In this document: in pieces, positions 1-64,000 of the stretch
How the letters are laid out: every line of letters begins with the position of its first letter
Position numbering within the stretch: the first letter of the stretch is position 1
Source of the DNA: an uncultured Candidatus Saccharibacteria bacterium
GTDB lineage: Bacteria; Patescibacteriota; Saccharimonadia; Saccharimonadales; JAGQNJ01
Length of the DNA: 64,000 bases
Reading direction: 5' to 3'
Assembly: GCA_964504275.1 (NCBI GenBank)
Contig: CAZDDV010000003.1
Coordinates: 8,690-72,689, forward strand
The notes under the pieces: generated by a model
What the model saw: only the letters and a program-made list of their open reading frames with translations
Told to the model about the DNA's origin: nothing
Database searches by the model: none
Made by a program: the position numbers and the translations under genes

Positions 1-17
1 AAAGTTTTGTAGTACTC

Positions 18-899
18 ATGGTTAATTCGTGGGAGTTATTGTTCAAGGCAAAAGTATTGCACGACAGTCATTCAGGAATACGATCACTGTATATACCAGA
101 TCGAACGAGCACGCAAGATGGGAGACCTTTGAAACGATTTTATCCAAAGCTAAATCGAGCGGGTAACCCAAAAACGATTGGTATATTCAGTGCTATGAGG
201 CTATGCGCTGAGGATAAAAAACTGCATGAGAACATTGAGCTTCTAGTTGAAGTCCGTGATAATGCCATTCATTTTATGAACAGTCGCCAAGAATTTAACA
301 AGTTGGTTCTTGAACTAGGTACAGCCACACTTAAAAGCTACGTAACGTTATGCGGGGAATGGTTTAGCAAAAGTCTAGAGGACTTTAATTTTTATATTAT
401 GCCCATCAGTTTTTTTCATTCTTTCGAGATGGAGAGTTTTTCAATAAATAGCAAATCTAAACAACAGCAGAATTTTTTGAGTTATGTATCAAAGAAACTA
501 GCTGATAATCCTACAGACCTAAATAGTCCACATAATATAGTCCTCAGGCTTAGTACAAAATTCGATAGATCTAACTCCGAAGAAGCACTCAAGGTCAGAT
601 ACGACAAAAATTCCAAGATAACAGTAAAGCAAGAGATTGAGCACTATATTGAAAATGGCCTAAACAATGGCACCCTTTTCGAGTACCAAGATTTTGTATC
701 TAAGCTAAATAATCAAATCAAGGGCTTCAAGCAGAACCCAAAGTTCCATAAACTCAAGGAACAGATCCCAGTTGAGGATAAGTACATGGTCAAGAGATAC
801 CTTAATCCAGTTAAAAAATCTGGTGGATCAAAAACTTTCTATAGCCAGCAAGCCGTTGATAAGATGAAGGAATTGTACGGGAAGAAGGTGTCGGTATGA
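18..899 (+). CDS. Hypothetical protein, possibly DUF3644-like, immediately upstream of hsdS; may be 5-prime truncated by the window edge
   Basis: 293-aa ORF with a 4-nt ATGA overlap onto the hsdS start at 896. The frame has no stop between nt 3 and 18, so the start may lie upstream. The WELLFKA...RDNAIHF pattern is recalled from DUF3644-type proteins. The sequence does not look like an HsdM methyltransferase. Confidence 0.5.
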   Translation: MVNSWELLFKAKVLHDSHSGIRSLYIPDRTSTQDGRPLKRFYPKLNRAGNPKTIGIFSAMRLCAEDKKLHENIELLVEVRDNAIHFMNSRQEFNKLVLELGTATLKSYVTLCGEWFSKSLEDFNFYIMPISFFHSFEMESFSINSKSKQQQNFLSYVSKKLADNPTDLNSPHNIVLRLSTKFDRSNSEEALKVRYDKNSKITVKQEIEHYIENGLNNGTLFEYQDFVSKLNNQIKGFKQNPKFHKLKEQIPVEDKYMVKRYLNPVKKSGGSKTFYSQQAVDKMKELYGKKVSV

Positions 900-2104
900 G
901 TGACTGGAAAACTGTAACTATTGGTGACATCGCAAAGGTATATGACGGTACTCATCAGACGCCAAATTATGTCGAGGATGGCGTGCCCTTTTACAGCGTA
1001 GAACACGTTACTTCAAATAACTTTGCAGATACTAAGTTTGTCTCGCAAGAAGTTTATGAAGTAGAGAGTCGTCGCGTTTTTATCGAAAAAGGTGACATTC
1101 TTATGACTAGGATTGGCGATGTTGGTAAGGCAAAGTATATCGATTGGGACGCTGAGGCATCTTTTTATGTGAGTCTCGCACTTATCAAATGTAAGCCCAG
1201 CGTTGAACCCCGTTATTTGACACAACTAATAAACTCCTCGGAAGGTCAAAGGGAAATTTGGGGCAAGACACTACACGTCGCGTTTCCAAATAAGATAAAT
1301 CTAGGGGATATAAGTAAGTGCGTGATAGGAGTTCCGGACATTGATGAGCAAAAGCGTATCGTGGCGATTCTAGAGACATGGGATGAGTATCTTGAAAAAA
1401 TAAATAAAAAAATTGAGCGCAAGAAGCACGTTAAGAAAGGGTTGATGCAGCGCCTGCTGACTGCGGAAATGCGACTACCAGGATTTAGTGGTGCGTGGAC
1501 ACATTTACCAATAGGTACTATCGGCAAAGTAGTCACGGGCAATACCCCTCCAAAAGACAATTCTGACAACTATGTCGGTGATCATTACTGGGCTACGGCT
1601 GAAGATTTTAAAAGTAAATTCATACATACCACTAAAGTAACTCTTAGCCTAAAAGGATCAAGGCAATCTCGTATTGTACCAAAGGGTTCAATACTAGTAA
1701 CGTGCATAGCCTCTATCGGTAAGAATGCTATAGCTGGTACAGATCTTGCAATGAATCAACAAATAAACGCAGTAATAGTTGATGAAACATATGACAACGA
1801 ATTCTTTTATTATCAAATAGGCTTTTCCAAGAATGCTCTGTTGCGTATTGCGGGAGCGGGAGCGATGCCCATGCTAAATAAGCAAGATTTTTCAAAAATC
1901 AAAATGTTCGCCCCCAAAGATAAGGCTGAGCAAACTGCAATTGCCAATGTTTTATCTGTAGCAGACAAAGAGTTGGATGAATTGCTTAAGTTAAAAAGTA
2001 CATTAACAGACCAACGAAAATATCTAGTCAATAATTTAGTCTCTGGCAAGACGCGAACACCCCAGAACCTAGCATTAGCCGATAAGGAGACTCCCTATGC
2101 TTGA
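896..2104 (+). CDS. hsdS: Type I restriction-modification specificity subunit HsdS
   Basis: 402 aa with two target-recognition-domain halves. Each opens with a G(T/N)xxTP-type motif (DGTHQTPNY and TGNTPPKDN), and they are separated by conserved helical spacers. It overlaps the hsdR start by 8 nt. Confidence 0.9.
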   Translation: MSDWKTVTIGDIAKVYDGTHQTPNYVEDGVPFYSVEHVTSNNFADTKFVSQEVYEVESRRVFIEKGDILMTRIGDVGKAKYIDWDAEASFYVSLALIKCKPSVEPRYLTQLINSSEGQREIWGKTLHVAFPNKINLGDISKCVIGVPDIDEQKRIVAILETWDEYLEKINKKIERKKHVKKGLMQRLLTAEMRLPGFSGAWTHLPIGTIGKVVTGNTPPKDNSDNYVGDHYWATAEDFKSKFIHTTKVTLSLKGSRQSRIVPKGSILVTCIASIGKNAIAGTDLAMNQQINAVIVDETYDNEFFYYQIGFSKNALLRIAGAGAMPMLNKQDFSKIKMFAPKDKAEQTAIANVLSVADKELDELLKLKSTLTDQRKYLVNNLVSGKTRTPQNLALADKETPYA

Positions 2105-5100
2105 AAACGTAAACTTTGACGAAGCCCGTCAGTCACAACTTCCATTCGTGGAGATGCTAATAAATATGGGCTATACCTACCTACCTACAGCTGAATTGAT
2201 GCGTCAGCGTAGTAACGATACCTCGTACTTCCTGCTTAAAGAAACAACAGCAAATTCTTTAATGAGAATTAATGAGTATGAGCACAGTGGGCAAACATTT
2301 AAGTTTAGTGACAAGGATGTCACTGAGGCGATCGACGAGCTAGAAAACATTCAGTTCGAAGGTCTTATTGATACATCTAAGAATATCTATAACGCTATCA
2401 TGCCACTTAAGGGTGGCAAGACAATTCGCGTGCTTCAAAACGGCAAGTACGAATCTAAGAGTTTTCGTTTTATCGACTTCGAGCACCCCGAAAATAATCT
2501 ATTCCATGTTGCGGTAGAAGTTGAAATTAGTGCCAAGAGCGGCACCCGCCGACCTGATATTGTCTGCTACGTGAACGGCATTCCTTTTGTCGTTATTGAA
2601 AATAAGAAGTCTAGTGTTGACGTTTCTGATGCGATTAACCAAATGGTGCGCAACCAAGGCCCCGATTATAGCCCACGGTTCTTTATTTACCCGCAGTTAC
2701 TCATCGCTTCTAACGGCAAGGATGTGCGCTACGGTACTACCGGAACTCCCGCAGAGTTTTATGTTAACTGGCGCGAAAAAGCGTTCAGTAAAGAGGAGAT
2801 TGATTCGAAGATTCATGGTCTAATATCGACCAAAATTGAAGATGATACCTATTCGCAGCTTTTGCTCGATCTAAATGGTGCAACCAACGGTCACCAACAG
2901 CGCCTGGATAGACGACCAACGGAACAAGACAGATCCGTTCTTGCCCTAATGAGCAAAGATCGTTTGCTTGATTTTACTAAGAACTACATCTTGTACGATG
3001 GTGCGCAGAAGAAAGTTATGCGCTACCAGCAATACTTTGCGATTAATAATGCACTGAAGCGCATTGAGGAAAAAGAGTCAACACCCCACGGAGAACGCCG
3101 CAAGGGTGGCATAATCTGGCACACACAGGGCTCTGGTAAGTCGCTAACCATGGTGATGTTTGTACGAGCTTTGATTGAAGACCCCAGAATCGTTAATCCT
3201 CGCATTTTGATTGTTACTGATCGAAAGGACTTGGATAGGCAGATTCTTGGTACGTTTAAGAATGCAGGACTTAAGAAAAAAGTTAAGCAAGCTAGTAGTG
3301 GCGAAAATCTGCTAGAACTTATCAAGTCTAAGGATACGAGCGTGGTTACAACTCTGATTCACAAGTTTCAGTCGGCTTCGCGTCGCCGTGCTGACTTTGT
3401 TGACGATGACCAAAACATATTTGTTCTTATCGACGAGGCGCATCGCTCTCAACACGGTGAAGCCAGCATTGAAATGAACCGTACCATCCCGAATGCTTGC
3501 TACATAGCCTTTACCGGTACCCCACTGCTAAAACATGAGCAGTCCCAAAATAAGTTTGGAAGCTTCATAGACAAATATACAATCGATGATGCGCTTGCAG
3601 ACAAGATTGTTTTACCGCTTATTTATGAAGGTCGTTACGTTGATTTGCACCAAGATAAACAAGAAATCGACCGTTTAGTCGATCGCCTAACCGCAGATCT
3701 TAGTGATGAACAGAAGAAACAGCTCCAGAATAACATAGAAAAAAAGACCATCAAGGATATCCCAAAACGCATTGTCGAAATAGCCTATGACATTGAACGC
3801 CATTATGAAAAACGCTTCCAAGGTTACGGACTAAAAGCGCAGATTGTTGCACCGTCCAAGTTCTCTGCTATGCTTTTCCAGAAGTACTTCAAAGACAGTG
3901 GCAAGCTCAACACCGCATTGGTTATATCTGATGAGAACGGCATCATCGATGACAAGGACGAGCATAAAAAAGAAGTCGAAGCCTACCTTAAGGAAATTAA
4001 GGACAAGTACCAGAGTCTTTTGAGCTATGAGAAAGAAGTTATTGATAGCTTCAAGTACAACGATGAGGGTGTAGAAATCCTTATTGTTGTCGACAAGTTG
4101 CTTACTGGTTTTGATGCTCCACGTAATACTGTTCTGTACTTGGCTAAGGAATTAAAAGACCACAACCTTTTGCAAGCCATTGCCCGCGTTAACCGTTTGT
4201 ATGACAACCCTGTATTGCCGAAAACTGCGGGCTTCATCATCGACTACTCGGAAAACGCTCAAAACATCCACACTGCAATGCAACTATTCGGCAACTACGA
4301 CGAAAACGACGTCAAAGGCGCATTGATCGATGTTAATGAGAAAATTCAGGACTTAGAGGCAAGCTATGGTGCGTTACACGACATATTTAACGGCATCAAA
4401 AGCGATGATGAAGCATATTTGCAACATCTTGACGACGATCCAACGCGCAAGGAATTCTATGCCGCACTGAACAAGTTTATGCAGGAATTCAGCGAGTGTA
4501 TGGTGCTCCAAGACTTTGCACATGAGTTTGATGATCTCGATGTTTATCGTCGTGAGCTAAAAAAGTTCATGGAACTCCGCAAGACAGCAACCTTGATGCA
4601 CGAAGAACGCGTTGATTTTTCTAAGTACAAGAACGCCCTCATAAAGATAATGGACGATAATATCAAGGCCGAGGAAGCTGAGCTATTAACCGAAGAAATT
4701 GATATTACGAATAAGGATCTTTTCGACAAAGCGATTGAAGATATTGGCTCAGAAAAGTCCAAAGCAGAAGCTATTGCTGCCCAAACTAAACGGACAATTA
4801 CCGAGAAGTTCGATACCGACCCAGAGTTCTACGGCAAGTTCTCTAAGAAGATCAGTGAAATTCTTGAAGCAATGCGAGCTAAGAAGCTTACTGATATTGA
4901 GGCTCTGAAGCAACTGAAGCTTATTACTGACGAAGTATTGCACAAGAAGGATGATAGTCTCCCCGAAATAGTCGCCAATACGCCCGGTGTTGACATATTG
5001 TATCGTAACTTACGTAAAGACATTAATTTAGAAGAAGTTACTTATATCAAAACTGTACTTGATATATACCAAGTACTAAGCAAAAATGCTCGAGTAGATT

Positions 5101-5270
5101 GGTGGAAGAATCACGAAATGAAGCGAGTTATGCGAAACAATGTAGACGATTATCTTTACGATGAAGTGAAAGTCAAGCTTGGCGTTGATCTAACGGTTGA
5201 TCAAATCGACTCAATTGTGGATGACGTCATGAAGCTGGCAGAAAATAACTACGAGATATTTGTTAAATGA
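2097..5270 (+). CDS. hsdR: Type I restriction enzyme R subunit HsdR (helicase-nuclease)
   Basis: 1057 aa. The N-terminal PD-(D/E)xK region is RPDIVCYVNGIPFVVIENKK. Helicase motif I is HTQGSGKSLTM and motif II is DEAHRSQ. Confidence 0.95.
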   Translation: MLENVNFDEARQSQLPFVEMLINMGYTYLPTAELMRQRSNDTSYFLLKETTANSLMRINEYEHSGQTFKFSDKDVTEAIDELENIQFEGLIDTSKNIYNAIMPLKGGKTIRVLQNGKYESKSFRFIDFEHPENNLFHVAVEVEISAKSGTRRPDIVCYVNGIPFVVIENKKSSVDVSDAINQMVRNQGPDYSPRFFIYPQLLIASNGKDVRYGTTGTPAEFYVNWREKAFSKEEIDSKIHGLISTKIEDDTYSQLLLDLNGATNGHQQRLDRRPTEQDRSVLALMSKDRLLDFTKNYILYDGAQKKVMRYQQYFAINNALKRIEEKESTPHGERRKGGIIWHTQGSGKSLTMVMFVRALIEDPRIVNPRILIVTDRKDLDRQILGTFKNAGLKKKVKQASSGENLLELIKSKDTSVVTTLIHKFQSASRRRADFVDDDQNIFVLIDEAHRSQHGEASIEMNRTIPNACYIAFTGTPLLKHEQSQNKFGSFIDKYTIDDALADKIVLPLIYEGRYVDLHQDKQEIDRLVDRLTADLSDEQKKQLQNNIEKKTIKDIPKRIVEIAYDIERHYEKRFQGYGLKAQIVAPSKFSAMLFQKYFKDSGKLNTALVISDENGIIDDKDEHKKEVEAYLKEIKDKYQSLLSYEKEVIDSFKYNDEGVEILIVVDKLLTGFDAPRNTVLYLAKELKDHNLLQAIARVNRLYDNPVLPKTAGFIIDYSENAQNIHTAMQLFGNYDENDVKGALIDVNEKIQDLEASYGALHDIFNGIKSDDEAYLQHLDDDPTRKEFYAALNKFMQEFSECMVLQDFAHEFDDLDVYRRELKKFMELRKTATLMHEERVDFSKYKNALIKIMDDNIKAEEAELLTEEIDITNKDLFDKAIEDIGSEKSKAEAIAAQTKRTITEKFDTDPEFYGKFSKKISEILEAMRAKKLTDIEALKQLKLITDEVLHKKDDSLPEIVANTPGVDILYRNLRKDINLEEVTYIKTVLDIYQVLSKNARVDWWKNHEMKRVMRNNVDDYLYDEVKVKLGVDLTVDQIDSIVDDVMKLAENNYEIFVK

Positions 5271-5968
5271 CCACCCGAACCTTTGAATATGGCACACATC
5301 GCTACATTTACGGGTTAATACGCCAGGAAAGAAAGACGCTAAGCCTAACAGTTGAACCTTGTCTGGATATCATTCTCAAGGTTCCGGAAGATGCCGACGA
5401 CGAGCGAATCGAGAAGTTCCTTCGTAAGAAGTGGATGTGGCTCAACAGGCAGTTAACGTTTTTCGAAAAATACCGCAGTAAGTATTACCAAAAAGAGTAC
5501 ATATCCGGCGAGAGTTTTTATTATCTAGGACGTCAATACAAGCTAATTGTAGTTAACGGTGACAAAAACTCAGTTGCACTGAGCAAGGGTAAACTTACGA
5601 TTACGACCAGCAAAGATACTACAGACGGCAAATATAACCGAACTCTGCTGGAGCGATGGTACAAGCAACGTAGACACATCATATTCGCAGAACGTTACGC
5701 GGAGGTGCTGGATCATTTTGATTACAAGTTTATGCCCGAGCTGACAGTACGAGTAATGGCCCGACGCTGGGGCAGCTATATCAAGGGCGAACGCATCATT
5801 TTGAATCCTCTGCTAATTCAGGCTCCCAAAGAAGCCATCGATTACGTGATTACCCATGAACTTTGCCATATGAAGTACAAAAATCACGATGCAAAATTTT
5901 ATCTACTACTCGACACTAAGTTTCCCGGCTGGCGCAAAACTAAAGAGAAACTGGAGCTACTAATATGA
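5267..5968 (+). CDS. YgjP-like (DUF45/M48-type) zinc metallopeptidase
   Basis: 233 aa with an HExxH motif in ITHELCHMKY and a WGSY motif upstream. ATGA overlap with the hsdR stop. This family is commonly linked to type I R-M loci. Confidence 0.8.
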   Translation: MTTRTFEYGTHRYIYGLIRQERKTLSLTVEPCLDIILKVPEDADDERIEKFLRKKWMWLNRQLTFFEKYRSKYYQKEYISGESFYYLGRQYKLIVVNGDKNSVALSKGKLTITTSKDTTDGKYNRTLLERWYKQRRHIIFAERYAEVLDHFDYKFMPELTVRVMARRWGSYIKGERIILNPLLIQAPKEAIDYVITHELCHMKYKNHDAKFYLLLDTKFPGWRKTKEKLELLI

Positions 5969-6678
5969 CGTCGAGTGACTGGATAAATATCAGTATAGGT
6001 TTCGTTAGTGTAGTCACTGCAGTCATAGCAGCAACTTGGTTTGCTGGTCGGCAGAATAAGAATATACTCAAACAAAATCTTGAGATAGAGACATACAAAG
6101 AGTTTTGGCACGCTATCACTAATCTGAATAACGCTTTAGTAAACCTCCCTGTTTATGCAAATATGGACTTAAATTATACGAAGATTGTTGTTGAAGGCCC
6201 ACAGAATATTAATGAGCAGGCTCATGAAGAATCCTTTCGTAAGAGACAGAAAATCAATGAATACAACAAAGGGTATGATGAAAGATCTCAAGAAGTTATG
6301 GGTGCTTGGGGCGCCTTACATCAACTATGGGAACAGAAAGAGCCGATATTGTCAGAGCTTAGCATAGCTTTTAAGGCGTATTTAGATGAATATTCTAAAC
6401 TTCAAGAAAAACTGATATTACCGACACAAAACCGCACTAGCCTTGAGCTAGATAACTTTAGCGGAGTAAAAAAGAAGTTAGACGCAGAAAACGATAGACT
6501 AGAGCAAGAATGCATGGATATGCTTGTGTACGGAATCGACATGTCGCGTATGATTCAGAAGCGTCTACTCTCAAAGTATTACAATCATCAACCTGTTATT
6601 CGAGGTGAAGGTGCACAAAGCGGATTCCAACTCACCGAAAAAGGTCTTGTTTCTGTCAAAGAATTATCGAAAAAATAA
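5965..6678 (+). CDS. Hypothetical N-terminally membrane-anchored protein
   Basis: 237 aa. ATGA overlap with the upstream gene. One N-terminal hydrophobic helix (INISIGFVSVVTAVIAATWFA) followed by a helical charged region. No recognisable family. Confidence 0.6.
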   Translation: MTSSDWINISIGFVSVVTAVIAATWFAGRQNKNILKQNLEIETYKEFWHAITNLNNALVNLPVYANMDLNYTKIVVEGPQNINEQAHEESFRKRQKINEYNKGYDERSQEVMGAWGALHQLWEQKEPILSELSIAFKAYLDEYSKLQEKLILPTQNRTSLELDNFSGVKKKLDAENDRLEQECMDMLVYGIDMSRMIQKRLLSKYYNHQPVIRGEGAQSGFQLTEKGLVSVKELSKK

Positions 6679-6691
6679 AGTACGTAGTTAG

Positions 6692-7243
6692 TTACTTTAT
6701 TTTCGCTTCTAGAATATCCTGTTCGGATTTCAACACATCTAGGATATTTGGATTATCTTTACGCAATACCATATAAGGGCCATGTGGTATTTCTCTAGCT
6801 TTAATTTTGCCTTGCCGTATTAATTTGCGGATCGTTTGAACGTGTAGTTTCGATTTATACGACAGATCGGAGTCCGTAATACACTTCTCATGCTTCCAGT
6901 CACCGCAAAGTGATCCAGGAATCTTCTTTTTATTGACAGCATCCTGGCAATTCATACACTTAAAACCCCATTTGTCGTACCAACCGTCACCTTCATAAAC
7001 GCCTCTGCCGCAAAGAGAACAATTGCGGCCGTTACCCTCAAGTGTAAAGCCCTTTGGCTCTTTCTCAAGTCGGTGCTTTCGTTGACGCTCCTCCATATCT
7101 ATTTCCACCAAGGTACCCACGAAACCGACTAGATTCTGGGCAGCTGACTTGTATTCAGCTTCGGTTTCGTACTTAATGCCTTCTTTTTCGCAAAGCTCCT
7201 TGAACTCCTTCAAAGATTTGTCCGATATGTCATGATAGTGCAT
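6692..7243 (-). CDS. Cys-rich zinc-ribbon plus C-terminal HTH (excisionase/MerR-like) protein
   Basis: The ORF track begins at 7309, but an AAGGAG Shine-Dalgarno sits 7 nt before the internal ATG at 7243 (MHYHDISDK). Contains CSLCG...CMNCQ cysteine pairs and TIRKLIRQGKIKAREIP, which resembles an HTH. Confidence 0.6.
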   Translation of the reverse strand: MHYHDISDKSLKEFKELCEKEGIKYETEAEYKSAAQNLVGFVGTLVEIDMEERQRKHRLEKEPKGFTLEGNGRNCSLCGRGVYEGDGWYDKWGFKCMNCQDAVNKKKIPGSLCGDWKHEKCITDSDLSYKSKLHVQTIRKLIRQGKIKAREIPHGPYMVLRKDNPNILDVLKSEQDILEAKIK

Positions 7244-7379
7244 CTTTTCGCTCCTTTTGCTTCTTCTCCTGATAGATATCGTATATGAGTTCGGCGAGCG
7301 CCTTAGCATCCCGCTTAATCAATTCTTCTCGTGTTGGTTCTTGCAGTTTTTGTTTGGTTTTCTTAGGCTTGTATGCCAT
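7230..7379 (-). CDS. Small basic protein (49 aa), not in the ORF track
   Basis: AGGAGG lies 5 nt before the ATG at 7379. Translation is MAYKPKKTKQKLQEPTREELIKRDAKALAELIYDIYQEKKQKERKDALS. Its stop overlaps the start of the downstream 6692-7243 gene (ATGCACTATCATGA). Confidence 0.5.
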   Translation of the reverse strand: MAYKPKKTKQKLQEPTREELIKRDAKALAELIYDIYQEKKQKERKDALS

Positions 7380-7495
7380 ATAATACCTCCTTTATCCAGC
7401 AAAAAATGGAACACTTCTGAATATAGCGGTTTTGTGTCCCATTTGTCTCACTTTTTGTCCCATTACCCCTGTAAAGCGTTATCTAGACCCATACG

Positions 7496-7547
7496 CTCAG
7501 CCAACATAAAGAGTCCTTCGAAAGATGGACTTTTTATGTTGGCTCAG
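7496..7547. other. Long near-perfect hairpin (about 17-19 bp stem, 10-nt loop)
   Basis: CTCAGCCAACATAAAGAGTCC - TTCGAAAGAT - GGACTTTTTATGTTGGCTCAG, located in the intergenic region between divergent genes. Confidence 0.6.
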
Positions 7548-7745
7548 TGTAGTTGATTTGAGAACCGTCCGGCGAAACCGAGGTTCGGTCCGCAAAACCA
7601 CGCGCAGAAGTTTACTTCGAGCATGGTGGCAGTCGTGCGATTATCCTGCCGCCCCAGCCATTAAATAGTACGACTACTCCGCAATCAAAAGATAAAACCC
7701 CAGATGGGTGTGATGTAATTTTATAACAAGCTATAATTACTACTA

Positions 7746-8444
7746 ATGATTGATGTTAGTTTTGATATTCAAAAAGAAGCAAACTATCGTGATTCTGACA
7801 GGTATAGTCCTACGCTTCAGAAATATCACCGTATTTTGTGGAGTAGGCCACTGCCTAGTGGGCAGCCTTTTACTCTAGAGAAAATCAGCAACAACCGTCT
7901 ATATCACAATTCAAGCCTGGGTGAGTTCTATTTATCAAGCGATAGGGCAATCACAAGTTTTTGGAAGCGCAAAAGTTTTGAGCATATTACTTCAAATTTT
8001 ACACTTGATGATCTTAAAGAATACGATAGACTTCTCGATACTATAGGGGGCATCGTTATTTGGCCGAGCAATAGAGTTGGAGCACGTCAAACTATAAATG
8101 GTGCCCGTGGATTCAATCGTATGATCAGTGATCGGCTAGATCTAACGATTGAATGCATACGACTTTTCTACGACGGCGAGCAAAGTCCGCTATTTGAAAC
8201 TTTCAAGCTTTATGAGGATTTCTTCAATTTGTTTGAAAATTTTGAAGGGTTTATTACATTTTTCCTACTTCAAGACGCAGTAACGAGCGATTTCTCTAAA
8301 GTAAAAATTGCCAACCCCTTTGATAATTTCAAAACATCACCAGTGCCTAGAAATACTGAAGAGTTTCAACGATATAAAGATAAAACCACTGAATTTGTGA
8401 ATCTCAGGAACAAACGAATAGAAGATTACGTAAAGACCCTGTAG
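7746..8444 (+). CDS. Hypothetical protein
   Basis: 232-aa ORF. TATAAT at 7732-7737 lies 8 nt before the ATG, which looks leaderless. No family confidently recognised. Confidence 0.55.
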   Translation: MIDVSFDIQKEANYRDSDRYSPTLQKYHRILWSRPLPSGQPFTLEKISNNRLYHNSSLGEFYLSSDRAITSFWKRKSFEHITSNFTLDDLKEYDRLLDTIGGIVIWPSNRVGARQTINGARGFNRMISDRLDLTIECIRLFYDGEQSPLFETFKLYEDFFNLFENFEGFITFFLLQDAVTSDFSKVKIANPFDNFKTSPVPRNTEEFQRYKDKTTEFVNLRNKRIEDYVKTL

Positions 8445-8573
8445 TGCCCCATTTTAATCCTGGCACAACGGTCTTGACCACTATGCTCAGCCGAGCAGAA
8501 TACACATGGCTTTTGTCGGGCCTTTTTATATTACTTGAGTATGATATCTGGTGGCACGGAGCCAGAACAACGG

Positions 8574-9389
8574 TTACTTCTTGAGAACGCGTACAATTGC
8601 TTGATTCTGATCGGTTTGCCCTATGTATGTTACGGTAGCCACCTTAGAATCATGAACGACAGTATTAGGGATAACCTCTCCATTAGAAATCGTAGTTTTA
8701 AGTGCATCTGGAGCACGATCCGGGCGAGCTATCAAGTGCATGCCTTTTTTTTGACCATCGCGGACTTGTAACGTATTTGTCGCCAAGCGTTGGTTTACTT
8801 TATAGCAACTAAATAGTAAATTATGGCCGTCTATGGTAATCGTAGTGGTGTAGGCGAGATTATCAGGAAAATTTCCTTCTGCTGAGTGCTCGGTATAATT
8901 TCCTTTTTTGCACTCAATATCATGTGAGGCCTGGATATCGTCCTCCCAACTAATATAAGCGTTTTGGCCAATCTTGAGCACCTTGGGCTCACCACGAGGT
9001 GCATCAAATCCTGAAAGTTTATAGTCACCAGAGGCGGGATTATCGAGTACTTCGGCATCTTCCAGAAGTCCTAACTCAAACATCTCTGGCAGACTAAAAT
9101 CATCTGAACCCTTATCATTCGTATAGCCCATTAGAGAGCTTGGATCGTCCGTAGCAAAAACTTCGCAGGCCTCTTCGACAAGTCCTAGTGGTTCAGGACA
9201 GACTGCGATGTTGGCATGAAGCAAGCCAGCTGAGTGCCCCAACTCATGCATAATGATTTGCCCTAAGTTCCCGCCGATGCCACGAAGAGAAAGTATAGGA
9301 CCGAGGCCTTCGGCTGCGTATCCACCCATTGATCGGTCGTCACAACCATACAGCTTGACTGTGATGATATTGAGCGCGCCTTGCTCCAA
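8574..9389 (-). CDS. HExxH zinc metalloprotease-like protein with an uncertain start
   Basis: Contains IIMHELGHSAGLLH. The only canonical start is a TTG at 9389 with no Shine-Dalgarno. The frame stays open for about 65 further codons upstream (to about 9581) without ATG, GTG or TTG. Confidence 0.55.
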   Translation of the reverse strand: MEQGALNIITVKLYGCDDRSMGGYAAEGLGPILSLRGIGGNLGQIIMHELGHSAGLLHANIAVCPEPLGLVEEACEVFATDDPSSLMGYTNDKGSDDFSLPEMFELGLLEDAEVLDNPASGDYKLSGFDAPRGEPKVLKIGQNAYISWEDDIQASHDIECKKGNYTEHSAEGNFPDNLAYTTTITIDGHNLLFSCYKVNQRLATNTLQVRDGQKKGMHLIARPDRAPDALKTTISNGEVIPNTVVHDSKVATVTYIGQTDQNQAIVRVLKK

Positions 9390-9617
9390 GAAGTCATTCG
9401 CGTGTTTTTCTAATTGCTTCGAACAAAGACTATCTTTGTTGCTAATACAACCATTCGCAGTAGTGAGTACCGGCGTTTGCGTTACATGTAGCTCACCAGG
9501 GATAAACCGGCCATGCGAGGCTTTTTGTATGGTATCGAGAGTGTTGAAAGATGAAGTTTTTAATTGGCCAGGAACAAGAGTCTATTTTGAGAAGTGTTGC
9601 TGTCGCGTTGCTATCCG

Positions 9618-11252
9618 CTAGTCCGGAATGTAGTCGCCGTAAATTTCTGCTTCACAAATTGTGAGATAATTCGCGCCCGACGTGTTGGTTGCTGTCTGTG
9701 TGATGCGAATGTGTTTGTAGGCGGCATCATCTGTGCTTGGAATGAACCAAAATCCCCAACCTGATTGATGCCAGTAATAATCAAGCACCTGGACGTCTCT
9801 AATCGTCTCCCAGCTGCTATCGTCGTTGGACCCCTCGACTAAAAACGCTCTAAGCGCTTGGTCGCCATTAAATTGCGAACGACTGTGCAAACTAATTGAG
9901 TCCGGCCGCACTGTTCCGTCGTCGTATGTGAACTTAACCCATTGCGACGCGGCGTCTGTCGTCAAAAAGTCGGTCGAAAGATTGCTATCGTTGATATAGG
10001 ATTTATCGCCAATTGCTGTCGACGACACACTAATTGTGATCGCATGGTTGTGATTGACGTCATCAAAATCAGACAGATTCGTAGGAATATACCGCGTGGC
10101 ACCGGCGGGCAGAGCAGGCATGTCATACGCTTGCAAAGCGCCCCATACTTCAAAAGCGGCTAGGCTTATGCCGGAGGGATTTGCACCGTCATCCATGATG
10201 ATTTTAAAATATCGGTAGGCGTCCTGCGTGTATGTCATCGGATAAATACCGCGAACTCCGGTGCCGGCTTCTTTGGCGGCCAACACGTCATCCACCTTAT
10301 TGACGAGAGTAATCCAGGTCGTCAGGTCATTTGAACCCTGAATTGTCCACGACAACAAGACATCATTAAAGTCATTTCTTGTTGTGAATGCATAGTTACA
10401 TAAACGAATCTTATAATACTGCCCAATATCAAAAATAGCTTCTTGGCTCGGCAAGGCAGTGTTTACGGCCCAGATTGAGGAAGCATTATTATCAATCACG
10501 TTGTGATGGGAATACGCAGCAGCATACCAATTAGTTGAACTCGTTGATACTTGGCCTCGTTGCAATGGGTGCACCCAGGATTCCGCGCCGTCCTGGGTAG
10601 CAATCCATTCAAATAATCCTGGTTCTGACGTGTTTGACAAATCAAGCTCGTTTTCGTCGATAATAAATTGCTGTGTTTTTAGGTCGCCATAAAACTCAAC
10701 ACCAGCATAGCCAAAGTAATTGTTGCCTTCAGACGTGAGGCCGGTTGCGATAAATCGAAAGTAACGATAATACTGATTGCTCGAGCTAGCTTGAAATGAA
10801 TACCAGCCGTCGTTGACGACGGTTGCGTCATTTATGCGCTCATCAATAACCGTCCATACCGTGCCGTCTGATGAGGCTTCAACATTCCATGAGCGTGGAT
10901 AATTATCGTAGTTATACCGTCCTTTGACGGTGTAGTTGCTCACCTTAAGTTCCACGCTTGGCCCAAGATCATATTCAATCCACGATCCCGCTACATTTGA
11001 AGAAAACCAAGATGTTTCATCAACACGGTCAGTCGCATACCAAGGTTCAAAGCCAGGGGTAAAACTTGAGACTCGCATTCCAAGTCCGCGGTACAAGGGA
11101 TTATCAAAAACGACTGTGCCGAAGTTTGACCCAAGTGCATAGAAAAGCCCTTCGTCGTCACCGGGCGCATCCATAACAAAGGTTTGGTCAGTGATTTGGA
11201 CAACGTTGGCAATGTAGTTGCTACTCGCAACAACACCAAACGATCTAGACAC
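9618..11252 (-). CDS. Protein with three F5/8 type C (discoidin, galactose-binding-like) domains
   Basis: 544 aa with three repeats, each ending in a discoidin-type signature: YYRYFRFIATG...VEFYGD, YRYFKIIMDD...FEVWGA and YKHIRITQTA...AEIYGD. GTG start overlaps the upstream stop by 8 nt. Confidence 0.7.
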   Translation of the reverse strand: MSRSFGVVASSNYIANVVQITDQTFVMDAPGDDEGLFYALGSNFGTVVFDNPLYRGLGMRVSSFTPGFEPWYATDRVDETSWFSSNVAGSWIEYDLGPSVELKVSNYTVKGRYNYDNYPRSWNVEASSDGTVWTVIDERINDATVVNDGWYSFQASSSNQYYRYFRFIATGLTSEGNNYFGYAGVEFYGDLKTQQFIIDENELDLSNTSEPGLFEWIATQDGAESWVHPLQRGQVSTSSTNWYAAAYSHHNVIDNNASSIWAVNTALPSQEAIFDIGQYYKIRLCNYAFTTRNDFNDVLLSWTIQGSNDLTTWITLVNKVDDVLAAKEAGTGVRGIYPMTYTQDAYRYFKIIMDDGANPSGISLAAFEVWGALQAYDMPALPAGATRYIPTNLSDFDDVNHNHAITISVSSTAIGDKSYINDSNLSTDFLTTDAASQWVKFTYDDGTVRPDSISLHSRSQFNGDQALRAFLVEGSNDDSSWETIRDVQVLDYYWHQSGWGFWFIPSTDDAAYKHIRITQTATNTSGANYLTICEAEIYGDYIPD

Positions 11253-12033
11253 TCAAGTCTCCGACGATAACCCACTGGTTCGTGGCACGTTTTATAGCGG
11301 TCACAGACGACCATTGGTCGCGAAGATTCAGCCCTGGCGTGGCGTTTACCCCAACACCCGAATCGGCCAGCACACTAACTCGTCCAGTGTTTATACGCAG
11401 AATATCAATGCTAACTCCGATCGGAAACGCAACGTCGTTATTATGCGGAAGCGTTACGATCAGATCACTCGCGCTATCCATCTCGATTCGTTTGTACGCA
11501 TCAGCCAAGATAAGCGTATGGTTAGTTGTATATACTTCGGAATCTTGAGGTTGATTTGTATCGTTGGCGTTGGCACTAATAGTAAGCGTGCCATCTTCGT
11601 ACAAAAAATTGATATTCGTACCTTCAACAAGGTAGTCTTCTAGCTCGTCGCCAACCGCAGTCGATAGCCCGGTGATTGAGCCAGCGCTATGGGTATGTAC
11701 AGAGGCGGCCTTTTCGCTATCGAGCTCATCAAGCGCAGACTCCACATTACTTGATGCAAGGTCAGCTGATCCAGCATAAGAAATTGCCGATGCGGCGTGG
11801 GCAGCAGTTGCATCGCTCACGTGGTCATCGATGCTCGACTGCGTGGCGGGGGTAAAAGAAAGCTTCGCTTCCGTAACTGCGCCATCTTGTATATTAGTAG
11901 TCTCGACAATATCGGAAGGGATGGAATCCAGGGGCTTCAACGTACCGTCACTAGTATGAGCCACGAACAAAAAATCATTGAGGATATCACCCCATGAACC
12001 ATCATCGCCACCCGGGTCAGGTAAGCGGCTCAA
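11245..12033 (-). CDS. Phage tail-fibre-like protein
   Basis: 262 aa. The N-terminal SWGDILNDFL, IQDGAVTEAKLSF and ALDELDSEKAASVHTHSAGSITG resemble motifs recalled from phage tail-fibre and minor-tail proteins. Confidence 0.5.
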   Translation of the reverse strand: MSRLPDPGGDDGSWGDILNDFLFVAHTSDGTLKPLDSIPSDIVETTNIQDGAVTEAKLSFTPATQSSIDDHVSDATAAHAASAISYAGSADLASSNVESALDELDSEKAASVHTHSAGSITGLSTAVGDELEDYLVEGTNINFLYEDGTLTISANANDTNQPQDSEVYTTNHTLILADAYKRIEMDSASDLIVTLPHNNDVAFPIGVSIDILRINTGRVSVLADSGVGVNATPGLNLRDQWSSVTAIKRATNQWVIVGDLSV

Positions 12034-12147
12034 AATAGCGGCCTCAGCTTAGTATTCACACGCATGTTTAGATTATATATACATAAACACTATTGAGCAA
12101 TCGGCCCTCATGTCAATAGCAGGGGTGTTGATTGGAATCATTGCCAC

Positions 12148-12186
12148 AAAGAAAAGAACAGCCCTTTGCGCGTCCGCATTGGGCTG
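12148..12186 (-). terminator. Rho-independent terminator downstream of the repeat-protein gene
   Basis: On the minus strand, CAGCCC-N16-GGGCTG is followed by TTCTTTTCTTT. Confidence 0.6.
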
Positions 12187-12241
12187 ATCTTATATATTGA
12201 GTTTTGTTTTTGAATCAGTTAGATACTTGTACCCTAGCTGA

Positions 12242-12928
12242 TTAGTTTGTGCTGTTGTCTTGTCCTGCAGCTTGGAATGCGCCAACCTGAACAATGTCGT
12301 TGTCTTGGTCGTTATCTTGATCATTATCCTGATCGTTGTCTTGGTCGTTATCCTGTGAGTTGTCAACAGAGTTGTCGTTACCGCTGTTGTTGGTGTTACC
12401 GTTGTTACGAACATCAACGTCTACATCAGTGTTTCCGCTGTCACGGTTGTCGACACGGTTGTCAGTCTGCGTGTTAGTAAGTGTTACGGTGTTTCCACTG
12501 AAACGGTTGTCTGTCAGAGTGTTTCCGCTAAAACGGCTATCGTTGTTTGTGAGCGTATTGCCACTCCATCGGTAATCGTTAGTAGTTGTTGTGACGGAAG
12601 AAGTATTTACTTCGCTTTGTGATTGGCTAACCGCGCCTGGGACTGCGTATGCAAGTGCACCTGGGACGACATGGTATTTTCCGTAAGAAGCACCTTTAGC
12701 TGATGCGGAAGTGTGTGAGCCTTTGCCTGATGTCATGTGTGGGTCAACACATGCAGCAGCATATGGGCCAACATTTGCGTTTTGTGCAGCAAACGTAGCA
12801 GCGTCAGCAGATTGTGATTTTAGCATTGTAGTTGTTACAAACATTGCAACAGGTACAGCAACTAAAATTGCGATTAGAGTTGATAAAAAGGTTGAGACCG
12901 TATTGGCCTGAAATTGGTTTTGTCCCAT
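12242..12928 (-). CDS. Membrane-anchored or secreted low-complexity repeat protein
   Basis: 228 aa with an N-terminal hydrophobic helix, then three (R/W)(F/S)SGNT(L/V)T repeats and a C-terminal (DNDQ)x5 tract. Confidence 0.65.
   Translation of the reverse strand: MGQNQFQANTVSTFLSTLIAILVAVPVAMFVTTTMLKSQSADAATFAAQNANVGPYAAACVDPHMTSGKGSHTSASAKGASYGKYHVVPGALAYAVPGAVSQSQSEVNTSSVTTTTNDYRWSGNTLTNNDSRFSGNTLTDNRFSGNTVTLTNTQTDNRVDNRDSGNTDVDVDVRNNGNTNNSGNDNSVDNSQDNDQDNDQDNDQDNDQDNDIVQVGAFQAAGQDNSTN
12296..12355. repeat. Five imperfect 12-bp tandem repeats encoding (DNDQ)n
   Basis: gtcgttgtcttg / gtcgttatcttg / atcattatcctg / atcgttgtcttg / gtcgttatcctg. Confidence 0.85.
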
Positions 12929-13108
12929 GTGGGGTCCTCCGTTATTAGTTTAGTCCCACCCAGACATATATGTGATTTCACTCTAGCATGCGTCTAGTCA
13001 GCAGCGTCAAACGCTCATGCTTACATAATTTGTATAAACCTGTGCATAACTTAGGCCTGGCTACTGTTATACTGATTTTTGATCTGCAAGTCTTGTATAC
13101 TAGCGAGT

Positions 13109-13714
13109 ATGAGTGTTGTAAAACCAAGTCAAGGCCAAACTCGACTTACCTGGATTTTAATCGTTGGTGGGTTTCTGGGTCTCACGGCTGCGTTTGTGTT
13201 AACGCTCGAAAAGCTGGCGTTACTAAAAGATCCGGCACATCAACTATCTTGCAGTTTAAATCCGGTTTTATCTTGCGGACCAATCATTGGCTCAGAGCAG
13301 GCATCAGCGTTCGGATTTCCAAATCCGTTTATTGGCCTTGTCAGTTACGGCGTAATTATTACTGTCGGCATGGCGCTACTTGCCGGCGCTTCGTTCAAAC
13401 GATGGTTTTGGCTTGGCCTGCAAGCGGGCACAATTTTTGGCGTTGTGTTCATTCACTGGCTAGCGTTTGAAAGTATTTACGTGCTGAACGCACTGTGCTT
13501 GTACTGTCTACTTGTTTGGGCAGTGACGTTGCCGATGTTTTGGTACACAACTTTGTACAACCTAAAAACCGGGGTTATTAAAACGCCAAAGTCGCTGGCT
13601 AGCCCCGTAGGATTCGCACAGCGACATCATGTTGATATTTTGGTTGGCTGGTATTTGCTTTTTGTTATCGTAATCCTGGTTCATTTCTGGGATTACTGGC
13701 AAACACTAATTTAA
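13109..13714 (+). CDS. Vitamin K epoxide reductase (VKOR) family membrane protein
   Basis: Has a loop cysteine pair (LSCSLNPVLSCGP) and a CxxC in a transmembrane helix (ALCLYCLL) across four hydrophobic segments. The ORF-track start at 13079 is probably too early; MSVVKPSQ at 13109 is preferred. Confidence 0.8.
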   Translation: MSVVKPSQGQTRLTWILIVGGFLGLTAAFVLTLEKLALLKDPAHQLSCSLNPVLSCGPIIGSEQASAFGFPNPFIGLVSYGVIITVGMALLAGASFKRWFWLGLQAGTIFGVVFIHWLAFESIYVLNALCLYCLLVWAVTLPMFWYTTLYNLKTGVIKTPKSLASPVGFAQRHHVDILVGWYLLFVIVILVHFWDYWQTLI

Positions 13715-13715
13715 T

Positions 13716-13747
13716 AGTTTAAAGAAATTATTTTGATTCTTTAAACT
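13716..13747. terminator. Perfect 11-bp hairpin between convergent genes (candidate bidirectional terminator)
   Basis: AGTTTAAAGAA - ATTATTTTGA - TTCTTTAAACT. It overlaps the 3-prime end of the 13728-14198 gene. Confidence 0.45.
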
Positions 13748-14198
13748 GTGATCGAACCTGAAACAATACGTAGAATTCTAGAACTGCCCATAATACCGTC
13801 CAGACAATTGTGAACATAAACACGAGTGGTGATCGCAAACTTGTCACAAGGCCGTACGCAACAGAGAATAGCGCCGCGTAATACAAAAGTTGCCAGCCGC
13901 TGCGGTTCATTGCTTTTAGTTTCGGAACTGCAATAGCGAGTACAGCGCCCATTCCTACGAGTACGATCAATGAAAGCCACACCATTACAACTGATCCACC
14001 TGCGCCAACGGCTGTGCCGACGACGGACACAAAACCAACCGCAGCCAACAGTGGCAAGAACGCCAACACGCTAAAAATTACACCGACAAGCGCAAATATC
14101 CACGCATAAGTTGCAATCCATTTGCGTGCGTTTTCCGGAATTTGCACCGGCGCTTTTTTGACCAATAATTCTTCTAGTTTCTTTTCGATTTCTTGCAT
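13728..14198 (-). CDS. Hypothetical multi-pass membrane protein
   Basis: 156 aa with four hydrophobic segments. A GAGGGAG Shine-Dalgarno lies upstream of the ATG. Confidence 0.65.
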   Translation of the reverse strand: MQEIEKKLEELLVKKAPVQIPENARKWIATYAWIFALVGVIFSVLAFLPLLAAVGFVSVVGTAVGAGGSVVMVWLSLIVLVGMGAVLAIAVPKLKAMNRSGWQLLYYAALFSVAYGLVTSLRSPLVFMFTIVWTVLWAVLEFYVLFQVRSQFKESK

Positions 14199-14284
14199 GT
14201 ACTTTACTCCCTCACATTAGTTATTACTCTTAGGGTAATAAAAACAGCACGCAAAAGCAATCCGGGGGCGGTACAATGTATGCA

Positions 14285-17200
14285 ATGGGGAAGTTCGAAG
14301 ACGCCTACAAACAGCTCAATAAGGCTCAACGCGACGCGGTTGATTCTATAGAAGGCCCGGTACTCGTAATTGCTGGTCCGGGTACAGGAAAGACGCAGCT
14401 GCTTGCAACGCGCGTGGCAAATATTCTGCAAAGTCCAGACGCCCAGGCAGAGCCGAGCAATATTTTGTGTTTAACTTTTACGGAATCTGCGGCCTACGAA
14501 ATGCGCCAACGGCTCATCAACTTGATTGGGCAAAAGGCATATAACGTTTCTATCAGCACATATCATGCATTTGGCAGTGAGCTCATTAGTCGGTTTCCAG
14601 ATTATTTTAATAGCGACTACGACCAGCGGCCGATTGACGAGTTGGGGCAATATACTATCATCGATGCATTGATCGCCGAATTGCCGTACGATAATCCGCT
14701 CAAAAAATCTGGCAGTTATATCCACGATGTTGTTAGCGCAATCAGTGAATACAAACGAGCGCTGCTAGAACCAGAAGATTTGCGATTGATCGCAAGCCAG
14801 AACCTCGACTTTATCGCGGCCGTAAGCTCTATTACCGAAGAAACACTGCAAGGCATCGACAGAATTAGCAAAAAGTCGTTGACGGCGTTTGAAACTTTGC
14901 GCGATAAGACTACTGAATTGCCCATGCCCGACTCACCGCGGGACGTAATAGCGCTTGGAACACTCTGGCAAAACGAGCTTGATGCAGCACTAGAAGCAGC
15001 AGACGAAACCGGAAAAACAAACCCAGTAACTGCATGGAAAAACCGTTGGCTAGGGCGCGACGCAAACGCGCAATATATTGTTGCTGGTCGTTTTACTAAC
15101 TTAAAACTCCAGGCCATGGCCGATTTATATCAAAGCTACCTTGACGAACTAAACCGTCAGCAAGTTTTTGACTATGACGATATGATTTTGCGAGCAATAG
15201 CCGGCCTAAAAAACAGCGCGGAACTGCGCTACACTTTGCAAGAACAGTATCGCTACATCTTATTGGACGAATTTCAGGACACGAATGCTGCGCAGTTAGA
15301 AATTGTAAAACTGCTGAGCGACAGTCCGCTTCACGAAGGCCAGCCAAATGTATTGGCCGTTGGCGACGATGACCAAGCGATTTACGCATTTCAAGGCGCC
15401 GACTATTCGCACATGCTGGAGTTCCAAAAAATGTACAAAAACGTTAACGTCATAACGCTACGCGAAAACTATCGCTCGCACCAAGACATACTTGATACCG
15501 CTGGTAATGTCGCTAGCCAAATCGAAGAACGGTTGCACCACACATTGCCCGGCGTAGAAAAAACATTATCCGCACAAAGCTCGCGCTTACCTAAAAAAGC
15601 GGTTTTGCAGCGAAACGAATTTAAAAGCGATTTGGCGCAGTACGCATGGGTCACAAAACAGATTGCTCAACTCATCAAGGCTGGCACAAACCCCAAAGAA
15701 ATTGCCGTGCTTGCGCCAAAACATCGCTATCTAGAACCAATCATTCCATACTTGCGCCAGGCACGAATTGCCGTCCGTTACGATAAGCGCGAAGACGTAC
15801 TACAAGATCCCAAAATCATGCAACTTCTACATATGGCCGAGCTAGTTGACGCATTGCGCCGCGGCAATCAGGTGTTATGCGATAGTTTGTGGCCCGAAGT
15901 GCTCAGTTACGACTTTTGGGAAATATCGACCGAGCAAATCTGGAACATTTCTTGGGCAGCGGCCGACGCCCGAGAACATTGGATGCCACATTTATTAGCA
16001 GAACCAACCACCAAAATAATTGCGCTATTTTTTGCACAACTGAGCAATATAACCGGAATCGAAACACTCGAAACCATGTTGGACTACTTGGTTGGCGTCA
16101 AAGATATTTCGCTCGACAAAAACGAACCGACATTCGCATCACCGTTTTATAGCTTTAATTTTTCTAAGGAAAGACAAACTACTGACATTCAAAGTTTTTG
16201 GGCACTGCTGTCAAACTTGACTGTGCTTCGCCAGCGGTTGCGCGACTACAAAACAGAAGATGACGACCGTGTTAGCCTGCAAGATTTTGTAGATTTTGCG
16301 CACAATCATCAAGCCGCCAAAATTAAAGTATTAAACACCAGCCCATACCACGAGTCTTCGGACGCGGTTCAAGTCATGACAACGTATAAATCAAAAGGCC
16401 TGGAGTTCGAACACGTTTTTATGCTAGCAGCAATTGATGAAGTGTGGGGAAGCAAAGTTATCACTCAGACAACCAAGGTTCCGTTACCGCAAAACCTCGC
16501 CTTCGTGCGATATCAAGGCGCCAGTAACGACGAACGGCTGCGTTTATTATTTGTGGCGATTACGCGGGCAAAATATGGTTTGCACATGAGCAGCTACCGG
16601 CAAAACTTTGCAGGCAAGCCGACCACCAGGCTCAAATACTTTAACGAAGTCGAAGAAGTAGACGCTATTAAAAGCATGGTTTTACCAGTTGCAAATCAGG
16701 CAGTAATGTTTAGCGACGACGACGCGCCAGAAGTCAGCGAACTGGCGGCATTTTGGCATGGGCGGCACAGCGAACAAAAGTCGCTGGCGACGCTTAAGGA
16801 TATTTTGCGACCTCGTTTAGAGCGCTACCAAATGGCCCCGACGCACGTAAATAGTTTTACCGATACAATGTACGGCGGCCCGGAATATTTCTTCTTAAAT
16901 ACAATTTTGCGATTTCCAAAAGGGCCAATCATTAGCGGTGAGTTTGGAAACGCGATTCACGAGACTTTGGAGTGGATTCATTTGCAGCAGCGGCAACATC
17001 ATAAACTACCGACCGAAAAAGCAATTCTAGCGATGTTCGAAAAAAAGCTCCGCGATAAAAAACTGAGTGAGCGCGACACCAAACAACTCTTGAAGCGAGG
17101 AACATCTGCACTCAAAATTTACTTACCAGAAAAGCTGTCAGAATTCAGTGAAGATGACGAGCACGAGTGTAACTTCAAAAACCAGGGTATATTCGTGGGC

Positions 17201-17617
17201 AACGCGCACCTAAGCGGGAAGATCGACAAGCTGATCATTGATAAAAAAACGCGCACAATCAAAATTGTCGACTTTAAAACCGGCGACAGCTTCCAGAAAT
17301 GGAACTCGCAAAGTGTAAAACTACACAAATACCGCACCCAGTTGTACATATACAAATTATTAGTCGAAGGCTCACAGCGATTCGCCGACTATAGAGTAAC
17401 CGACGCATATCTAGAATTTGTTGAGCCGGATGAGCACGGGAAGATCAATCAACTGCACGTAGAATTTGACTCGGACGAAATGCAACGACTCAAAAAACTT
17501 ATCAATGTTGTATGGGAACATATTCTCAGCCTAAACTTTCCAAGCATCAATGGCTACAGCGACGACATCAAAGGTGTTAAAAACTTTGAAAGCGACCTGG
17601 AAAGTGGTAAAATATAG
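14285..17617 (+). CDS. UvrD/PcrA-type helicase fused to a C-terminal RecB-like PD-(D/E)xK nuclease
   Basis: Walker A is AGPGTGKTQLL and motif II is LLDEFQDTN. The C-terminal GKIDKLIIDKK...IVDFKTG...YRTQLYIY is a RecB-nuclease signature. The ORF-track ATG at 14276 overlaps a TACAAT -10 box (14272-14277), so the ATG at 14285 is preferred. Confidence 0.85.
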   Translation: MGKFEDAYKQLNKAQRDAVDSIEGPVLVIAGPGTGKTQLLATRVANILQSPDAQAEPSNILCLTFTESAAYEMRQRLINLIGQKAYNVSISTYHAFGSELISRFPDYFNSDYDQRPIDELGQYTIIDALIAELPYDNPLKKSGSYIHDVVSAISEYKRALLEPEDLRLIASQNLDFIAAVSSITEETLQGIDRISKKSLTAFETLRDKTTELPMPDSPRDVIALGTLWQNELDAALEAADETGKTNPVTAWKNRWLGRDANAQYIVAGRFTNLKLQAMADLYQSYLDELNRQQVFDYDDMILRAIAGLKNSAELRYTLQEQYRYILLDEFQDTNAAQLEIVKLLSDSPLHEGQPNVLAVGDDDQAIYAFQGADYSHMLEFQKMYKNVNVITLRENYRSHQDILDTAGNVASQIEERLHHTLPGVEKTLSAQSSRLPKKAVLQRNEFKSDLAQYAWVTKQIAQLIKAGTNPKEIAVLAPKHRYLEPIIPYLRQARIAVRYDKREDVLQDPKIMQLLHMAELVDALRRGNQVLCDSLWPEVLSYDFWEISTEQIWNISWAAADAREHWMPHLLAEPTTKIIALFFAQLSNITGIETLETMLDYLVGVKDISLDKNEPTFASPFYSFNFSKERQTTDIQSFWALLSNLTVLRQRLRDYKTEDDDRVSLQDFVDFAHNHQAAKIKVLNTSPYHESSDAVQVMTTYKSKGLEFEHVFMLAAIDEVWGSKVITQTTKVPLPQNLAFVRYQGASNDERLRLLFVAITRAKYGLHMSSYRQNFAGKPTTRLKYFNEVEEVDAIKSMVLPVANQAVMFSDDDAPEVSELAAFWHGRHSEQKSLATLKDILRPRLERYQMAPTHVNSFTDTMYGGPEYFFLNTILRFPKGPIISGEFGNAIHETLEWIHLQQRQHHKLPTEKAILAMFEKKLRDKKLSERDTKQLLKRGTSALKIYLPEKLSEFSEDDEHECNFKNQGIFVGNAHLSGKIDKLIIDKKTRTIKIVDFKTGDSFQKWNSQSVKLHKYRTQLYIYKLLVEGSQRFADYRVTDAYLEFVEPDEHGKINQLHVEFDSDEMQRLKKLINVVWEHILSLNFPSINGYSDDIKGVKNFESDLESGKI

Positions 17618-17619
17618 TA

Positions 17620-18435
17620 ATGAATACAACGAAAGAATCACCAGCACACAAAACAAAACCTCAAAAATCATACGAATCGAACCCATTCAAAGTCGTCTTT
17701 AACGGCTTTGGCAACATGTACAATATCAACCAAAATATGACTATCGTCCTTATGGTCGTAAGTGTACTCGGCATGTTCGGGTCATACGGTGGAAACGGTG
17801 GAGAGGTTGATGGCTCGAGCAACTTATTTCAATCAATGTCGCCGGAAGTTATCGCGGCAATCGTTGCAGCCGTCGCTGTTGTTTTGATTGTTGTTTTTGG
17901 CATTGGAATTTTCCTTACCACCATGTATTCGGGAATTGCATCTTATGTTGCACTCAAGACCGCCGAAGGCAAGACGGTTACTTTTAAAGAGTCTTTTACG
18001 GCCACACTAAAAAAATTCTGGACACTCTTTTGGATCAACTTTGTAGTGTTCTGGAAAATATTTGGCGGCTTGTTACTATTTATTGTTCCTGGTGTGCGTG
18101 CGATGCTTCGCTACAATATGGTGCATATGCACGTGTTTGACGACAATTCTTCTGCCAGCGAAGCGATTCAAAAAGCAAAGGCGCTAACAAAAGGTCACTT
18201 GATAGAAGTTTTTGGCGTGAGCACGGCCAGCGGTATTATTCCATTTATTGGCGAGGCGATGCTTGTTGGCGGACAATCGGTCATGTATCCACAACTTAAA
18301 GAGCTTAAAGCGTCAGGCGCAACTCCACCTAAGCCGCATTGGTTAAACTATTTAGCGTTTATAATTGGTGGTGGCTTTATACTTTTCTTTGGCCTTATCG
18401 TACTGATAATTGCAGCGATTGTTCAAGCCAGCTAG
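17620..18435 (+). CDS. Hypothetical multi-pass membrane protein
   Basis: 271 aa with several hydrophobic helices. It starts 2 nt after the helicase stop. Confidence 0.6.
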   Translation: MNTTKESPAHKTKPQKSYESNPFKVVFNGFGNMYNINQNMTIVLMVVSVLGMFGSYGGNGGEVDGSSNLFQSMSPEVIAAIVAAVAVVLIVVFGIGIFLTTMYSGIASYVALKTAEGKTVTFKESFTATLKKFWTLFWINFVVFWKIFGGLLLFIVPGVRAMLRYNMVHMHVFDDNSSASEAIQKAKALTKGHLIEVFGVSTASGIIPFIGEAMLVGGQSVMYPQLKELKASGATPPKPHWLNYLAFIIGGGFILFFGLIVLIIAAIVQAS

Positions 18436-18461
18436 CCACAACAGAAGCGCTCCCCAATCAA

Positions 18462-19205
18462 CTATTTGCGCTTGGCTTTTTTCTTGGCTTTTGTTACAAC
18501 TTTTCCAACTTCGGCTTCAATTTTAGATTTGGCTTTTTGTATCCGAGTTTTTGGTTCAAAGATGTTTAGTGGTTCTTCGTCAAGTTTTTCGCTTGCGAAC
18601 AAATACGCGTACAAGTTCATACCGATTACTGCGCCAATAATTGGCCCAGCAACATAAGCAATCGACCAAGATTGAATACCGAGCGCAACCGCCGGGTTTA
18701 AGCCTGCGTTTGAGCCTACGGCTGCAACGAGAATACCAAGACCCAAAGACCCACCAATAACGAGCGCTTTTCGACCACTATCAAACTTTTGATACACCGC
18801 GGCTGCGATCCCTAGTGTAAAAATCATTGTTCCGACAATTTCTGCCACAACAACCGGCCAGCCGAATTCTTTTTCTGCGATACTCGTTAATGGCCTCGCG
18901 CTAAGGTATTCGTACAAGCGCATCGCAATTGCCGCGCCAGCAAATTGCATAGCTAAGTACAGTAGCGCCGTAACCGTTGTAATCCTTTTGAGTGTCCACA
19001 TTCCAAGCGTGACAGCTGGATTTACGTGCGCACCAGAGTTTTCACCAAACATCGAGACAATCAGCGCCAATGTTAAACCAACCGCAATTGCCACAAAATA
19101 GGGGATTCCCACAGCCGATTTACTGGCAGCTAAAACGACCATTGTTAAAGTTGCCGTACCCAAAAGCTCCGCCACAAGCATGCTTACGTTTCGTCGTGTA
19201 ACCAT
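18462..19205 (-). CDS. Aquaporin / MIP-family channel with a Lys-rich C-terminal tail
   Basis: Two NPA boxes (HVNPAVTLG and GLNPAVALG). The tail is KAKSKIEAEVGKVVTKAKKKAKRK. Confidence 0.9.
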   Translation of the reverse strand: MVTRRNVSMLVAELLGTATLTMVVLAASKSAVGIPYFVAIAVGLTLALIVSMFGENSGAHVNPAVTLGMWTLKRITTVTALLYLAMQFAGAAIAMRLYEYLSARPLTSIAEKEFGWPVVVAEIVGTMIFTLGIAAAVYQKFDSGRKALVIGGSLGLGILVAAVGSNAGLNPAVALGIQSWSIAYVAGPIIGAVIGMNLYAYLFASEKLDEEPLNIFEPKTRIQKAKSKIEAEVGKVVTKAKKKAKRK

Positions 19206-19281
19206 TATTCTACCCTCCAGATTGAGATTAACTTATAACCCAAGTGTATCGTTTTGAGCCACAGATAACAACCTCAACCAT

Positions 19282-19710
19282 CTAGTATTTTTTGCGGCGG
19301 CGCTTGAGTTCGGCGACTTTGAGTCGAATAGCGCTTCGGTCGAGTTGCGCTTGAGCTTGATCCAAAGATTTTTGGTCTTTAGCTTCGCTCTTAAGTTTCA
19401 AGGCGTGTTCGTGGGCTTTTTTGACTTCGGCTTCGTTGAGTTCGTCGGAGTGGTCGGCTTCGTCAACCAACATTCGCACGTGATTATCCATGATTTCTAG
19501 CACGCCACCGTTAGTAACGTAATAATCCATTAGGTCATCTGGTGTGGTGGCTTTTGCACGAACTTTTATGATGCCTGGGCTTGCGATGCTAACCAGTGGC
19601 ATGTGGTCTTTAAACACACCAATTTCGCCGTCCGGAGTCGGCAAACGAAGCTCGTAGACTTCGTCTTTGAGTTTTGTGCCGCTGAGTGTTACGAGCTCAA
19701 ACTTAATCAT
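19282..19710 (-). CDS. atpC: F1 ATP synthase epsilon subunit
   Basis: 142 aa. The N-terminal beta-sandwich sequence FELVTLSGTKL...PTPDGEIGVFKDHMPLV and a helical C-terminus are typical of epsilon. Confidence 0.9.
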   Translation of the reverse strand: MIKFELVTLSGTKLKDEVYELRLPTPDGEIGVFKDHMPLVSIASPGIIKVRAKATTPDDLMDYYVTNGGVLEIMDNHVRMLVDEADHSDELNEAEVKKAHEHALKLKSEAKDQKSLDQAQAQLDRSAIRLKVAELKRRRKKY

Positions 19711-19890
19711 TATTTACCTCTGTAAATTGGTTACAACTAGCAAGCCCAAGCATGGTAACCACATCGCCAACACTTTTTGCTTCCGGAAAATTACCTTGTA
19801 CGAATTCGTTAAATGCGTAGCGAACCGCCTCGTCTTGTTGCATCAGTGGAATTTTGCTGCTAAATAGGGTGGGTTCGTGGTCGCTAAACA

Positions 19891-19891
<1 letters not shown>
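19703..19891 (-). CDS. Unknown 62-aa ORF filling the atpD-atpC gap
   Basis: TAATG stop/start overlap with atpD and an 8-nt overlap with the atpC start. AAGGAAG lies 7 nt upstream of the ATG. No recognisable motif. Confidence 0.5.
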
Positions 19892-21270
<1,379 letters not shown>

Positions 21271-21290
21271 TTAATTCTCCTTAATATCTG

Positions 21291-21782
21291 TTATAAAACG
21301 TTATTCGTTATTGTTGCCTCTTGTGAGAATCTAGCATAATCTTCCGGGGGAATCGCGAATTTACGGCCATTAAAACGCGCAACAACCTCGTATTCTATCG
21401 CGCCCTCGACAGCAGTAGCTGCGGCCATTCGCATTGCATCTCCAAAAGCAAGGTCAAGTCTTGGTGTCGCGCGAACGATGTCGACATCCCGTCTAATAGT
21501 AGTGACAATTTTCTTGCCTATACTTGTTTCGGGGCTCAATTGTCGGAACAAAGGAAAAGAAACTACGATCTCTTTTAGCCTATAGTCTTTTCTGGTCAAG
21601 AACCTACTGTACGCACTAAACTGATCTTGTTCAGCTTCATGATACACAGTCAAAGCAACACGTGCGATAGAACCAGGCTCGGTGCTGGGATTAATTGTAG
21701 GATATACTAATGCGCTCGCGCGAAGCACATCGACTGGATCGGAGCGCATGTTTCTGCGACGACGATTAGACTCTAGACTCAT
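21291..21782 (-). CDS. Unknown 163-aa ORF filling the atpG-atpD gap
   Basis: ATGA overlap with the atpG stop, with GGAGG upstream. It ends 20 nt before the atpD start. Soluble, with an Arg-rich N-terminus and no recognisable family. Confidence 0.6.
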   Translation of the reverse strand: MSLESNRRRRNMRSDPVDVLRASALVYPTINPSTEPGSIARVALTVYHEAEQDQFSAYSRFLTRKDYRLKEIVVSFPLFRQLSPETSIGKKIVTTIRRDVDIVRATPRLDLAFGDAMRMAAATAVEGAIEYEVVARFNGRKFAIPPEDYARFSQEATITNNVL

Positions 21783-22645
21783 GCTATTGCCTCCGCGCCG
21801 CCGGTGATTTCGGCGATTTCTTGGGTAATTGCTGCTTGTCGAGCGGTGTTAAATGCCAGAGTCAAATCGTCGATTAAATCGTTGGCGTTGTCGGTAGCGC
21901 TTTTCATGGCCATCATTCGCATAGAATGCTCGGATGCGCGGCTTTCGAGCAGTGATTGGCTTAAGTTTGCTTCGATTAGTCTATCGGTAACGCTGTCTAA
22001 AACGGCTTTTGCCGATGGCTCAAACACGGCGTTTTCGAGGTCGCGCGGAATTTCAACTTCAGTGAATGCTGCTGGTAGCAGACGATCAACCGTAACTTCT
22101 TGGTTGATGCTCGATTTAAAATCCGTATAGATTACATCGACCGCGTCGATTGCTGCTGTTTTGTACGAATCGGTAAGCGTAGAAAGGATTGGTGCAATAT
22201 CATTTGGCGAGGCAATTTCGGGGAAGTTTTGATAGGCGGCTACAACTTCGACGCCTTCTAGTTTTGCCGCAAAAATAGACACTTGACGGCCAACAACGAT
22301 AAGCTGTGTCGTTATGTTTGATTCGACATCTCGTTTAAGTTCGGTAGTTAAACGGCGCAGAACATTGCTGTTGTAGGCTCCGGCAAGTCCGCGATCACTA
22401 GTAACGGCAACAATCAAGCGAGTTTTAACATCGCGCTGCACAAACAACGGATGCACATCAACATCTGTTAGTTCGCGCAGACGAGTCAAAATTGCGTTCG
22501 CTAAATTTCGGTAATCGCGAGATTTCGCGGCAGCATCTTGCGCGCGCCGCATTTTGCTGGCAGCTACAAGCTCCATAGCCTTAGTAATCTGTTTGGTATT
22601 TTTAACAGATCCAATCCGCTGTTTTAGTTGCTGCGTACTAGCCAT
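21779..22645 (-). CDS. atpG: F1 ATP synthase gamma subunit
   Basis: 288 aa. The N-terminus is RIGSVKNTKQITKAMELVAASKMRRAQ and the C-terminus is NTARQAAITQEIAEI. Confidence 0.97.
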   Translation of the reverse strand: MASTQQLKQRIGSVKNTKQITKAMELVAASKMRRAQDAAAKSRDYRNLANAILTRLRELTDVDVHPLFVQRDVKTRLIVAVTSDRGLAGAYNSNVLRRLTTELKRDVESNITTQLIVVGRQVSIFAAKLEGVEVVAAYQNFPEIASPNDIAPILSTLTDSYKTAAIDAVDVIYTDFKSSINQEVTVDRLLPAAFTEVEIPRDLENAVFEPSAKAVLDSVTDRLIEANLSQSLLESRASEHSMRMMAMKSATDNANDLIDDLTLAFNTARQAAITQEIAEITGGAEAIA

Positions 22646-22934
22646 TCAGAATCTCGTTTCTCGAATTCAAAATCTCAGTTTCTAATTCATAATATACTCG
22701 AATGCCTCGCGCAATTGCATAGTCTTCAATCTGGTCAGTAACAAGAGCAATTGGCGTTGCATCGCGCAAACCAACGATACCGTAACCAATAACTCCGCGA
22801 ACTGCCATCTCCGCGCGTAGATAGAGTACTGCATCAAAATCATCAACAGGGCTTGGCAAAACCTCTCTGATTAATCGACTTGCGACATCCATCTCTGAAT
22901 CAAACATCTCGGCATGCGTAGCAGTCATTGTCAT
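22638..22934 (-). CDS. Unknown 98-aa ORF filling the atpA-atpG gap
   Basis: Its ATG directly follows the atpA TAA (TAAATG) and its stop overlaps the atpG start by 8 nt. AAGGAAG lies upstream. No recognisable family. Confidence 0.55.
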   Translation of the reverse strand: MTMTATHAEMFDSEMDVASRLIREVLPSPVDDFDAVLYLRAEMAVRGVIGYGIVGLRDATPIALVTDQIEDYAIARGIRVYYELETEILNSRNEILNG

Positions 22935-24488
22935 TTACGCTTCCTTGTAGCCTTTGGCGATTTCGGTTGCAGTTTTGAGGATGGCTTTTTGCATTTCTTC
23001 GGTTGGTTTGCCGCCTTTATCGAGTTCGCTCATGAGTTTTCTGTGGTCTTTGTGCAAGCGAGCGAGTAAGTTTTCTTGCACTACTCTTACGTCTTTGACT
23101 GACACACCGTCGAATGCGCCCTCGTTAGCAGCGTGCAAAATTGCAGTTTGTTCCCAGACAGAAAACGGCGAGTACTGTGGTTGTTTTAATAGTTCGGTCA
23201 AGCGTTGGCCGCGTTCGATACGCTGCTTGGTTTCTGGGTCAAGATCGGTAGAGAACTGCGCGAATGCAGCCAGTTCGCGGAACTGCGCCAAACTCAAGCG
23301 TAAGTTTCCGGCCACACCTTTTACGGCTTTGGTCTGCGCTGCGCCACCAACACGTGATACTGACAAGCCAACCGAGATTGCTGGGCGAATACCCTGGTAG
23401 AACAAGTTGGTTTCCATGAAAATCTGACCATCGGTAATAGAAATCACGTTGGTTGGAATATATGCGCTAATATCGCCAGCTTGCGTTTCGATAATCGGTA
23501 GGGCAGTTAGTGATCCGGCGCCCTCGGCGTCGCTCATTTTTGCCGAACGCTCGAGTAAGCGAGAGTGCAAGTAGAACACATCGCCCGGATATGCTTCGCG
23601 GCCTGGTGGGCGCCGGAGCAACAGTGACATTTGTCGATACGCCGCCGCGTGCTTGGTTAAATCATCGTAAATAATCAGCGCGTGCTGGCCGTTGTCGCGG
23701 AAATATTCGCCCATGGCAGTTCCGGCGTATGGCGCCAAAAACTGCAAGCTGGCTGGGTCGGCGGCAGATGTTGCGACGACAATTGTTTGATCCATAACAC
23801 CTTCGCGTTTGAGTCGTTCCACCAAACGAGCAACTTTGCTCAGCTTTTGGCCAACAGCAACATAAATGTTAACAATGCCGGTTTTTTGGCGATGTTGGTT
23901 AATCATGGTGTCGATTGCAATGGCGGTTTTTCCAGTTTGGCGGTCGCCAATGATAAGTTCGCGCTGGCCACGGCCAACAGGAATCATCGAATCGATTGCT
24001 AGAATTCCGGTCATTAATGGTTCGTGGACGCTTTTTCGGGCCAAAACTCCAGGGGCGGAGCGTTCTACCAAGCCTTTTTTGCTAGTTTTAACGGGCTCGC
24101 GGTCGTTTCCTTTGCCGTCCAAAGGGCGACCAAGCGGGTCAACCACGCGTCCGACTAACTCTGGACCAACAGGCACTTCCAAAACTTTTCCGGTTAAACG
24201 AACTTTAGCACCAGCTTTTACCTTGACGTCTTCGCCGAGCAAAACCGCACCGATTTCGTCTTCCATCAAGTTAAGCGCAAAGGCCGTTACGGTTCCACCA
24301 TCAGTCGCGTCGATTTCGATCATTTCGTTATAACCGGCAGCTGTTAAGCCGTAAATCCAGGCAATACCATCGCCAATACGCGTTACTAAACCAACGGTTT
24401 CCATTTGTCCGCTGCCTTTGAGCTGCTCAATCGCTTCGCGAATACTTGCGCTCAGTTCTTTTACAGATAGTTCAGTGCTTGATGTCAT
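22935..24488 (-). CDS. atpA: F1 ATP synthase alpha subunit
   Basis: 517 aa. P-loop GDRQTGKT plus alpha-typical sequence throughout. Confidence 0.98.
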
Positions 24489-24516
24489 GCGTTTACTCCT
24501 TCTTATTCTTCGTCTG

Positions 24517-24906
24517 TTAAACAGTTGCTTGTTTTAATTTGTTGAGTTTTGCTCGGACAGTAATGTCGAGTTGCTGCTCGTTTGTTTCGATTCGCACGCC
24601 ACCGATTACGGATGGGTCGATTGTCTCGTTCAAAATAACTTTGTCGGCTTTGCTTGTTTTAGCAACCATCGCTTTCAAATCACTTTTGAGCTTAGCAGAA
24701 ATCGGATGCGCACTGACAACGGTGGCTTCAGTGATGCCGTTGTCGCTACGCATACGAACCATATCCCGCATTAAACCGTCGAGCTCTTTGGTTTGGCGAT
24801 TTTGCGTCAAGTATAGCGCAATTGCCTCGGCTAATTGTTTTTGATCTCGCGATTTTTCAGCGAGGTTCAACAGGGCAGTGGCAGTTTCTTTGCGCTTATT
24901 ACTCAT
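24517..24906 (-). CDS. atpH: ATP synthase delta (OSCP) subunit, unusually short
   Basis: 129 aa. The C-terminal [29 protein letters not shown] matches the OSCP C-terminal pattern, and the position between atpF and atpA fits. From memory, typical delta is about 180 aa. Confidence 0.75.
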
Positions 24907-24908
24907 GG

Positions 24909-25457
24909 TTATTTTTCTGCCCCAACTTCAGACAGCGAACGTTCCATAAGCTTGGCGTCTTTGCTAGCGTCGAGTTTTTCATGAATAATAATTTCTGTCG
25001 CGCGAGCCACCAGTTCGAGCGTGTCTTTTTGGAGTTCTTTTTTAGCGCGTTTTACTTCGCCGTCGATCTTTGTTTGCGCCTCTATTAGCATTGTTTCTAC
25101 TTTTTCGGCAGTTTTAAGTTCGGCCTCTTTGAGCAAACCGCCAGATTCTTCGTGAGCCTCGGCTATAATTGCGTCGGCTTCTGTTCGAGCTTTGCTGAGT
25201 GTTTCTTCAATGCGTTGTTCTAACTTTTCTTTTTCGACTTCCATTTCTTGGCCAAGTCGTACTCCGTCGTCAATTGTCTTGCGGCGTTTTTCGAGCGTTT
25301 CAATAATGCCGCTCAGTGCGAACTTTTTTATAACAAAAAACAATACCAAAAAGGTAAGTGCTTGCGCGCCAATTGCCAATGGGTCAATACCCAGCGCGCC
25401 AATGCCGCTGACTTCTTCTGTCGCACCAAAACTAGTTAATAAATGTATGAACTCCAT
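24909..25457 (-). CDS. atpF: ATP synthase Fo subunit b
   Basis: 182 aa with one N-terminal transmembrane helix and a long charged helix. AGGAG Shine-Dalgarno and operon position support the call. Confidence 0.85.
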   Translation of the reverse strand: MEFIHLLTSFGATEEVSGIGALGIDPLAIGAQALTFLVLFFVIKKFALSGIIETLEKRRKTIDDGVRLGQEMEVEKEKLEQRIEETLSKARTEADAIIAEAHEESGGLLKEAELKTAEKVETMLIEAQTKIDGEVKRAKKELQKDTLELVARATEIIIHEKLDASKDAKLMERSLSEVGAEK

Positions 25458-25527
25458 GTTGCTCCTGTTAGTTTATCAGATCTGACGTAGTTTTGAGCCA
25501 ACTGGCCCAATCAGCACACTCAGATGA

Positions 25528-25635
25528 TTTGTTGAGATGAAGTGCAAGGCGTCGCTGAGACCCGTAAGCAAATCGTATTTGTAATACGATGCCGCGCGGA
25601 ATGCTCAGCGACAACGCTGCAATTCGCTCAACAAA
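25528..25635. other. 108-nt rod-like imperfect inverted repeat immediately downstream of the atpE stop
   Basis: On the transcript strand: an outer 9-bp stem TTTGTTGAG/CTCAACAAA, a 9-bp stem GTCGCTGAG/CTCAGCGAC, and an apical 8-bp stem ATCGTATT/AATACGAT with loop ACA. Confidence 0.7.
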
Positions 25636-25887
25636 TTAGCTGAGGAGGAATGCGCCGAGTAGGAAGGCTAAAAGTGCGGTAACCTCAATCATCGCAGCGA
25701 TGATCACGATCTGGCCTGCAGCCTTACCAGCTTCTGGGTTTCGACCCAAAGCTTTCATGTAGTTTGCGCCAACCCAGCCAAGTGAAAACGCAGCAGCACC
25801 GAGAACGATACCGAGCATAATTCCTTTAGCCATAATTGGCATGTCGCTAGCAGCAGCCTCGGCTGCAAATGTTGTCAATGGAGACAT
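25636..25887 (-). CDS. atpE: ATP synthase Fo subunit c
   Basis: 83 aa forming a two-helix hairpin with a GRNPE loop and the ion-binding carboxylate in AAMIEVTAL. Confidence 0.9.
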   Translation of the reverse strand: MSPLTTFAAEAAASDMPIMAKGIMLGIVLGAAAFSLGWVGANYMKALGRNPEAGKAAGQIVIIAAMIEVTALLAFLLGAFLLS

Positions 25888-25944
25888 ATAATGTAATTCC
25901 TTCTTCTTATTTGATATCCATTATGCACATAAAAAATGTGCCAA

Positions 25945-26817
25945 TCATGTCGTCGCGCCTTCGACCTTTTTTGGCGTCGGTTCATGAACATCGTCGTGGC
26001 CATCATGGGAATGGGCGATGGCGAGCCCCAGATAAGTAGCAGCAAGGACAGTAAATACGTAAGCCTGGATTCCAGCAACCAGAACCTCAAACAGCAAAAT
26101 CGGAATAACGGCGAGCGGAGTGCGTCCACCAGAGGCAACAAGCGAAGTAAAGACGGCAACTAAAATTTCGCCAACTGCCGTGTTCAAAAAGAGCCTCAAA
26201 CTCAGGCTCAAAATACGCGTAAACTCACCAAATACTTCGAGCACACCAATAAACAGATTAATTGGGTTCAGTGGTTTGTCGGTAAAATAATGCTTGAGGT
26301 GATTTTTGCCGCCCTGCGCTTGAATCGACAAAACCTGCACAATGATAATAGCAATCACACTCAAGGCAATTGTACCGTTTAGATCGGCCGTAAATGGTCG
26401 GAAAAGTGGCGTGTGAACACCCGCAACATTAACACTCAACCCTGGACCAACCAGTGGCAACAACGCAAGCAAGTTGGTAAATATAATAAAGAAAAAGAAT
26501 GTACCAAAAATCGGCGCGTATTTAACGGCGCGTTTTCGCGAGCCCAGGGCGTTTTCTAGCAAGCCTAGCAAAACCTCGGTAATTATTTCGATACTTTGAC
26601 CGAAACCTCTGGCTGGATTTAGCTTGGTGTTTCGTTTCCCCCACAGTAGAATCGCCAAAATAACCAAACCGCTTAACAATCCGTAAATCATAGAGTTCGT
26701 AACAGTTAGCGGCCCCAGTTGCGCAATTGGCTCGGCGCGCAAACTAATGTGAATATCACTTGCAGCAAACATTCCATTCGAAACAAAACCGGAGATTGCA
26801 TTAAAAGGACCTACCAT
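25945..26817 (-). CDS. atpB: ATP synthase Fo subunit a with a His/Asp-rich C-terminal tail
   Basis: 290 aa. The LSLRLFLNTAVGE region contains the conserved Arg. The tail is AHSHDGHDDVHEPTPKK. Confidence 0.9.
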   Translation of the reverse strand: MVGPFNAISGFVSNGMFAASDIHISLRAEPIAQLGPLTVTNSMIYGLLSGLVILAILLWGKRNTKLNPARGFGQSIEIITEVLLGLLENALGSRKRAVKYAPIFGTFFFFIIFTNLLALLPLVGPGLSVNVAGVHTPLFRPFTADLNGTIALSVIAIIIVQVLSIQAQGGKNHLKHYFTDKPLNPINLFIGVLEVFGEFTRILSLSLRLFLNTAVGEILVAVFTSLVASGGRTPLAVIPILLFEVLVAGIQAYVFTVLAATYLGLAIAHSHDGHDDVHEPTPKKVEGATT

Positions 26818-26941
26818 TTGTAGCTCCTTGCGGTCGTCGGCGATCTGTCGGCGGCTATCCTCATCTGCCCGGCATCATAACAAATAAGTTAAGGGGTGCG
26901 CAAGCGTTTTTTCAGATTAGGCACGTGATATAATACTACGT

Positions 26942-27094
26942 ATGGATTATCCGAATTACTTTGCACATCACGTCCCGAGCGAGCAACAATTTTCTGTTCA
27001 TATCTTGCCGATTGTTGTTTGCGCCGTTGTGGCGGCACTTTTTGTTGGAATCTTACTAGTCAAGAAACGTAAACATAACCAGAAGGATCAATAA
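26942..27094 (+). CDS. Small single-pass membrane protein (50 aa), not in the ORF track
   Basis: An extended -10 box TGaTATAAT (26926-26934) lies 7 nt before the ATG. Translation is MDYPNYFAHHVPSEQQFSVHILPIVVCAVVAALFVGILLVKKRKHNQKDQ. TAATG overlap with the glutaredoxin-like gene. Confidence 0.45.
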   Translation: MDYPNYFAHHVPSEQQFSVHILPIVVCAVVAALFVGILLVKKRKHNQKDQ

Positions 27095-27333
27095 TGATAA
27101 CCGTATACACCACACCAACGTGCGCGTTTTGCCACGCCGTAAAAGACTATTTCAAAAGCAAAGACATCAAGTACAAAGAAACTGATTTGACCGAAGATCA
27201 AGCCGCGGCGCAGTGGGTACTTGATAAAACTGGCCAGCTCGCCGTCCCTGTTATTGATATCAACGACACCATTATTGTCGGATTTAATAAACCTGCCATT
27301 GACGACGCACTCGAAAAAGCAAAATCCAAATAG
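27094..27333 (+). CDS. Glutaredoxin-like (NrdH/YruB-type) thioredoxin-fold protein
   Basis: 79 aa with a CxxC in TTPTCAFCHAVK and VPVIDIND.IIVGF. Confidence 0.85.
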   Translation: MITVYTTPTCAFCHAVKDYFKSKDIKYKETDLTEDQAAAQWVLDKTGQLAVPVIDINDTIIVGFNKPAIDDALEKAKSK

Positions 27334-27451
27334 CAAATTACAAATAACAAATAAATACCAAGCACCGTCTGAAATTTCTGTCATTCGAATTTTGAATTTA
27401 TTTGGAATTTAGATTTTGGAGTTTGTGATTTTCATGCGCTAGAATGTGTAT

Positions 27452-28021
27452 ATGGCTTTCGAAGATTACAAACAAAAAAAATCCGTCGTGGTTGTTTATA
27501 CCGGCGAGGGCAAGGGCAAGACCAGCGCCAGCATGGGTCTGATGACGCGTGCACTTGGCACCGATTGGGCAGTGGCATTTATTCAGTTCATAAAACACTG
27601 GGATGTCGGCGAACATCGATTTATCGCCAAGGTTCAGCCCTTATTTAAGAGTAAGCTATATTTTTACAAGGGCGGCAAAGGTTTTTATAACGCAGGCGAG
27701 TTAAGTGCTGAGGGCGTCACTGAAGCCCAACATAAGCAAGCCGCTCTAGAAACCTACAATGAGGCCTACAAAGCCGCAACCTCTGGAAAGTTCGATTTAG
27801 TGATTTGCGACGAAATCAACAACGCCGTCAACAACAAGCTTATTAGCGTCAAACAGCTCGAAACATTAATAAAAAAGAAGTCGCCCAAAACTAGCCTCTG
27901 CATCACCGGCCGTAACTTCCCGGACGAATTACTACCACTAACCGACATCGCCACCAATATGACGAAAATTCGCCACCATTTTGACGAAAAATTTCTTGCA
28001 AACAAGGGCATTGATTACTAA
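27452..28021 (+). CDS. cobO: Cob(I)yrinic acid a,c-diamide adenosyltransferase family (CobA/CobO/BtuR)
   Basis: Contains YTGEGKGKTSASMGLMTRALG and ICDEINNAV. TAGAAT at 27440-27445 lies 6 nt before this ATG. The ORF-track GTG at 27446 directly abuts the 3-prime end of the -10 box. Confidence 0.8.
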   Translation: MAFEDYKQKKSVVVVYTGEGKGKTSASMGLMTRALGTDWAVAFIQFIKHWDVGEHRFIAKVQPLFKSKLYFYKGGKGFYNAGELSAEGVTEAQHKQAALETYNEAYKAATSGKFDLVICDEINNAVNNKLISVKQLETLIKKKSPKTSLCITGRNFPDELLPLTDIATNMTKIRHHFDEKFLANKGIDY

Positions 28022-28029
28022 GATTTTAA

Positions 28030-28485
28030 TTACTGTGCTTGAGCCTTCTCAACAATAAGCGTTTTAGTATTTCTCATGCCGCGCTCATGGAGATACCCGT
28101 TTCGGTCATAAAATTTCTGTGAGGGAGCAAGCGCGAACAAAGTCACAGAAATCGCGCCAAGTTTAAGAGCAGAGTGCTCGATACCGGCAAGCAACTGCGC
28201 ACCGACGCGAAGTTCGCTATTTGAACGCATCGTTTTCGTGACTGCAATTTGCAGAATACGAAAATCTCCCGTTTGCTCGCCACAAATGTCACGATCCAAA
28301 TATCCAGCTGCCGCGCCAACCACTTTACCGTTGTACACGGCCGCAAGTGCTGCGTCCGCTGGGATACGATCAAAGTAGTCTTGATGATCGCGATTCCTGG
28401 CAAGGTCGCCGAGTTCAAACAACAGCAAGTCGGCTGCGGGTTTACGCACAGAAGCATCTGCCAAAGCGTTAATTATTTCTATCAT
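28030..28485 (-). CDS. GNAT family N-acetyltransferase
   Basis: 151 aa. Motif-A-like ILQIAVTKTMRSNSELRVGAQLL and a C-terminal KFYDRNGY. Confidence 0.75.
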   Translation of the reverse strand: MIEIINALADASVRKPAADLLLFELGDLARNRDHQDYFDRIPADAALAAVYNGKVVGAAAGYLDRDICGEQTGDFRILQIAVTKTMRSNSELRVGAQLLAGIEHSALKLGAISVTLFALAPSQKFYDRNGYLHERGMRNTKTLIVEKAQAQ

Positions 28486-28519
28486 AATACTTATTATATC
28501 ATAAAATTGAGTATTTGCC

Positions 28520-28984
28520 TTATACCGCGTCGTCTAGCAGTTTCGCGCGCTCAGAACTGCTTCCAGAAGATTGTGTATAGCCGTGTTTATCAAAGAACTC
28601 CGCAGACTCTGACCGTGGAAACAGGCGCATGCGAGTTGAGCCGCCATCAAATGCACGAACCTCGATCTCCTGTAGCAACATACTGCCAATGCCAGGGTGG
28701 CGTAATCGTTGAGACTCAACAACGGCTATTTCGTGCAACATAAAAACGTTGTGATACGTTCCATCGTCACCACCGGCGGCAGCACCGACAAGCTCCTTAC
28801 CAATAGTGGCCGCCAGAATTACATCAGCTGGCATGTGGTCAAAGTAATCACCGCTTAGCGTTGGGTCTAGTTTTGTACCTAAGATATCCATCAACAGAGC
28901 AGCAGCTTTTTGGCGGCGGTCATGATTGCGGCGGTCATGATTGCCCGAGATTTCAAGAATTTCAATCATGAGCTTATTATACAA
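28520..28984 (-). CDS. GNAT family N-acetyltransferase (tandem paralogue)
   Basis: 154 aa. Contains LHEIAVVESQRLRHPGIGSMLL and FFDKHGY. Also contains a 15-bp perfect tandem duplication. Confidence 0.75.
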   Translation of the reverse strand: MYNKLMIEILEISGNHDRRNHDRRQKAAALLMDILGTKLDPTLSGDYFDHMPADVILAATIGKELVGAAAGGDDGTYHNVFMLHEIAVVESQRLRHPGIGSMLLQEIEVRAFDGGSTRMRLFPRSESAEFFDKHGYTQSSGSSSERAKLLDDAV

Positions 28985-29080
28985 CTTTGGATTAAATTTG
29001 TAAACACCGCTTAGCTATCCGGCGTTTTTGACTGCTAGAAGATACTCAAGACAACGTGTATTGTTTGCTAGAATAGACGC

Positions 29081-29587
29081 ATGCCTACACTGTATTTGAT
29101 GCTTGGATATCCGGGCGCTGGCAAAACTACAACCGCAAAGGTGATTGCCGATATCACCGGTGCGACGTTGCTCAGCTCGGACGCACTGCGATTTGAGATG
29201 TTCGACTCTCCAAGATTTTCCGAAGAAGAACATGAACAGCTGTATCGCGAATTAAATCAGAGAACCGAAAAACTTCTGGCAAGCGGCAAAGATGTGGTGT
29301 ACGACGCTAACCTCAATCGTCACGAACACCGACGCGAAAAATACGACATCTGCGAACAAGCAAACGCCACGCCAAAACTTATTTGGGTTCGTACACCCAA
29401 GGAGCTAGCAAAACAACGCGCCACGCACGAAAGTCGCAAGCATTTTACACCCAGAGGCGAAGCTCTGGCCGATATGTTTGATCGCATTGCTAATCTGATA
29501 GAAGAGCCAAAGCAAGACGAACATCATATCGAAATCATCGGGCAAAACGTCACACCAGAAATTGTCCGCGCAAAATTAGGCCTATGA
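29081..29587 (+). CDS. P-loop kinase-like ATPase (AAA_33 / zeta-toxin-like fold)
   Basis: 168 aa with Walker A GYPGAGKTT. TAGAAT at 29069-29074 lies 6 nt before the ATG. Confidence 0.7.
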   Translation: MPTLYLMLGYPGAGKTTTAKVIADITGATLLSSDALRFEMFDSPRFSEEEHEQLYRELNQRTEKLLASGKDVVYDANLNRHEHRREKYDICEQANATPKLIWVRTPKELAKQRATHESRKHFTPRGEALADMFDRIANLIEEPKQDEHHIEIIGQNVTPEIVRAKLGL

Positions 29588-30159
29588 ATAAACGAACCGT
29601 CAAAAAACTGGTTCAGGCCGCGCTGTTTCTACTGTTGGTTGGTGCAACATATTTCGCTAGTCAACAGCAAAACGTTCAACAAACCGTGCAAAAGGTGGTG
29701 CCACCGGCCGGCAGCTACAACGTAACGAAAGTCGACGACGGCGACACTATTATGGTTGATATGGACGGAGTAGAGGAAAAAGTTCGATTTATCGGCGTCG
29801 ATACGCCCGAAACCAAAGATCCGCGCAAAGTTGTGCAATGTTTTGGTAAAGCCGCTAGCGAATTTACCAAAAACTTAATTGGTTCAAACCCAGTAAAACT
29901 AGAAGCGGACCCAACCAACACCAACCGTGACCGCTATAATCGCTTGCTTCGCTACGTATATTTGCCCGATGGAACACTAGTGAACGCAAAAATTATTGAG
30001 CAAGGGTACGGCTTTGCGTACGTTAGTTTTCCGTTTACAAAACTAGAAGAATTCAAACAACTACAAACTGAGGCCAGAGAACAAAACCGCGGATTATGGA
30101 ACGAATGCGATCCGGCAAAAAATGAGTATGGTGGATTTACATCGAATCCAGCGGAATAA
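29584..30159 (+). CDS. Thermonuclease (staphylococcal nuclease-like), membrane-anchored or secreted
   Basis: N-terminal hydrophobic helix, then DGDTIMV...RFIGVDTPET...DRYNRLLRYVY...GYGFAY. ATGA overlap with the upstream gene. Confidence 0.85.
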   Translation: MNKRTVKKLVQAALFLLLVGATYFASQQQNVQQTVQKVVPPAGSYNVTKVDDGDTIMVDMDGVEEKVRFIGVDTPETKDPRKVVQCFGKAASEFTKNLIGSNPVKLEADPTNTNRDRYNRLLRYVYLPDGTLVNAKIIEQGYGFAYVSFPFTKLEEFKQLQTEAREQNRGLWNECDPAKNEYGGFTSNPAE

Positions 30160-30192
30160 TTTTTAAAATATTTGCCCAGTTACAGTAATCAG

Positions 30193-31431
30193 CTACAGCG
30201 ATTCTAGCAATTCGACCAATTTTTTAGTCTGGATTTTTTCACTCAAAGTTTTGGCTTGCTTGCTGGCTGCTTGGCCATATTTTTTGCGAGTTTTTTCATC
30301 ACTCAATAGTGTTAAAACTTTTTTGGCAAAATCTTTTGGATTGTTCCGCGCCTGTAACCCAGTCTTCTTTGTCACTAAAACTTCGTTAATTCCTTTGTCT
30401 ATCCAAACAGCCGGCAAACCAGTTAAAGCCGCTTCGTTAACCACCAAAGCTTGCGTATCAGTAAGAGAAGGGAATGCAAAAACATCAGCCGAGGCATAAA
30501 CCGAGCCAAGACTTTCACGCGGCAATCGGCCCACAAAAATAATTTGCTGAGGATAGTCGGACGCTCGCGCGTGTGCCTCCAGCTGTTCGCGGTAGCTAAA
30601 ATCGCCTACAAAAACCAGTTTAGCTTTTGGCTCTTTTTTGCCAATATGGTCAAAAGCATCGATCAGTAAGTCTAGGTTTTTTTCTGGCGCCAGGCGACCG
30701 GCGTACATCACAACCTTTTCGTCATCGTCTATATTGTGTTCGCGGCGGAACGCTTTAGATGCCTGCAGATCAACTGGCAGCGGATCAACACCAGTTGGAA
30801 TTGTCGATACCTTAACCGATTTATCCCATGACCGCAGTTGTTTAGTCATTTTTTTCGACACTGCCACCACTGCATCGCAGCGACTATGCAACACTGTGAG
30901 CATTTTTATAATCATATGTTTGCGGCGAGAAATATTATGATCACGGCCAAGAATCATTGCTTTAGTTGTTTCGCGGACTTCTTGCAATGACATATTAAGT
31001 GCAAATGGTGCGGCCATTGTGAGCGCCAACAAACCAAAAACCGCACTTGGATATTCTTCGATGTATTGGCTAACGTCGGTACAGTACTGCGAAACCAACG
31101 GAATTTCTTGCTTGATTGCGCAGTAAGCGCCCAGCATGCCAATTTGGCCCGGAGTGAAAAAGATAATCACATCAAGCTCAAGTTTTGCAATTCGCCGATA
31201 TTGTATTGGCGGAAAAAACAACGATGTGGCTTGGTCTTCAAAAAAAATATCGCCAACCGCTGGAATCCACAACATGTTGCCGCTCGATTCTGGCTCGCGC
31301 AAACCGGTTTTTGGCGCAACGACATATACTTCGTGCCCAAAAGCCTCTAAGTTTTTGCGGGCCGATTCCACCACGTGCACAATACCGTTCATTGCCGGCA
31401 AATAAGAGTCGGTAAAAAGTCCGATACGCAT
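30193..31431 (-). CDS. Glycosyltransferase family 4 (GT-B, GT1-type C-terminal domain)
   Basis: 412 aa. The N-terminus is RIGLFTDSYLPAMNGIVH. An EX7E-type region is FPSLTDTQALVVNEAALTGLP. Confidence 0.8.
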   Translation of the reverse strand: MRIGLFTDSYLPAMNGIVHVVESARKNLEAFGHEVYVVAPKTGLREPESSGNMLWIPAVGDIFFEDQATSLFFPPIQYRRIAKLELDVIIFFTPGQIGMLGAYCAIKQEIPLVSQYCTDVSQYIEEYPSAVFGLLALTMAAPFALNMSLQEVRETTKAMILGRDHNISRRKHMIIKMLTVLHSRCDAVVAVSKKMTKQLRSWDKSVKVSTIPTGVDPLPVDLQASKAFRREHNIDDDEKVVMYAGRLAPEKNLDLLIDAFDHIGKKEPKAKLVFVGDFSYREQLEAHARASDYPQQIIFVGRLPRESLGSVYASADVFAFPSLTDTQALVVNEAALTGLPAVWIDKGINEVLVTKKTGLQARNNPKDFAKKVLTLLSDEKTRKKYGQAASKQAKTLSEKIQTKKLVELLESL

Positions 31432-31452
31432 TGCTCCTATTTTAGCACGGGT

Positions 31453-32451
31453 TTATTGTAAGCGGTCACTAAGTCCGAGGCGCAACACCGCTAATAATGC
31501 GGGCATTGCATTTTGGTAGGCGTGGCCTTCACCCATAAGCGTCTGCGAACTCACGTTCAACCCCAGATCGCGCATTGCGATGGCAAACTGATCTTCCCAG
31601 GCTGCGCTCACAAGCCCATCCTGCGCCCGAACTGTATGAATGTGCGTACCGTGCTCTGGATCTACACTGAGGCGCCCAGAACACACTGCATCGGTCATAA
31701 TTTCGATTTGACGACCACGTGACATCGCTTTTGGCGTATGTCGGACGTGAGTCGCAAACTGTGCTTTAATTTGACCTCCAAGATCTGCTTCATCGGCCGG
31801 GAATGCCTCGCCGTTGTACGGAGTATAGTCCTTCATGTGCTTGCCGGCGCCTGCAAATCGCTTAAGGAATCTCGGGTACGAAATGCTCTGTAATGCCATG
31901 TTCTCTGAACTTATAACTGCCGAAATTACTGTGCCTTCTGGTGCCGTGGCAATCATTTCCGCACCTGTGAGCGTTGACTGTGAGTGGTTTAAAAATACCA
32001 CTGGCAAACGCCGACCATTTGCATCAAGAAGATGTTCATCAAGCTGTAGATCGCGCCAATGTCTTGTTGCAACGTCAAGCAGGCGTCCATTGTGTGCTTG
32101 CTCGATTTGACGTTCGGTCATCGCATTCTGTTTGCTTTCGGGGTGTCCCATGCCAGGAAAGCCCATAACTGCAACGCGCATATTTGTAGCGGCGGCCACA
32201 ACGCCAAACCGTGCTGCGTTGAACGGACGATCCGGCGTATCCGACCAAGACACCGGCGCAATAGCCAATGCTGTTGGGTTTTCGTTAGTTGTTACGCCAA
32301 AATATCGAGTTTGCAAGCCGCCTAAAGCCTCGGAATCAACCATACTCGTAATCTGCTGTTGTTCCATCAGAGCAGGATTCATAATCGCGTCGTGGCCAAT
32401 AAGTTCTTGCACCTCTGCTGTGTGGAGATATCGTTCTGTAACAGTGTTCAT
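31453..32451 (-). CDS. Hypothetical protein (possibly alpha/beta-hydrolase-like)
   Basis: 332-aa ORF with no confident family assignment. The fold suggestion is weak. Confidence 0.5.
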   Translation of the reverse strand: MNTVTERYLHTAEVQELIGHDAIMNPALMEQQQITSMVDSEALGGLQTRYFGVTTNENPTALAIAPVSWSDTPDRPFNAARFGVVAAATNMRVAVMGFPGMGHPESKQNAMTERQIEQAHNGRLLDVATRHWRDLQLDEHLLDANGRRLPVVFLNHSQSTLTGAEMIATAPEGTVISAVISSENMALQSISYPRFLKRFAGAGKHMKDYTPYNGEAFPADEADLGGQIKAQFATHVRHTPKAMSRGRQIEIMTDAVCSGRLSVDPEHGTHIHTVRAQDGLVSAAWEDQFAIAMRDLGLNVSSQTLMGEGHAYQNAMPALLAVLRLGLSDRLQ

Positions 32452-32518
32452 AGTGATTTATTATATCATAATATTGTGCTTATGCAATATGATACAATTA
32501 TGCTTAAGCTAATCAGAT

Positions 32519-33610
32519 ATGACAACACGTAAATCAACCAAGAAATCACGAGTGAATCGACTGCAAACATCTTTGATGAATTTTATTCGAAGCCCGAAAA
32601 AAATCCTCGCCGGAATTGCCATATTTATTGCCGCAATAATTGGCCTTATCGGTGCGAGTAATCTTATCGACTACAGCTTCAAAGAAGTGCCGAACCCAAA
32701 TTACGGTGTTAGTTTTTCTAAAAAATACTCCGAAGAACTTGGGTTAGATTGGAAAGCAAACTACACGGCACTGCTCGATGATCTGAAGATTCGAAACTAC
32801 CGGCTGATGAGTTATTGGGATGTTGGTGAACCAAAACAGGGAACATATGATTTCAAAGACTTAGATTGGCAAATGGACGAAGCGCACAAACGTGGTGCAA
32901 AAGTCAGCCTTGGGCTAGGGCTTCGGCAACCACGTTGGCCGGAATGTCATCGACCAAGTTGGCTGTCTGCACTCGATAAAGAACAGCAAGAAGCTGCGCT
33001 TATAAATTATCTTTCCGTAGTAGTGAACCGCTATAAAAATCACCCGGCACTCCTGAGTTACCAACTCGAAAACGAAGCGGTCAATACCTGGTTTGGCGAA
33101 TGTACCGCGGCCGACATCGACAAAGAGCGGTTAGCACGCGAGTACAATCATGTTGCGTCACTGGACCAAAATCACCCCATTTGGATGAGTCTAAGCGATC
33201 AACACGGCCTGCCGCTTGGCGAACCCACGCCAGACCAATACGGCTATTCAGTGTATCGCGTTGTTTGGAATGACAAGACTAAACCGTTCGAATTTTACCT
33301 GACGTATCCAACACCAGTTTGGTATCACAAATTACGCGCGCTTTGGATCAAAACATTTAAGCACCGCGACATTTTCGTACACGAACTGCAGCTAGAGCCT
33401 TGGGGACCAGTTGGTACCAAAGACTTGTCGATCGAAGAGCAAGAGCGATCCATGGATACTGATCAGTTATCAGAAAACATCCAGTTCGCGCGCAAAATTG
33501 GCGCACGCGATATTTACACTTGGGGCGGAGAGTGGTGGTACTGGCGCAAAACTACTCAAAGCGATCCAACAATTTGGGAGCATGTGCGCTCGGAGTTAAA
33601 TCGAGAATAA
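32519..33610 (+). CDS. Membrane-anchored clan GH-A glycoside hydrolase-like protein (cellulase/GH5-like)
   Basis: 363 aa with an N-terminal transmembrane helix. NHPALLSYQLENEA contains the typical NE catalytic motif, and there is a later LQLEPWG. Confidence 0.6.
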   Translation: MTTRKSTKKSRVNRLQTSLMNFIRSPKKILAGIAIFIAAIIGLIGASNLIDYSFKEVPNPNYGVSFSKKYSEELGLDWKANYTALLDDLKIRNYRLMSYWDVGEPKQGTYDFKDLDWQMDEAHKRGAKVSLGLGLRQPRWPECHRPSWLSALDKEQQEAALINYLSVVVNRYKNHPALLSYQLENEAVNTWFGECTAADIDKERLAREYNHVASLDQNHPIWMSLSDQHGLPLGEPTPDQYGYSVYRVVWNDKTKPFEFYLTYPTPVWYHKLRALWIKTFKHRDIFVHELQLEPWGPVGTKDLSIEEQERSMDTDQLSENIQFARKIGARDIYTWGGEWWYWRKTTQSDPTIWEHVRSELNRE

Positions 33611-33675
33611 TATTTTGTAATATTTAGCTTGTTATGTCTATACTTCTTATCCTTTTGTATGTATAATGTAATCTT

Positions 33676-34131
33676 ATGAAAAAGCGAAATGTAAGTCAGC
33701 ACAAAATTGTGAATCGTCGCGCTCGGTTCGATTACGAGTTAGATGATAGTTTAATTGTGGGTGTGGTTTTAACTGGTCGCGAGGCAAAATCGCTCCGGCA
33801 AGGTCACGGCCAACTTCGTGGCGCCTATGTAACTATGAAAGACGAAGAACTCTGGCTCGTAAATGCGGCCATCAACAACGGCAAAACATTTGTGATCGAA
33901 GAAGAAGAGCAAACTCGCTCACGCAAACTACTAGCCAAGCGCCGTGAAATCGATGGATTCATAGCTGCCAAAAAACAGGGGCGAACAATTGTGCCGTTAG
34001 AATTTTTAACCGGTGGTCGTCACATAAAACTCAAAATCGCCCTTGGTAAAGGTAAGAAAAACTACGATAAAAGAGACGCAATCAAAAAACGCGATCAATC
34101 CAGAGACGAAATGCGCAATCTCAAACACTAG
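33676..34131 (+). CDS. smpB: SsrA-binding protein SmpB
   Basis: 151 aa. Contains NRRARFDYELDDSLIVGVVLTGREAKSLR and KLLAKRREI. No tmRNA gene was recognised in the window. Confidence 0.95.
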   Translation: MKKRNVSQHKIVNRRARFDYELDDSLIVGVVLTGREAKSLRQGHGQLRGAYVTMKDEELWLVNAAINNGKTFVIEEEEQTRSRKLLAKRREIDGFIAAKKQGRTIVPLEFLTGGRHIKLKIALGKGKKNYDKRDAIKKRDQSRDEMRNLKH

Positions 34132-34138
34132 CAAAATT

Positions 34139-35659
34139 TTACTCGCGGCGAAGTGCGTCGATTGGGTTGATTCGCTCGGCTCGGCGCGCAGGGAAGTAGA
34201 CGACCAGCAAACCAACAAGTGTCGTAAAAGCCAAAATACCGACAACCGCCCACCATGGATACGCGAACACGCTAAATGATTGCGTGACACCACGCCCCTT
34301 TGCGCCGGAGTTCAAATAAATATTAACCGCCGTTCCGGCTGCCATTGCCGTAATAATTCCGATCACGGCGCCGGCAAATGAAATCAACAGCGCTTCAAAA
34401 ATGAACAATTTGCGCATATCAGAGCGGCGGCCGCCGAGGGCCATCATCAGCCCAATTTCTTTGGTTCGCTCGAGTAGCGAAATGGTCAAAGTGTTAAACA
34501 TACCCAGCACGGCTACGATCATACCAATCGAACCAAAGCTGATCAAAATAACGTTGAAAAACTTAAATATTTTATTTATTTCTTCGAGCGTATCGACCAG
34601 CGAGGTGGTTTGAAATCCATTACTTTCTATTTGTTTTCGAAGGTCAGGTATGGCGGCGGTTTCATCGGCGACCACCTTAACCTGCTGATACACTGGAACG
34701 CCAGCGGTAGTGAATATTTCGTCGATTGTGAATATTTCGCTGCCGGCGCCAGATTCGAACACACCAACAATCGTGAATGAATCGCGGATCTCTTTTGTAT
34801 TTGCCTGTACTTTTTGCAGGGGTATCGCTAGGTTGATCTGTTGATTTATGGCTTTTTTAGGATCTTCGATACCGATTGCTTTTAGCGCCGAAAGATTAAC
34901 CATAATCGCCCGCGGGTCACGTTCGTCCAGCAAACGACCTTCGCGCAAATTAAAACTCGTCGTAGATTGATAGTCGGTGTTTATGCCGTATACAACCGAG
35001 TCAACTCCGCCGCCGTTAAATGCGATACTACCTGGGAACGAATACTGCAAACCAACTTTTTCAACGTGTGGGTAACTACGCATGCGATTGATGGCGTCGT
35101 CGTTTAGTTGCAAAATTTTAGAATTTGGCGAATTCACCTCAAGCGCCTTGAGCGACTTATCGCCAATAACTTGCTTCGTGACAAGATCTTGGATACCAAC
35201 ACCAAACGACAGCAAGAAGAAAATTGACCCGATACCGATCACGACACCCGAAACGGTCAGGAAAGATCGCAACTTTTTGGTCGAAATATTACGAAGCGCC
35301 ATGTGTAGTAAAATACGGACTTTCACGGCAGTGAATTTCTCTCGCCGCTGCACATTTTTGGCGGCTTCTGGATTCATTTCAATATGTTTAAAGTCTGATG
35401 AAGAATCGTCTTCTTTTGACTCCGTACTGGGCTTTGTGTCTGACTCCGGCTTTATTTCTGGCTCTGTTGTTGGTTTTGGCGGTACTTTTATATCTTCTAC
35501 GGTCGTTACAGGGCGAGCAACATCGTCATTTGCTGGTGCGTCAGGCGTAATCAGTAACATGTCGTTAGCGCTATCTGGTTTTGGTTTACGCTCAAACCAA
35601 ACCGATGGTTTGCCGTCCTCTTGCTGGGATTTTTTGCGACTAGGCAGTATGGGTTCCAT
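34139..35659 (-). CDS. MacB/FtsX-type ABC transporter permease with a long low-complexity N-terminal extension
   Basis: 506 aa with the FtsX C-terminal four-helix region and a large periplasmic-type domain. About 110 N-terminal residues are Pro/Lys/Glu/Asp-rich. Confidence 0.85.
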   Translation of the reverse strand: MEPILPSRKKSQQEDGKPSVWFERKPKPDSANDMLLITPDAPANDDVARPVTTVEDIKVPPKPTTEPEIKPESDTKPSTESKEDDSSSDFKHIEMNPEAAKNVQRREKFTAVKVRILLHMALRNISTKKLRSFLTVSGVVIGIGSIFFLLSFGVGIQDLVTKQVIGDKSLKALEVNSPNSKILQLNDDAINRMRSYPHVEKVGLQYSFPGSIAFNGGGVDSVVYGINTDYQSTTSFNLREGRLLDERDPRAIMVNLSALKAIGIEDPKKAINQQINLAIPLQKVQANTKEIRDSFTIVGVFESGAGSEIFTIDEIFTTAGVPVYQQVKVVADETAAIPDLRKQIESNGFQTTSLVDTLEEINKIFKFFNVILISFGSIGMIVAVLGMFNTLTISLLERTKEIGLMMALGGRRSDMRKLFIFEALLISFAGAVIGIITAMAAGTAVNIYLNSGAKGRGVTQSFSVFAYPWWAVVGILAFTTLVGLLVVYFPARRAERINPIDALRRE

Positions 35660-36434
35660 GCGCTTTTCCTTTCCCTAAATTATCAATTCGCTCACGCATT
35701 TTATCAAGCAGCTCGTTGGCAGTTTTCTGGATATTCTCGTCGTGCTGTTCGACCACATTACCATCTTCGATGTGGAGTAAATTATCAGCTAGCGGCATGT
35801 ATTCCATGTTGTGCGTCACCAGAATAATAGTTCGCTTTAGCACCGTCTGACATTCTTGGAGTAAATTCATAATCTTGTCACCGTTTTTGCTGTCCAAACT
35901 TCCGGTCGGCTCATCGGCAATAATAAACAGGGGATTATTAACAATGGCGCGTGCCATGGCGATTCGTTGTTGCTCACCACCAGATAACATCGACGGATTC
36001 TTTTTTGCGTAGGCGCCCATTCCAACTTGTTCGAGTGTCGCCAACGCAATTTTTGCAGCAGCACTACGAGAATAGCCCAAAAAATACAGGGGAATAGACA
36101 CGTTTTCGATAACACTCAAACTTTTAACCCAGTAATTTTGCTGGTAGACAATACCGATTTGATTTGCACGAAATGCGGCAAGCTCGTTGGGCTTCAACTC
36201 GTACAAAGCATCGCCGCCAAACACGACACGACCGGTCGTTGGTTTTTGCAACCCCGACAAAATGTTTAGAAGTGTAGATTTACCGGAACCTGATGGACCA
36301 TAGATGATATTAAAACTGTTAGAAGACAAGTTAAAGTTAATGTCGTGCAGCACGTTAACCATTTCTTCGCCAACTTTAAACGACTGACTAACCCCGCTCA
36401 AACTAACGACATTTTTGATAACAGTTGTATCCAT
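35640..36434 (-). CDS. ABC transporter ATP-binding protein (MacB/LolD-like)
   Basis: Walker [10 protein letters not shown], signature LSGGEQQR and Walker B FIIADEPT. It starts 25 nt after the giant-protein stop. Confidence 0.95.
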
Positions 36435-36459
36435 TATTGTTTTCCCACCGTTACTATCA

Positions 36460-39400
36460 TTACAAACCGAACACTCTCTGCAGTGTATTAAAGATAATCG
36501 TCAAAACGCTTTCACTGGCGCGGCCAATAATCACCGATTCTGCCTCGCCGAATCCTGCATTGCCGGCTTTATCGCGCGAAATTGGCTGAATACTGTACAC
36601 CCGCGATGTCGGTAAATCAGAAACAACCACAATGTGTTCGGTAGTGAGCTGCGTATCCTCGGTGGTTCGGCTGTTAAACACCACTGCATCAGAACCTTCG
36701 GCGTAACCAACTTGGCTACCAGATGGCTCGTCGGTTTTCCACGAAACAATCACCTGACCGCGGGCCTCAGCGCCGGTACCACGAATTGACGGTTCAATAT
36801 TAATATCGGTCACTTTTGGCGGTCGAGTATCAAGCGCCGTTCTAAATTCCTGCCGATCGGACACAGCCAGATTTCCGTCCACGTCACGGCTTTGCGCAAT
36901 CAAGAAGTAGCGACTATCATCTTGCAAACCCCTGATGATTATCTTGTGATTTGTTTTGAGCTTAGAATCCTGCACATCTGTTCCGATTGTACCGGTGATG
37001 CCGTAGGTAACATTTGATGTCGAAGCAACGTTGGTTTGCCAGGTAATTTCCTGCGTGCTGGTTGGCTCGCCGGCAACAGGCTGGAATCGTAGGTTATTTA
37101 TTTGCGGTCGTGGCGGGGTAGTGAAGGCAAAGATCGTTCCGTCGTAGCGGTTTCCTTCACTATCATAGGCAGAAATCATATAGAAATATTTGACGCCATC
37201 TTTGAGCCCGTCGATATCAATATCGTATCTTGATTCTGTAGTTGATGTATTGATAGATTTGACGCCACCAAATGATTCGTTTTGTCCGTAGAAGATGTCG
37301 ACTTTGTTCGCACCCTGAATCGTAAAGCTAATAATGGCTGAGCTCAAACCAATCTTAGTTGTCTCGACTTCTTTCAGGATTGGGGCAGGCGAGGTGCTGA
37401 ATGAATATTCCTGGCTAACGCCGGTGTTTCCGTCCTCGTCCGTCCATTTAACAATGTAGTAATAGGTGGTTCCGGCTGCCAAGTTGTCGAGGTCGATTTC
37501 GTGCGACGTAACTTGCTCAGAACTTCCGACTTCTGAGGCGGCATACTGTCCGCTTTTGGTTCCAAGCGCGACTTTAGAGTCGCTGGTTCTATCGGTTGAC
37601 CAGCTAATTGTGGCGCGCCTGGTTGTTACATCGCTCTCCACAGGATCGCTCGTCATAGTGGCCGCATCGGTGAATTTACCGGTTGGTGTCATATCAACTG
37701 TCGAACTATTGGCACTACAATTGCCGGTGCTATCGCATGCTTTAACATAGTAATAGTAGCCCTGTTGGCTGAGGTTTGCATCAATATACGTCGTACTAGA
37801 GCTGCTACCGACAAAGCTAAATGTTGCGTTATTGGTTGAGCGGTAGACTTTGTAGCTGCTGATGCCGGCGCCGGTGTCTTCTGGCGGTTCCCAGGTAAGC
37901 GCCAAGCGCCAGTTGTTGGTGGTCTTAATAGAAACATCAACGATGTCGACGTTTGTTGGTAAGCCTGGCGACGGCGTGTTTGCCTCGAAAGTAATACTAG
38001 AATAATTGTCGTAGTTAATATTGTTTGATTCGTCACGGGCCACAACGTACATGGTGTTTTCGCCTGGTTGCGTAGCGTACCCGCCAGAACTCAGCGAGCG
38101 AGTCGTGGTATACGAACAGTTCGAAACCGACGGCTCGCTATTAATCGTATAGCAATAGGTCAGGTTGTCTTCGTCGCCAACAAACGTGCCTGGCGAATCC
38201 CACGAAAATGCAAACGAGTTGGCGGTGTTTGTTTCTGGCGTCACGTCCAAGTTTTGTGGTTCGGACGGCGCGCCGTTGGTGTTTACTTTGAGCGCAGCTG
38301 TCACATACGAGCTGGTGACGTTTCCAGCTTCGTCCCATGTTCTAAAGTACACCGTATTAATACCATCGATAATATTGTTAAAATCTGTCGGGTCAATAGT
38401 GGTATAGTTGCCGTCGTTGGCGAGTAAGTCCGTAATGTCACCGGTTCCAGAATGACTATCGCCGAACCAAGTCGTGCTGCCAATTTTGTACTGCAAGCCA
38501 GTAACCCCAGAGTGAGCATCGCTGGCAGCCTGACCGCCAACAGTTGCCCAGCTCAGCGTCGCTTCTTTGGTGTTGATAAATCCTGACGGCGCGGTGATAT
38601 AGCCAGGATTTTGCGGCACCGTATTATCAAAACGGAACTGGAAGCTGGCGTTTGATCCAATGACATTTCCGGCTTGGTCAATCGCTCGAACGTGCAAATA
38701 GTACGGACTACTCGAAGAGGTAAGCGCGGTAGAAATATAGCCGCTGGTCGCAAAGTCTACTGAATTCGAGCTAACGGCGAATTCGCAATTTCCGCCAGCA
38801 TCAACAGGGCTTGCGCCAAGTAATCCTTTGGAGGTTTCTGGGTTTCCGGAAGCATCTTGGCCAAGGTACAAACAGTATCCCAAAATTCCAGAATCTGCGT
38901 CCGCGCCAGCCGTCCACGTGAAGTACGGCGACGCGCCGTTCGTCCAATCATTCGAACTCAGCGATGCGCCACCGTTTGTTTTGTACGCTGCCAGGCTTGA
39001 GGCGTTTGCAGACGGATCAATACTATCAGACGTTGCTTCGATTGTGACGTCATTAAGCGTTACGCGCTGATCGCCGTCGCCGTCAAAAATTGCTTGCCAG
39101 CGGATACCATCGAATGTCACGGGCAGGGAAGCGATATTGGTATTGATTGCCGCTGCGGTGTTAGCATCATTTACTGAGCCTGATGTTTCCCACGAATCAC
39201 CGTCCCAATATTTCCAGCTTGCGGCGTCATCATTGGAAACACGATACGTAATGGCGCCGCCATTTGCTGTTTCGGTGGCCGCAAACGAATCAATTGTGTT
39301 AACGCCACCAGCAAACACAGCGTCGTTAACTGTGACCGATTCTTTGGTGTCTACATATGGGTTTGTCGTAAAGCTCGTACGCGCAGTGTTGCTAATTCGA

Positions 39401-42400
39401 ACTTCGTCTAACAAACCAGTGAAGTAACCCTGGCCTTCACCACGACCACTGCTGCCGTAGGTTGAGCCAATCAGTAATGGCGTGCTGGTATTTGGAATTG
39501 ACACGGACTTTGAAGCAGATGCATTCTCGACACCGTCAATAAACAATTTCATTGTCGATCCGTTGTACGTTGCTGCAATATGATGCCAGTTTGTATCCTG
39601 TGATGTCTGAGCGCTGGCTAAAAATCCATTGTCGCCATAGCTCCACATCGCCGCGTCGGCGTTGCCCGTAAAACCTGTTCCGGCAAAAAGCTTTCCGTTG
39701 TAATCAATCAGCGAACCAACATATTCAATGGTGGTTGTCCAGCCAGCGTTAATACTATCACCACCTATTTGTGTCCAGGCTGTTCCGTTGTATTCCCAAA
39801 CCTCACCGTCCCCAGCGGTATCACCAACACCAACATATAATTTGCCGTTATATATGGCCATGGAACGAACACGTTCAAAAGTACCAGCTGTCCAACTGCC
39901 ATCGACATCATCGCCGCCGATTTTTTCCCAGATTGTTCCGTCGTATGCCCAGACTTCGGCGTCATCGGTTGATGAGCCCAAACCAACCACCAGCTTTCCG
40001 TCGTAAACGCGCATAATATAAACTTCTTCTAAACTTGCGCTCCAGCTGCTTCCCGTACCGTCGCCGCCAATCTTGGTCCAAGTTGTTCCATTGAATTTCC
40101 AGACTTCGGCGTCGTTAGCAGAAATACCAATGCCGGCATAGAGTTCGTTGTTATAAACGGTCATGGATAGTACTGATTCCATATTTAGCGCGGCTGCCCA
40201 GCTGCTGTTGACGCCGTCGCCGCCAACGCGAGACCAGCCTGTACCATTCCAGCGCCACACCTCGGCATCTTGAGCTGAACTTCCAAGCCCAGCGTACAAA
40301 TTACCGCCCCAAACACTCAGAACATTAACTGCCTCAAAACCAGTGTTCCAACCAGAGTTCACGTTGTCGCCGCCAACCAAAGTCCAAGTTGATCCATTGT
40401 ATTTCCAGACTTCGGCGTCGTTAGCAGTCGTACCTAAGCCCGCATATAATTCACCTTTATAACTCTGTATGGTATAGACGTTTTCGTAGGCATCAGCTGC
40501 CCAGCTCCCACGAATGCCTTGACCGCCAATCACACTCCACGATGTGCCGTCATATTCCCACACCAACGCGTTGCCAGCTACAGTAACACCGGTGCCCGCA
40601 TACAATTTACCGGCGTGCGCCATGGTTGATTCGACGCTTTGCAAGTTGTAGCCGCCCCAACTTTGATTGACATAACTACCGCCAGTCCAAGTCCAGGCCG
40701 AGCCGTTCCAACCCCACAACGTGCCGTTACCAGCAGCGTCGTACAAACCAGCGTACAAAGTGCTATTTCCGTAGGCCAGTGCATACACACCGTCGCCTTG
40801 ATTAGCAGAGAAGCCGCTGTTGACGCCGTCGCCGCCGATTTTTGCCCACACTGTACCGTTCCATCTGAATACTTCGCCATCGCCGTTAGTGTTACCAACG
40901 CCTGCGTACAAATTAGTGCCGTCATTTGCGAGTGCGCCAACAATTTCGTACGTGCTTGCGGCCCAGCTACTACTTAAACCGTCGCCCCCAATTTGCGACC
41001 ACGTCGTACCATTATAGCGCCAGACGTCGGCATCGCCAGCGGTCAACCCAACGCCGGCATACAAGTTTCCGCCAAAATACGTCATGCTCAAAACTTGCTC
41101 GATGTTAGCGGCAGCGGCCCAGCTGCTATTGGCGCCGTCGCCGCCAACTCGGTTCCAAGCAGTTCCGTTCCATCGCCAAACTTCGGCATCTTGAGCTGAG
41201 TCACCCAAGCCCGCGTACAAATTTGTACCATCATTAGTTAGCGATCGAACCGCCTCAAAGTTTGTGTTCCAGCCAGAGTTTAGGTTGTCGCCACCGATTT
41301 TTGCCCAGGTTGAACCGTCCCATCGCCATACTTCAGCGTCGTTGGCAGTTATACCAATACCGGCGTAGACATTGCCGCTGTACGCATCAAGCGAAAACAC
41401 TGCTTCAAAGGTACTGATGGCCCAGCTATTGTTGACGCCGTCGCCACCGATTTTATCCCAGTCACTACAGCCACTAGACATGTCACAGCTCCAGACTTCG
41501 GCGTCGCCAGCAGTGTTTGTACCCAAGCCTGCATATAGCGTAGTACCGCTGATCGTTAATGCGTGCACGTCCTCAAACTGTTGATCTGCCCAGCTACTAT
41601 TTTTGCCGTCGCCACCAATCTGTGACCACGAGGTACCATTCCATTTCCAAACTTCGGCATCACCAGTTCCAAGACCCAGCCCAACGTATACATCAGTACT
41701 GTTGGTAACCGTAGCACGAACAATACTTCTACCATCAGCATCCCAGCTACTATTGGTGTCGTTTCCGGCTTCTCGCGACCAAGAAGACGCGCTGCTGTTT
41801 GCAATTTCGTAGTTAACTTTGCCAGAGGTGCGATCATAGTACAAACGATACGCGCCTTTGTCTAAAACACCTTGATCCTGACTTGCCTCTGTATTAAACG
41901 TGCTATCGAATTTAGTCCATGCCTCCAGTGTGTGCGACCCAGTCAGCGACAAGCTTGCGCTATCAGGAACCGCCACGTGACTGCTGTTACCGTCCAAATC
42001 TAAACCGTTATTAAGATTAGCCGCAACCCATGCCGTCGCGCTGGCTGTTCCGTCGTTATTGTTGCTGGTGGTGTCCGAAACAGTGCTGCCAGCTATTTCG
42101 TCCAGGTGATACAGCGCCGCTGTGCTACCGTCGGATGCGTAATTTTGCGCCTTTAGCCGCGCGGTGGTGCTGTCTGTTTCGATCGAATCATCGTCAAACG
42201 TAAAGTTTGCTGCAACTGTAAAATCCCAATTTTCCGTCAGATCAGATGCCGCAAAAGCCTGGCGAAAACTAACAAAAATCATCGACGCAATAAAAACGAC
42301 GTATACCAGAAAAATCGCCATGTGCGTGTGTTTATGGAAGCGCCATTCGTGCCAGCGTCGGTACCAGTTTACTCTTGAAAGCAAATAGACGTGCGGTCGA

Positions 42401-42594
42401 TGCGCCACATGTTTATGGGCGAATTTCCCGGCACGTTTTGAATAGTGAGCTGTCTTTTTAGCAGCATTTTTGACATGCGGCGCAGTCTTTCTGGCGACGT
42501 GTTTTACTCCGTGGCCAGCTCTTTTTGTTGCACCAACAACATGACGGTGCGCTGCTTTTACTTTGGTGTGGACAGCCAAAGGTAACCCTCGCAT
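36460..42594 (-). CDS. Giant (2044 aa) membrane-anchored surface protein with LamG-like, beta-propeller-type repeat, second LamG-like and multiple FN3/Ig-like domains
   Basis: Basic His/Lys-rich N-terminus and a transmembrane helix at about aa 92-110. About 14 repeats of about 51 aa carry the consensus DAEVW(R/K)WNG(T/S)xWxxIGGDGxNSSW. A LamG-like segment ends in LLDEVRISNTART. FN3-like units such as YKVYRSTNNATF...YYYYVKACD also occur. Confidence 0.9.
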   Translation of the reverse strand: MRGLPLAVHTKVKAAHRHVVGATKRAGHGVKHVARKTAPHVKNAAKKTAHYSKRAGKFAHKHVAHRPHVYLLSRVNWYRRWHEWRFHKHTHMAIFLVYVVFIASMIFVSFRQAFAASDLTENWDFTVAANFTFDDDSIETDSTTARLKAQNYASDGSTAALYHLDEIAGSTVSDTTSNNNDGTASATAWVAANLNNGLDLDGNSSHVAVPDSASLSLTGSHTLEAWTKFDSTFNTEASQDQGVLDKGAYRLYYDRTSGKVNYEIANSSASSWSREAGNDTNSSWDADGRSIVRATVTNSTDVYVGLGLGTGDAEVWKWNGTSWSQIGGDGKNSSWADQQFEDVHALTISGTTLYAGLGTNTAGDAEVWSCDMSSGCSDWDKIGGDGVNNSWAISTFEAVFSLDAYSGNVYAGIGITANDAEVWRWDGSTWAKIGGDNLNSGWNTNFEAVRSLTNDGTNLYAGLGDSAQDAEVWRWNGTAWNRVGGDGANSSWAAAANIEQVLSMTYFGGNLYAGVGLTAGDADVWRYNGTTWSQIGGDGLSSSWAASTYEIVGALANDGTNLYAGVGNTNGDGEVFRWNGTVWAKIGGDGVNSGFSANQGDGVYALAYGNSTLYAGLYDAAGNGTLWGWNGSAWTWTGGSYVNQSWGGYNLQSVESTMAHAGKLYAGTGVTVAGNALVWEYDGTSWSVIGGQGIRGSWAADAYENVYTIQSYKGELYAGLGTTANDAEVWKYNGSTWTLVGGDNVNSGWNTGFEAVNVLSVWGGNLYAGLGSSAQDAEVWRWNGTGWSRVGGDGVNSSWAAALNMESVLSMTVYNNELYAGIGISANDAEVWKFNGTTWTKIGGDGTGSSWSASLEEVYIMRVYDGKLVVGLGSSTDDAEVWAYDGTIWEKIGGDDVDGSWTAGTFERVRSMAIYNGKLYVGVGDTAGDGEVWEYNGTAWTQIGGDSINAGWTTTIEYVGSLIDYNGKLFAGTGFTGNADAAMWSYGDNGFLASAQTSQDTNWHHIAATYNGSTMKLFIDGVENASASKSVSIPNTSTPLLIGSTYGSSGRGEGQGYFTGLLDEVRISNTARTSFTTNPYVDTKESVTVNDAVFAGGVNTIDSFAATETANGGAITYRVSNDDAASWKYWDGDSWETSGSVNDANTAAAINTNIASLPVTFDGIRWQAIFDGDGDQRVTLNDVTIEATSDSIDPSANASSLAAYKTNGGASLSSNDWTNGASPYFTWTAGADADSGILGYCLYLGQDASGNPETSKGLLGASPVDAGGNCEFAVSSNSVDFATSGYISTALTSSSSPYYLHVRAIDQAGNVIGSNASFQFRFDNTVPQNPGYITAPSGFINTKEATLSWATVGGQAASDAHSGVTGLQYKIGSTTWFGDSHSGTGDITDLLANDGNYTTIDPTDFNNIIDGINTVYFRTWDEAGNVTSSYVTAALKVNTNGAPSEPQNLDVTPETNTANSFAFSWDSPGTFVGDEDNLTYCYTINSEPSVSNCSYTTTRSLSSGGYATQPGENTMYVVARDESNNINYDNYSSITFEANTPSPGLPTNVDIVDVSIKTTNNWRLALTWEPPEDTGAGISSYKVYRSTNNATFSFVGSSSSTTYIDANLSQQGYYYYVKACDSTGNCSANSSTVDMTPTGKFTDAATMTSDPVESDVTTRRATISWSTDRTSDSKVALGTKSGQYAASEVGSSEQVTSHEIDLDNLAAGTTYYYIVKWTDEDGNTGVSQEYSFSTSPAPILKEVETTKIGLSSAIISFTIQGANKVDIFYGQNESFGGVKSINTSTTESRYDIDIDGLKDGVKYFYMISAYDSEGNRYDGTIFAFTTPPRPQINNLRFQPVAGEPTSTQEITWQTNVASTSNVTYGITGTIGTDVQDSKLKTNHKIIIRGLQDDSRYFLIAQSRDVDGNLAVSDRQEFRTALDTRPPKVTDINIEPSIRGTGAEARGQVIVSWKTDEPSGSQVGYAEGSDAVVFNSRTTEDTQLTTEHIVVVSDLPTSRVYSIQPISRDKAGNAGFGEAESVIIGRASESVLTIIFNTLQRVFGL
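39625..41748 (-). repeat. Coding tandem-repeat array (about 14 units of about 153 nt) inside the giant gene
   Basis: The AEVW motif recurs at aa 313, 365, 421, 470, 522, 573, 625, 677, 727, 777, 829, 879, 931 and 981 (approximate indices counted by hand). Confidence 0.8.
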
Positions 42595-42716
42595 TTTATT
42601 TTTTTATTCTCATCAATCCTCAACAACTGAATCACCTATAACTATAGCAAAAGCGGAATACTAAGCACAATAGGATTTGCATATTTTCGTGCGAGTAGCA
42701 AGCGAGCGGCCGCCGC

Positions 42717-42745
42717 TTGAATACCGCGGCCGCATCAGATATAAT
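42717..42745 (+). promoter_or_regulatory. Sigma70-type promoter for tRNA-Asn
   Basis: TTGAAT (42717-42722), 17-nt spacer, TATAAT (42740-42745), about 25 nt upstream of the tRNA. Confidence 0.6.
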
Positions 42746-42770
42746 CACCAGCTGTATTAACAAATTATAA

Positions 42771-42845
42771 TCCCGGGTAGCTCAATGGTGGAGCAAGAAG
42801 CTGTTAACTTCGAGGTTGTCGGTTCGAGTCCGACCCCGGGAGCCA
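42771..42845 (+). tRNA. tRNA-Asn (anticodon GTT) with encoded CCA
   Basis: Acceptor TCCCGGG/CCCGGGA, D-arm GCTC-AATGGTG-GAGC, anticodon loop CTGTTAA, T-arm GTCGG-TTCGAGT-CCGAC, discriminator G plus CCA. 75 nt. Confidence 0.95.
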
Positions 42846-42904
42846 GACCAAGCAGAGAAAAGTGCAGACCTAGTTCCTAGACCTGTAATAACTTCTCTCC
42901 TTGG
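42846..42904 (+). repeat. Copy 1 of a three-member intergenic repeat family (core ACCAAGCAGAGAAAAGTRCAG...GACCTGT)
   Basis: It starts at the first base after the tRNA CCA. It forms an outer hairpin CCAAGCAGAGAA / TTCTCTCCTTGG around an inner CAGACCTAG-TTC-CTAGACCTG stem. Confidence 0.7.
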
Positions 42905-42947
42905 TCAGCCAAGTAAAAATGTGCCGATAACAAAGTACAAATGTTGG

Positions 42948-42971
42948 AACCGTCAGTAATGGCGGTTTTTT
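42948..42971 (+). terminator. Rho-independent terminator downstream of tRNA-Asn
   Basis: AACCGTC-AGTAAT-GGCGGTT followed by TTTTT. Confidence 0.6.
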
Positions 42972-42979
42972 CATTTTAC

Positions 42980-42999
42980 CTCTGTAATTTAGTTCTAAC
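42980..42999. repeat. Left member of a 20/21-nt long-range inverted repeat
   Basis: CTCTGTAATTTAGTTCTAAC is the reverse complement (one indel) of GTTAGAACTAAATTAACAGAG at 48032-48052. Confidence 0.8.
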
Positions 43000-43085
43000 C
43001 CAGCCTCTCCCGTCCCGAAGGAGCAAGCAGCACAAAAGCTGACCCGTTCCCAACGCCAGTCATATTATATATTTTGAACCTGTGC

Positions 43086-43496
43086 TTATTTTTGCTGTTC
43101 TTTCAATTTATCAAAAAATTGTTGCAATGTAGGTCGGCCGCTACCGATCAGGTATTGGTCTTCTACCTTGTTGATGTACCCGTTAGCAAGAACGATGCCA
43201 CCCAACAGCACAAAAACAGCAATGAGTAGTACTAGCGGAAACTTAGCATCGGCAAAGTTCTTATCGCGCTGGTACATTTTTACAACGCCAATAACAGCAC
43301 CTGTGGCAAATATTCCAAAGGTAATTACGGCGGAGAGTAGGCTTTGTTGCAAGTATGCCAGACTCTGGGTGATGTCGACGTTGTCAGGGTTAGTGGACTT
43401 GAAATAGACAGTAACGGCGGCGCTGACTAAGAGCGTCGCGGGCAACGCGAGCGCAACAAGGCTGATCGTAATAGTTCTTAAGCTTAGTCGTGTCAT
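43086..43496 (-). CDS. Hypothetical membrane protein
   Basis: 136 aa with three or four hydrophobic helices. Confidence 0.6.
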   Translation of the reverse strand: MTRLSLRTITISLVALALPATLLVSAAVTVYFKSTNPDNVDITQSLAYLQQSLLSAVITFGIFATGAVIGVVKMYQRDKNFADAKFPLVLLIAVFVLLGGIVLANGYINKVEDQYLIGSGRPTLQQFFDKLKEQQK

Positions 43497-43685
43497 TGCA
43501 TCTCCATATCATATTATATTTTATACTAGTATACCACTGGGAATAGATTACTGGCGATTGACCCGAATCAGCGACAGCGAAGTTGGAATCTTTGCATGGC
43601 TGCAGTGCAAAGAGGCAAAGTTGGAAACCGGTGCTCAACACGTGTCATTTTCGGAGCGGAGTAGTCCTTAGCGCGCACAGAGAGC

Positions 43686-43728
43686 CAAACCAAGCAGAGA
43701 AAAGTACAGCTGGACCTGTCCCTGTGTA
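43686..43728 (+). repeat. Copy 2 of the intergenic repeat family
   Basis: AAACCAAGCAGAGAAAAGTACAGCTGGACCTGTCCCTGTGTAC. It is preceded by GAGAGCCA, which mimics the GGGAGCCA tRNA end that precedes copy 1. Confidence 0.7.
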
Positions 43729-43750
43729 CTACAATTTGACGTTTGCATTA

Positions 43751-43767
43751 ATACCCCTAGGGGGTAT
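43751..43767. promoter_or_regulatory. CsoR-type operator palindrome
   Basis: ATACCCC-TAG-GGGGTAT has perfect 7-bp arms and lies 12 nt upstream of the csoR ATG. It matches the GC-tract palindrome style known for CsoR operators. Confidence 0.7.
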
Positions 43768-43778
43768 ATGCTGTACTC

Positions 43779-44054
43779 ATGATTACTGATATTAAAAAAC
43801 GCTCACTACACCGCGCCAAGATTATCGAGGGACAGATGCGAGGTATTCAGAAGATGATCGAAAATGAAGATTATTGCATGGACATCATTACTCAGAGCCT
43901 AGCTGTCCAGAAGTCCCTAGGCTCACTTAATAAACTTGTTCTGGAGAACCATTTACGGACTCACGTTAAAGATATGTTTGTTGCTGGTGAAACGGACAAA
44001 GCAGTTGAGGAGTTGCTTACGGTGTATGAACTCGCCAAGGTTAGAAGTAAATAA
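43779..44054 (+). CDS. csoR: CsoR/RcnR-family metal-sensing repressor
   Basis: 91 aa. Contains LHRAKIIEGQMRGIQKMIENEDYCMDIITQSLAVQKSL with the family Cys and His ligand positions. Confidence 0.9.
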   Translation: MITDIKKRSLHRAKIIEGQMRGIQKMIENEDYCMDIITQSLAVQKSLGSLNKLVLENHLRTHVKDMFVAGETDKAVEELLTVYELAKVRSK

Positions 44055-46060
44055 TGGATCATAGTAGCCATGAAAGTCACGAACATAGTGACCACGATAA
44101 GCACGCCGGGCATAACCCAGACATGTTCAAGAAGAAGTTTTGGCTGAGTCTTGTACTAACCATTCCTGTATTGCTATATTCACCAACAATTCAAGAACTT
44201 CTAAACTTCACAATGCCAGGCTTTACTGGCAGTAGTCTTATTCCCCCAATACTAGGCATCATTATTTTTGTCTACGGCGGACTAGTCTTCCTTCGCAGTG
44301 CAAAAGCAGAACTTTCAGTAAAACAACCCGGCATGATGACGCTTATATCTATGGCAATTACGGTTGCGTTGTTTTACAGCATCGCAGTTACATTTGGCCT
44401 TGAAGGTATGAGTTTTTGGTGGGAGCTGGCCACGCTTATTACCATCATGTTGCTTGGCCACTGGCTAGAGATGGCGTCGATCATGAATGCGCAGGGTGCA
44501 CTGAAAGAACTTGCCAAGTTACTGCCTGACGAGGCTGAACTTATAACGCCCAGTGGAACAAAAACGGTTTCAGTAGCCGAACTAAAGGTTCGCGATAAAG
44601 TGATTGTTAGGCCTGGAGCCAACATACCGGTTGATGGCGAAGTCGTAAAAGGCGAGTCGAGCGTCAATGAATCGATGCTCACGGGAGAATCTAAATCAGT
44701 AAAGAAGATTGTGAAGTCGCTGCTAATCGGAGGCACTATTAATGGTAGCGGCTCACTCACAATGAAGGTCACCAAGATTGGCGACGACACTGCCTTGGCT
44801 GGAATCATGAAGTTAGTCGCCGATGCCCAAAACAGTAAATCTAAAACGCAGGTACTGGCTGATCGCGCAGCTTATTATCTTACTTTTATTGCACTTGGTG
44901 CAGCACTTTTAACATTACTAGCATGGTCGCTCTCCAGTGATCGATCGGCTTCATTTATTATCGAAAGAGTGGTTACAGTACTTGTAATTGCCTGTCCCCA
45001 CGCGCTTGGTCTGGCTATTCCGCTCGTTACTGCAATTTCTACATCCTTAGCTGCTAAAAATGGTTTGCTCATTCGCGAGCGCATGGCACTGGAAGCAGCC
45101 CGAAACATAGATGTCGTATTGTTTGACAAAACAGGTACTCTCACAAAAGGTGAACAGGGCGTCGTAGATGCTGTTTCTACAGGTGATAAAAATATTCTGT
45201 TGTCACTAGCCGCTTCTGTCGAAAACGAATCAGAACATCCTATCGCCAAAGCAATCGTGCGATATGCAAAAGATAAAAAGCTAACTATCCTTGATGCTAA
45301 AAAGTTTTCTGCTATGTCGGGACGGGGCGCAACTGCGTCAGTGAACGGCAAAATCGTACATATTGGAGGCCCCAAACTACTCGAGGAATTAAGCTTAGAG
45401 CTTCCCGCTAGCATCGGCAAGGCCGCTCACACTGCCCAAAATGAAGGCAAAACAACTGTGTATGTTATTCGGGAGAAGTCCGTGCTTGGCGCAATAATGT
45501 TAGCGGATGTTATTCGCCCAGAATCTAAAGAAGCCGTTAACGCATTGCGAAAAAGAGGTATTCGGGTTGCAATGCTCACTGGTGATGCCAAGGGTGTAGC
45601 TGCATGGGTAGCAAAAGAGCTGGGAATTAAAGAATTCTTTGCTGAAGTTTTGCCAGAAAATAAAGCCGCAGTAGTTAAAAAGCTACAAGCTGATGGCAGT
45701 AAAGTGGCAATGGTTGGCGACGGCGTAAACGATGCGCCGGCGCTCACACAGGCTAATGTGGGCATTGCCATTGGCGCCGGAACCGATATTGCAATTGAAT
45801 CTGCAGGCATCGTATTGGCTAGCAGCGATCCTCGCGGTGTAGCAAGCATCGTTACGTTATCGAAAGCAACTTACAGAAAGATGATCCAAAACCTAGCGTG
45901 GGCAACTGGCTACAACGCACTGGCTATTCCACTGGCGACTGGCGTCACAGCTGGCTTTGGTTTTGTATTATCACCAGCTATTGGCGCAGTGCTTATGTCG
46001 TTGTCTACGATCGTAGTAGCAGCTAATGCTCAGTTCCTGCGTAATCTAAAGCTCAGATAA
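44054..46060 (+). CDS. copB: Copper-translocating P1B-type ATPase (CPH motif, His-rich N-terminus; CopB-like)
   Basis: 668 aa. The N-terminus is MDHSSHESHEHSDHDKHAGH. The transmembrane CPH sits in ACPHALGLA. The phosphorylation site is DKTGTLT and the hinge is GDGVNDAP. TAATG overlap with csoR. Confidence 0.9.
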   Translation: MDHSSHESHEHSDHDKHAGHNPDMFKKKFWLSLVLTIPVLLYSPTIQELLNFTMPGFTGSSLIPPILGIIIFVYGGLVFLRSAKAELSVKQPGMMTLISMAITVALFYSIAVTFGLEGMSFWWELATLITIMLLGHWLEMASIMNAQGALKELAKLLPDEAELITPSGTKTVSVAELKVRDKVIVRPGANIPVDGEVVKGESSVNESMLTGESKSVKKIVKSLLIGGTINGSGSLTMKVTKIGDDTALAGIMKLVADAQNSKSKTQVLADRAAYYLTFIALGAALLTLLAWSLSSDRSASFIIERVVTVLVIACPHALGLAIPLVTAISTSLAAKNGLLIRERMALEAARNIDVVLFDKTGTLTKGEQGVVDAVSTGDKNILLSLAASVENESEHPIAKAIVRYAKDKKLTILDAKKFSAMSGRGATASVNGKIVHIGGPKLLEELSLELPASIGKAAHTAQNEGKTTVYVIREKSVLGAIMLADVIRPESKEAVNALRKRGIRVAMLTGDAKGVAAWVAKELGIKEFFAEVLPENKAAVVKKLQADGSKVAMVGDGVNDAPALTQANVGIAIGAGTDIAIESAGIVLASSDPRGVASIVTLSKATYRKMIQNLAWATGYNALAIPLATGVTAGFGFVLSPAIGAVLMSLSTIVVAANAQFLRNLKLR

Positions 46061-46080
46061 TCAATAATAAAGGGAAAATC

Positions 46081-46746
46081 ATGAAGAATAAATCAAATAT
46101 AGTAATCGCCGCCGTTGTCGGTATCGTAGTAGTTGTCGGTATCAGCGTGTACGCATTTAACCGTAACGATGGTGAGATGATAGACGACAACATAACAATG
46201 ATGTCTGGCGGCAAAGCATCTCAGGGTACGGTGCCTGCAAACAAAGACTCAAGTGACTACAAAATGTTTGCTGATATAACCGGCGAAGACTACGACCGCC
46301 TGTTCCTAGCAAATATGATTGCGCATCACCAAGGCGCGGTGGATATGGCAAACCTTGCGTTAACTAATGCAAAGCACCAAGAAGTGAAAGATTTAGCAAC
46401 CGCAATCGTGAATGCACAGACAAAAGAAATTGGCGACATGACGGCGTGGCAAAAATCCTGGAGTTACCCAGCCAGTAGTGGCGAAATGATGATAGATCAC
46501 TCGTCTATGGGAATGATGGACACTAATGCCGGTATGATGAATGCCCTAAACGGCAAAACTGGTGACAAATTTGACAAAGCATTCTTGGCGCAAATGAGAA
46601 TGCACCACCAATCTGCAATAGATATGGCTAGCACAGGAGCTACTAATGCATACCATCAAGAAGTGAAAGACCTTACCAAAGGTATAATTACTGCCCAAAC
46701 AAAAGAAATCCTACAAATGCGACAATGGCAAAAAGATTGGAACTAG
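46081..46746 (+). CDS. DUF305 family protein (membrane-anchored)
   Basis: 221 aa with two DUF305 half-repeats (MIAHHQGAVDMA and MRMHHQSAIDMA). The family is frequently linked to copper loci. Confidence 0.85.
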   Translation: MKNKSNIVIAAVVGIVVVVGISVYAFNRNDGEMIDDNITMMSGGKASQGTVPANKDSSDYKMFADITGEDYDRLFLANMIAHHQGAVDMANLALTNAKHQEVKDLATAIVNAQTKEIGDMTAWQKSWSYPASSGEMMIDHSSMGMMDTNAGMMNALNGKTGDKFDKAFLAQMRMHHQSAIDMASTGATNAYHQEVKDLTKGIITAQTKEILQMRQWQKDWN

Positions 46747-46749
46747 TGA

Positions 46750-46766
46750 TCCGTCCTCTAACAGAT
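46750..46766 (+). repeat. Solo REP-like copy related to the ends of the RayT element
   Basis: TCCGTCCTCTAACAGAT is identical to the core of the inverted repeats at 48790-48817 and 49479-49507. It begins 4 nt after the DUF305 stop. Confidence 0.7.
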
Positions 46767-46790
46767 AGGATTTTATAGCATGTTAATTAT

Positions 46791-46958
46791 ATGCTAGTTG
46801 GTATTACTGACTTAACTGGCTTGGGGATATTTGACTTTGAGGTATTCCCGCATTACGCAGATGATGTACATAAAAAGATACTAGAAAACTATAGATCCAC
46901 TACACACCATCAAGTCAGAGAAATGGGTGACGAGGATTATATTATTGTAGATATGTAA
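46791..46958 (+). pseudogene. Possible C-terminal remnant of an S51 (peptidase E-like) gene
   Basis: 55-codon ORF MLVGITDLTGLGIFDFEVFPHYADDVHKKILENY... The GLG..DF.V.PHY pattern is recalled from the S51 family. The remnant is far too short to be a complete enzyme. Confidence 0.3.
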
Positions 46959-46978
46959 GTTTGCTTGATGCGTAGTTC

Positions 46979-47010
46979 AGTTGCGATAGTGTGCACGATG
47001 GCCCTCCAAA
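46979..47010 (+). repeat. Direct repeat A flanking the PNP-like gene
   Basis: AGTTGCGATA-N6-ACGAT-G-GCCCTCCAAA. It matches 47897-47928 at 25 of 32 positions. Confidence 0.65.
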
Positions 47011-47121
47011 GACGCCTAAACAGATACGAGTTAGTTCCAATAACAGCACCGTTGTTTTTAGCTACTAATTTGTATCTGTTATTTAGTTCGACTCTCTCTT
47101 GGTGTCTGATATAGTTGGATT

Positions 47122-47898
47122 ATGTATAAGAGTATCTCTGCAGAGCAATATCGTCAGCACTTAGGATTTCCATCTGACTATCAAGTAGATGCAGTGCTTT
47201 GCTATGGAACATTGTATGAAGATAGAGTGTTAGCTCAACTAGCTGAAGCGATTAAAGAGTTGGGTATTCAAGTGCAGGTCAATGCTTTACCTCATCCATT
47301 TTTACGATTCGCAAAAGAACTTCGGATTGGTGATAAAACAATATGGTTTGCGATTGGATATGGAGGAGCTTGGTTGAGCGAGTACTTACATTGGGCATGT
47401 CTTTTTGGGTCAAAAAAGAATATATTGATTGGGTCGTGTGGTGGCTTGAAAAGTGGTATGAAGCAAGGTGAATTTATAGTGCCGGAAAGTAGTTATGGTG
47501 AAGAAAGTTCAGTGAAAATGTATAACAGGGAAAGCAATAACCAGTTCCCTGATGAAACACTGAGCGAGAGTTTAGCTGCGAGCCTAGGAGATGATGGTAC
47601 TAAGGTTTGGCGAGGACAAATGGTTACTTGTCAGGCAATGATTGGTGAAACGATGGATGATATAAGGAAATGGTCTAGTGATGGATATTTTGGAGTTGAG
47701 ATGGAAGCCTCAACCGTGTTTGCGGTGTCTAATCATTTTGGAGTACCGTCAGCAGCCTCTCTTTATGTTGGGGATAATCTAATTGAAAAGCACAATAATA
47801 TGAGCGAAGAATACGCAGCAGAAGCGGATGTTCGAAAACAAAATCAACTCAAACAGATAAAAATAGCACTATCGAAGCTTGTTCCTGGCCAATTATAG
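47122..47898 (+). CDS. Nucleoside phosphorylase superfamily (PNP_UDP_1-like) protein
   Basis: 258 aa. Contains IGSCGGLK and FGVEMEASTVFAVSNHFGVPSAASLYVGDN. Confidence 0.65.
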   Translation: MYKSISAEQYRQHLGFPSDYQVDAVLCYGTLYEDRVLAQLAEAIKELGIQVQVNALPHPFLRFAKELRIGDKTIWFAIGYGGAWLSEYLHWACLFGSKKNILIGSCGGLKSGMKQGEFIVPESSYGEESSVKMYNRESNNQFPDETLSESLAASLGDDGTKVWRGQMVTCQAMIGETMDDIRKWSSDGYFGVEMEASTVFAVSNHFGVPSAASLYVGDNLIEKHNNMSEEYAAEADVRKQNQLKQIKIALSKLVPGQL

Positions 47899-47928
47899 TT
47901 GCGATATACAAGACGATAGCCCTCCAAA
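47897..47928 (+). repeat. Direct repeat B flanking the PNP-like gene
   Basis: AGTTGCGATA-N6-ACGAT-A-GCCCTCCAAA. It overlaps the gene's TAG stop. Confidence 0.65.
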
Positions 47929-48000
47929 AAAGTATAAATTCTTTCAAAATTAACAGATGTAAGCTAAGCTAAAGGGAGCCTGAAACAAGGTGGTAGCGAT

Positions 48001-48029
48001 TGCTGGTTCGAATCCAGTCTCCGGAGCCA
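48001..48029 (+). other. Orphan tRNA 3-prime-end fragment (T-arm + acceptor + GCCA), tRNA-Asn-like
   Basis: TGCTGG-TTCGAAT-CCAGT-CTCCGGA-GCCA. No matching 5-prime acceptor strand, D-arm or anticodon arm lies upstream. It has the same orientation as tRNA-Asn at 42771. Confidence 0.6.
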
Positions 48030-48031
48030 AA

Positions 48032-48052
48032 GTTAGAACTAAATTAACAGAG
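48032..48052. repeat. Right member of the long-range inverted repeat
   Basis: GTTAGAACTAAATTAACAGAG begins 2 nt after the tRNA fragment. Confidence 0.8.
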
Positions 48053-48230
48053 ACACTAGCCTCTTTTTTCATCATGGGGTAGTGCGGTCAACGAAGCTAT
48101 AATCAATATCAACCTATCTTTGACGCTCCCTATTGCCTACGCAGCTGGAAGACATTTAAAACTTTGATACAGAGTTCACCCAGAAATATTCAACTGAAGA
48201 ATGTTAGCTACTAAGGATGCGTAGGCATGT

Positions 48231-48692
48231 TTATATCATCTTCGCTTTGGAGATTGATTCTTTGGCATAGAATATAACGCTTGGAGATAAATCGTATTTA
48301 GCATCATCTAATTCATTAATATCGAACCACCTCATATCAGTATGCTCATCTGAAATTTTGAAATTGTCAGAGTCAGTCTTCATAAAATATGTGAACGAAA
48401 TATGTTTGTGAGGCGGATTAGCTTCGTGAACATCCACATAATTTGGTGTAATTATGAACTTTGTTTCAGGCGAAAGTACATTGGGTTTAGTCGTAAGAGG
48501 CACGGTAGCAAGACCCGTTTCCTCAATAATCTCACGGAACAACGCTTCTTCTGGATCTTCATTCAATTCAATATGGCCGCCAATGGGAATCCATTTGCCA
48601 TACCTAGGGTGATGTACAAGTAGTACTTTACTTTCATTGTTTACTATAAAAGCAGTAATAGTATAGTCGTATAGTTCATTTATGTGCGGCAT
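48231..48692 (-). CDS. NUDIX hydrolase
   Basis: 153 aa. The Nudix box is GGHIELNEDPEEALFREIIEETG. Confidence 0.9.
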   Translation of the reverse strand: MPHINELYDYTITAFIVNNESKVLLVHHPRYGKWIPIGGHIELNEDPEEALFREIIEETGLATVPLTTKPNVLSPETKFIITPNYVDVHEANPPHKHISFTYFMKTDSDNFKISDEHTDMRWFDINELDDAKYDLSPSVIFYAKESISKAKMI

Positions 48693-48789
48693 GTTATCTC
48701 ACTTTCACTACAAGCCTAGTATAGATCATATTGTATTACAAACCTTGTTTTATATATAAAATAGTGTTAATATAAGTTAATATTAAAGG

Positions 48790-49507
48790 GCGCTAGAGGT
48801 CCGTCCTCTAACAGATGAGGTTTTGTTGGATTTTAGTAATCTGCTAGTTCGTATTTGATACGTGCGAGCATGTCTCTGTGATCTTCATAGTCATTCAAGA
48901 AGTGTCTGTACTCTTGGGAATCGCTAAATAAAGCAAGTATCCTGTCGGGGCGTATCCATTCAGCCTTGGCTTTGTCGATGTAATAGTTGAGGCTGGAGTA
49001 GGGATACAACTTCCAGTATTTGGGGTTGAGATGGATGTATCTTGTTATGTGTTGCAGATATTCATCTGTGTCGGTTCTTACGGCTTTGTAGCGGCTTTCA
49101 AATAGTGCGCCGGTTCGTTTGTATTTGATATTGAAGTATCGGCTATAGCTCGTCATGACTGAGCGCATAAATTTTGACATGGCTTGTTCGTGCTTTTGGT
49201 AAACGTAGAGATGGAAGTGATTCTTCATTAGACAATATGCTAATAGCTCCAAGTTTTCTTTGTAGTTAGGATAGGCAACACCAGCGCTAGATCGACAATT
49301 TTTTTGAGATAAATAACGTTTAAATAACGAGATAAAGTATGTATAATCTGCGTCTTCTAAGAAAATATCACCCTTGCTTGCTCCGCGTGCATACACATGA
49401 TAGTAACTTCCGGCCAGATCAATTTTTATCACATTTCGAGAAGGCATAGGACAACAATAACACAATACAACTTTACTCCATCTGTTAGAGGACGGACCTC
49501 TAGGCGC
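48790..49507. mobile_element. REPtron-like unit: Y1 (RayT/IS200-like) transposase gene flanked by 28-29-nt inverted REP-like repeats
   Basis: The left end is GCGCTAGAGGTCCGTCCTCTAACAGATG (48790-48817). The right end is CATCTGTTAGAGGACGGACCTCTAGGCGC (49479-49507). Each contains an AGAGG-TCCGT-CCTCT hairpin. Confidence 0.75.
48833..49447 (-). CDS. REP-associated tyrosine transposase (RayT) / IS200-like Y1 transposase family
   Basis: Contains YHVYARG, the HUH motif in NHFHLYVY, and the catalytic-Tyr region TRYIHLNPKYW. The start is placed at MPSRNV rather than the ORF-track ATG at 49465. Confidence 0.8.
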   Translation of the reverse strand: MPSRNVIKIDLAGSYYHVYARGASKGDIFLEDADYTYFISLFKRYLSQKNCRSSAGVAYPNYKENLELLAYCLMKNHFHLYVYQKHEQAMSKFMRSVMTSYSRYFNIKYKRTGALFESRYKAVRTDTDEYLQHITRYIHLNPKYWKLYPYSSLNYYIDKAKAEWIRPDRILALFSDSQEYRHFLNDYEDHRDMLARIKYELADY

Positions 49508-49587
49508 TCTAGGCGAAAAGTTCCAAAAATATCAACTAACTGGAGCCATAATTTACAAATGCTACTTTTTGTGGTATTATTTGTTTA

Positions 49588-50031
49588 ATCTCTCTCTCCG
49601 TTACTCATCTTACTGACCCAGGACGCATAGCCGATGCGCACTTTGTACGTGCTGAAGTTTTCCAGACAGAACAGGGGATTCCTGCATTAGATGACTTTGA
49701 TGATCTCGACAGCACTGCCGAACAGTTTGTTGCTTACGACGAAAAAGGATTCCCCGTTGGGACTGCTCGCTACCGCGCTCTCGAAGACGGAGCGGGCAAA
49801 GTAGAGCGCGTTGCCGTACTTTCGAGCCATCGAGGCAAAAAAGTTGGCGAGGCAATCATGAATGCAATTCATGAAACTGCAGCAGAACAAGGTCTAAACC
49901 AACTCGTACTCGACTCCCAACTAAGTGCTGCTGGTTTTTATGCAAGTCTAGGCTACGAGCAGCAAGACGACACATTTGACGAAGTCGGCATTACACACAT
50001 AAAGATGATCAAGCATTTAGCAACAAATTAA
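49588..50031 (+). CDS. GNAT acetyltransferase (ElaA/YjcF-like) with no canonical start codon; possibly 5-prime disrupted
   Basis: The frame is open from 49552 to the TAA at 50029-50031. It encodes ...VRAEVFQTEQGIP...RVAVLSSHRGKKVGEAIM...FYASLGYE. The first in-frame ATG, GTG or TTG is only 55 codons from the end, so the ORF track misses it. The 49588 ATC start is a guess. Confidence 0.55.
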   Translation: MSLSVTHLTDPGRIADAHFVRAEVFQTEQGIPALDDFDDLDSTAEQFVAYDEKGFPVGTARYRALEDGAGKVERVAVLSSHRGKKVGEAIMNAIHETAAEQGLNQLVLDSQLSAAGFYASLGYEQQDDTFDEVGITHIKMIKHLATN

Positions 50032-50036
50032 CCATT

Positions 50037-50552
50037 ATGCCTGAACTTCTTACTGACATGCATTTATCACGTACACAGGCTGCCGTCCTGGACGAGAAAA
50101 ACATACAACGGTTCACCGGCTTCATGCGTACCAAGTGCATTGAAGCATCTGGCAGTAAGGCGTGTGGTCTCGTAGTTGAGGTGACCCAGGCAGAACGCAC
50201 CGCTTGTGTGAGTTGTGTCAACTGTTCGGCACCAGCTGCCCAGTCGTTCGCCGCGGTTGAACTTCCTAGTTTGGCGAATGCTTTAATTTTAGATACTGAC
50301 CTTGTCCAAGATCCCGAGCCGAACGTGAACTTTTCTCACCTACGATTAGTTGAGGCACTTGATTCTATCATGGCCAACGAAAATACTGGTGTTATCATTT
50401 CTGGTCGCGCGGCAACTGTAGTTGAACCTATCGGATATGCTCACACATTATCAAATCGACAAGTTTTATTTCCTGTTACTAGCATCGAAGGTCAGGGTGG
50501 CGCTATTGAGCCTGGCGTGCCAGTGCTGATTGAGTTTCCTGAGCCTCGATAG
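50037..50552 (+). CDS. Hypothetical protein
   Basis: 171-aa ORF starting 5 nt after the GNAT stop. No family recognised. Confidence 0.5.
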   Translation: MPELLTDMHLSRTQAAVLDEKNIQRFTGFMRTKCIEASGSKACGLVVEVTQAERTACVSCVNCSAPAAQSFAAVELPSLANALILDTDLVQDPEPNVNFSHLRLVEALDSIMANENTGVIISGRAATVVEPIGYAHTLSNRQVLFPVTSIEGQGGAIEPGVPVLIEFPEPR

Positions 50553-50594
50553 CGTCGAAGCTAAAGCTCCGAAGTACATCAACTAGAGGAACCT

Positions 50595-50638
50595 AAACCA
50601 AGCAAAGAAAAGTACAGACCCAGCTTCTAGACCTGTAC
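50595..50638 (+). repeat. Copy 3 of the intergenic repeat family
   Basis: AAACCAAGCAAAGAAAAGTACAGACCCAGCTTCTAGACCTGTAC, with a GTACAG/CTGTAC stem. Confidence 0.7.
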
Positions 50639-50660
50639 CTGATTTATTCCAAGGAAAACA

Positions 50661-51359
50661 TCAGGAGCCTAATAGTCTGCGTTGCAGTGCAACGATTTTT
50701 GCTTGCGGGAACTTTAAATAATAATAGATATTAACGAGCACATATATGGTATGAAGGCGCCAATAGCCATATCGCCGATACTTGCGCGCAGACGTTACAA
50801 GGTACTGCGGCAAAACTATGAACTTAGAATGCCGCGTGATTCGATCAATAATTTCGCGGTCCTCCATAATTTGCATACTTTCGTTGAACTTTCCGGCTTT
50901 TATGAACTCGTTCCGACCAACAAAAAGACTTTGATCGCCAAAGCGAATAAATTTCCAGCTAAACTGCGTAAACCACGCTAAAAGTCTGAGAAGCGCGTGA
51001 TCACTATCAAAACGTAGACGAAAAGTACCAGCATGGTACCCGTTTTTATAGGCATCTATTATTTGCGCATCCCAACCTGCTGGCGGCAAACTATCGGCAT
51101 GCAAAAAGTACAGAATGTCACCAGTTGCCAATTTTTGACCGCCGTTTAATGCCACCGATCGCAGATTACCAACTTTTGCAACAAGCGCACCGGATTTTCT
51201 GGCTCTTTCTGTTGTAGCATCTGTGCCATTAACAGCCACGATAATTTGCATAACGGCATTTGTGCGAGCGGTGGATTTTATGCGTGCGATGACTTTTACT
51301 ATAGAGTCCTGCTCATTTTGGGCAGGAACTATAACGCTGATAGTCGGCCTATTACTCAT
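50661..51359 (-). CDS. Glycosyltransferase family 2
   Basis: 232 aa. The N-terminus ISVIVPAQNEQDSI and a later HADS-type region are typical of GT-A/GT2. Confidence 0.8.
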   Translation of the reverse strand: MSNRPTISVIVPAQNEQDSIVKVIARIKSTARTNAVMQIIVAVNGTDATTERARKSGALVAKVGNLRSVALNGGQKLATGDILYFLHADSLPPAGWDAQIIDAYKNGYHAGTFRLRFDSDHALLRLLAWFTQFSWKFIRFGDQSLFVGRNEFIKAGKFNESMQIMEDREIIDRITRHSKFIVLPQYLVTSARKYRRYGYWRLHTIYVLVNIYYYLKFPQAKIVALQRRLLGS

Positions 51360-51405
51360 TTATTATTCTACGGTTCGGGTGTAAAAATTCACGTTTTTAT
51401 ATGCA

Positions 51406-51846
51406 TTATTTTCTATAACGTTTCGTGACTTGCTCGATATCAACGTGGAACTTATCTACAGTAATAGCAGTGACAAAATATGTGGCAACGAGCAGTCCAA
51501 TTATGATTTTAAGTCCAACACTGGGTGCTATGTCGATCAAACTATAAAAGCCAAATAAAAGACCAGTGAATACCACAAAGAAAACGATAGATATTCCGTA
51601 CGACTTGGCCCTTGTATCGATATTTATGGATGATTCTTTGTGCGTCTTTTTATTAATATAGTCTGAGAGTCTGGCAACTTTTGCCCTCATTCCCATAACT
51701 TCAACAGCACTATGTATAAGTTCATTTGTGGCCAGTGCCAGCGCAAGATTTATGAGCGTTTGATCCACGAGGTTCTCCTTATTAGACTGGTATTTAACTC
51801 CAGTATAGCACCGCAGTGGAGAGCCGGGTGTTTGCGCTACTCGCAA
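51406..51846 (-). CDS. Hypothetical membrane protein
   Basis: 146 aa with two or three hydrophobic helices in the C-terminal half. Confidence 0.5.
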   Translation of the reverse strand: MRVAQTPGSPLRCYTGVKYQSNKENLVDQTLINLALALATNELIHSAVEVMGMRAKVARLSDYINKKTHKESSINIDTRAKSYGISIVFFVVFTGLLFGFYSLIDIAPSVGLKIIIGLLVATYFVTAITVDKFHVDIEQVTKRYRK

Positions 51847-51900
51847 GTAAACTTTTTGTTTATCGCGAAAAAAAACAAGTAAGACGACTGTGCGAGTGGA

Positions 51901-52209
51901 TTATTTTTTGGATTTTTTGCCGAGAAGAAACTTTTGGGTGGCGTTCATGGGTTTATCAGAGCGATGAATGCAGCCTATCCAGCAACAGGGGCGGCGTTTG
52001 CCCTCGGCCAATTCTTCGATCGCACGCGTAACGTGCTCGTCTCGGGTTTTCTGCTGCTTGACGGTTACCGTCCAGCACACCCATTCGTTACGCGCGAACG
52101 GAGTGATCTTTTCCCACGCGGCCAGAGATTTCGGATTGGAAAGTAGTGCCTTCCTAAGATCAGCTGGCATTTTGTGTGCGGCTGTGTCAGCCATAGCTTC
52201 AATGTTCAT
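51901..52209 (-). CDS. YdeI/OmpD-associated family protein
   Basis: 102 aa. PADLRKALLSNPKSLAAWEKITPFARNEWVCWTVTVKQQKTRDEHVTRAIEEL matches that family's pattern. Confidence 0.7.
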   Translation of the reverse strand: MNIEAMADTAAHKMPADLRKALLSNPKSLAAWEKITPFARNEWVCWTVTVKQQKTRDEHVTRAIEELAEGKRRPCCWIGCIHRSDKPMNATQKFLLGKKSKK

Positions 52210-52285
52210 GCATACAATATTACCGCGAGAAGCATGTTTCTGCCAAAACTACGCAACTGCCGAAGATAGCTGCTATTATATAAGT

Positions 52286-52750
52286 ATGAAACTGCTTAAG
52301 CTTTTCGCGTCGCTCATACTTTCGTTTTCGGCAGCAGCAATTGGTGGTATCGCAACGTCGGCAAATATTCCAACTTGGTATGCGGTGCTCGAAAAGCCAT
52401 TTTTTAACCCGCCAAATTGGATTTTTGGACCTGTCTGGACAGTTCTGTACTTTTTGATTGGCATCAGTTTATACCTAATCTGGACAGCAAAAACAAAAAA
52501 ATCAAAAACCAATGCCTACATTTTGTGGGGCGCGCAAATCGTGCTTAACACACTCTGGAGTCTGGTATTTTTTGGCCTGCACCAACTGTGGCTTGGCCTA
52601 GCTGTGATCGTTCTTTTGGATGTTTGTGTCGTCGCAACAATTCTGCACTTTTATAAAATTAACAAAACAGCCGCAAAACTATTGTTTCCGTACATGGTGT
52701 GGATCTCATTCGCAACACTCCTAAACCTGGCAATCGCAGTTTTGAACTAA
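52286..52750 (+). CDS. tspO: TspO/MBR tryptophan-rich sensory protein
   Basis: Contains WYAVLEKPFFNPPNWIFGPVWTVLY and five transmembrane helices. The ORF-track start at 51968 gives a 106-aa extension antisense to the YdeI-like gene, so it was trimmed to MKLLKLF. Confidence 0.9.
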   Translation: MKLLKLFASLILSFSAAAIGGIATSANIPTWYAVLEKPFFNPPNWIFGPVWTVLYFLIGISLYLIWTAKTKKSKTNAYILWGAQIVLNTLWSLVFFGLHQLWLGLAVIVLLDVCVVATILHFYKINKTAAKLLFPYMVWISFATLLNLAIAVLN

Positions 52751-52968
52751 CGACAAATCCAACGGTGTATTCTTATCATTGTCGTTTGACAGTAAAGAAG
52801 AAGTGCAAAAATTCGCCGAGACCGCAAAAGCAAACGGCGGGGACTTCTTCGAAGGCGATTACCCCGTATCAGAAGATATGATGTTCGGCTACGAAGTGCT
52901 GAATCTAGACGGCACCAGTGGGAACCATTCTGGATGAACCCAGATTATAGCCCCAGATCCTAGGTATC

Positions 52969-54501
52969 TTAATTGTCCAGTGATTTTCGACGCTGCTTGC
53001 TGTGCTGCGTCGTTGCAGATAATTTCCAAAGTGCGTAGCCTTCGATAGCCAAACCTGCGATTAGGGCGCAAACGAGAATCGGCAGCACTGCTGCTGGAAA
53101 GCCATTTTTTTGTACAATCCCAAAACTCAACACTTGCCAGTAACTTGCCTCCGCGACACCGCCTCGTACCACCAAAAAATTAATTACAACAGCATAATAT
53201 GATAGCCAACCGAGTGTAGCCATTACAATAACAGGGATTCCACGCAGTTTTCTAAAGTACAATGCGCCGACAGCCAAAAACAAGCTGAACGACAGCCATG
53301 CGGGCAATAAATAACGGCGATTCAGACCGCCATAACCAACTGCATAACTAATTTGCTGGCCGTAGACTAAGACAAATTGCAAGAGCAGCAGACCGGCAGC
53401 AATCCAGGTTATCGCCGATGTAGATTTTTTGGAACGCCACAATTGTAGCCCGACGCCCAGTGACACGAAGACAAGCACCAATACCGACGCCCAATAATTA
53501 ATTGGCCAGCCACGAACTTTGGGCATTAATTTCCAATCGCGGCCATAAAACTTCACGGTAACCATATCCCAAGTGGCTCGAGATTGCAGCACTTCTGGCA
53601 AAGTCTTATATTTTAAGTTCAAAGCCTGGCTGGCAGAACCTCGCGGCCTGGACCGAAACGGCGAGCCACTCAACTGGTAATTATGCACATAAAACCAGCC
53701 GATACCGACTGCGATAACAGCTACAAATATGACACAAACACCGCTAGCGACTATAAATCGTTTAAACCGGCTGCCGCGACCATGCAACTGAGCGGCAATC
53801 ACGACGGCCAAAAATACAATCAACAGCGCACTTACAAACGAAGATTTTGTAGCCATTCCGCCCAAACAAACTGCCGCCAATGCCGCTACATATTGCCTGG
53901 TGAGTCCGTGTTGCAATATTCGTACCGAAAGCACTAATGCCAAGGTTGCAAACAAAGTAAGCAAAGCGTCGTTCATGATGTCGCCCGCTACATTAAACGT
54001 CAACAAAGCCGTTCCGAGCGCTGGTGTCGCGATCGCAAAGAGTGCTCGCCGTTTACCTCCAATAACCCAACCGCCCCAGGCAAATGCCAAAATACACAAC
54101 ACGCCAATCAAGATGTTTATTCCGCGGGCCACCGCCACCGCTGAAGCCCAATGTCCTGTGTCCAAAAGTGGCGTAACAATTGGCGCCAACAACGCGTAAT
54201 ACAGCGGGGGATGGTGCGAAACAAACTGAATTTTTGACTTATAACCGTTCAGTGGTGCCTGCGTTCCTTCAAAAAACGACGGAATTTGACCGTGCCCAAT
54301 CTGCCACGCATAATCTAGATTCTGCGGCGAATCAGCTGTACCGCTCCACGGAATCCCAGCCGCAAAAATGCCCATGCCAAACACAAACGCAATTATTACG
54401 CCGCCAACCCCCAAAACCGTCAGCTTTTTCTCGGGTGTTGAAAGAAAAAGTCGGCGCAACGAACGCTGTTGCGCACGAAAAAATACTTTCAATCTATGCA
54501 T
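52969..54501 (-). CDS. GT-C type membrane glycosyltransferase (family 39 / ArnT/PMT-like)
   Basis: 510 aa with more than 10 transmembrane helices and an overall ArnT/PMT_2-like topology. Assigned from architecture rather than a strict motif. Confidence 0.6.
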   Translation of the reverse strand: MHRLKVFFRAQQRSLRRLFLSTPEKKLTVLGVGGVIIAFVFGMGIFAAGIPWSGTADSPQNLDYAWQIGHGQIPSFFEGTQAPLNGYKSKIQFVSHHPPLYYALLAPIVTPLLDTGHWASAVAVARGINILIGVLCILAFAWGGWVIGGKRRALFAIATPALGTALLTFNVAGDIMNDALLTLFATLALVLSVRILQHGLTRQYVAALAAVCLGGMATKSSFVSALLIVFLAVVIAAQLHGRGSRFKRFIVASGVCVIFVAVIAVGIGWFYVHNYQLSGSPFRSRPRGSASQALNLKYKTLPEVLQSRATWDMVTVKFYGRDWKLMPKVRGWPINYWASVLVLVFVSLGVGLQLWRSKKSTSAITWIAAGLLLLQFVLVYGQQISYAVGYGGLNRRYLLPAWLSFSLFLAVGALYFRKLRGIPVIVMATLGWLSYYAVVINFLVVRGGVAEASYWQVLSFGIVQKNGFPAAVLPILVCALIAGLAIEGYALWKLSATTQHSKQRRKSLDN

Positions 54502-54525
54502 ACTTAAACTATACCACGCAGGCTT

Positions 54526-54966
54526 TTACTTGAGGCGGATCAGTTCGCCTTTACGCTTGACGATGTTTTTGTAGTCCCATTGGATTTTTTGGGCTTTTTC
54601 GCACCAGCGTTTTATGTCATCGGGATTAATTTGATCAGGTGAAGTATAGCGCGCTTCGGCAGCTTTGAATTTTCCCTCGGGCTGCAAATCTGGCTCGTCA
54701 AACGATTGACCGCTCCAAAACAACAATTGCACATGGTTTTTGCGCACCCAATAGCCCACCAGCGGATTTCCGTCATCAAACCACACTGGCGCACCGTGCC
54801 AAATTTTGCTTTCTAGCTTTGGCATTACCGCATCGATTTCTTGCGCCAACAACTCACAAATCGCTTGTTCATTTGCCGCCTGTTGCGTGTTGTAATGGGC
54901 GATATCGGTGTGTGCTGCTTTTTTGGGCAGTCCTACATTCCCATGATCAAACGAGTCTTGTTTCAT
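54526..54966 (-). CDS. DUF1801 (YdhG-like) domain protein
   Basis: Contains KIWHGAPVWFDDGNPLVGYWVRKNHVQLLFWSG. The start is placed at MKQDSF (54966), not the ORF-track start at 55011. Confidence 0.65.
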   Translation of the reverse strand: MKQDSFDHGNVGLPKKAAHTDIAHYNTQQAANEQAICELLAQEIDAVMPKLESKIWHGAPVWFDDGNPLVGYWVRKNHVQLLFWSGQSFDEPDLQPEGKFKAAEARYTSPDQINPDDIKRWCEKAQKIQWDYKNIVKRKGELIRLK

Positions 54967-55085
54967 ATCATAAGTATACAATACGATTAAAAAGCACCAC
55001 CGAAGAACCATCGCGACAATCCGCCAATGCTTGCATATATCATATTGTAGGGCTTAAATACGTATAGGAAAGCATTATAAAAACT

Positions 55086-55580
55086 ATGACAACATCATCT
55101 ATTGATCAAACCAGACGAAACGCCCAACTGCGAGCTTTACAACGACGCAAACAATCTGGTCTGCTCGAAATATTTGGCGAAGCACAGCATGCGCTAGAAG
55201 AGATCAGGCGTGCATCAGAACCGTTATTCCGTGCTGCTAAGACAATCGCTCGAACCATAAATGATGCGTCCTCGGACAGCGAGATTGTTTTTGTAGTAAA
55301 CAAAGTAGAGGGTAATAAAACACAACTAGAACAACAAATTGCACATTTTATAGGCACGATTGGGGTAACTGAAGTGGTCAACGGCGTTACATTTACAAGT
55401 GTCAAACGACAAGCGATCACAAACGTCAGCGTGGTTGACGGCGCGCCAAACACAGCTTTGCAGTTTCACCTACACAATGAAAATCCCGCAGATCCTAGAC
55501 CCGGATACCAAGAGCACGTACTTCACGTTCCGCTCAATAACCCCGATATTGTCGTCGTTACCCATCTCGCAACCTCATAA
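55086..55580 (+). CDS. Hypothetical protein
   Basis: 164-aa ORF with no recognised family. Confidence 0.5.
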   Translation: MTTSSIDQTRRNAQLRALQRRKQSGLLEIFGEAQHALEEIRRASEPLFRAAKTIARTINDASSDSEIVFVVNKVEGNKTQLEQQIAHFIGTIGVTEVVNGVTFTSVKRQAITNVSVVDGAPNTALQFHLHNENPADPRPGYQEHVLHVPLNNPDIVVVTHLATS

Positions 55581-55685
55581 GATCTCAGGCGGCCAAATGT
55601 AGTAATTTGCACAAAATTTATTGCGTTTGTGGTTTTAGAGCGTATAGTTCACGGCAATCACCCGGACAGAAAAGGAGAAAACCAT

Positions 55686-56654
55686 ATGCACACCAAGTCT
55701 ATGGCTTTTTTTAATACCAACATTAATCGCTTGCTTGTCGCCAGTGGGGGAGTAATCGCAGTTGCGCTACTTTTGATTGCAAATCCGGCTGCCGCGGCGG
55801 AGCCAGGATCGCTCATAATCACCGAGTTTATGGCAAATCCGGCAGTCGTAACAGATGCAAACGGCGAATGGGTGGAAATCAAAAACCCAGGCGATCAAAC
55901 CATCGACATAACCGGTTGGGATATCGACGGTAGTACAATTAACACAACCGGCGAACCGCTCACGATCGCACCGCGTACATTCGCCGTTATTTGTAAAAAT
56001 GCAAATATAGCCCAGAACGACGGAGTTATTTGCGACGGTACAAGCAATTTTTCGCTTGGAAATGTTAGCGATACTATTTCGCTACGAGACGAAGATAACC
56101 TTGTGATTGCATCGGTCGTCTACGGCGAAGGTGTAGCACAAAATGGTCGTTCGACGCACGCTTCTAGCTTGTTGCCGGAAACAACGCACAAATACAGCGT
56201 CAACAACTTCGGCAAGCCGGCCCATAATTCACTAACTCCGCCGGAGGCAAACGGCGAAATTCGCGTACACCACTCTATAGACCAAAACCGCAATAACTTT
56301 CCATTCGACAGTGCCGGCGAAGAGCACTATAAAGGCCGCACAATTCGACTATACAATCGTTTTAACAGCGGCTGGACCTACGTAAGCGAAGTAATGACTA
56401 ATGGAAAATACTACGCAGCGACAGCAAAGTTCATTGTTGCGCCAGGCAAATATGCTGCTTGCGAAGTCAGCGAGCCGGGATATACCCAATCGTATGTTCG
56501 GACAATTCTTGGGTGGTACAATGCGCCAGAAACTGGCATCACCAATCTGTCAGGTGAAGCGGACGAATACGAAAAATGCATGCCCCTCAGCGTACAAGCA
56601 AAAACCGTCACGGGTGGAGTATTCGGAGACATGGTCACAAATCCATCACTGTAA
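55686..56654 (+). CDS. Secreted lamin-tail-domain (LTD) protein
   Basis: AAAGGAGAAAA lies upstream of the ATG at 55686. There is a signal-like helix ending in AAAAEP. The LTD signature is LIITEFMANPAVVTDANGEWVEIKNPGDQTIDITGW. Confidence 0.75.
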   Translation: MHTKSMAFFNTNINRLLVASGGVIAVALLLIANPAAAAEPGSLIITEFMANPAVVTDANGEWVEIKNPGDQTIDITGWDIDGSTINTTGEPLTIAPRTFAVICKNANIAQNDGVICDGTSNFSLGNVSDTISLRDEDNLVIASVVYGEGVAQNGRSTHASSLLPETTHKYSVNNFGKPAHNSLTPPEANGEIRVHHSIDQNRNNFPFDSAGEEHYKGRTIRLYNRFNSGWTYVSEVMTNGKYYAATAKFIVAPGKYAACEVSEPGYTQSYVRTILGWYNAPETGITNLSGEADEYEKCMPLSVQAKTVTGGVFGDMVTNPSL

Positions 56655-56761
56655 CCAACACAACGAATGTGCAAAAAAGAGAGGGCAAAACTAGCCCTCT
56701 CTTGGCACACGAACTGCGAAACAGCCCGCCTTGGCTTAAAAGAATACACGCCCAACGCTGG

Positions 56762-56932
56762 CTACCGAGAGCCGCCCTTTTTGCCGGCTAGTTTTGCCCG
56801 CGTTGGATTGTGCTTAAAATTACCGCCACTGGCTTTTCCGCCTTTACTAGCTATTGCTCGTTGTTTTTCTTTACTCATCGACGCAAACCCACGCTTACTT
56901 GTGCCTGTTGCTCCTGAAACTGTTTTAACCAT
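56762..56932 (-). CDS. KGG-repeat general stress protein (YciG/GsiB-like), not in the ORF track
   Basis: AGGAGG lies 5 nt before the ATG. Translation is MVKTVSGATGTSKRGFASMSKEKQRAIASKGGKASGGNFKHNPTRAKLAGKKGGSR. It replaces the antisense 129-aa track ORF at 56667-57056. Confidence 0.75.
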   Translation of the reverse strand: MVKTVSGATGTSKRGFASMSKEKQRAIASKGGKASGGNFKHNPTRAKLAGKKGGSR

Positions 56933-57065
56933 GATTACCTCCTGTGTCTTTGCAGCGTTCTTAGCTTATATCGGGCGTAGGCAAACGGACTATGAGAATT
57001 CTAACAACGAGTACAAAAGCCCAGTGAGCTTTATAGTTGCGACGCAACATGCTTAACTATTCCGT

Positions 57066-57734
57066 ATGGATGCGCACACACCGACCCCAAAACTTACAAA
57101 ACTAATCCGTGGCGGAATGCGCCAAACGTACAAACGCGAAGAACCAATATTTGACACCGGTAATATGGACGGAATCTACCAGGTAGCATCAGGGTTCGTC
57201 AAGCGGTTCGAAATCATGAACAACGGCGCCATTAATGTGCAGGGGATCTACGGCCGCGGTGATGTTTTTTCGCTCACCTACGTTTTTAAACTCATGCAGC
57301 ATCGCAAAATATACAATGGACCCGAGACATATTATTATGAGGCGCTGGGATCGACCACAGTCTATAAATTACTCGGAACAGATTTAAAAGCCGCTCTCGA
57401 AAAAGATCCATTACTGTATCGTGATCTGTTTTCTATTGCAGGTGATCACTTTTCGTCCGATATTTATTTGCTAGAAAACCAAAGCCTTCCAACCGCCGAA
57501 AAACGGGTTGCACACTTATTGTCGTTCTATATTGAATGTTACGGTAAACAGCGTAGAGACGGCATTCATCTGATCGCACCGCTGACGCAACAAGATGTTG
57601 CAGATATCTTGAGCTTAACGAGAGAAACGGTCTCGCTAGCAATCTCTAGCCTGCGTGAAAATGGACTTTTGGCTAATTCACGCAAAATTATTGTACCCGA
57701 CAAACAGAAACTCTCCGCGGCTGCTTACGAGTAG
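57066..57734 (+). CDS. Crp/Fnr family transcriptional regulator
   Basis: 222 aa with an N-terminal cNMP-binding-like beta-roll and a C-terminal HTH, TQQDVADILSLTRETVSLAISSLRENGLL. Confidence 0.85.
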   Translation: MDAHTPTPKLTKLIRGGMRQTYKREEPIFDTGNMDGIYQVASGFVKRFEIMNNGAINVQGIYGRGDVFSLTYVFKLMQHRKIYNGPETYYYEALGSTTVYKLLGTDLKAALEKDPLLYRDLFSIAGDHFSSDIYLLENQSLPTAEKRVAHLLSFYIECYGKQRRDGIHLIAPLTQQDVADILSLTRETVSLAISSLRENGLLANSRKIIVPDKQKLSAAAYE

Positions 57735-57840
57735 TCACGCGGTAACCCCGGCCGTGAAACGTAAAATATCTAACATACAGCGCGCTGGCTTCAGGTTAGG
57801 ATGGAGTTACCATCACTAATTCAAAGGAGGTATGGCATAC

Positions 57841-57984
57841 ATGAGTAAACAATTGTTAATCAGCACAAAGCAGCGAAGTCAATTTATCGAGGAAATGGAT
57901 AAAAAGTGGCGGCGTAAACATAACGACGAAGAGGCCTGGCTCGACCGGATCGGCGAGTTTGCAGACCTCAAGCTAATTTCATAA
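57841..57984 (+). CDS. Small hypothetical protein (47 aa), not in the ORF track
   Basis: AAAGGAGG lies 10 nt upstream. Translation is MSKQLLISTKQRSQFIEEMDKKWRRKHNDEEAWLDRIGEFADLKLIS. Confidence 0.4.
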   Translation: MSKQLLISTKQRSQFIEEMDKKWRRKHNDEEAWLDRIGEFADLKLIS

Positions 57985-57996
57985 GGAGGCTCTAGC

Positions 57997-58178
57997 ATGA
58001 ACAAATTTGGTCCGACTGCCCAAAACGTAGCAAAAAAGCCTTGCTAGAAGTGGAGCAAGGCAAACTTCGGAGCGGACAAAGTGACCAAATTGTCAAGAAT
58101 TGCAAACAAGCCATCGCCATTGGCTTGTCCGAGGCTTCTAATATCGAAGATCAAAAAGGCGCTAAAGCTCCGAAGTAA
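57997..58178 (+). pseudogene. Frameshifted small stress-type gene (DUF6496-like, KQAIAIGLSEA motif)
   Basis: AAGGAGG Shine-Dalgarno. The ATG at 57997 reads MNKFGPTAQNVAKK and then hits TAG. Shifting +1 at the A6 run (58032-58037) restores ...ALLEVEQGKLRSGQSDQIVKNCKQAIAIGLSEASNIEDQKGAKAPK. Confidence 0.55.
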
Positions 58179-58218
58179 TCACCAAAAGCGAAACGCACAA
58201 AGCGCACAAAACCCACAA

Positions 58219-58464
58219 CTATTTAAGAAAGCGCTCAGCGATATCAGTCGCATCGCGAGAATGGAGTCTATTCGTAACCATATCTGTTGTCAGGACTTTA
58301 CTTGGTCTTGGCAACAGTTTTTTATACTGGTTTTTTAGGCGAGTTGCGCGGTGCATGACCCGCCGAGTTTCACCAATAACACGCTGGTGCCGCGTGGTTA
58401 CATCAATAAACTGTATTGTTTGTTTGGCGTTAAACAAAATACCTTGTAGATTATCGTTTTTCAT
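58219..58464 (-). CDS. Hypothetical protein
   Basis: 81 aa. AAGGAG lies 7 nt upstream of the ATG. Confidence 0.5.
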   Translation of the reverse strand: MKNDNLQGILFNAKQTIQFIDVTTRHQRVIGETRRVMHRATRLKNQYKKLLPRPSKVLTTDMVTNRLHSRDATDIAERFLK

Positions 58465-58631
58465 CTCATAACTCCTTTACGACATTAGTTACGCCTAGGT
58501 TAGCATTTTTATTGCGTAAACGTCAAAAACAATAACTAGCAAGCTATCATAGAATTAAATTTACAGTCATGATACTTTGTGGTAAAGTGGTAAATAACAG
58601 AGGTGATTAAAGAAAGAAAACGGAGCAGACA

Positions 58632-58982
58632 ATGATTGTATACAAAGTCGACAAACCATCACAAGATCGAGCCAGCGCCCAGATACGGGACATGGAAAAA
58701 GTGCTATCAGAAATTCCGCAAACACTGCAGATGTTGCAAGATGCATTGGCGCAACAAGCTTCAACCATCAGCACACCGAGTATCAACCAGTACCGCGCCG
58801 AACTAAATCAAATGATCCAAGGTGCGGTTAAACTGACCAGCACTATCAACGAAAACACCGCTCGACTGGTTTCTATCAGCGAACAAACCAGCAAACACCT
58901 AGCTGCAATCGAAGATCACTTTGGCTCAACACTGCGAACTCGCCCTGCTGCTACTCAGCCACAAGACACGCTCCGCGTATAG
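58632..58982 (+). CDS. Hypothetical small helical protein (WXG100/T7SS-effector-like is only a weak guess)
   Basis: 116 aa, predicted all-helical from sequence character. No diagnostic motif. Confidence 0.45.
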   Translation: MIVYKVDKPSQDRASAQIRDMEKVLSEIPQTLQMLQDALAQQASTISTPSINQYRAELNQMIQGAVKLTSTINENTARLVSISEQTSKHLAAIEDHFGSTLRTRPAATQPQDTLRV

Positions 58983-59099
58983 CAAAAGCAAATACTAACA
59001 GTACGGTAGCGTAAAACAAAAAATCATGATAATGCTTATTGACATTGCAAAACATAAGTGCTATAATTTGGACACTAACACCTGAGGAGGAGTTATAAG

Positions 59100-59717
59100 A
59101 TGAATAAATTTGTAAATATTTTCGCGAGCGCAGTTGTAGTACTTGGTACTGTAGTTGCCACAAATGGTGTAGCTAACGCTGCACGAAACGACGCTGCTGA
59201 TTTAAACTGTGAGGTTTACTCACAAAGTTACTCAGTTGGCAAAGATACTGTTACAGCAAACTTTGGTGTTCGTCAGCTTGACGCAGACGGCCCAGACTGT
59301 ACTAAAGACGTAACTGTTGCTGCTTGGAATGCTCCAAACGGTACAGATGGTATGCCTTTTAGTGCACAAAGCCTTCACAGCCACAAAAGTGGAACGTATG
59401 CTCCAGGTAACCACAGCGTTACTGTTAGCAAACCAGAATGTTTTTACCAAGTTGACGTAGTTCGTGGCCTAAGCCCGGAGTTCGAAAACGGTGATGCAGG
59501 TTACGCTGACTGGCAGTATGTTAGCTCTACACATGGTGGTGCAAAGTGTGAGACTAAGAAGAAAACTCCAGTAGTTAAGAAAACTGTACAAAAAGGTACT
59601 GGTGGCCCAGTTGCCCTACCAGAAACTGGTGCAGGTTCAGTAGCAGCAATCGCTTTGAGCGCTGGTACAGCTGCAGGTGTTGCACACAACATCCGCGCAC
59701 GACGTAACCGTCGATAA
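59100..59717 (+). CDS. LPXTG cell-wall-anchored surface protein
   Basis: Signal peptide MNKFVNIFASAVVVLGTVVATNGVANA. The C-terminus has LPETG, a hydrophobic helix and an RARRNRR tail. Confidence 0.9.
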   Translation: MNKFVNIFASAVVVLGTVVATNGVANAARNDAADLNCEVYSQSYSVGKDTVTANFGVRQLDADGPDCTKDVTVAAWNAPNGTDGMPFSAQSLHSHKSGTYAPGNHSVTVSKPECFYQVDVVRGLSPEFENGDAGYADWQYVSSTHGGAKCETKKKTPVVKKTVQKGTGGPVALPETGAGSVAAIALSAGTAAGVAHNIRARRNRR

Positions 59718-59753
59718 CAAACTCCTCAGAGTACAAACTCTCGGGAGGGAACC

Positions 59754-59791
59754 AAAACGAGTCTCAGGAAACTGAGACTCGTTTTATTTTT
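59754..59791. terminator. Bidirectional rho-independent terminator
   Basis: AAAACGAGTCTCAG-GAAA-CTGAGACTCGTTTT followed by ATTTTTT, between convergent genes. Confidence 0.85.
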
Positions 59792-59802
59792 TCGCAAATT
59801 TG

Positions 59803-60417
59803 CTAGCCCTGTCGAATAAACGCGATCATATCATCGCACTGTTTTCGACTAATCTTTTTAGCATCTGCTAGAATTGTGAGCACCTCACTAACAGTCATAG
59901 CAACCTCGACTTTGTAGCCGGCTTTTTCAACCAGCTCCTTACCGCCCATTTCTCGGTCGAGCAATAAATAAAATCCAACTACGTTTAGCTTACACTTTTT
60001 AAACACGTCTAGGGATTCGATTTTTGAATCACCTTTGGTTACCAAGTCATCAATAATAGCCACTTTATCACCCGGTTTCCAATCACCCTCGACGAGTTTA
60101 CCTTTGCCGTGAGTTTTAATTTTGGCACGAGGCTGAATTAACGGACGATGAGTTGCGTAACCTACAGCACTCGCAATAGGTGTACCAGCTTCTGGAATGC
60201 CAGCCAGGAATACCTTTTTAGGCAAGCGGCTCACCATTTCCGCATAAATAGCAGTGCTACTGTGCAGCGCCTCCGGATAGGATTGTACGACCCGCAAATC
60301 GATGTAGAAGGGAGACACGATACCGCTCTTTAGCGTAAACTTACCGAACTGCAGGATTCCATACTTATATAAACTCAACGCAACATCTCGTTTAGTTGCA
60401 TTAGACACCTTAGCCAT
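59803..60417 (-). CDS. pyrE: Orotate phosphoribosyltransferase
   Basis: 204 aa. The PRPP-binding motif is KVAIIDDLVTKGDS. It is adjacent to pyrF. Confidence 0.85.
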   Translation of the reverse strand: MAKVSNATKRDVALSLYKYGILQFGKFTLKSGIVSPFYIDLRVVQSYPEALHSSTAIYAEMVSRLPKKVFLAGIPEAGTPIASAVGYATHRPLIQPRAKIKTHGKGKLVEGDWKPGDKVAIIDDLVTKGDSKIESLDVFKKCKLNVVGFYLLLDREMGGKELVEKAGYKVEVAMTVSEVLTILADAKKISRKQCDDMIAFIRQG

Positions 60418-60420
60418 AAC

Positions 60421-61245
60421 TTATCTCCTGTATTTATTTATTTCTTGGTTTAATTGTACCGCTTGTTCGCGTGCGGCCGAAGCGAAATCTTTGCTGCTAC
60501 TCGCAAAAATAACTTGTCGGGCCGAGTGAATAATCAAACCGCGATCACCCGCCAAACCGGCGTTCATAACGGATTCTAAATCTCCGCCTTGCGCACCGAT
60601 GCCTGGCACCAAAAATACCATATCACCACCAACCAACTCCCGAATAACTTTCATTTCTTCGGGATACGTTGCGCCGACAACCAAAGAGCAATTTTTGTTC
60701 TTGTTCCACGTTTTTACAGTTTTTGCGACATGTTGATAGACCGGCCTACCATCAACCATCAAGTCCTGAAACTCAGCTGCACCCGGATTTGAAGTTCGGC
60801 AGAGTACAATCATGCCCTTGTCTTTTATATCCAAAAACGGCTGCAGCGCCTCGCCACCAAGATAGGGGTGGAGCGTAATTGCATCAGCGCCAAGATACTT
60901 AAACCCATAATCAATGTACCCATTATTTGTGTTTCCGATATCAGCCCGCTTGGCATCCAGAATCATCGGAATACCCGGAAACTTTTGATGCAAATACTCA
61001 ATTGTGAGCCGTAGCTGCTCCAGGCCATCAGCACCGAGAGCCTCGTAAAATGCACTATTGGCTTTAAAACAACAAACCAAATCGCCGGTCGCATCAATAA
61101 TGGCTTTGTTAAATTCCAGCTGCGGCTGCGAGGTGTCTTTTAAGTGAGTAGGGAGCTTGCGATGATCGCTGTCGAGGCCGATGCAGGCCAAAGAATTATT
61201 CTGATCGATCGCCTGATTGAGTGCATCCCCAAAACTCATATTCAT
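60421..61245 (-). CDS. pyrF: Orotidine 5-prime-phosphate decarboxylase (type 2)
   Basis: 274 aa. Contains ILDAKRADIGNT and LVPGIGAQGG. Confidence 0.9.
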   Translation of the reverse strand: MNMSFGDALNQAIDQNNSLACIGLDSDHRKLPTHLKDTSQPQLEFNKAIIDATGDLVCCFKANSAFYEALGADGLEQLRLTIEYLHQKFPGIPMILDAKRADIGNTNNGYIDYGFKYLGADAITLHPYLGGEALQPFLDIKDKGMIVLCRTSNPGAAEFQDLMVDGRPVYQHVAKTVKTWNKNKNCSLVVGATYPEEMKVIRELVGGDMVFLVPGIGAQGGDLESVMNAGLAGDRGLIIHSARQVIFASSSKDFASAAREQAVQLNQEINKYRR

Positions 61246-61267
61246 TCAATGGTACCACAAAGGAGCA

Positions 61268-62725
61268 CTAGCTATGCACGATAACTGGGGTGCCCACGGG
61301 TGCCCAGTTGTAAATCCAGGCGGCGTCATTGTTAACAACGCCGACACAGCCGTGCGAGCTGTTAACGTTACCAAAATAGCTCGTTGGCCGCCAATAATTG
61401 CCATGGATGGCGTAATCGGCATAAAAATAGCTAACATACTCTACGTTTGGCTGAAAATAACGGCTGCCGTCTGTATTACTGCCGCGCATATCTTGTTTGC
61501 GAACCTTGAAACTTATCTTGTATTGCCCAAGTACGGTCGGGGTTTGTGGTGCACCGGCGCTCACCAAAAATGTTTTTACTAATTTGGTGTTTTCGTAGGC
61601 GTACATTCGCTTGTTTGTGGTGTCGACGACAATCCATTTCGGATACGATTTCGCACTAATTGTTTTAAAGTTTGCATACTTAACTGGAGCATCGGCGGTG
61701 ATGCCTTCACCAATCAACACCTTTTTTGCCACTGTTGAAGCAAGCGCGTCTTTATTAACGACATCGATACCGCTCTTACCGGCAACTAATACTTTCTTGC
61801 TTCCGTCAGATTTTTTGAGCACAACCTGACTGCGTGGCGGCTGCACATACGGTTTGGCGATTTCGTTAATATAGCTCAGGACTTTTCCGCTGTTAACGCT
61901 TAAATCAACAGTCTTTGCCGATTCGACAGGCGATAACTCGAGCCATTTGCCAATCGAAGCTGGCGAAGCAGTAATTGAACGTCCATCAATTTTTAGCACA
62001 ACCTTTTGCTCAAGTATTGTCTGGGCTTTTTTGTACACCGAATCTATGTCGCTACGCGCAATTGCTGGTGCTAGTTCTCGGGATTTCGTCTCTAGTGGTG
62101 CACTCGACTGATTGCGGATGGCTGCCAAGATTAACTCGCGGCCATCGTCTGAATCATCAAGCGCATATCCTTCGCCGGTTTTTTCTGTCGTGAGCGCTGC
62201 TTTACCGTTTTTTATGTTTATTTTGGCATTTTGGGGTTTTGTGCTGGTTTTTGTTATCTGTTTTTTAAGCACACTTGCGAATGTTTTCTCATTGATTGTT
62301 AGCGTCAGCGGTACTGATTGGTTTTGCCACCACTGCATTCGCACCACATAGTTTGCCGGTTTTTGAGCCCGTAACGCTTCGCCTGCAGAGGCCTGAACAT
62401 CAACAGCCACTCCGAGTTCTGTCAGACTAAATGTTTTACTATTGCCGTCAGGATACTGAACGTTCAGCTCATATGACTCTGTTTTTTGCTGTATGGCTTG
62501 TTCTAATTGTGTTTGCGACGAATACTGCGAGACCGGAATCCCGGCAATACTTGCTCGCGACAATGAGCCCTGATACAAAAGCGCTCCAAAAGCCGCAATC
62601 AGCATCAAAACCAACAGTACAACGCAAGCAACAATATACTTGCGCGAAGAATGCTCATGTTGTTGTTTATTGTCACCAATAACGACATCGGCGACAGTAT
62701 CAGTTTGAACCTGCTTTTTATCCAT
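61268..62725 (-). CDS. L,D-transpeptidase (YkuD domain) with an N-terminal membrane anchor
   Basis: The C-terminal catalytic region is YAIHGN...SSHGCVGV. The start is placed at MDKKQV (GAGGT Shine-Dalgarno) rather than the ORF-track TTG at 62770. Confidence 0.85.
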   Translation of the reverse strand: MDKKQVQTDTVADVVIGDNKQQHEHSSRKYIVACVVLLVLMLIAAFGALLYQGSLSRASIAGIPVSQYSSQTQLEQAIQQKTESYELNVQYPDGNSKTFSLTELGVAVDVQASAGEALRAQKPANYVVRMQWWQNQSVPLTLTINEKTFASVLKKQITKTSTKPQNAKINIKNGKAALTTEKTGEGYALDDSDDGRELILAAIRNQSSAPLETKSRELAPAIARSDIDSVYKKAQTILEQKVVLKIDGRSITASPASIGKWLELSPVESAKTVDLSVNSGKVLSYINEIAKPYVQPPRSQVVLKKSDGSKKVLVAGKSGIDVVNKDALASTVAKKVLIGEGITADAPVKYANFKTISAKSYPKWIVVDTTNKRMYAYENTKLVKTFLVSAGAPQTPTVLGQYKISFKVRKQDMRGSNTDGSRYFQPNVEYVSYFYADYAIHGNYWRPTSYFGNVNSSHGCVGVVNNDAAWIYNWAPVGTPVIVHS

Positions 62726-63002
62726 ATTATTTACCTCGGGTGCATCCCGAGAACCCCTTGTGCTTTTCAAGAATATTGTAACAGTATATCTCGTTCCTGA
62801 AAATAGAATAAAAAAACATAAGGGAAATTTGGGTTTTTTTAAGTTATATGCTATATTAGGCGTACTAGAAAAAGCTGCTAAGTAACATCAATATCGATTA
62901 CATTTTGTACGATACGTTCGGTTCTAGATAAATAAGTAAAGTTCGAGAAGAGGCGCAGCTAACTGGTTTGCCAGATTACCTCCGAAGAAACAGGAGAAAT
63001 TA

Positions 63003-63305
63003 ATGGCAACTAATCTATTTGTAGGCTCACTAGCTTATAGCGTCACAGACGACGAACTCAACGACTTTTTCAAAGCCGCTGGTAACGTCAAATCTGCAAA
63101 GGTCATCATGGACCGCGACACCAACCGAAGTAAAGGTTTTGGTTTCGTGGAAATGGAATCTGACGACGAAGCTCAAGAAGCTATCAAACAGCTAAACGGC
63201 AAGGACCTTAACGGTCGTGCAATTAGCGTCAACGAAGCTCGCCCACGCGAAGAACGACCACGTCGTGACTTCGGTGGTGGCGGTGGTAACGACAACCGTT
63301 ACTAA
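63003..63305 (+). CDS. RRM-type RNA-binding protein with a Gly-rich tail
   Basis: RNP-2 is LFVGSL and RNP-1 is KGFGFVEM. The tail is RRDFGGGGGNDNRY. Confidence 0.9.
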   Translation: MATNLFVGSLAYSVTDDELNDFFKAAGNVKSAKVIMDRDTNRSKGFGFVEMESDDEAQEAIKQLNGKDLNGRAISVNEARPREERPRRDFGGGGGNDNRY

Positions 63306-63337
63306 ATAATGGAGGAGGGGCTCGCCCCTCAAACCCT

Positions 63338-63372
63338 AAATAGCGAGGCCTTTGGCCTCGCTATTTTATTTG
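63338..63372 (+). terminator. Rho-independent terminator after the RRM gene
   Basis: AAATAGCGAGGCC-TTT-GGCCTCGCTATTT followed by TATTT. It is preceded by a second small GC hairpin, GAGGGG-CTCG-CCCCTC. Confidence 0.8.
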
Positions 63373-63450
63373 TGACGAGAAAGAATGACTCAGGCTCCCA
63401 ACAAAAATCACTAATCTAGAACAGATATCACTTTTTGTTATGATAGAGCA

Positions 63451-63957
63451 ATGCAGCTTATCGCAAAATCTAAAAACGGAGTGAATGTCAGTTACGACCC
63501 GCAGCACTCCCACGCGGCAACACACTTCGAAGATACTCCGCAACTCAAAGAGCTAGTGGAAAAAGTAATAGGTAGACTAGACTTGAGAGGTCAGGAGATT
63601 GCGACTCATATTGACATGGGTAGCCCCGTTGGCACCTGTGATGTAGTTAAAGTAGATGCTAGTGACGAAATCGTGTATGGCGTAAGAAAAAATAGAGATG
63701 AAGATGGACTTGTACCTTTTACGAAAACTCGCCGTGGCGAACCATGCCCTTACGTGGCAGTTCATTTGGTGCCACAACCCGATAAGACATATGCTCTATT
63801 GAGCACATGGATTGGCACATTCGGCGGAGATGACGAACCGTTTCCGCAAGCGCCCGACGCCAACGAACGAAGCAAAGATTACTGGGATAAACATGCTTTC
63901 GTATATGGTAGTCAGGAAATAGTGCAAGGCACTGAAACTAGCGAATGCCCTTGGTAG
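63451..63957 (+). CDS. Hypothetical protein
   Basis: 168-aa ORF. TATGAT at 63439-63444 lies 6 nt before the ATG. No family recognised. Confidence 0.5.
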   Translation: MQLIAKSKNGVNVSYDPQHSHAATHFEDTPQLKELVEKVIGRLDLRGQEIATHIDMGSPVGTCDVVKVDASDEIVYGVRKNRDEDGLVPFTKTRRGEPCPYVAVHLVPQPDKTYALLSTWIGTFGGDDEPFPQAPDANERSKDYWDKHAFVYGSQEIVQGTETSECPW

Positions 63958-64000
63958 GCGTAGCTTTTATTGTCATCCGCGTCTTGTTAAATTACTGTTT

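What the first reader, a model, noticed from the sequence alone, without database searches (positions are those of the whole stretch)
42771..48052. Copper-resistance cassette bracketed by tRNA-Asn, an orphan tRNA 3-prime fragment and a 20-nt inverted repeat pair
An intact tRNA-Asn (42771-42845) is followed about 5.2 kb later, in the same orientation, by an orphan T-arm/acceptor/GCCA fragment (48001-48029). The fragment resembles a tRNA-Asn 3-prime end but matches the resident gene at only about 20 of 29 positions by eye. Between them lie a membrane protein gene, csoR with a perfect operator palindrome, a CPH-type Cu ATPase, a DUF305 gene, a gene remnant and a nucleoside-phosphorylase-like gene. 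CTCTGTAATTTAGTTCTAAC (42980-42999) and GTTAGAACTAAATTAACAGAG (48032-48052) form a 20/21 inverted repeat enclosing the same block, and the right copy starts 2 nt after the tRNA fragment. This is the architecture expected of a tRNA-targeted island or a non-autonomous IR-bounded element. However, no integrase or transposase lies inside it. The 3-prime part (about 46.7-49.6 kb) is visibly more AT-rich than the flanking core genes.
Basis: partly seen in the sequence, partly recalled or inferred. Interest (0 to 1): 0.65.

Follow-up and report, generated by a model that had tools for sequence, protein, structure and literature searches.

The report
Copper cassette in tRNA-Asn island array
A copper-efflux operon of a Saccharibacteria genome sits just downstream of the tRNA-Asn gene as one recombinase-less cassette in a chain of cassettes that related genomes fill with different genes. 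This is a familiar kind of genomic island, but I found no description of this phylum-wide version.

Summary
tRNA-Asn, the orphan T-arm/acceptor/GCCA piece, the inverted repeat, the gene content and the AT-rich 3' part are all present at the stated coordinates.

The "fragment" is the 3' end of an 88-nt module, here called F (47942-48029). F recurs in about 35 Saccharibacteria loci. Where enough upstream sequence was held, it usually lies 1.2-8 kb downstream of a tRNA-Asn gene on the same strand, with variable cargo between them, often metal resistance. In one genome (L085) the same copper cassette is bracketed by tRNA-Asn and F. In L025, 7.9 kb is inserted exactly at the tRNA 3' end.

Large serine recombinase genes abut these ...GGAGCCA junctions in eight related loci. 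None lies in the window. So the copper block is most likely a recombinase-less cassette in a tandem, tRNA-Asn-anchored island array. It resembles the Dehalococcoides ssrA islands and the Prochlorococcus tycheposon islands.

The 20-nt inverted repeat does not bound an element. Its left copy belongs to a conserved, structured trailer of tRNA-Asn. Its right copy starts the next cassette. The AT-rich DNA is a secondary insertion beside a RAYT-type Y1 transposase, not part of the copper cassette.

The parts
42717..42745 (+). Promoter-like site upstream of tRNA-Asn (TTGAAT-17-TATAAT)
   Evidence: Consensus scan, 10 of 12. This is a consensus match only.
42771..42845 (+). tRNA-Asn (GTT), the anchor of the array (left junction ...GGGAGCCA|)
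   Evidence: ARAGORN; Rfam 63.6 bits.
42846..42975 (+). T trailer: a 61-nt hairpin (42846-42906) and an intrinsic terminator (42946-42969 plus T run). It starts directly after GCCA.
   Evidence: Fold -44.8 kcal/mol, z = -6.0. Family HMM hit E 2e-44. Among 20 homologues, 4 outer-stem pairs show compensatory changes and the terminator covaries. No Rfam family matches.
42980..42999 (+). It is part of the conserved trailer, not an element end.
   Evidence: I7. The same motif sits at the same place after tRNA-Asn or F in L084, L085, L025 and L038.
43012..43050 (+). T': a degenerate second copy of the first part of T. In L084, L085 and L025 it lies directly upstream of the csoR promoter.
   Evidence: It is part of the 215-nt trailer homology (window 42846-43060 versus L085 E 1.6e-50, L025 5e-41, L084 3e-36). 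The T' label rests on reading.
43086..43496 (-). 136-aa membrane-like ORF inside a ~665-nt insertion (about 43047-43711). The insertion is absent from L084, L085 and L025.
   Evidence: No Pfam family. blastn to L025 breaks at 43051 and resumes at 43749.
43682..43719 (+). Junction repeat GAGCCA + T'' (first ~30 nt of T). It is a direct repeat of 42840-42867.
   Evidence: 28 nt, 93% (D5). T HMM E 1.3e-3.
43751..43767 (.). CsoR operator-like palindrome ATACCCC-TAG-GGGGTAT
   Evidence: Read. Equivalent palindromes lie upstream of csoR in L084, L025, L085, L087, L089 and L090.
43779..44054 (+). csoR (metal-sensing repressor)
   Evidence: PF02583, E 2.2e-23.
44054..46060 (+). P1B-type ATPase with a CPH motif and a His-rich N-terminus (CopB-like)
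   Evidence: PF00122 and PF00702. Motifs read in the translation.
46081..46746 (+). DUF305 protein, the last gene of the copper cassette
   Evidence: PF03713, E 2.8e-54. 783 homologues at E<=1e-20; the best listed are 62-87% identical and sit in csoR-ATPase-DUF305 cassettes wherever the context was looked up.
46743..46805 (+). Solo copy of the RAYT-element end (REP-like hairpin plus the last codons of a Y1 gene). It marks the left edge of the AT-rich insertion.
   Evidence: D2: 63 nt, 79% to 48793-48855. I2: inverted to 49480-49503. The 20-mer occurs 3 times against 0 expected.
46791..46958 (+). 55-aa ORF, possibly a remnant of a peptidase S51 gene
   Evidence: PF03575, E 0.0055, below the cut-off.
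47122..47898 (+). Nucleoside-phosphorylase-like gene (AT-rich cargo)
   Evidence: PF01048, E 7e-19.
47942..48029 (+). F module: a conserved ~60-nt non-tRNA arm plus a 28-nt tRNA-Asn-like T-arm, acceptor strand and GCCA. It is the right end of the copper cassette.
   Evidence: Single-sequence nhmmer from the window: L025 8.6e-9, L085 1.5e-7, L036 2e-5. blastn 80.6% over 72 nt to L025. 29 further members come from one metagenome scan. No covariation or fold.
48032..48071 (+). Right copy of the inverted repeat, overlapping a weak hairpin and a T run. It is the left end of the next block.
   Evidence: The same 'fragment + A[AG] + motif + hairpin + T run' occurs in L054, L025 and L085.
48231..48692 (-). 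NUDIX hydrolase (GC 0.36 block)
   Evidence: PF00293, E 4.8e-17. A 63%-identical homologue is cargo between tRNA-Asn and F in L102.
48793..49503 (-). RAYT-type Y1 transposase gene (48833-49447) flanked by 40-nt inverted repeats that carry the hairpin AGAGG-TCCGT-CCTCT
   Evidence: PF01797, E 5.9e-11. I1. 2870 homologues, some named RayT by their sources. The L124 homologue is flanked by 64-nt inverted repeats carrying GTCCTCTAACAG.
49552..50031 (+). GNAT acetyltransferase frame with no canonical start codon upstream of the domain
   Evidence: Pfam GNAT families. Translation.
50037..50552 (+). 171-aa protein of unknown function, rare (4 homologues in the database)
50577..50596 (+). Sequence resembling the right arm of the serine-recombinase element of L121 (CATCAACTAGAGGAACCTAA versus TTTCAACTAGACGGAGCCAG)
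   Evidence: 13 of 20 with an exact 9-mer, in the same register before a T copy. Suggestive only.
50597..50648 (+). T''': a truncated T copy (5' half). Proposed far end of the array, followed by the chromosomal flank.
   Evidence: nhmmer E 4.7e-4 with a single sequence and 3e-8 with the family HMM on sub-regions.

Best explanation
The locus is a tRNA-Asn-anchored tandem array of small genomic islands (cassettes) in a Saccharibacteria genome. The copper operon is one recombinase-less cassette of that array.

Shown:
- Recombination joints lie at the very 3' end of tRNA-Asn (...GGAGCCA|) or of copies of that end.
- The copper cassette runs from the trailer after tRNA-Asn to the F module.
- Relatives carry other cargo, extra cassettes or recombinase-bearing elements at exactly these joints.

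Inferred:
- Large serine recombinases encoded by some elements of the family catalyse insertion at the GGAGCCA joint.
Many of them end in F.
- Successive insertions and deletions leave chains of the form tRNA-Asn | cassette | F | cassette | F ...
- Cassettes that have lost, or never had, a recombinase could move only in trans, by co-excision with a neighbour, or by homologous recombination between the conserved F and T modules after DNA uptake.

Proposed chain in the window:
- tRNA-Asn
- T trailer
- a 665-nt insertion carrying the membrane ORF
- T''-csoR-copB-DUF305, then a 1.2-kb AT-rich insertion beside a RAYT end, then F
- a second block: NUDIX, RAYT, GNAT and the 171-aa protein
- truncated T''', then chromosome.

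Function: the operon itself is an ordinary CsoR-repressed copper efflux unit.
For: 1. L085 has tRNA-Asn 4474-4548, then a trailer homologous to window 42846-43060 (E 1.6e-50), then csoR...ATPase-DUF305, then F 40 nt after the DUF305 stop. Its chromosomal neighbours to the left are different.

2. L025 (coordinates in window orientation) has tRNA-Asn 17020-17094, 7.9 kb of other genes, then F 24913-24995, the trailer and csoR-ATPase. Homology to the window overlaps over 42816-42854, which is the duplicated joint. None of the Pfam families found in its eight ORFs is a recombinase family.

3. L084 has tRNA-Asn, the trailer and csoR without the membrane-gene segment.

4. A full or intron-bearing tRNA-Asn lies 1.2-7 kb upstream of F, on the same strand, in L095, L100, L101, L102, L107, L111, L119, L121 and L122. 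Cargo includes ArsR plus P-type ATPases, a cupredoxin and a pyridine-nucleotide-disulphide oxidoreductase. Several F copies per locus occur in L098, L114, L117 and L118.

5. L121 has an intact 489-aa large serine recombinase (Resolvase, Recombinase and Zn_ribbon_recom domains). It lies on the reverse strand and its stop codon falls inside the end of F. The 7.4-kb element is flanked by the 8-nt repeat CGGAGCCA, and its right side abuts a T copy.

6. Recombinase genes or remnants read toward the joint directly after F in L102, L116 and L120, and directly after full tRNA-Asn in L111. In L095 and L011 they lie about 0.7-1.1 kb beyond a T copy. In L038 the gene lies about 6 kb from the tRNA.

7. 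All 20 full-length T copies are preceded by GAGCCA.

8. Within the window, a 28-nt direct repeat spans the tRNA end and the start of T, and there is a truncated T at 50597.
Against: - No recombinase gene or remnant lies in the 64-kb window. No excision product or empty site was seen, and four same-strain contigs are colinear. Mobility of this particular cassette is therefore unproven; it may be a fossil.
- F and the resident tRNA end share only 21 of 29 positions, so no recent insertion into this tRNA gene is recorded.
- The right arm of the L121 element is not F, so F is not the arm of every recombinase family at this site. Which recombinase, if any, recognises F|T is unknown.
- The copper genes have native GC (0.453). 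The cassette sits next to tRNA-Asn in several related species, so within this clade it could be inherited vertically.
- The right limit at 50596 rests on a 43-52-nt T fragment and a 13/20 similarity.
- F and T were not found in IMG/VR viral contigs.
Confidence: 0.6

Rival explanations
1. This is a host-maintained variable locus with no site-specific mobility. F and T are resident, functional modules: T a small RNA co-transcribed with tRNA-Asn, and F a promoter-bearing partial duplicate. Gene turnover between them comes from homologous recombination among these repeats and from natural transformation. The recombinase elements merely use the same site.
For: - T is structurally constrained. It has 4 compensatory stem pairs and a terminator, and it always starts at GCCA.
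- F is 80-90% conserved across very different genomes and contains a TTGACA-16-TAARNT promoter-like motif.
- Most cassettes lack any recombinase.
- The copper genes have native GC.
- The flanking repeats are long (F plus T, about 220-300 nt) and 85-95% alike, which is enough for RecA-dependent exchange.
Against: - Recombinase genes sit precisely at the joints in eight loci.
- The L121 element is bounded by an 8-nt repeat, not by long homology.
- The short fragment-type repeats (16-18 nt) in L054, L034, L101 and L105 are typical of site-specific insertion.
- F shows no RNA fold or covariation.
Confidence: 0.25
2. This is a non-autonomous transposon or MITE-like element bounded by the 20-nt inverted repeats 42980-42999 and 48032-48052. 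It would be mobilised in trans, for example by the nearby Y1 transposase.
For: - The repeat is real and unlikely by chance: the 15-mer occurs twice against 0.02 expected.
- A Y1 transposase lies 780 nt to the right.
- The motif shares TAACAG with the RAYT hairpins.
Against: - The left copy is embedded in the trailer conserved after tRNA-Asn or F in L084, L085, L025 and L038.
- The right copy follows tRNA fragments in L054 and L025 in other configurations. In L025 the order of the two orientations is reversed.
- In L085 only about 9 nt remain complementary.
- There is no target-site duplication.
- No breakpoint in any relative coincides with the repeat pair.
- From my own knowledge, Y1 transposases of the IS200/IS605 type do not use terminal inverted repeats.
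Confidence: 0.03
3. This is a classical single-step tRNA island: one element carrying the whole 5.2 kb integrated into this tRNA-Asn gene through a tyrosine integrase that was later lost. The fragment would be the displaced original 3' end.
For: An intact tRNA and a 3' fragment in the same orientation bracket the block. This is the Islander-type signature described in PMC4383910.
Against: - The fragment cannot be the displaced end of this gene. Its acceptor strand CTCCGGA does not fit the resident 5' strand TCCCGGG.
- The interval has three layers with different GC and different distribution in relatives.
- The trailer and csoR directly follow tRNA-Asn in other species.
- The recombinases found at these joints are serine, not tyrosine, enzymes.
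Confidence: 0.07

Closest known systems
Dehalococcoides ssrA-specific genomic islands (McMurdie et al. 2011, PMC3146451)
   Same: - A streamlined genome with tandem islands downstream of a single tRNA-like gene.
- Islands are delimited by the gene or by repeats of its 3' end.
- A conserved motif just upstream of each repeat does not align with the gene.
- A large serine recombinase gene lies on the reverse strand next to the left joint, with its 3' end overlapping the joint.
- Islands without an integration module are interpreted as cis-mobilisable.
   Different: - The target here is tRNA-Asn, not tmRNA.
- The repeated right-end module is much longer (88 nt, of which about 60 nt is not tRNA-like) and is conserved across a whole phylum-level group.
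- Many cassettes start with a 130-nt structured trailer (T).
- At least four divergent recombinase types occur at the site.
- No six-gene integration module was seen.
- Cargo here is metal resistance and nucleotide salvage, not dehalogenases.
Prochlorococcus tycheposons and their tRNA-anchored islands (Hackl et al., bioRxiv 10.1101/2020.12.28.424599)
   Same: - A reduced genome in which the flexible genes are concentrated next to tRNA genes.
- Full and partial tRNAs mark element ends.
- Newer elements push older ones further in, and degenerated elements and extra partial tRNAs remain.
- Cargo acts as plug-in metabolic or stress modules, including metal homeostasis.
- A minority of elements use large serine recombinases.
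   Different: - Most tycheposons use tyrosine recombinases and carry replication modules.
- They use seven tRNA targets rather than one.
- No counterpart of the F arm or the T trailer is described there.
Cis-mobilisable elements and accretion at att sites (ICESt1/CIME of Streptococcus thermophilus; from my own knowledge, and cited within PMC3146451)
   Same: Blocks flanked by attachment-type sites but lacking recombination genes lie in tandem with autonomous elements that could mobilise them.
   Different: That system uses a tyrosine integrase at the 3' end of a protein gene (fda). Mobilisation was shown experimentally there and has not been shown here.
Integron cassette arrays (from my own knowledge)
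   Same: A chain of small, mostly promoterless cargo units, each ending in a repeated recombination-site-like module and anchored at one fixed site.
   Different: - No IntI-type tyrosine recombinase is present.
- F shows no attC-like folded structure.
- Cassettes here carry their own regulators and promoters (csoR with its operator).
- The anchor is a tRNA gene.
CsoR-regulated copper efflux operons (csoR-copA/copZ type; from my own knowledge)
   Same: A CsoR-family repressor, a GC-rich operator palindrome overlapping the promoter, and a P1B ATPase.
   Different: The ATPase has a CPH motif and a His-rich N-terminus instead of CPC and an HMA domain. A DUF305 gene replaces the chaperone gene. Relatives insert SHOCT, DUF5676 and permease genes.

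Membership tests
tRNA-gene-targeted genomic island (Islander-type definition, PMC4383910) | Intact tRNA gene at one end | tested here: met
   tRNA-Asn 42771-42845.
tRNA-gene-targeted genomic island (Islander-type definition, PMC4383910) | Displaced tRNA 3' fragment in direct orientation at the other end | tested here: met
   48001-48029, same strand. It is of tRNA-Asn type: 24 of 25 core positions match the L066 and L084 tRNA-Asn genes.
tRNA-gene-targeted genomic island (Islander-type definition, PMC4383910) | Fragment (near-)identical to the regenerated tRNA end, as after a recent insertion | tested here: not met
   21 of 29 positions match. The acceptor strand is incompatible with the resident 5' strand.
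tRNA-gene-targeted genomic island (Islander-type definition, PMC4383910) | Integrase gene inside the island | tested here: not met
   No recombinase domain in any ORF of 42846-48029. No serine-recombinase similarity anywhere in the window.
tRNA-gene-targeted genomic island (Islander-type definition, PMC4383910) | Presence/absence polymorphism at the boundaries in related genomes | tested here: met
   L025, L054, L084 and L085.
Tandem serine-recombinase island array (Dehalococcoides ssrA-GI type) | Several islands in series, each delimited by the target gene or a repeat of its 3' end | tested here: met
   In the window: tRNA end, GAGCCA|T'' at 43682, F at 47942, and T''' at 50597. In relatives: 2-3 F copies in L098, L114 and L117.
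Tandem serine-recombinase island array (Dehalococcoides ssrA-GI type) | Large serine recombinase gene next to the left joint, on the reverse strand, with its 3' end reaching the joint | tested here: not met
   Absent from the window. Present in relatives L121, L102, L116, L120 and L111.
Tandem serine-recombinase island array (Dehalococcoides ssrA-GI type) | Excision to a circular intermediate, or integration activity | not testable with these tools
   No read-level data. Same-strain contigs show only the integrated arrangement.
Non-autonomous transposon bounded by inverted repeats (MITE-like) | Terminal inverted repeats | tested here: met
   15 nt perfect, 20 of 21 with one indel.
Non-autonomous transposon bounded by inverted repeats (MITE-like) | Target-site duplication flanking the repeats | tested here: not met
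   The flanks are ...CATTTTAC| and |ACACTAGC.
Non-autonomous transposon bounded by inverted repeats (MITE-like) | Indel boundaries in relatives coincide with the repeats | tested here: not met
   The left copy is conserved inside the trailer of L084, L085 and L025. The arrangement is reversed in L025.
CsoR-regulated copper efflux operon | CsoR-family repressor gene with an upstream palindromic operator, and a P1B ATPase with a CPx motif | tested here: met
   PF02583 2.2e-23. PF00122 and PF00702. CPH read in the translation. The palindrome at 43751-43767 is conserved in six relatives. Copper specificity is inferred, not tested.
RAYT / IS200-like Y1 transposase element | Y1_Tnp domain with an HUH motif, flanked by inverted hairpin-bearing repeats | tested here: met
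   PF01797 5.9e-11. HFH read in the translation. 40-nt inverted repeats with the hairpin AGAGG-TCCGT-CCTCT. The homologue in L124 has comparable repeats.
tmRNA or another known structured RNA ending in a tRNA-like 3' part (considered for the fragment) | Match to a curated RNA family, or an alanine-type acceptor (G3:U70, ACCA end) | tested here: not met
   No Rfam hit up to E = 10. ARAGORN finds no tmRNA. The end is GGAGCCA with a G discriminator. F shows no covariation.

The most novel reading that the evidence does not exclude
F and T are not relics but the working parts of a phylum-wide cassette platform in Saccharibacteria. Under this reading, T is a new small RNA that is always fused to a tRNA-Asn-type 3' end, which would give it a defined processing site. 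F supplies a promoter and the recombinase half-site. Together, F|T acts as the attachment site of recombinase-less cassettes that serine recombinases capture and shuffle in trans at tRNA-Asn. This would be a serine-recombinase analogue of an integron.
Probability: 0.2. Interest if true: 0.75.

Novelty: new member of a known kind. Interest (0 to 1): 0.5.

Why it matters
Saccharibacteria are reduced-genome episymbionts, and their routes of gene exchange are poorly known. I found no paper describing islands at tRNA-Asn in this group.

The locus shows that accessory traits such as copper, cadmium/zinc and possibly mercury resistance, and nucleotide salvage, are concentrated in one recombination hotspot. 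Two conserved markers, F and T, could be used to delimit the flexible genome in metagenome-assembled genomes.

The serine recombinases with their short, definable target at the tRNA-Asn end are candidate integration tools for organisms with few genetic tools (my own assessment).

The copper operon itself is ordinary.

Tried and rejected
1. The fragment as the 3' end of a tmRNA (smpB is nearby) or another known RNA. There is no Rfam or ARAGORN match and the acceptor is of the wrong type.

2. F as a structured RNA. RNAalifold gives -6.9 kcal/mol with no compensatory pairs. The T-stem is paired no better than in shuffles, and one pair is broken in 21 of 27 sequences.

3. The left repeat copy as a degenerate F. 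This was suggested by eye but is not detected by the F HMM even with all filters off, so I dropped it.

4. F or T as a phage attachment site. IMG/VR scans for the arm, for T and for the L121 recombinase found nothing. The exact 25-nt core hit only a tRNA-Asn gene in the tRNA array of an unrelated high-GC phage.

5. The right copy of the repeat as the remnant of a recombinase gene end. The similarity to the L111, L116, L120 and L121 ends is limited to TAGAACTA, and tblastn is negative.

6. The right chromosomal boundary from homologues of the 171-aa protein. There are only 4 homologues, and none lies near F, T or tRNA-Asn.

7. Contexts of RAYT homologues. There is no synteny.

8. Alternative junctions in same-strain contigs. 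None were found.

Full report
COORDINATE CONVENTIONS
- Window coordinates are as given.
- Loci L005-L084 were fetched with the 2044-aa gene on the plus strand. For them I quote positions in window orientation, that is, the reverse complement of the stored locus (stored = length - quoted + 1). L025 is 26081 nt, L054 26078 nt and L084 17281 nt.
- Loci L093-L122 are quoted with F on the plus strand. This equals the stored orientation for L095, L098, L114 and L121.

1. THE OBSERVATION

ARAGORN and Rfam find one tRNA in the window, tRNA-Asn(GTT), at 42771-42845.

The piece at 48001-48029 (TGCTGGTTCGAATCCAGTCTCCGGAGCCA) is a T-arm, a 3' acceptor strand and GCCA.
- It matches the resident gene at 21 of 29 positions.
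- The T-stem differences are paired changes (TCGG/CCGA versus CTGG/CCAG).
- Its acceptor strand CTCCGGA would need a 5' strand TCCGGAG, whereas the resident gene has TCCCGGG.
- It matches tRNA-Asn genes of other Saccharibacteria at 24 of 25 positions over the 25-nt core (L066, L084).
- The same 25-nt core is the end of a bona fide tRNA-Asn in an unrelated phage tRNA array.
- It is therefore a tRNA-Asn 3' end of a different allele. It is neither a decayed copy nor the displaced end of this gene.

The inverted repeat is 15 nt perfect. The 15-mer occurs twice in the window against 0.02 expected.

The gene calls hold. The ATPase has a CPH motif and a His-rich N-terminus. The operator has 7-bp perfect arms with a 3-nt spacer, at 43751-43767.

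The segment 46747-49503 has the lowest GC of any 2757-nt stretch of the window (0.389 against 0.456 +/- 0.025).

Four contigs from three data sources are colinear with the window at 99.8-100% identity.

(a) A 28-nt direct repeat, 93% identical, joins the last 6 nt of the tRNA plus the next 22 nt (42840-42867) to 43682-43709. It brackets the membrane ORF.
(b) The 130 nt after the tRNA (42846-42975) fold into a 61-nt hairpin and a terminator, with z = -6.0.
(c) The sequence CTAG[AT]G[AG]TCCGTCCTCTAACAGAT occurs three times, against 0 expected. Two inverted copies flank a Y1 transposase gene (48793-49503; PF01797). One solo copy, with the last codons of such a gene, overlaps the DUF305 stop at 46743-46805. 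The AT-rich zone is bounded by this solo copy and the far inverted copy.
(d) A truncated copy of the post-tRNA hairpin lies at 50597-50648.

3. ORGANISM AND NEIGHBOURS

The 2044-aa protein upstream has 80 relatives in species-representative genomes. Most are titled Candidatus Saccharibacteria or Saccharimonadales, and a minority carry other taxon names.

The order SmpB-FtsX-ABC-2044-aa protein is conserved. What follows is not. The closest relatives (66-73% identity in the large protein) all have tRNA-Asn next:
- L084 continues with the same trailer and then csoR directly, without the membrane ORF.
- L025 has 7.9 kb of other genes before an F copy, the trailer and csoR-ATPase. Their Pfam families (HAD hydrolase, nucleoside hydrolase, glyoxalase, deoxyribosyltransferase, ribonucleotide reductase, GreA-like, NUDIX) include no recombinase family.
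- L054 has none of the window's genes within 9 kb. Its ORFs give transketolase, YcaO and flavoprotein hits and no recombinase family.

The locus is therefore a synteny break point with indels exactly at the tRNA end. In L025 the two homology blocks to the window overlap over 42816-42854. That overlap is the duplicated joint.

4. THE FRAGMENT IS THE END OF A CONSERVED MODULE (F)

Homology between the window and L025 extends 43 nt upstream of the tRNA-like part (80.6% over 72 nt). L036 and L085/L086 have the same module.

A single pattern scan of metagenome contigs returned 29 further members. The family profile also finds second and third copies in L098, L114, L117, L118 and L101, and a degenerate copy in L089.

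The consensus is:
TTGACAATTAACAGATG TAAGCTAAAGTAAAGCGAGCCTAAAATTAGGTGGTAGAAACAC TTGGTTCGAATCCAGTCCCCGGAGCCA

F is conserved as sequence. It has no supported fold, no compensatory change, and a T-stem paired no better than in shuffles. There is no support for a structured RNA.

5. tRNA-Asn AND F BRACKET VARIABLE CARGO IN MANY GENOMES

A tRNA-Asn gene lies 1.2-7 kb upstream of F on the same strand in L095, L101, L107, L111, L119, L121 and L122. In L100 and L102 the tRNA carries a group I intron. In L117, with 8 kb upstream of one F copy, no tRNA-Asn was detected.

Cargo between them includes:
- ArsR with a CadA-like ATPase (L095)
- ArsR, a cupredoxin and a copper ATPase (L107)
- ArsR with a pyridine-nucleotide-disulphide oxidoreductase (L119)
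- a CAAX-type protease (L101)
- a major-facilitator transporter with an oxidoreductase (L121, L122)

L085 is decisive for the copper cassette. It has tRNA-Asn 4474-4548, then a trailer homologous to window 42846-43060 (E 1.6e-50), then csoR-...-ATPase-DUF305, with F beginning 40 nt after the DUF305 stop. Its left chromosomal neighbours are different (IMPDH, adenylosuccinate synthase).

L089 has an intron-bearing tRNA-Asn, csoR...DUF305 and a degenerate F. L087 has GAGCCA|T'-csoR...DUF305 and diverges exactly where F would begin.

The csoR-ATPase-DUF305 unit is widespread in the group (783 DUF305 homologues at E<=1e-20) and sits in different surroundings.

6. THE TRAILER (T)

The 130 nt after tRNA-Asn are 79% conserved on average over 20 non-identical copies. 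All copies begin directly after GAGCCA, whether of a tRNA-Asn, an F or a shorter fragment.

The outer 12-bp stem has four pairs with compensatory changes (CG/GC five times, AU/UA four, AU/CG two, GC/CG one). The terminator stem also covaries.

No Rfam family matches it. T follows the full tRNA in the window and in L084, L085, L095, L101, L107, L119, L121 and L011. It follows F in L025, L094, L095, L097-L101, L107/L114, L108 and L117.

7. THE RECOMBINASES

L121 encodes an intact 489-aa large serine recombinase (Resolvase, Recombinase and zinc-ribbon domains).
- It lies on the reverse strand, immediately right of F, and its stop codon falls inside the acceptor strand of F.
- The 7.4-kb element ends at ...TTTCAACTAGACGGAGCCA, followed by a T copy. 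It therefore interrupted an F|T joint and is flanked by the 8-nt repeat CGGAGCCA.

Other recombinase genes or remnants read toward the joint:
- directly after F in L102, L116 and L120
- directly after the full tRNA-Asn in L111, where the 1.6-kb remnant element ends in F
- about 0.7-1.1 kb beyond a T copy in L095 and L011
- about 6 kb from the tRNA in L038

At least four divergent recombinase types use this site. None is in the window, and neither is any remnant.

This arrangement parallels the Dehalococcoides ssrA islands point by point. The shared points are tandem islands, a reverse-strand serine recombinase overlapping the left joint, a conserved non-target motif upstream of each repeat, and recombinase-less islands read as cis-mobilisable. 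It also resembles the tRNA-anchored islands of Prochlorococcus.

8. READING OF THE WINDOW

Shown:
- the joints and repeats
- the homology of each module
- the insertion of about 665 nt (43047-43711) relative to L084, L085 and L025
- the insertion of about 1.2 kb (46765-47949) relative to L085, L087 and L089. In those genomes DUF305 is followed by 40 nt ending AATTAACAGATG and then F. The window has TAACAGAT at both edges of the insertion.

Inferred chain:
- tRNA-Asn
- T-terminator-motif
- T'... membrane ORF ... GAGCCA
- T''-csoR-copB-DUF305-[RAYT-end remnant, S51 remnant, PNP-like]-F
- [repeat motif-terminator, NUDIX, RAYT, GNAT, 171-aa protein, arm-like 50577-50596]
- T'''
- chromosome

The last block is the weakest part of this reading. 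Its limits rest on F at the left, a 43-52-nt T fragment at the right, and a 13/20 similarity (with an exact 9-mer) to the right arm of the L121 element.

The copper genes have native GC (0.453). The PNP-like and NUDIX blocks have GC 0.36-0.39.

9. THE INVERTED REPEAT

The repeat is real, but it does not bound an element.
- The right copy, together with a hairpin and T run, follows tRNA fragments in L054 (17-nt repeat of its own tRNA end), L025 and L085.
- The left copy follows the T terminator in many genomes.
- In L025 the inverted copy comes before the direct one. In L102 a direct copy lies between F and a recombinase gene.
- The motif may be a protein-binding site shared by cassette left ends. 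I could not assign it a role.

10. MECHANISM AND CONFIDENCE

Best supported (0.6): recombination at the GGAGCCA joint, by serine recombinases encoded by some elements, builds tandem arrays. The copper cassette is a recombinase-less member. It could be mobile only in trans, by co-excision or by homologous exchange through F and T, or it may be fixed.

The main rival (0.25) keeps F and T as host modules and attributes turnover to homologous recombination.

The transposon bounded by inverted repeats (0.03) and the single-step tyrosine-integrase island (0.07) are disfavoured.

No mobility of this cassette was observed. That would need read-level data.

11. NOVELTY

tRNA-anchored tandem islands with serine recombinases and recombinase-less cassettes are known. 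Full-text searches found no description of this tRNA-Asn system in Saccharibacteria or Patescibacteria. The tRNA-Asn group I introns seen in relatives are published (PMC13011429).

I file the finding as a new member of a known kind. It has two unusual conserved modules, F and T, that deserve follow-up.

Noticed in passing
window 42846-42975; also L084, L085, L025, L095, L101, L107, L119, L121 and others: A ~130-nt element (hairpin plus terminator) always starts directly after the GCCA of tRNA-Asn or of an F copy. It averages 79% column identity over 20 copies, has compensatory changes in the hairpin stem, and has no Rfam family. It may be an undescribed small RNA co-transcribed with tRNA-Asn, or a recombination-site arm.
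   Followed up: partly
window 48793-49503 and 46743-46805: A RAYT-type Y1 transposase gene is flanked by 40-nt inverted repeats with a 5-bp hairpin. A third, solo repeat copy, with the last codons of such a gene, overlaps the DUF305 stop. The protein has 2870 homologues of uniform length (about 204 aa, about 60% identity) in Patescibacteria. Same-strain assemblies break inside the gene (L002 and L004 end there; L125-L127 start there).
   Followed up: partly
window 46757-46764 and 47950-47957: The 1.2-kb AT-rich insertion between DUF305 and F has TAACAGAT at both edges. The same octamer is part of the RAYT hairpin repeat and of the conserved sequence just upstream of F in many genomes. This hints that the Y1 enzyme targets that motif.
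   Followed up: no
L089 1-296; L028 (window orientation) about 18640-18776; L100 and L102 upstream of their T copies: In these relatives the tRNA-Asn gene is interrupted in the anticodon loop by a ~220-nt group I intron, which ARAGORN misses. This was already described for Patescibacteria (PMC13011429).
   Followed up: yes
window 49504-50031: The GNAT frame is open from 49552 but has no ATG, GTG or TTG before the domain. Gene callers report only a 57-aa C-terminal ORF. Its 5' end lies about 50 nt from the RAYT repeat, so the gene may be truncated or may use an unusual start codon.
   Followed up: partly
window 33676-42594 and loci L005-L084: The block SmpB, FtsX/MacB-type permease, ABC ATPase and a ~2000-aa LamG/fibronectin-type protein is conserved in order across 80 related genomes. 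The DNA beyond the large gene differs in almost every one.
   Followed up: partly
window 47019-47092: A third, degenerate copy of the repeat motif (TATCTGTTATTTAGTTCGAC, 47073-47092) lies upstream of the PNP-like gene, together with a 17-nt inverted repeat (47019-47035 / 47064-47080). In addition, AGTTGCGATA...GCCCTCCAAA occurs both before (46978) and after (47897) that gene.
   Followed up: no
L003 versus window 43502-50154: One same-species contig differs from the window by a 9-nt indel and 4 substitutions. Two contigs (L003, L004) start at 43502 and 43511, just outside the start of the membrane ORF. This could reflect population heterogeneity at that small insertion.
   Followed up: no
L025, L102 and the window: Nucleotide-salvage genes recur as cargo in these arrays: a nucleoside hydrolase, a deoxyribosyltransferase, a ribonucleotide reductase, NUDIX hydrolases and a PNP-like gene. 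This would fit organisms that depend on scavenged nucleosides.
   Followed up: no
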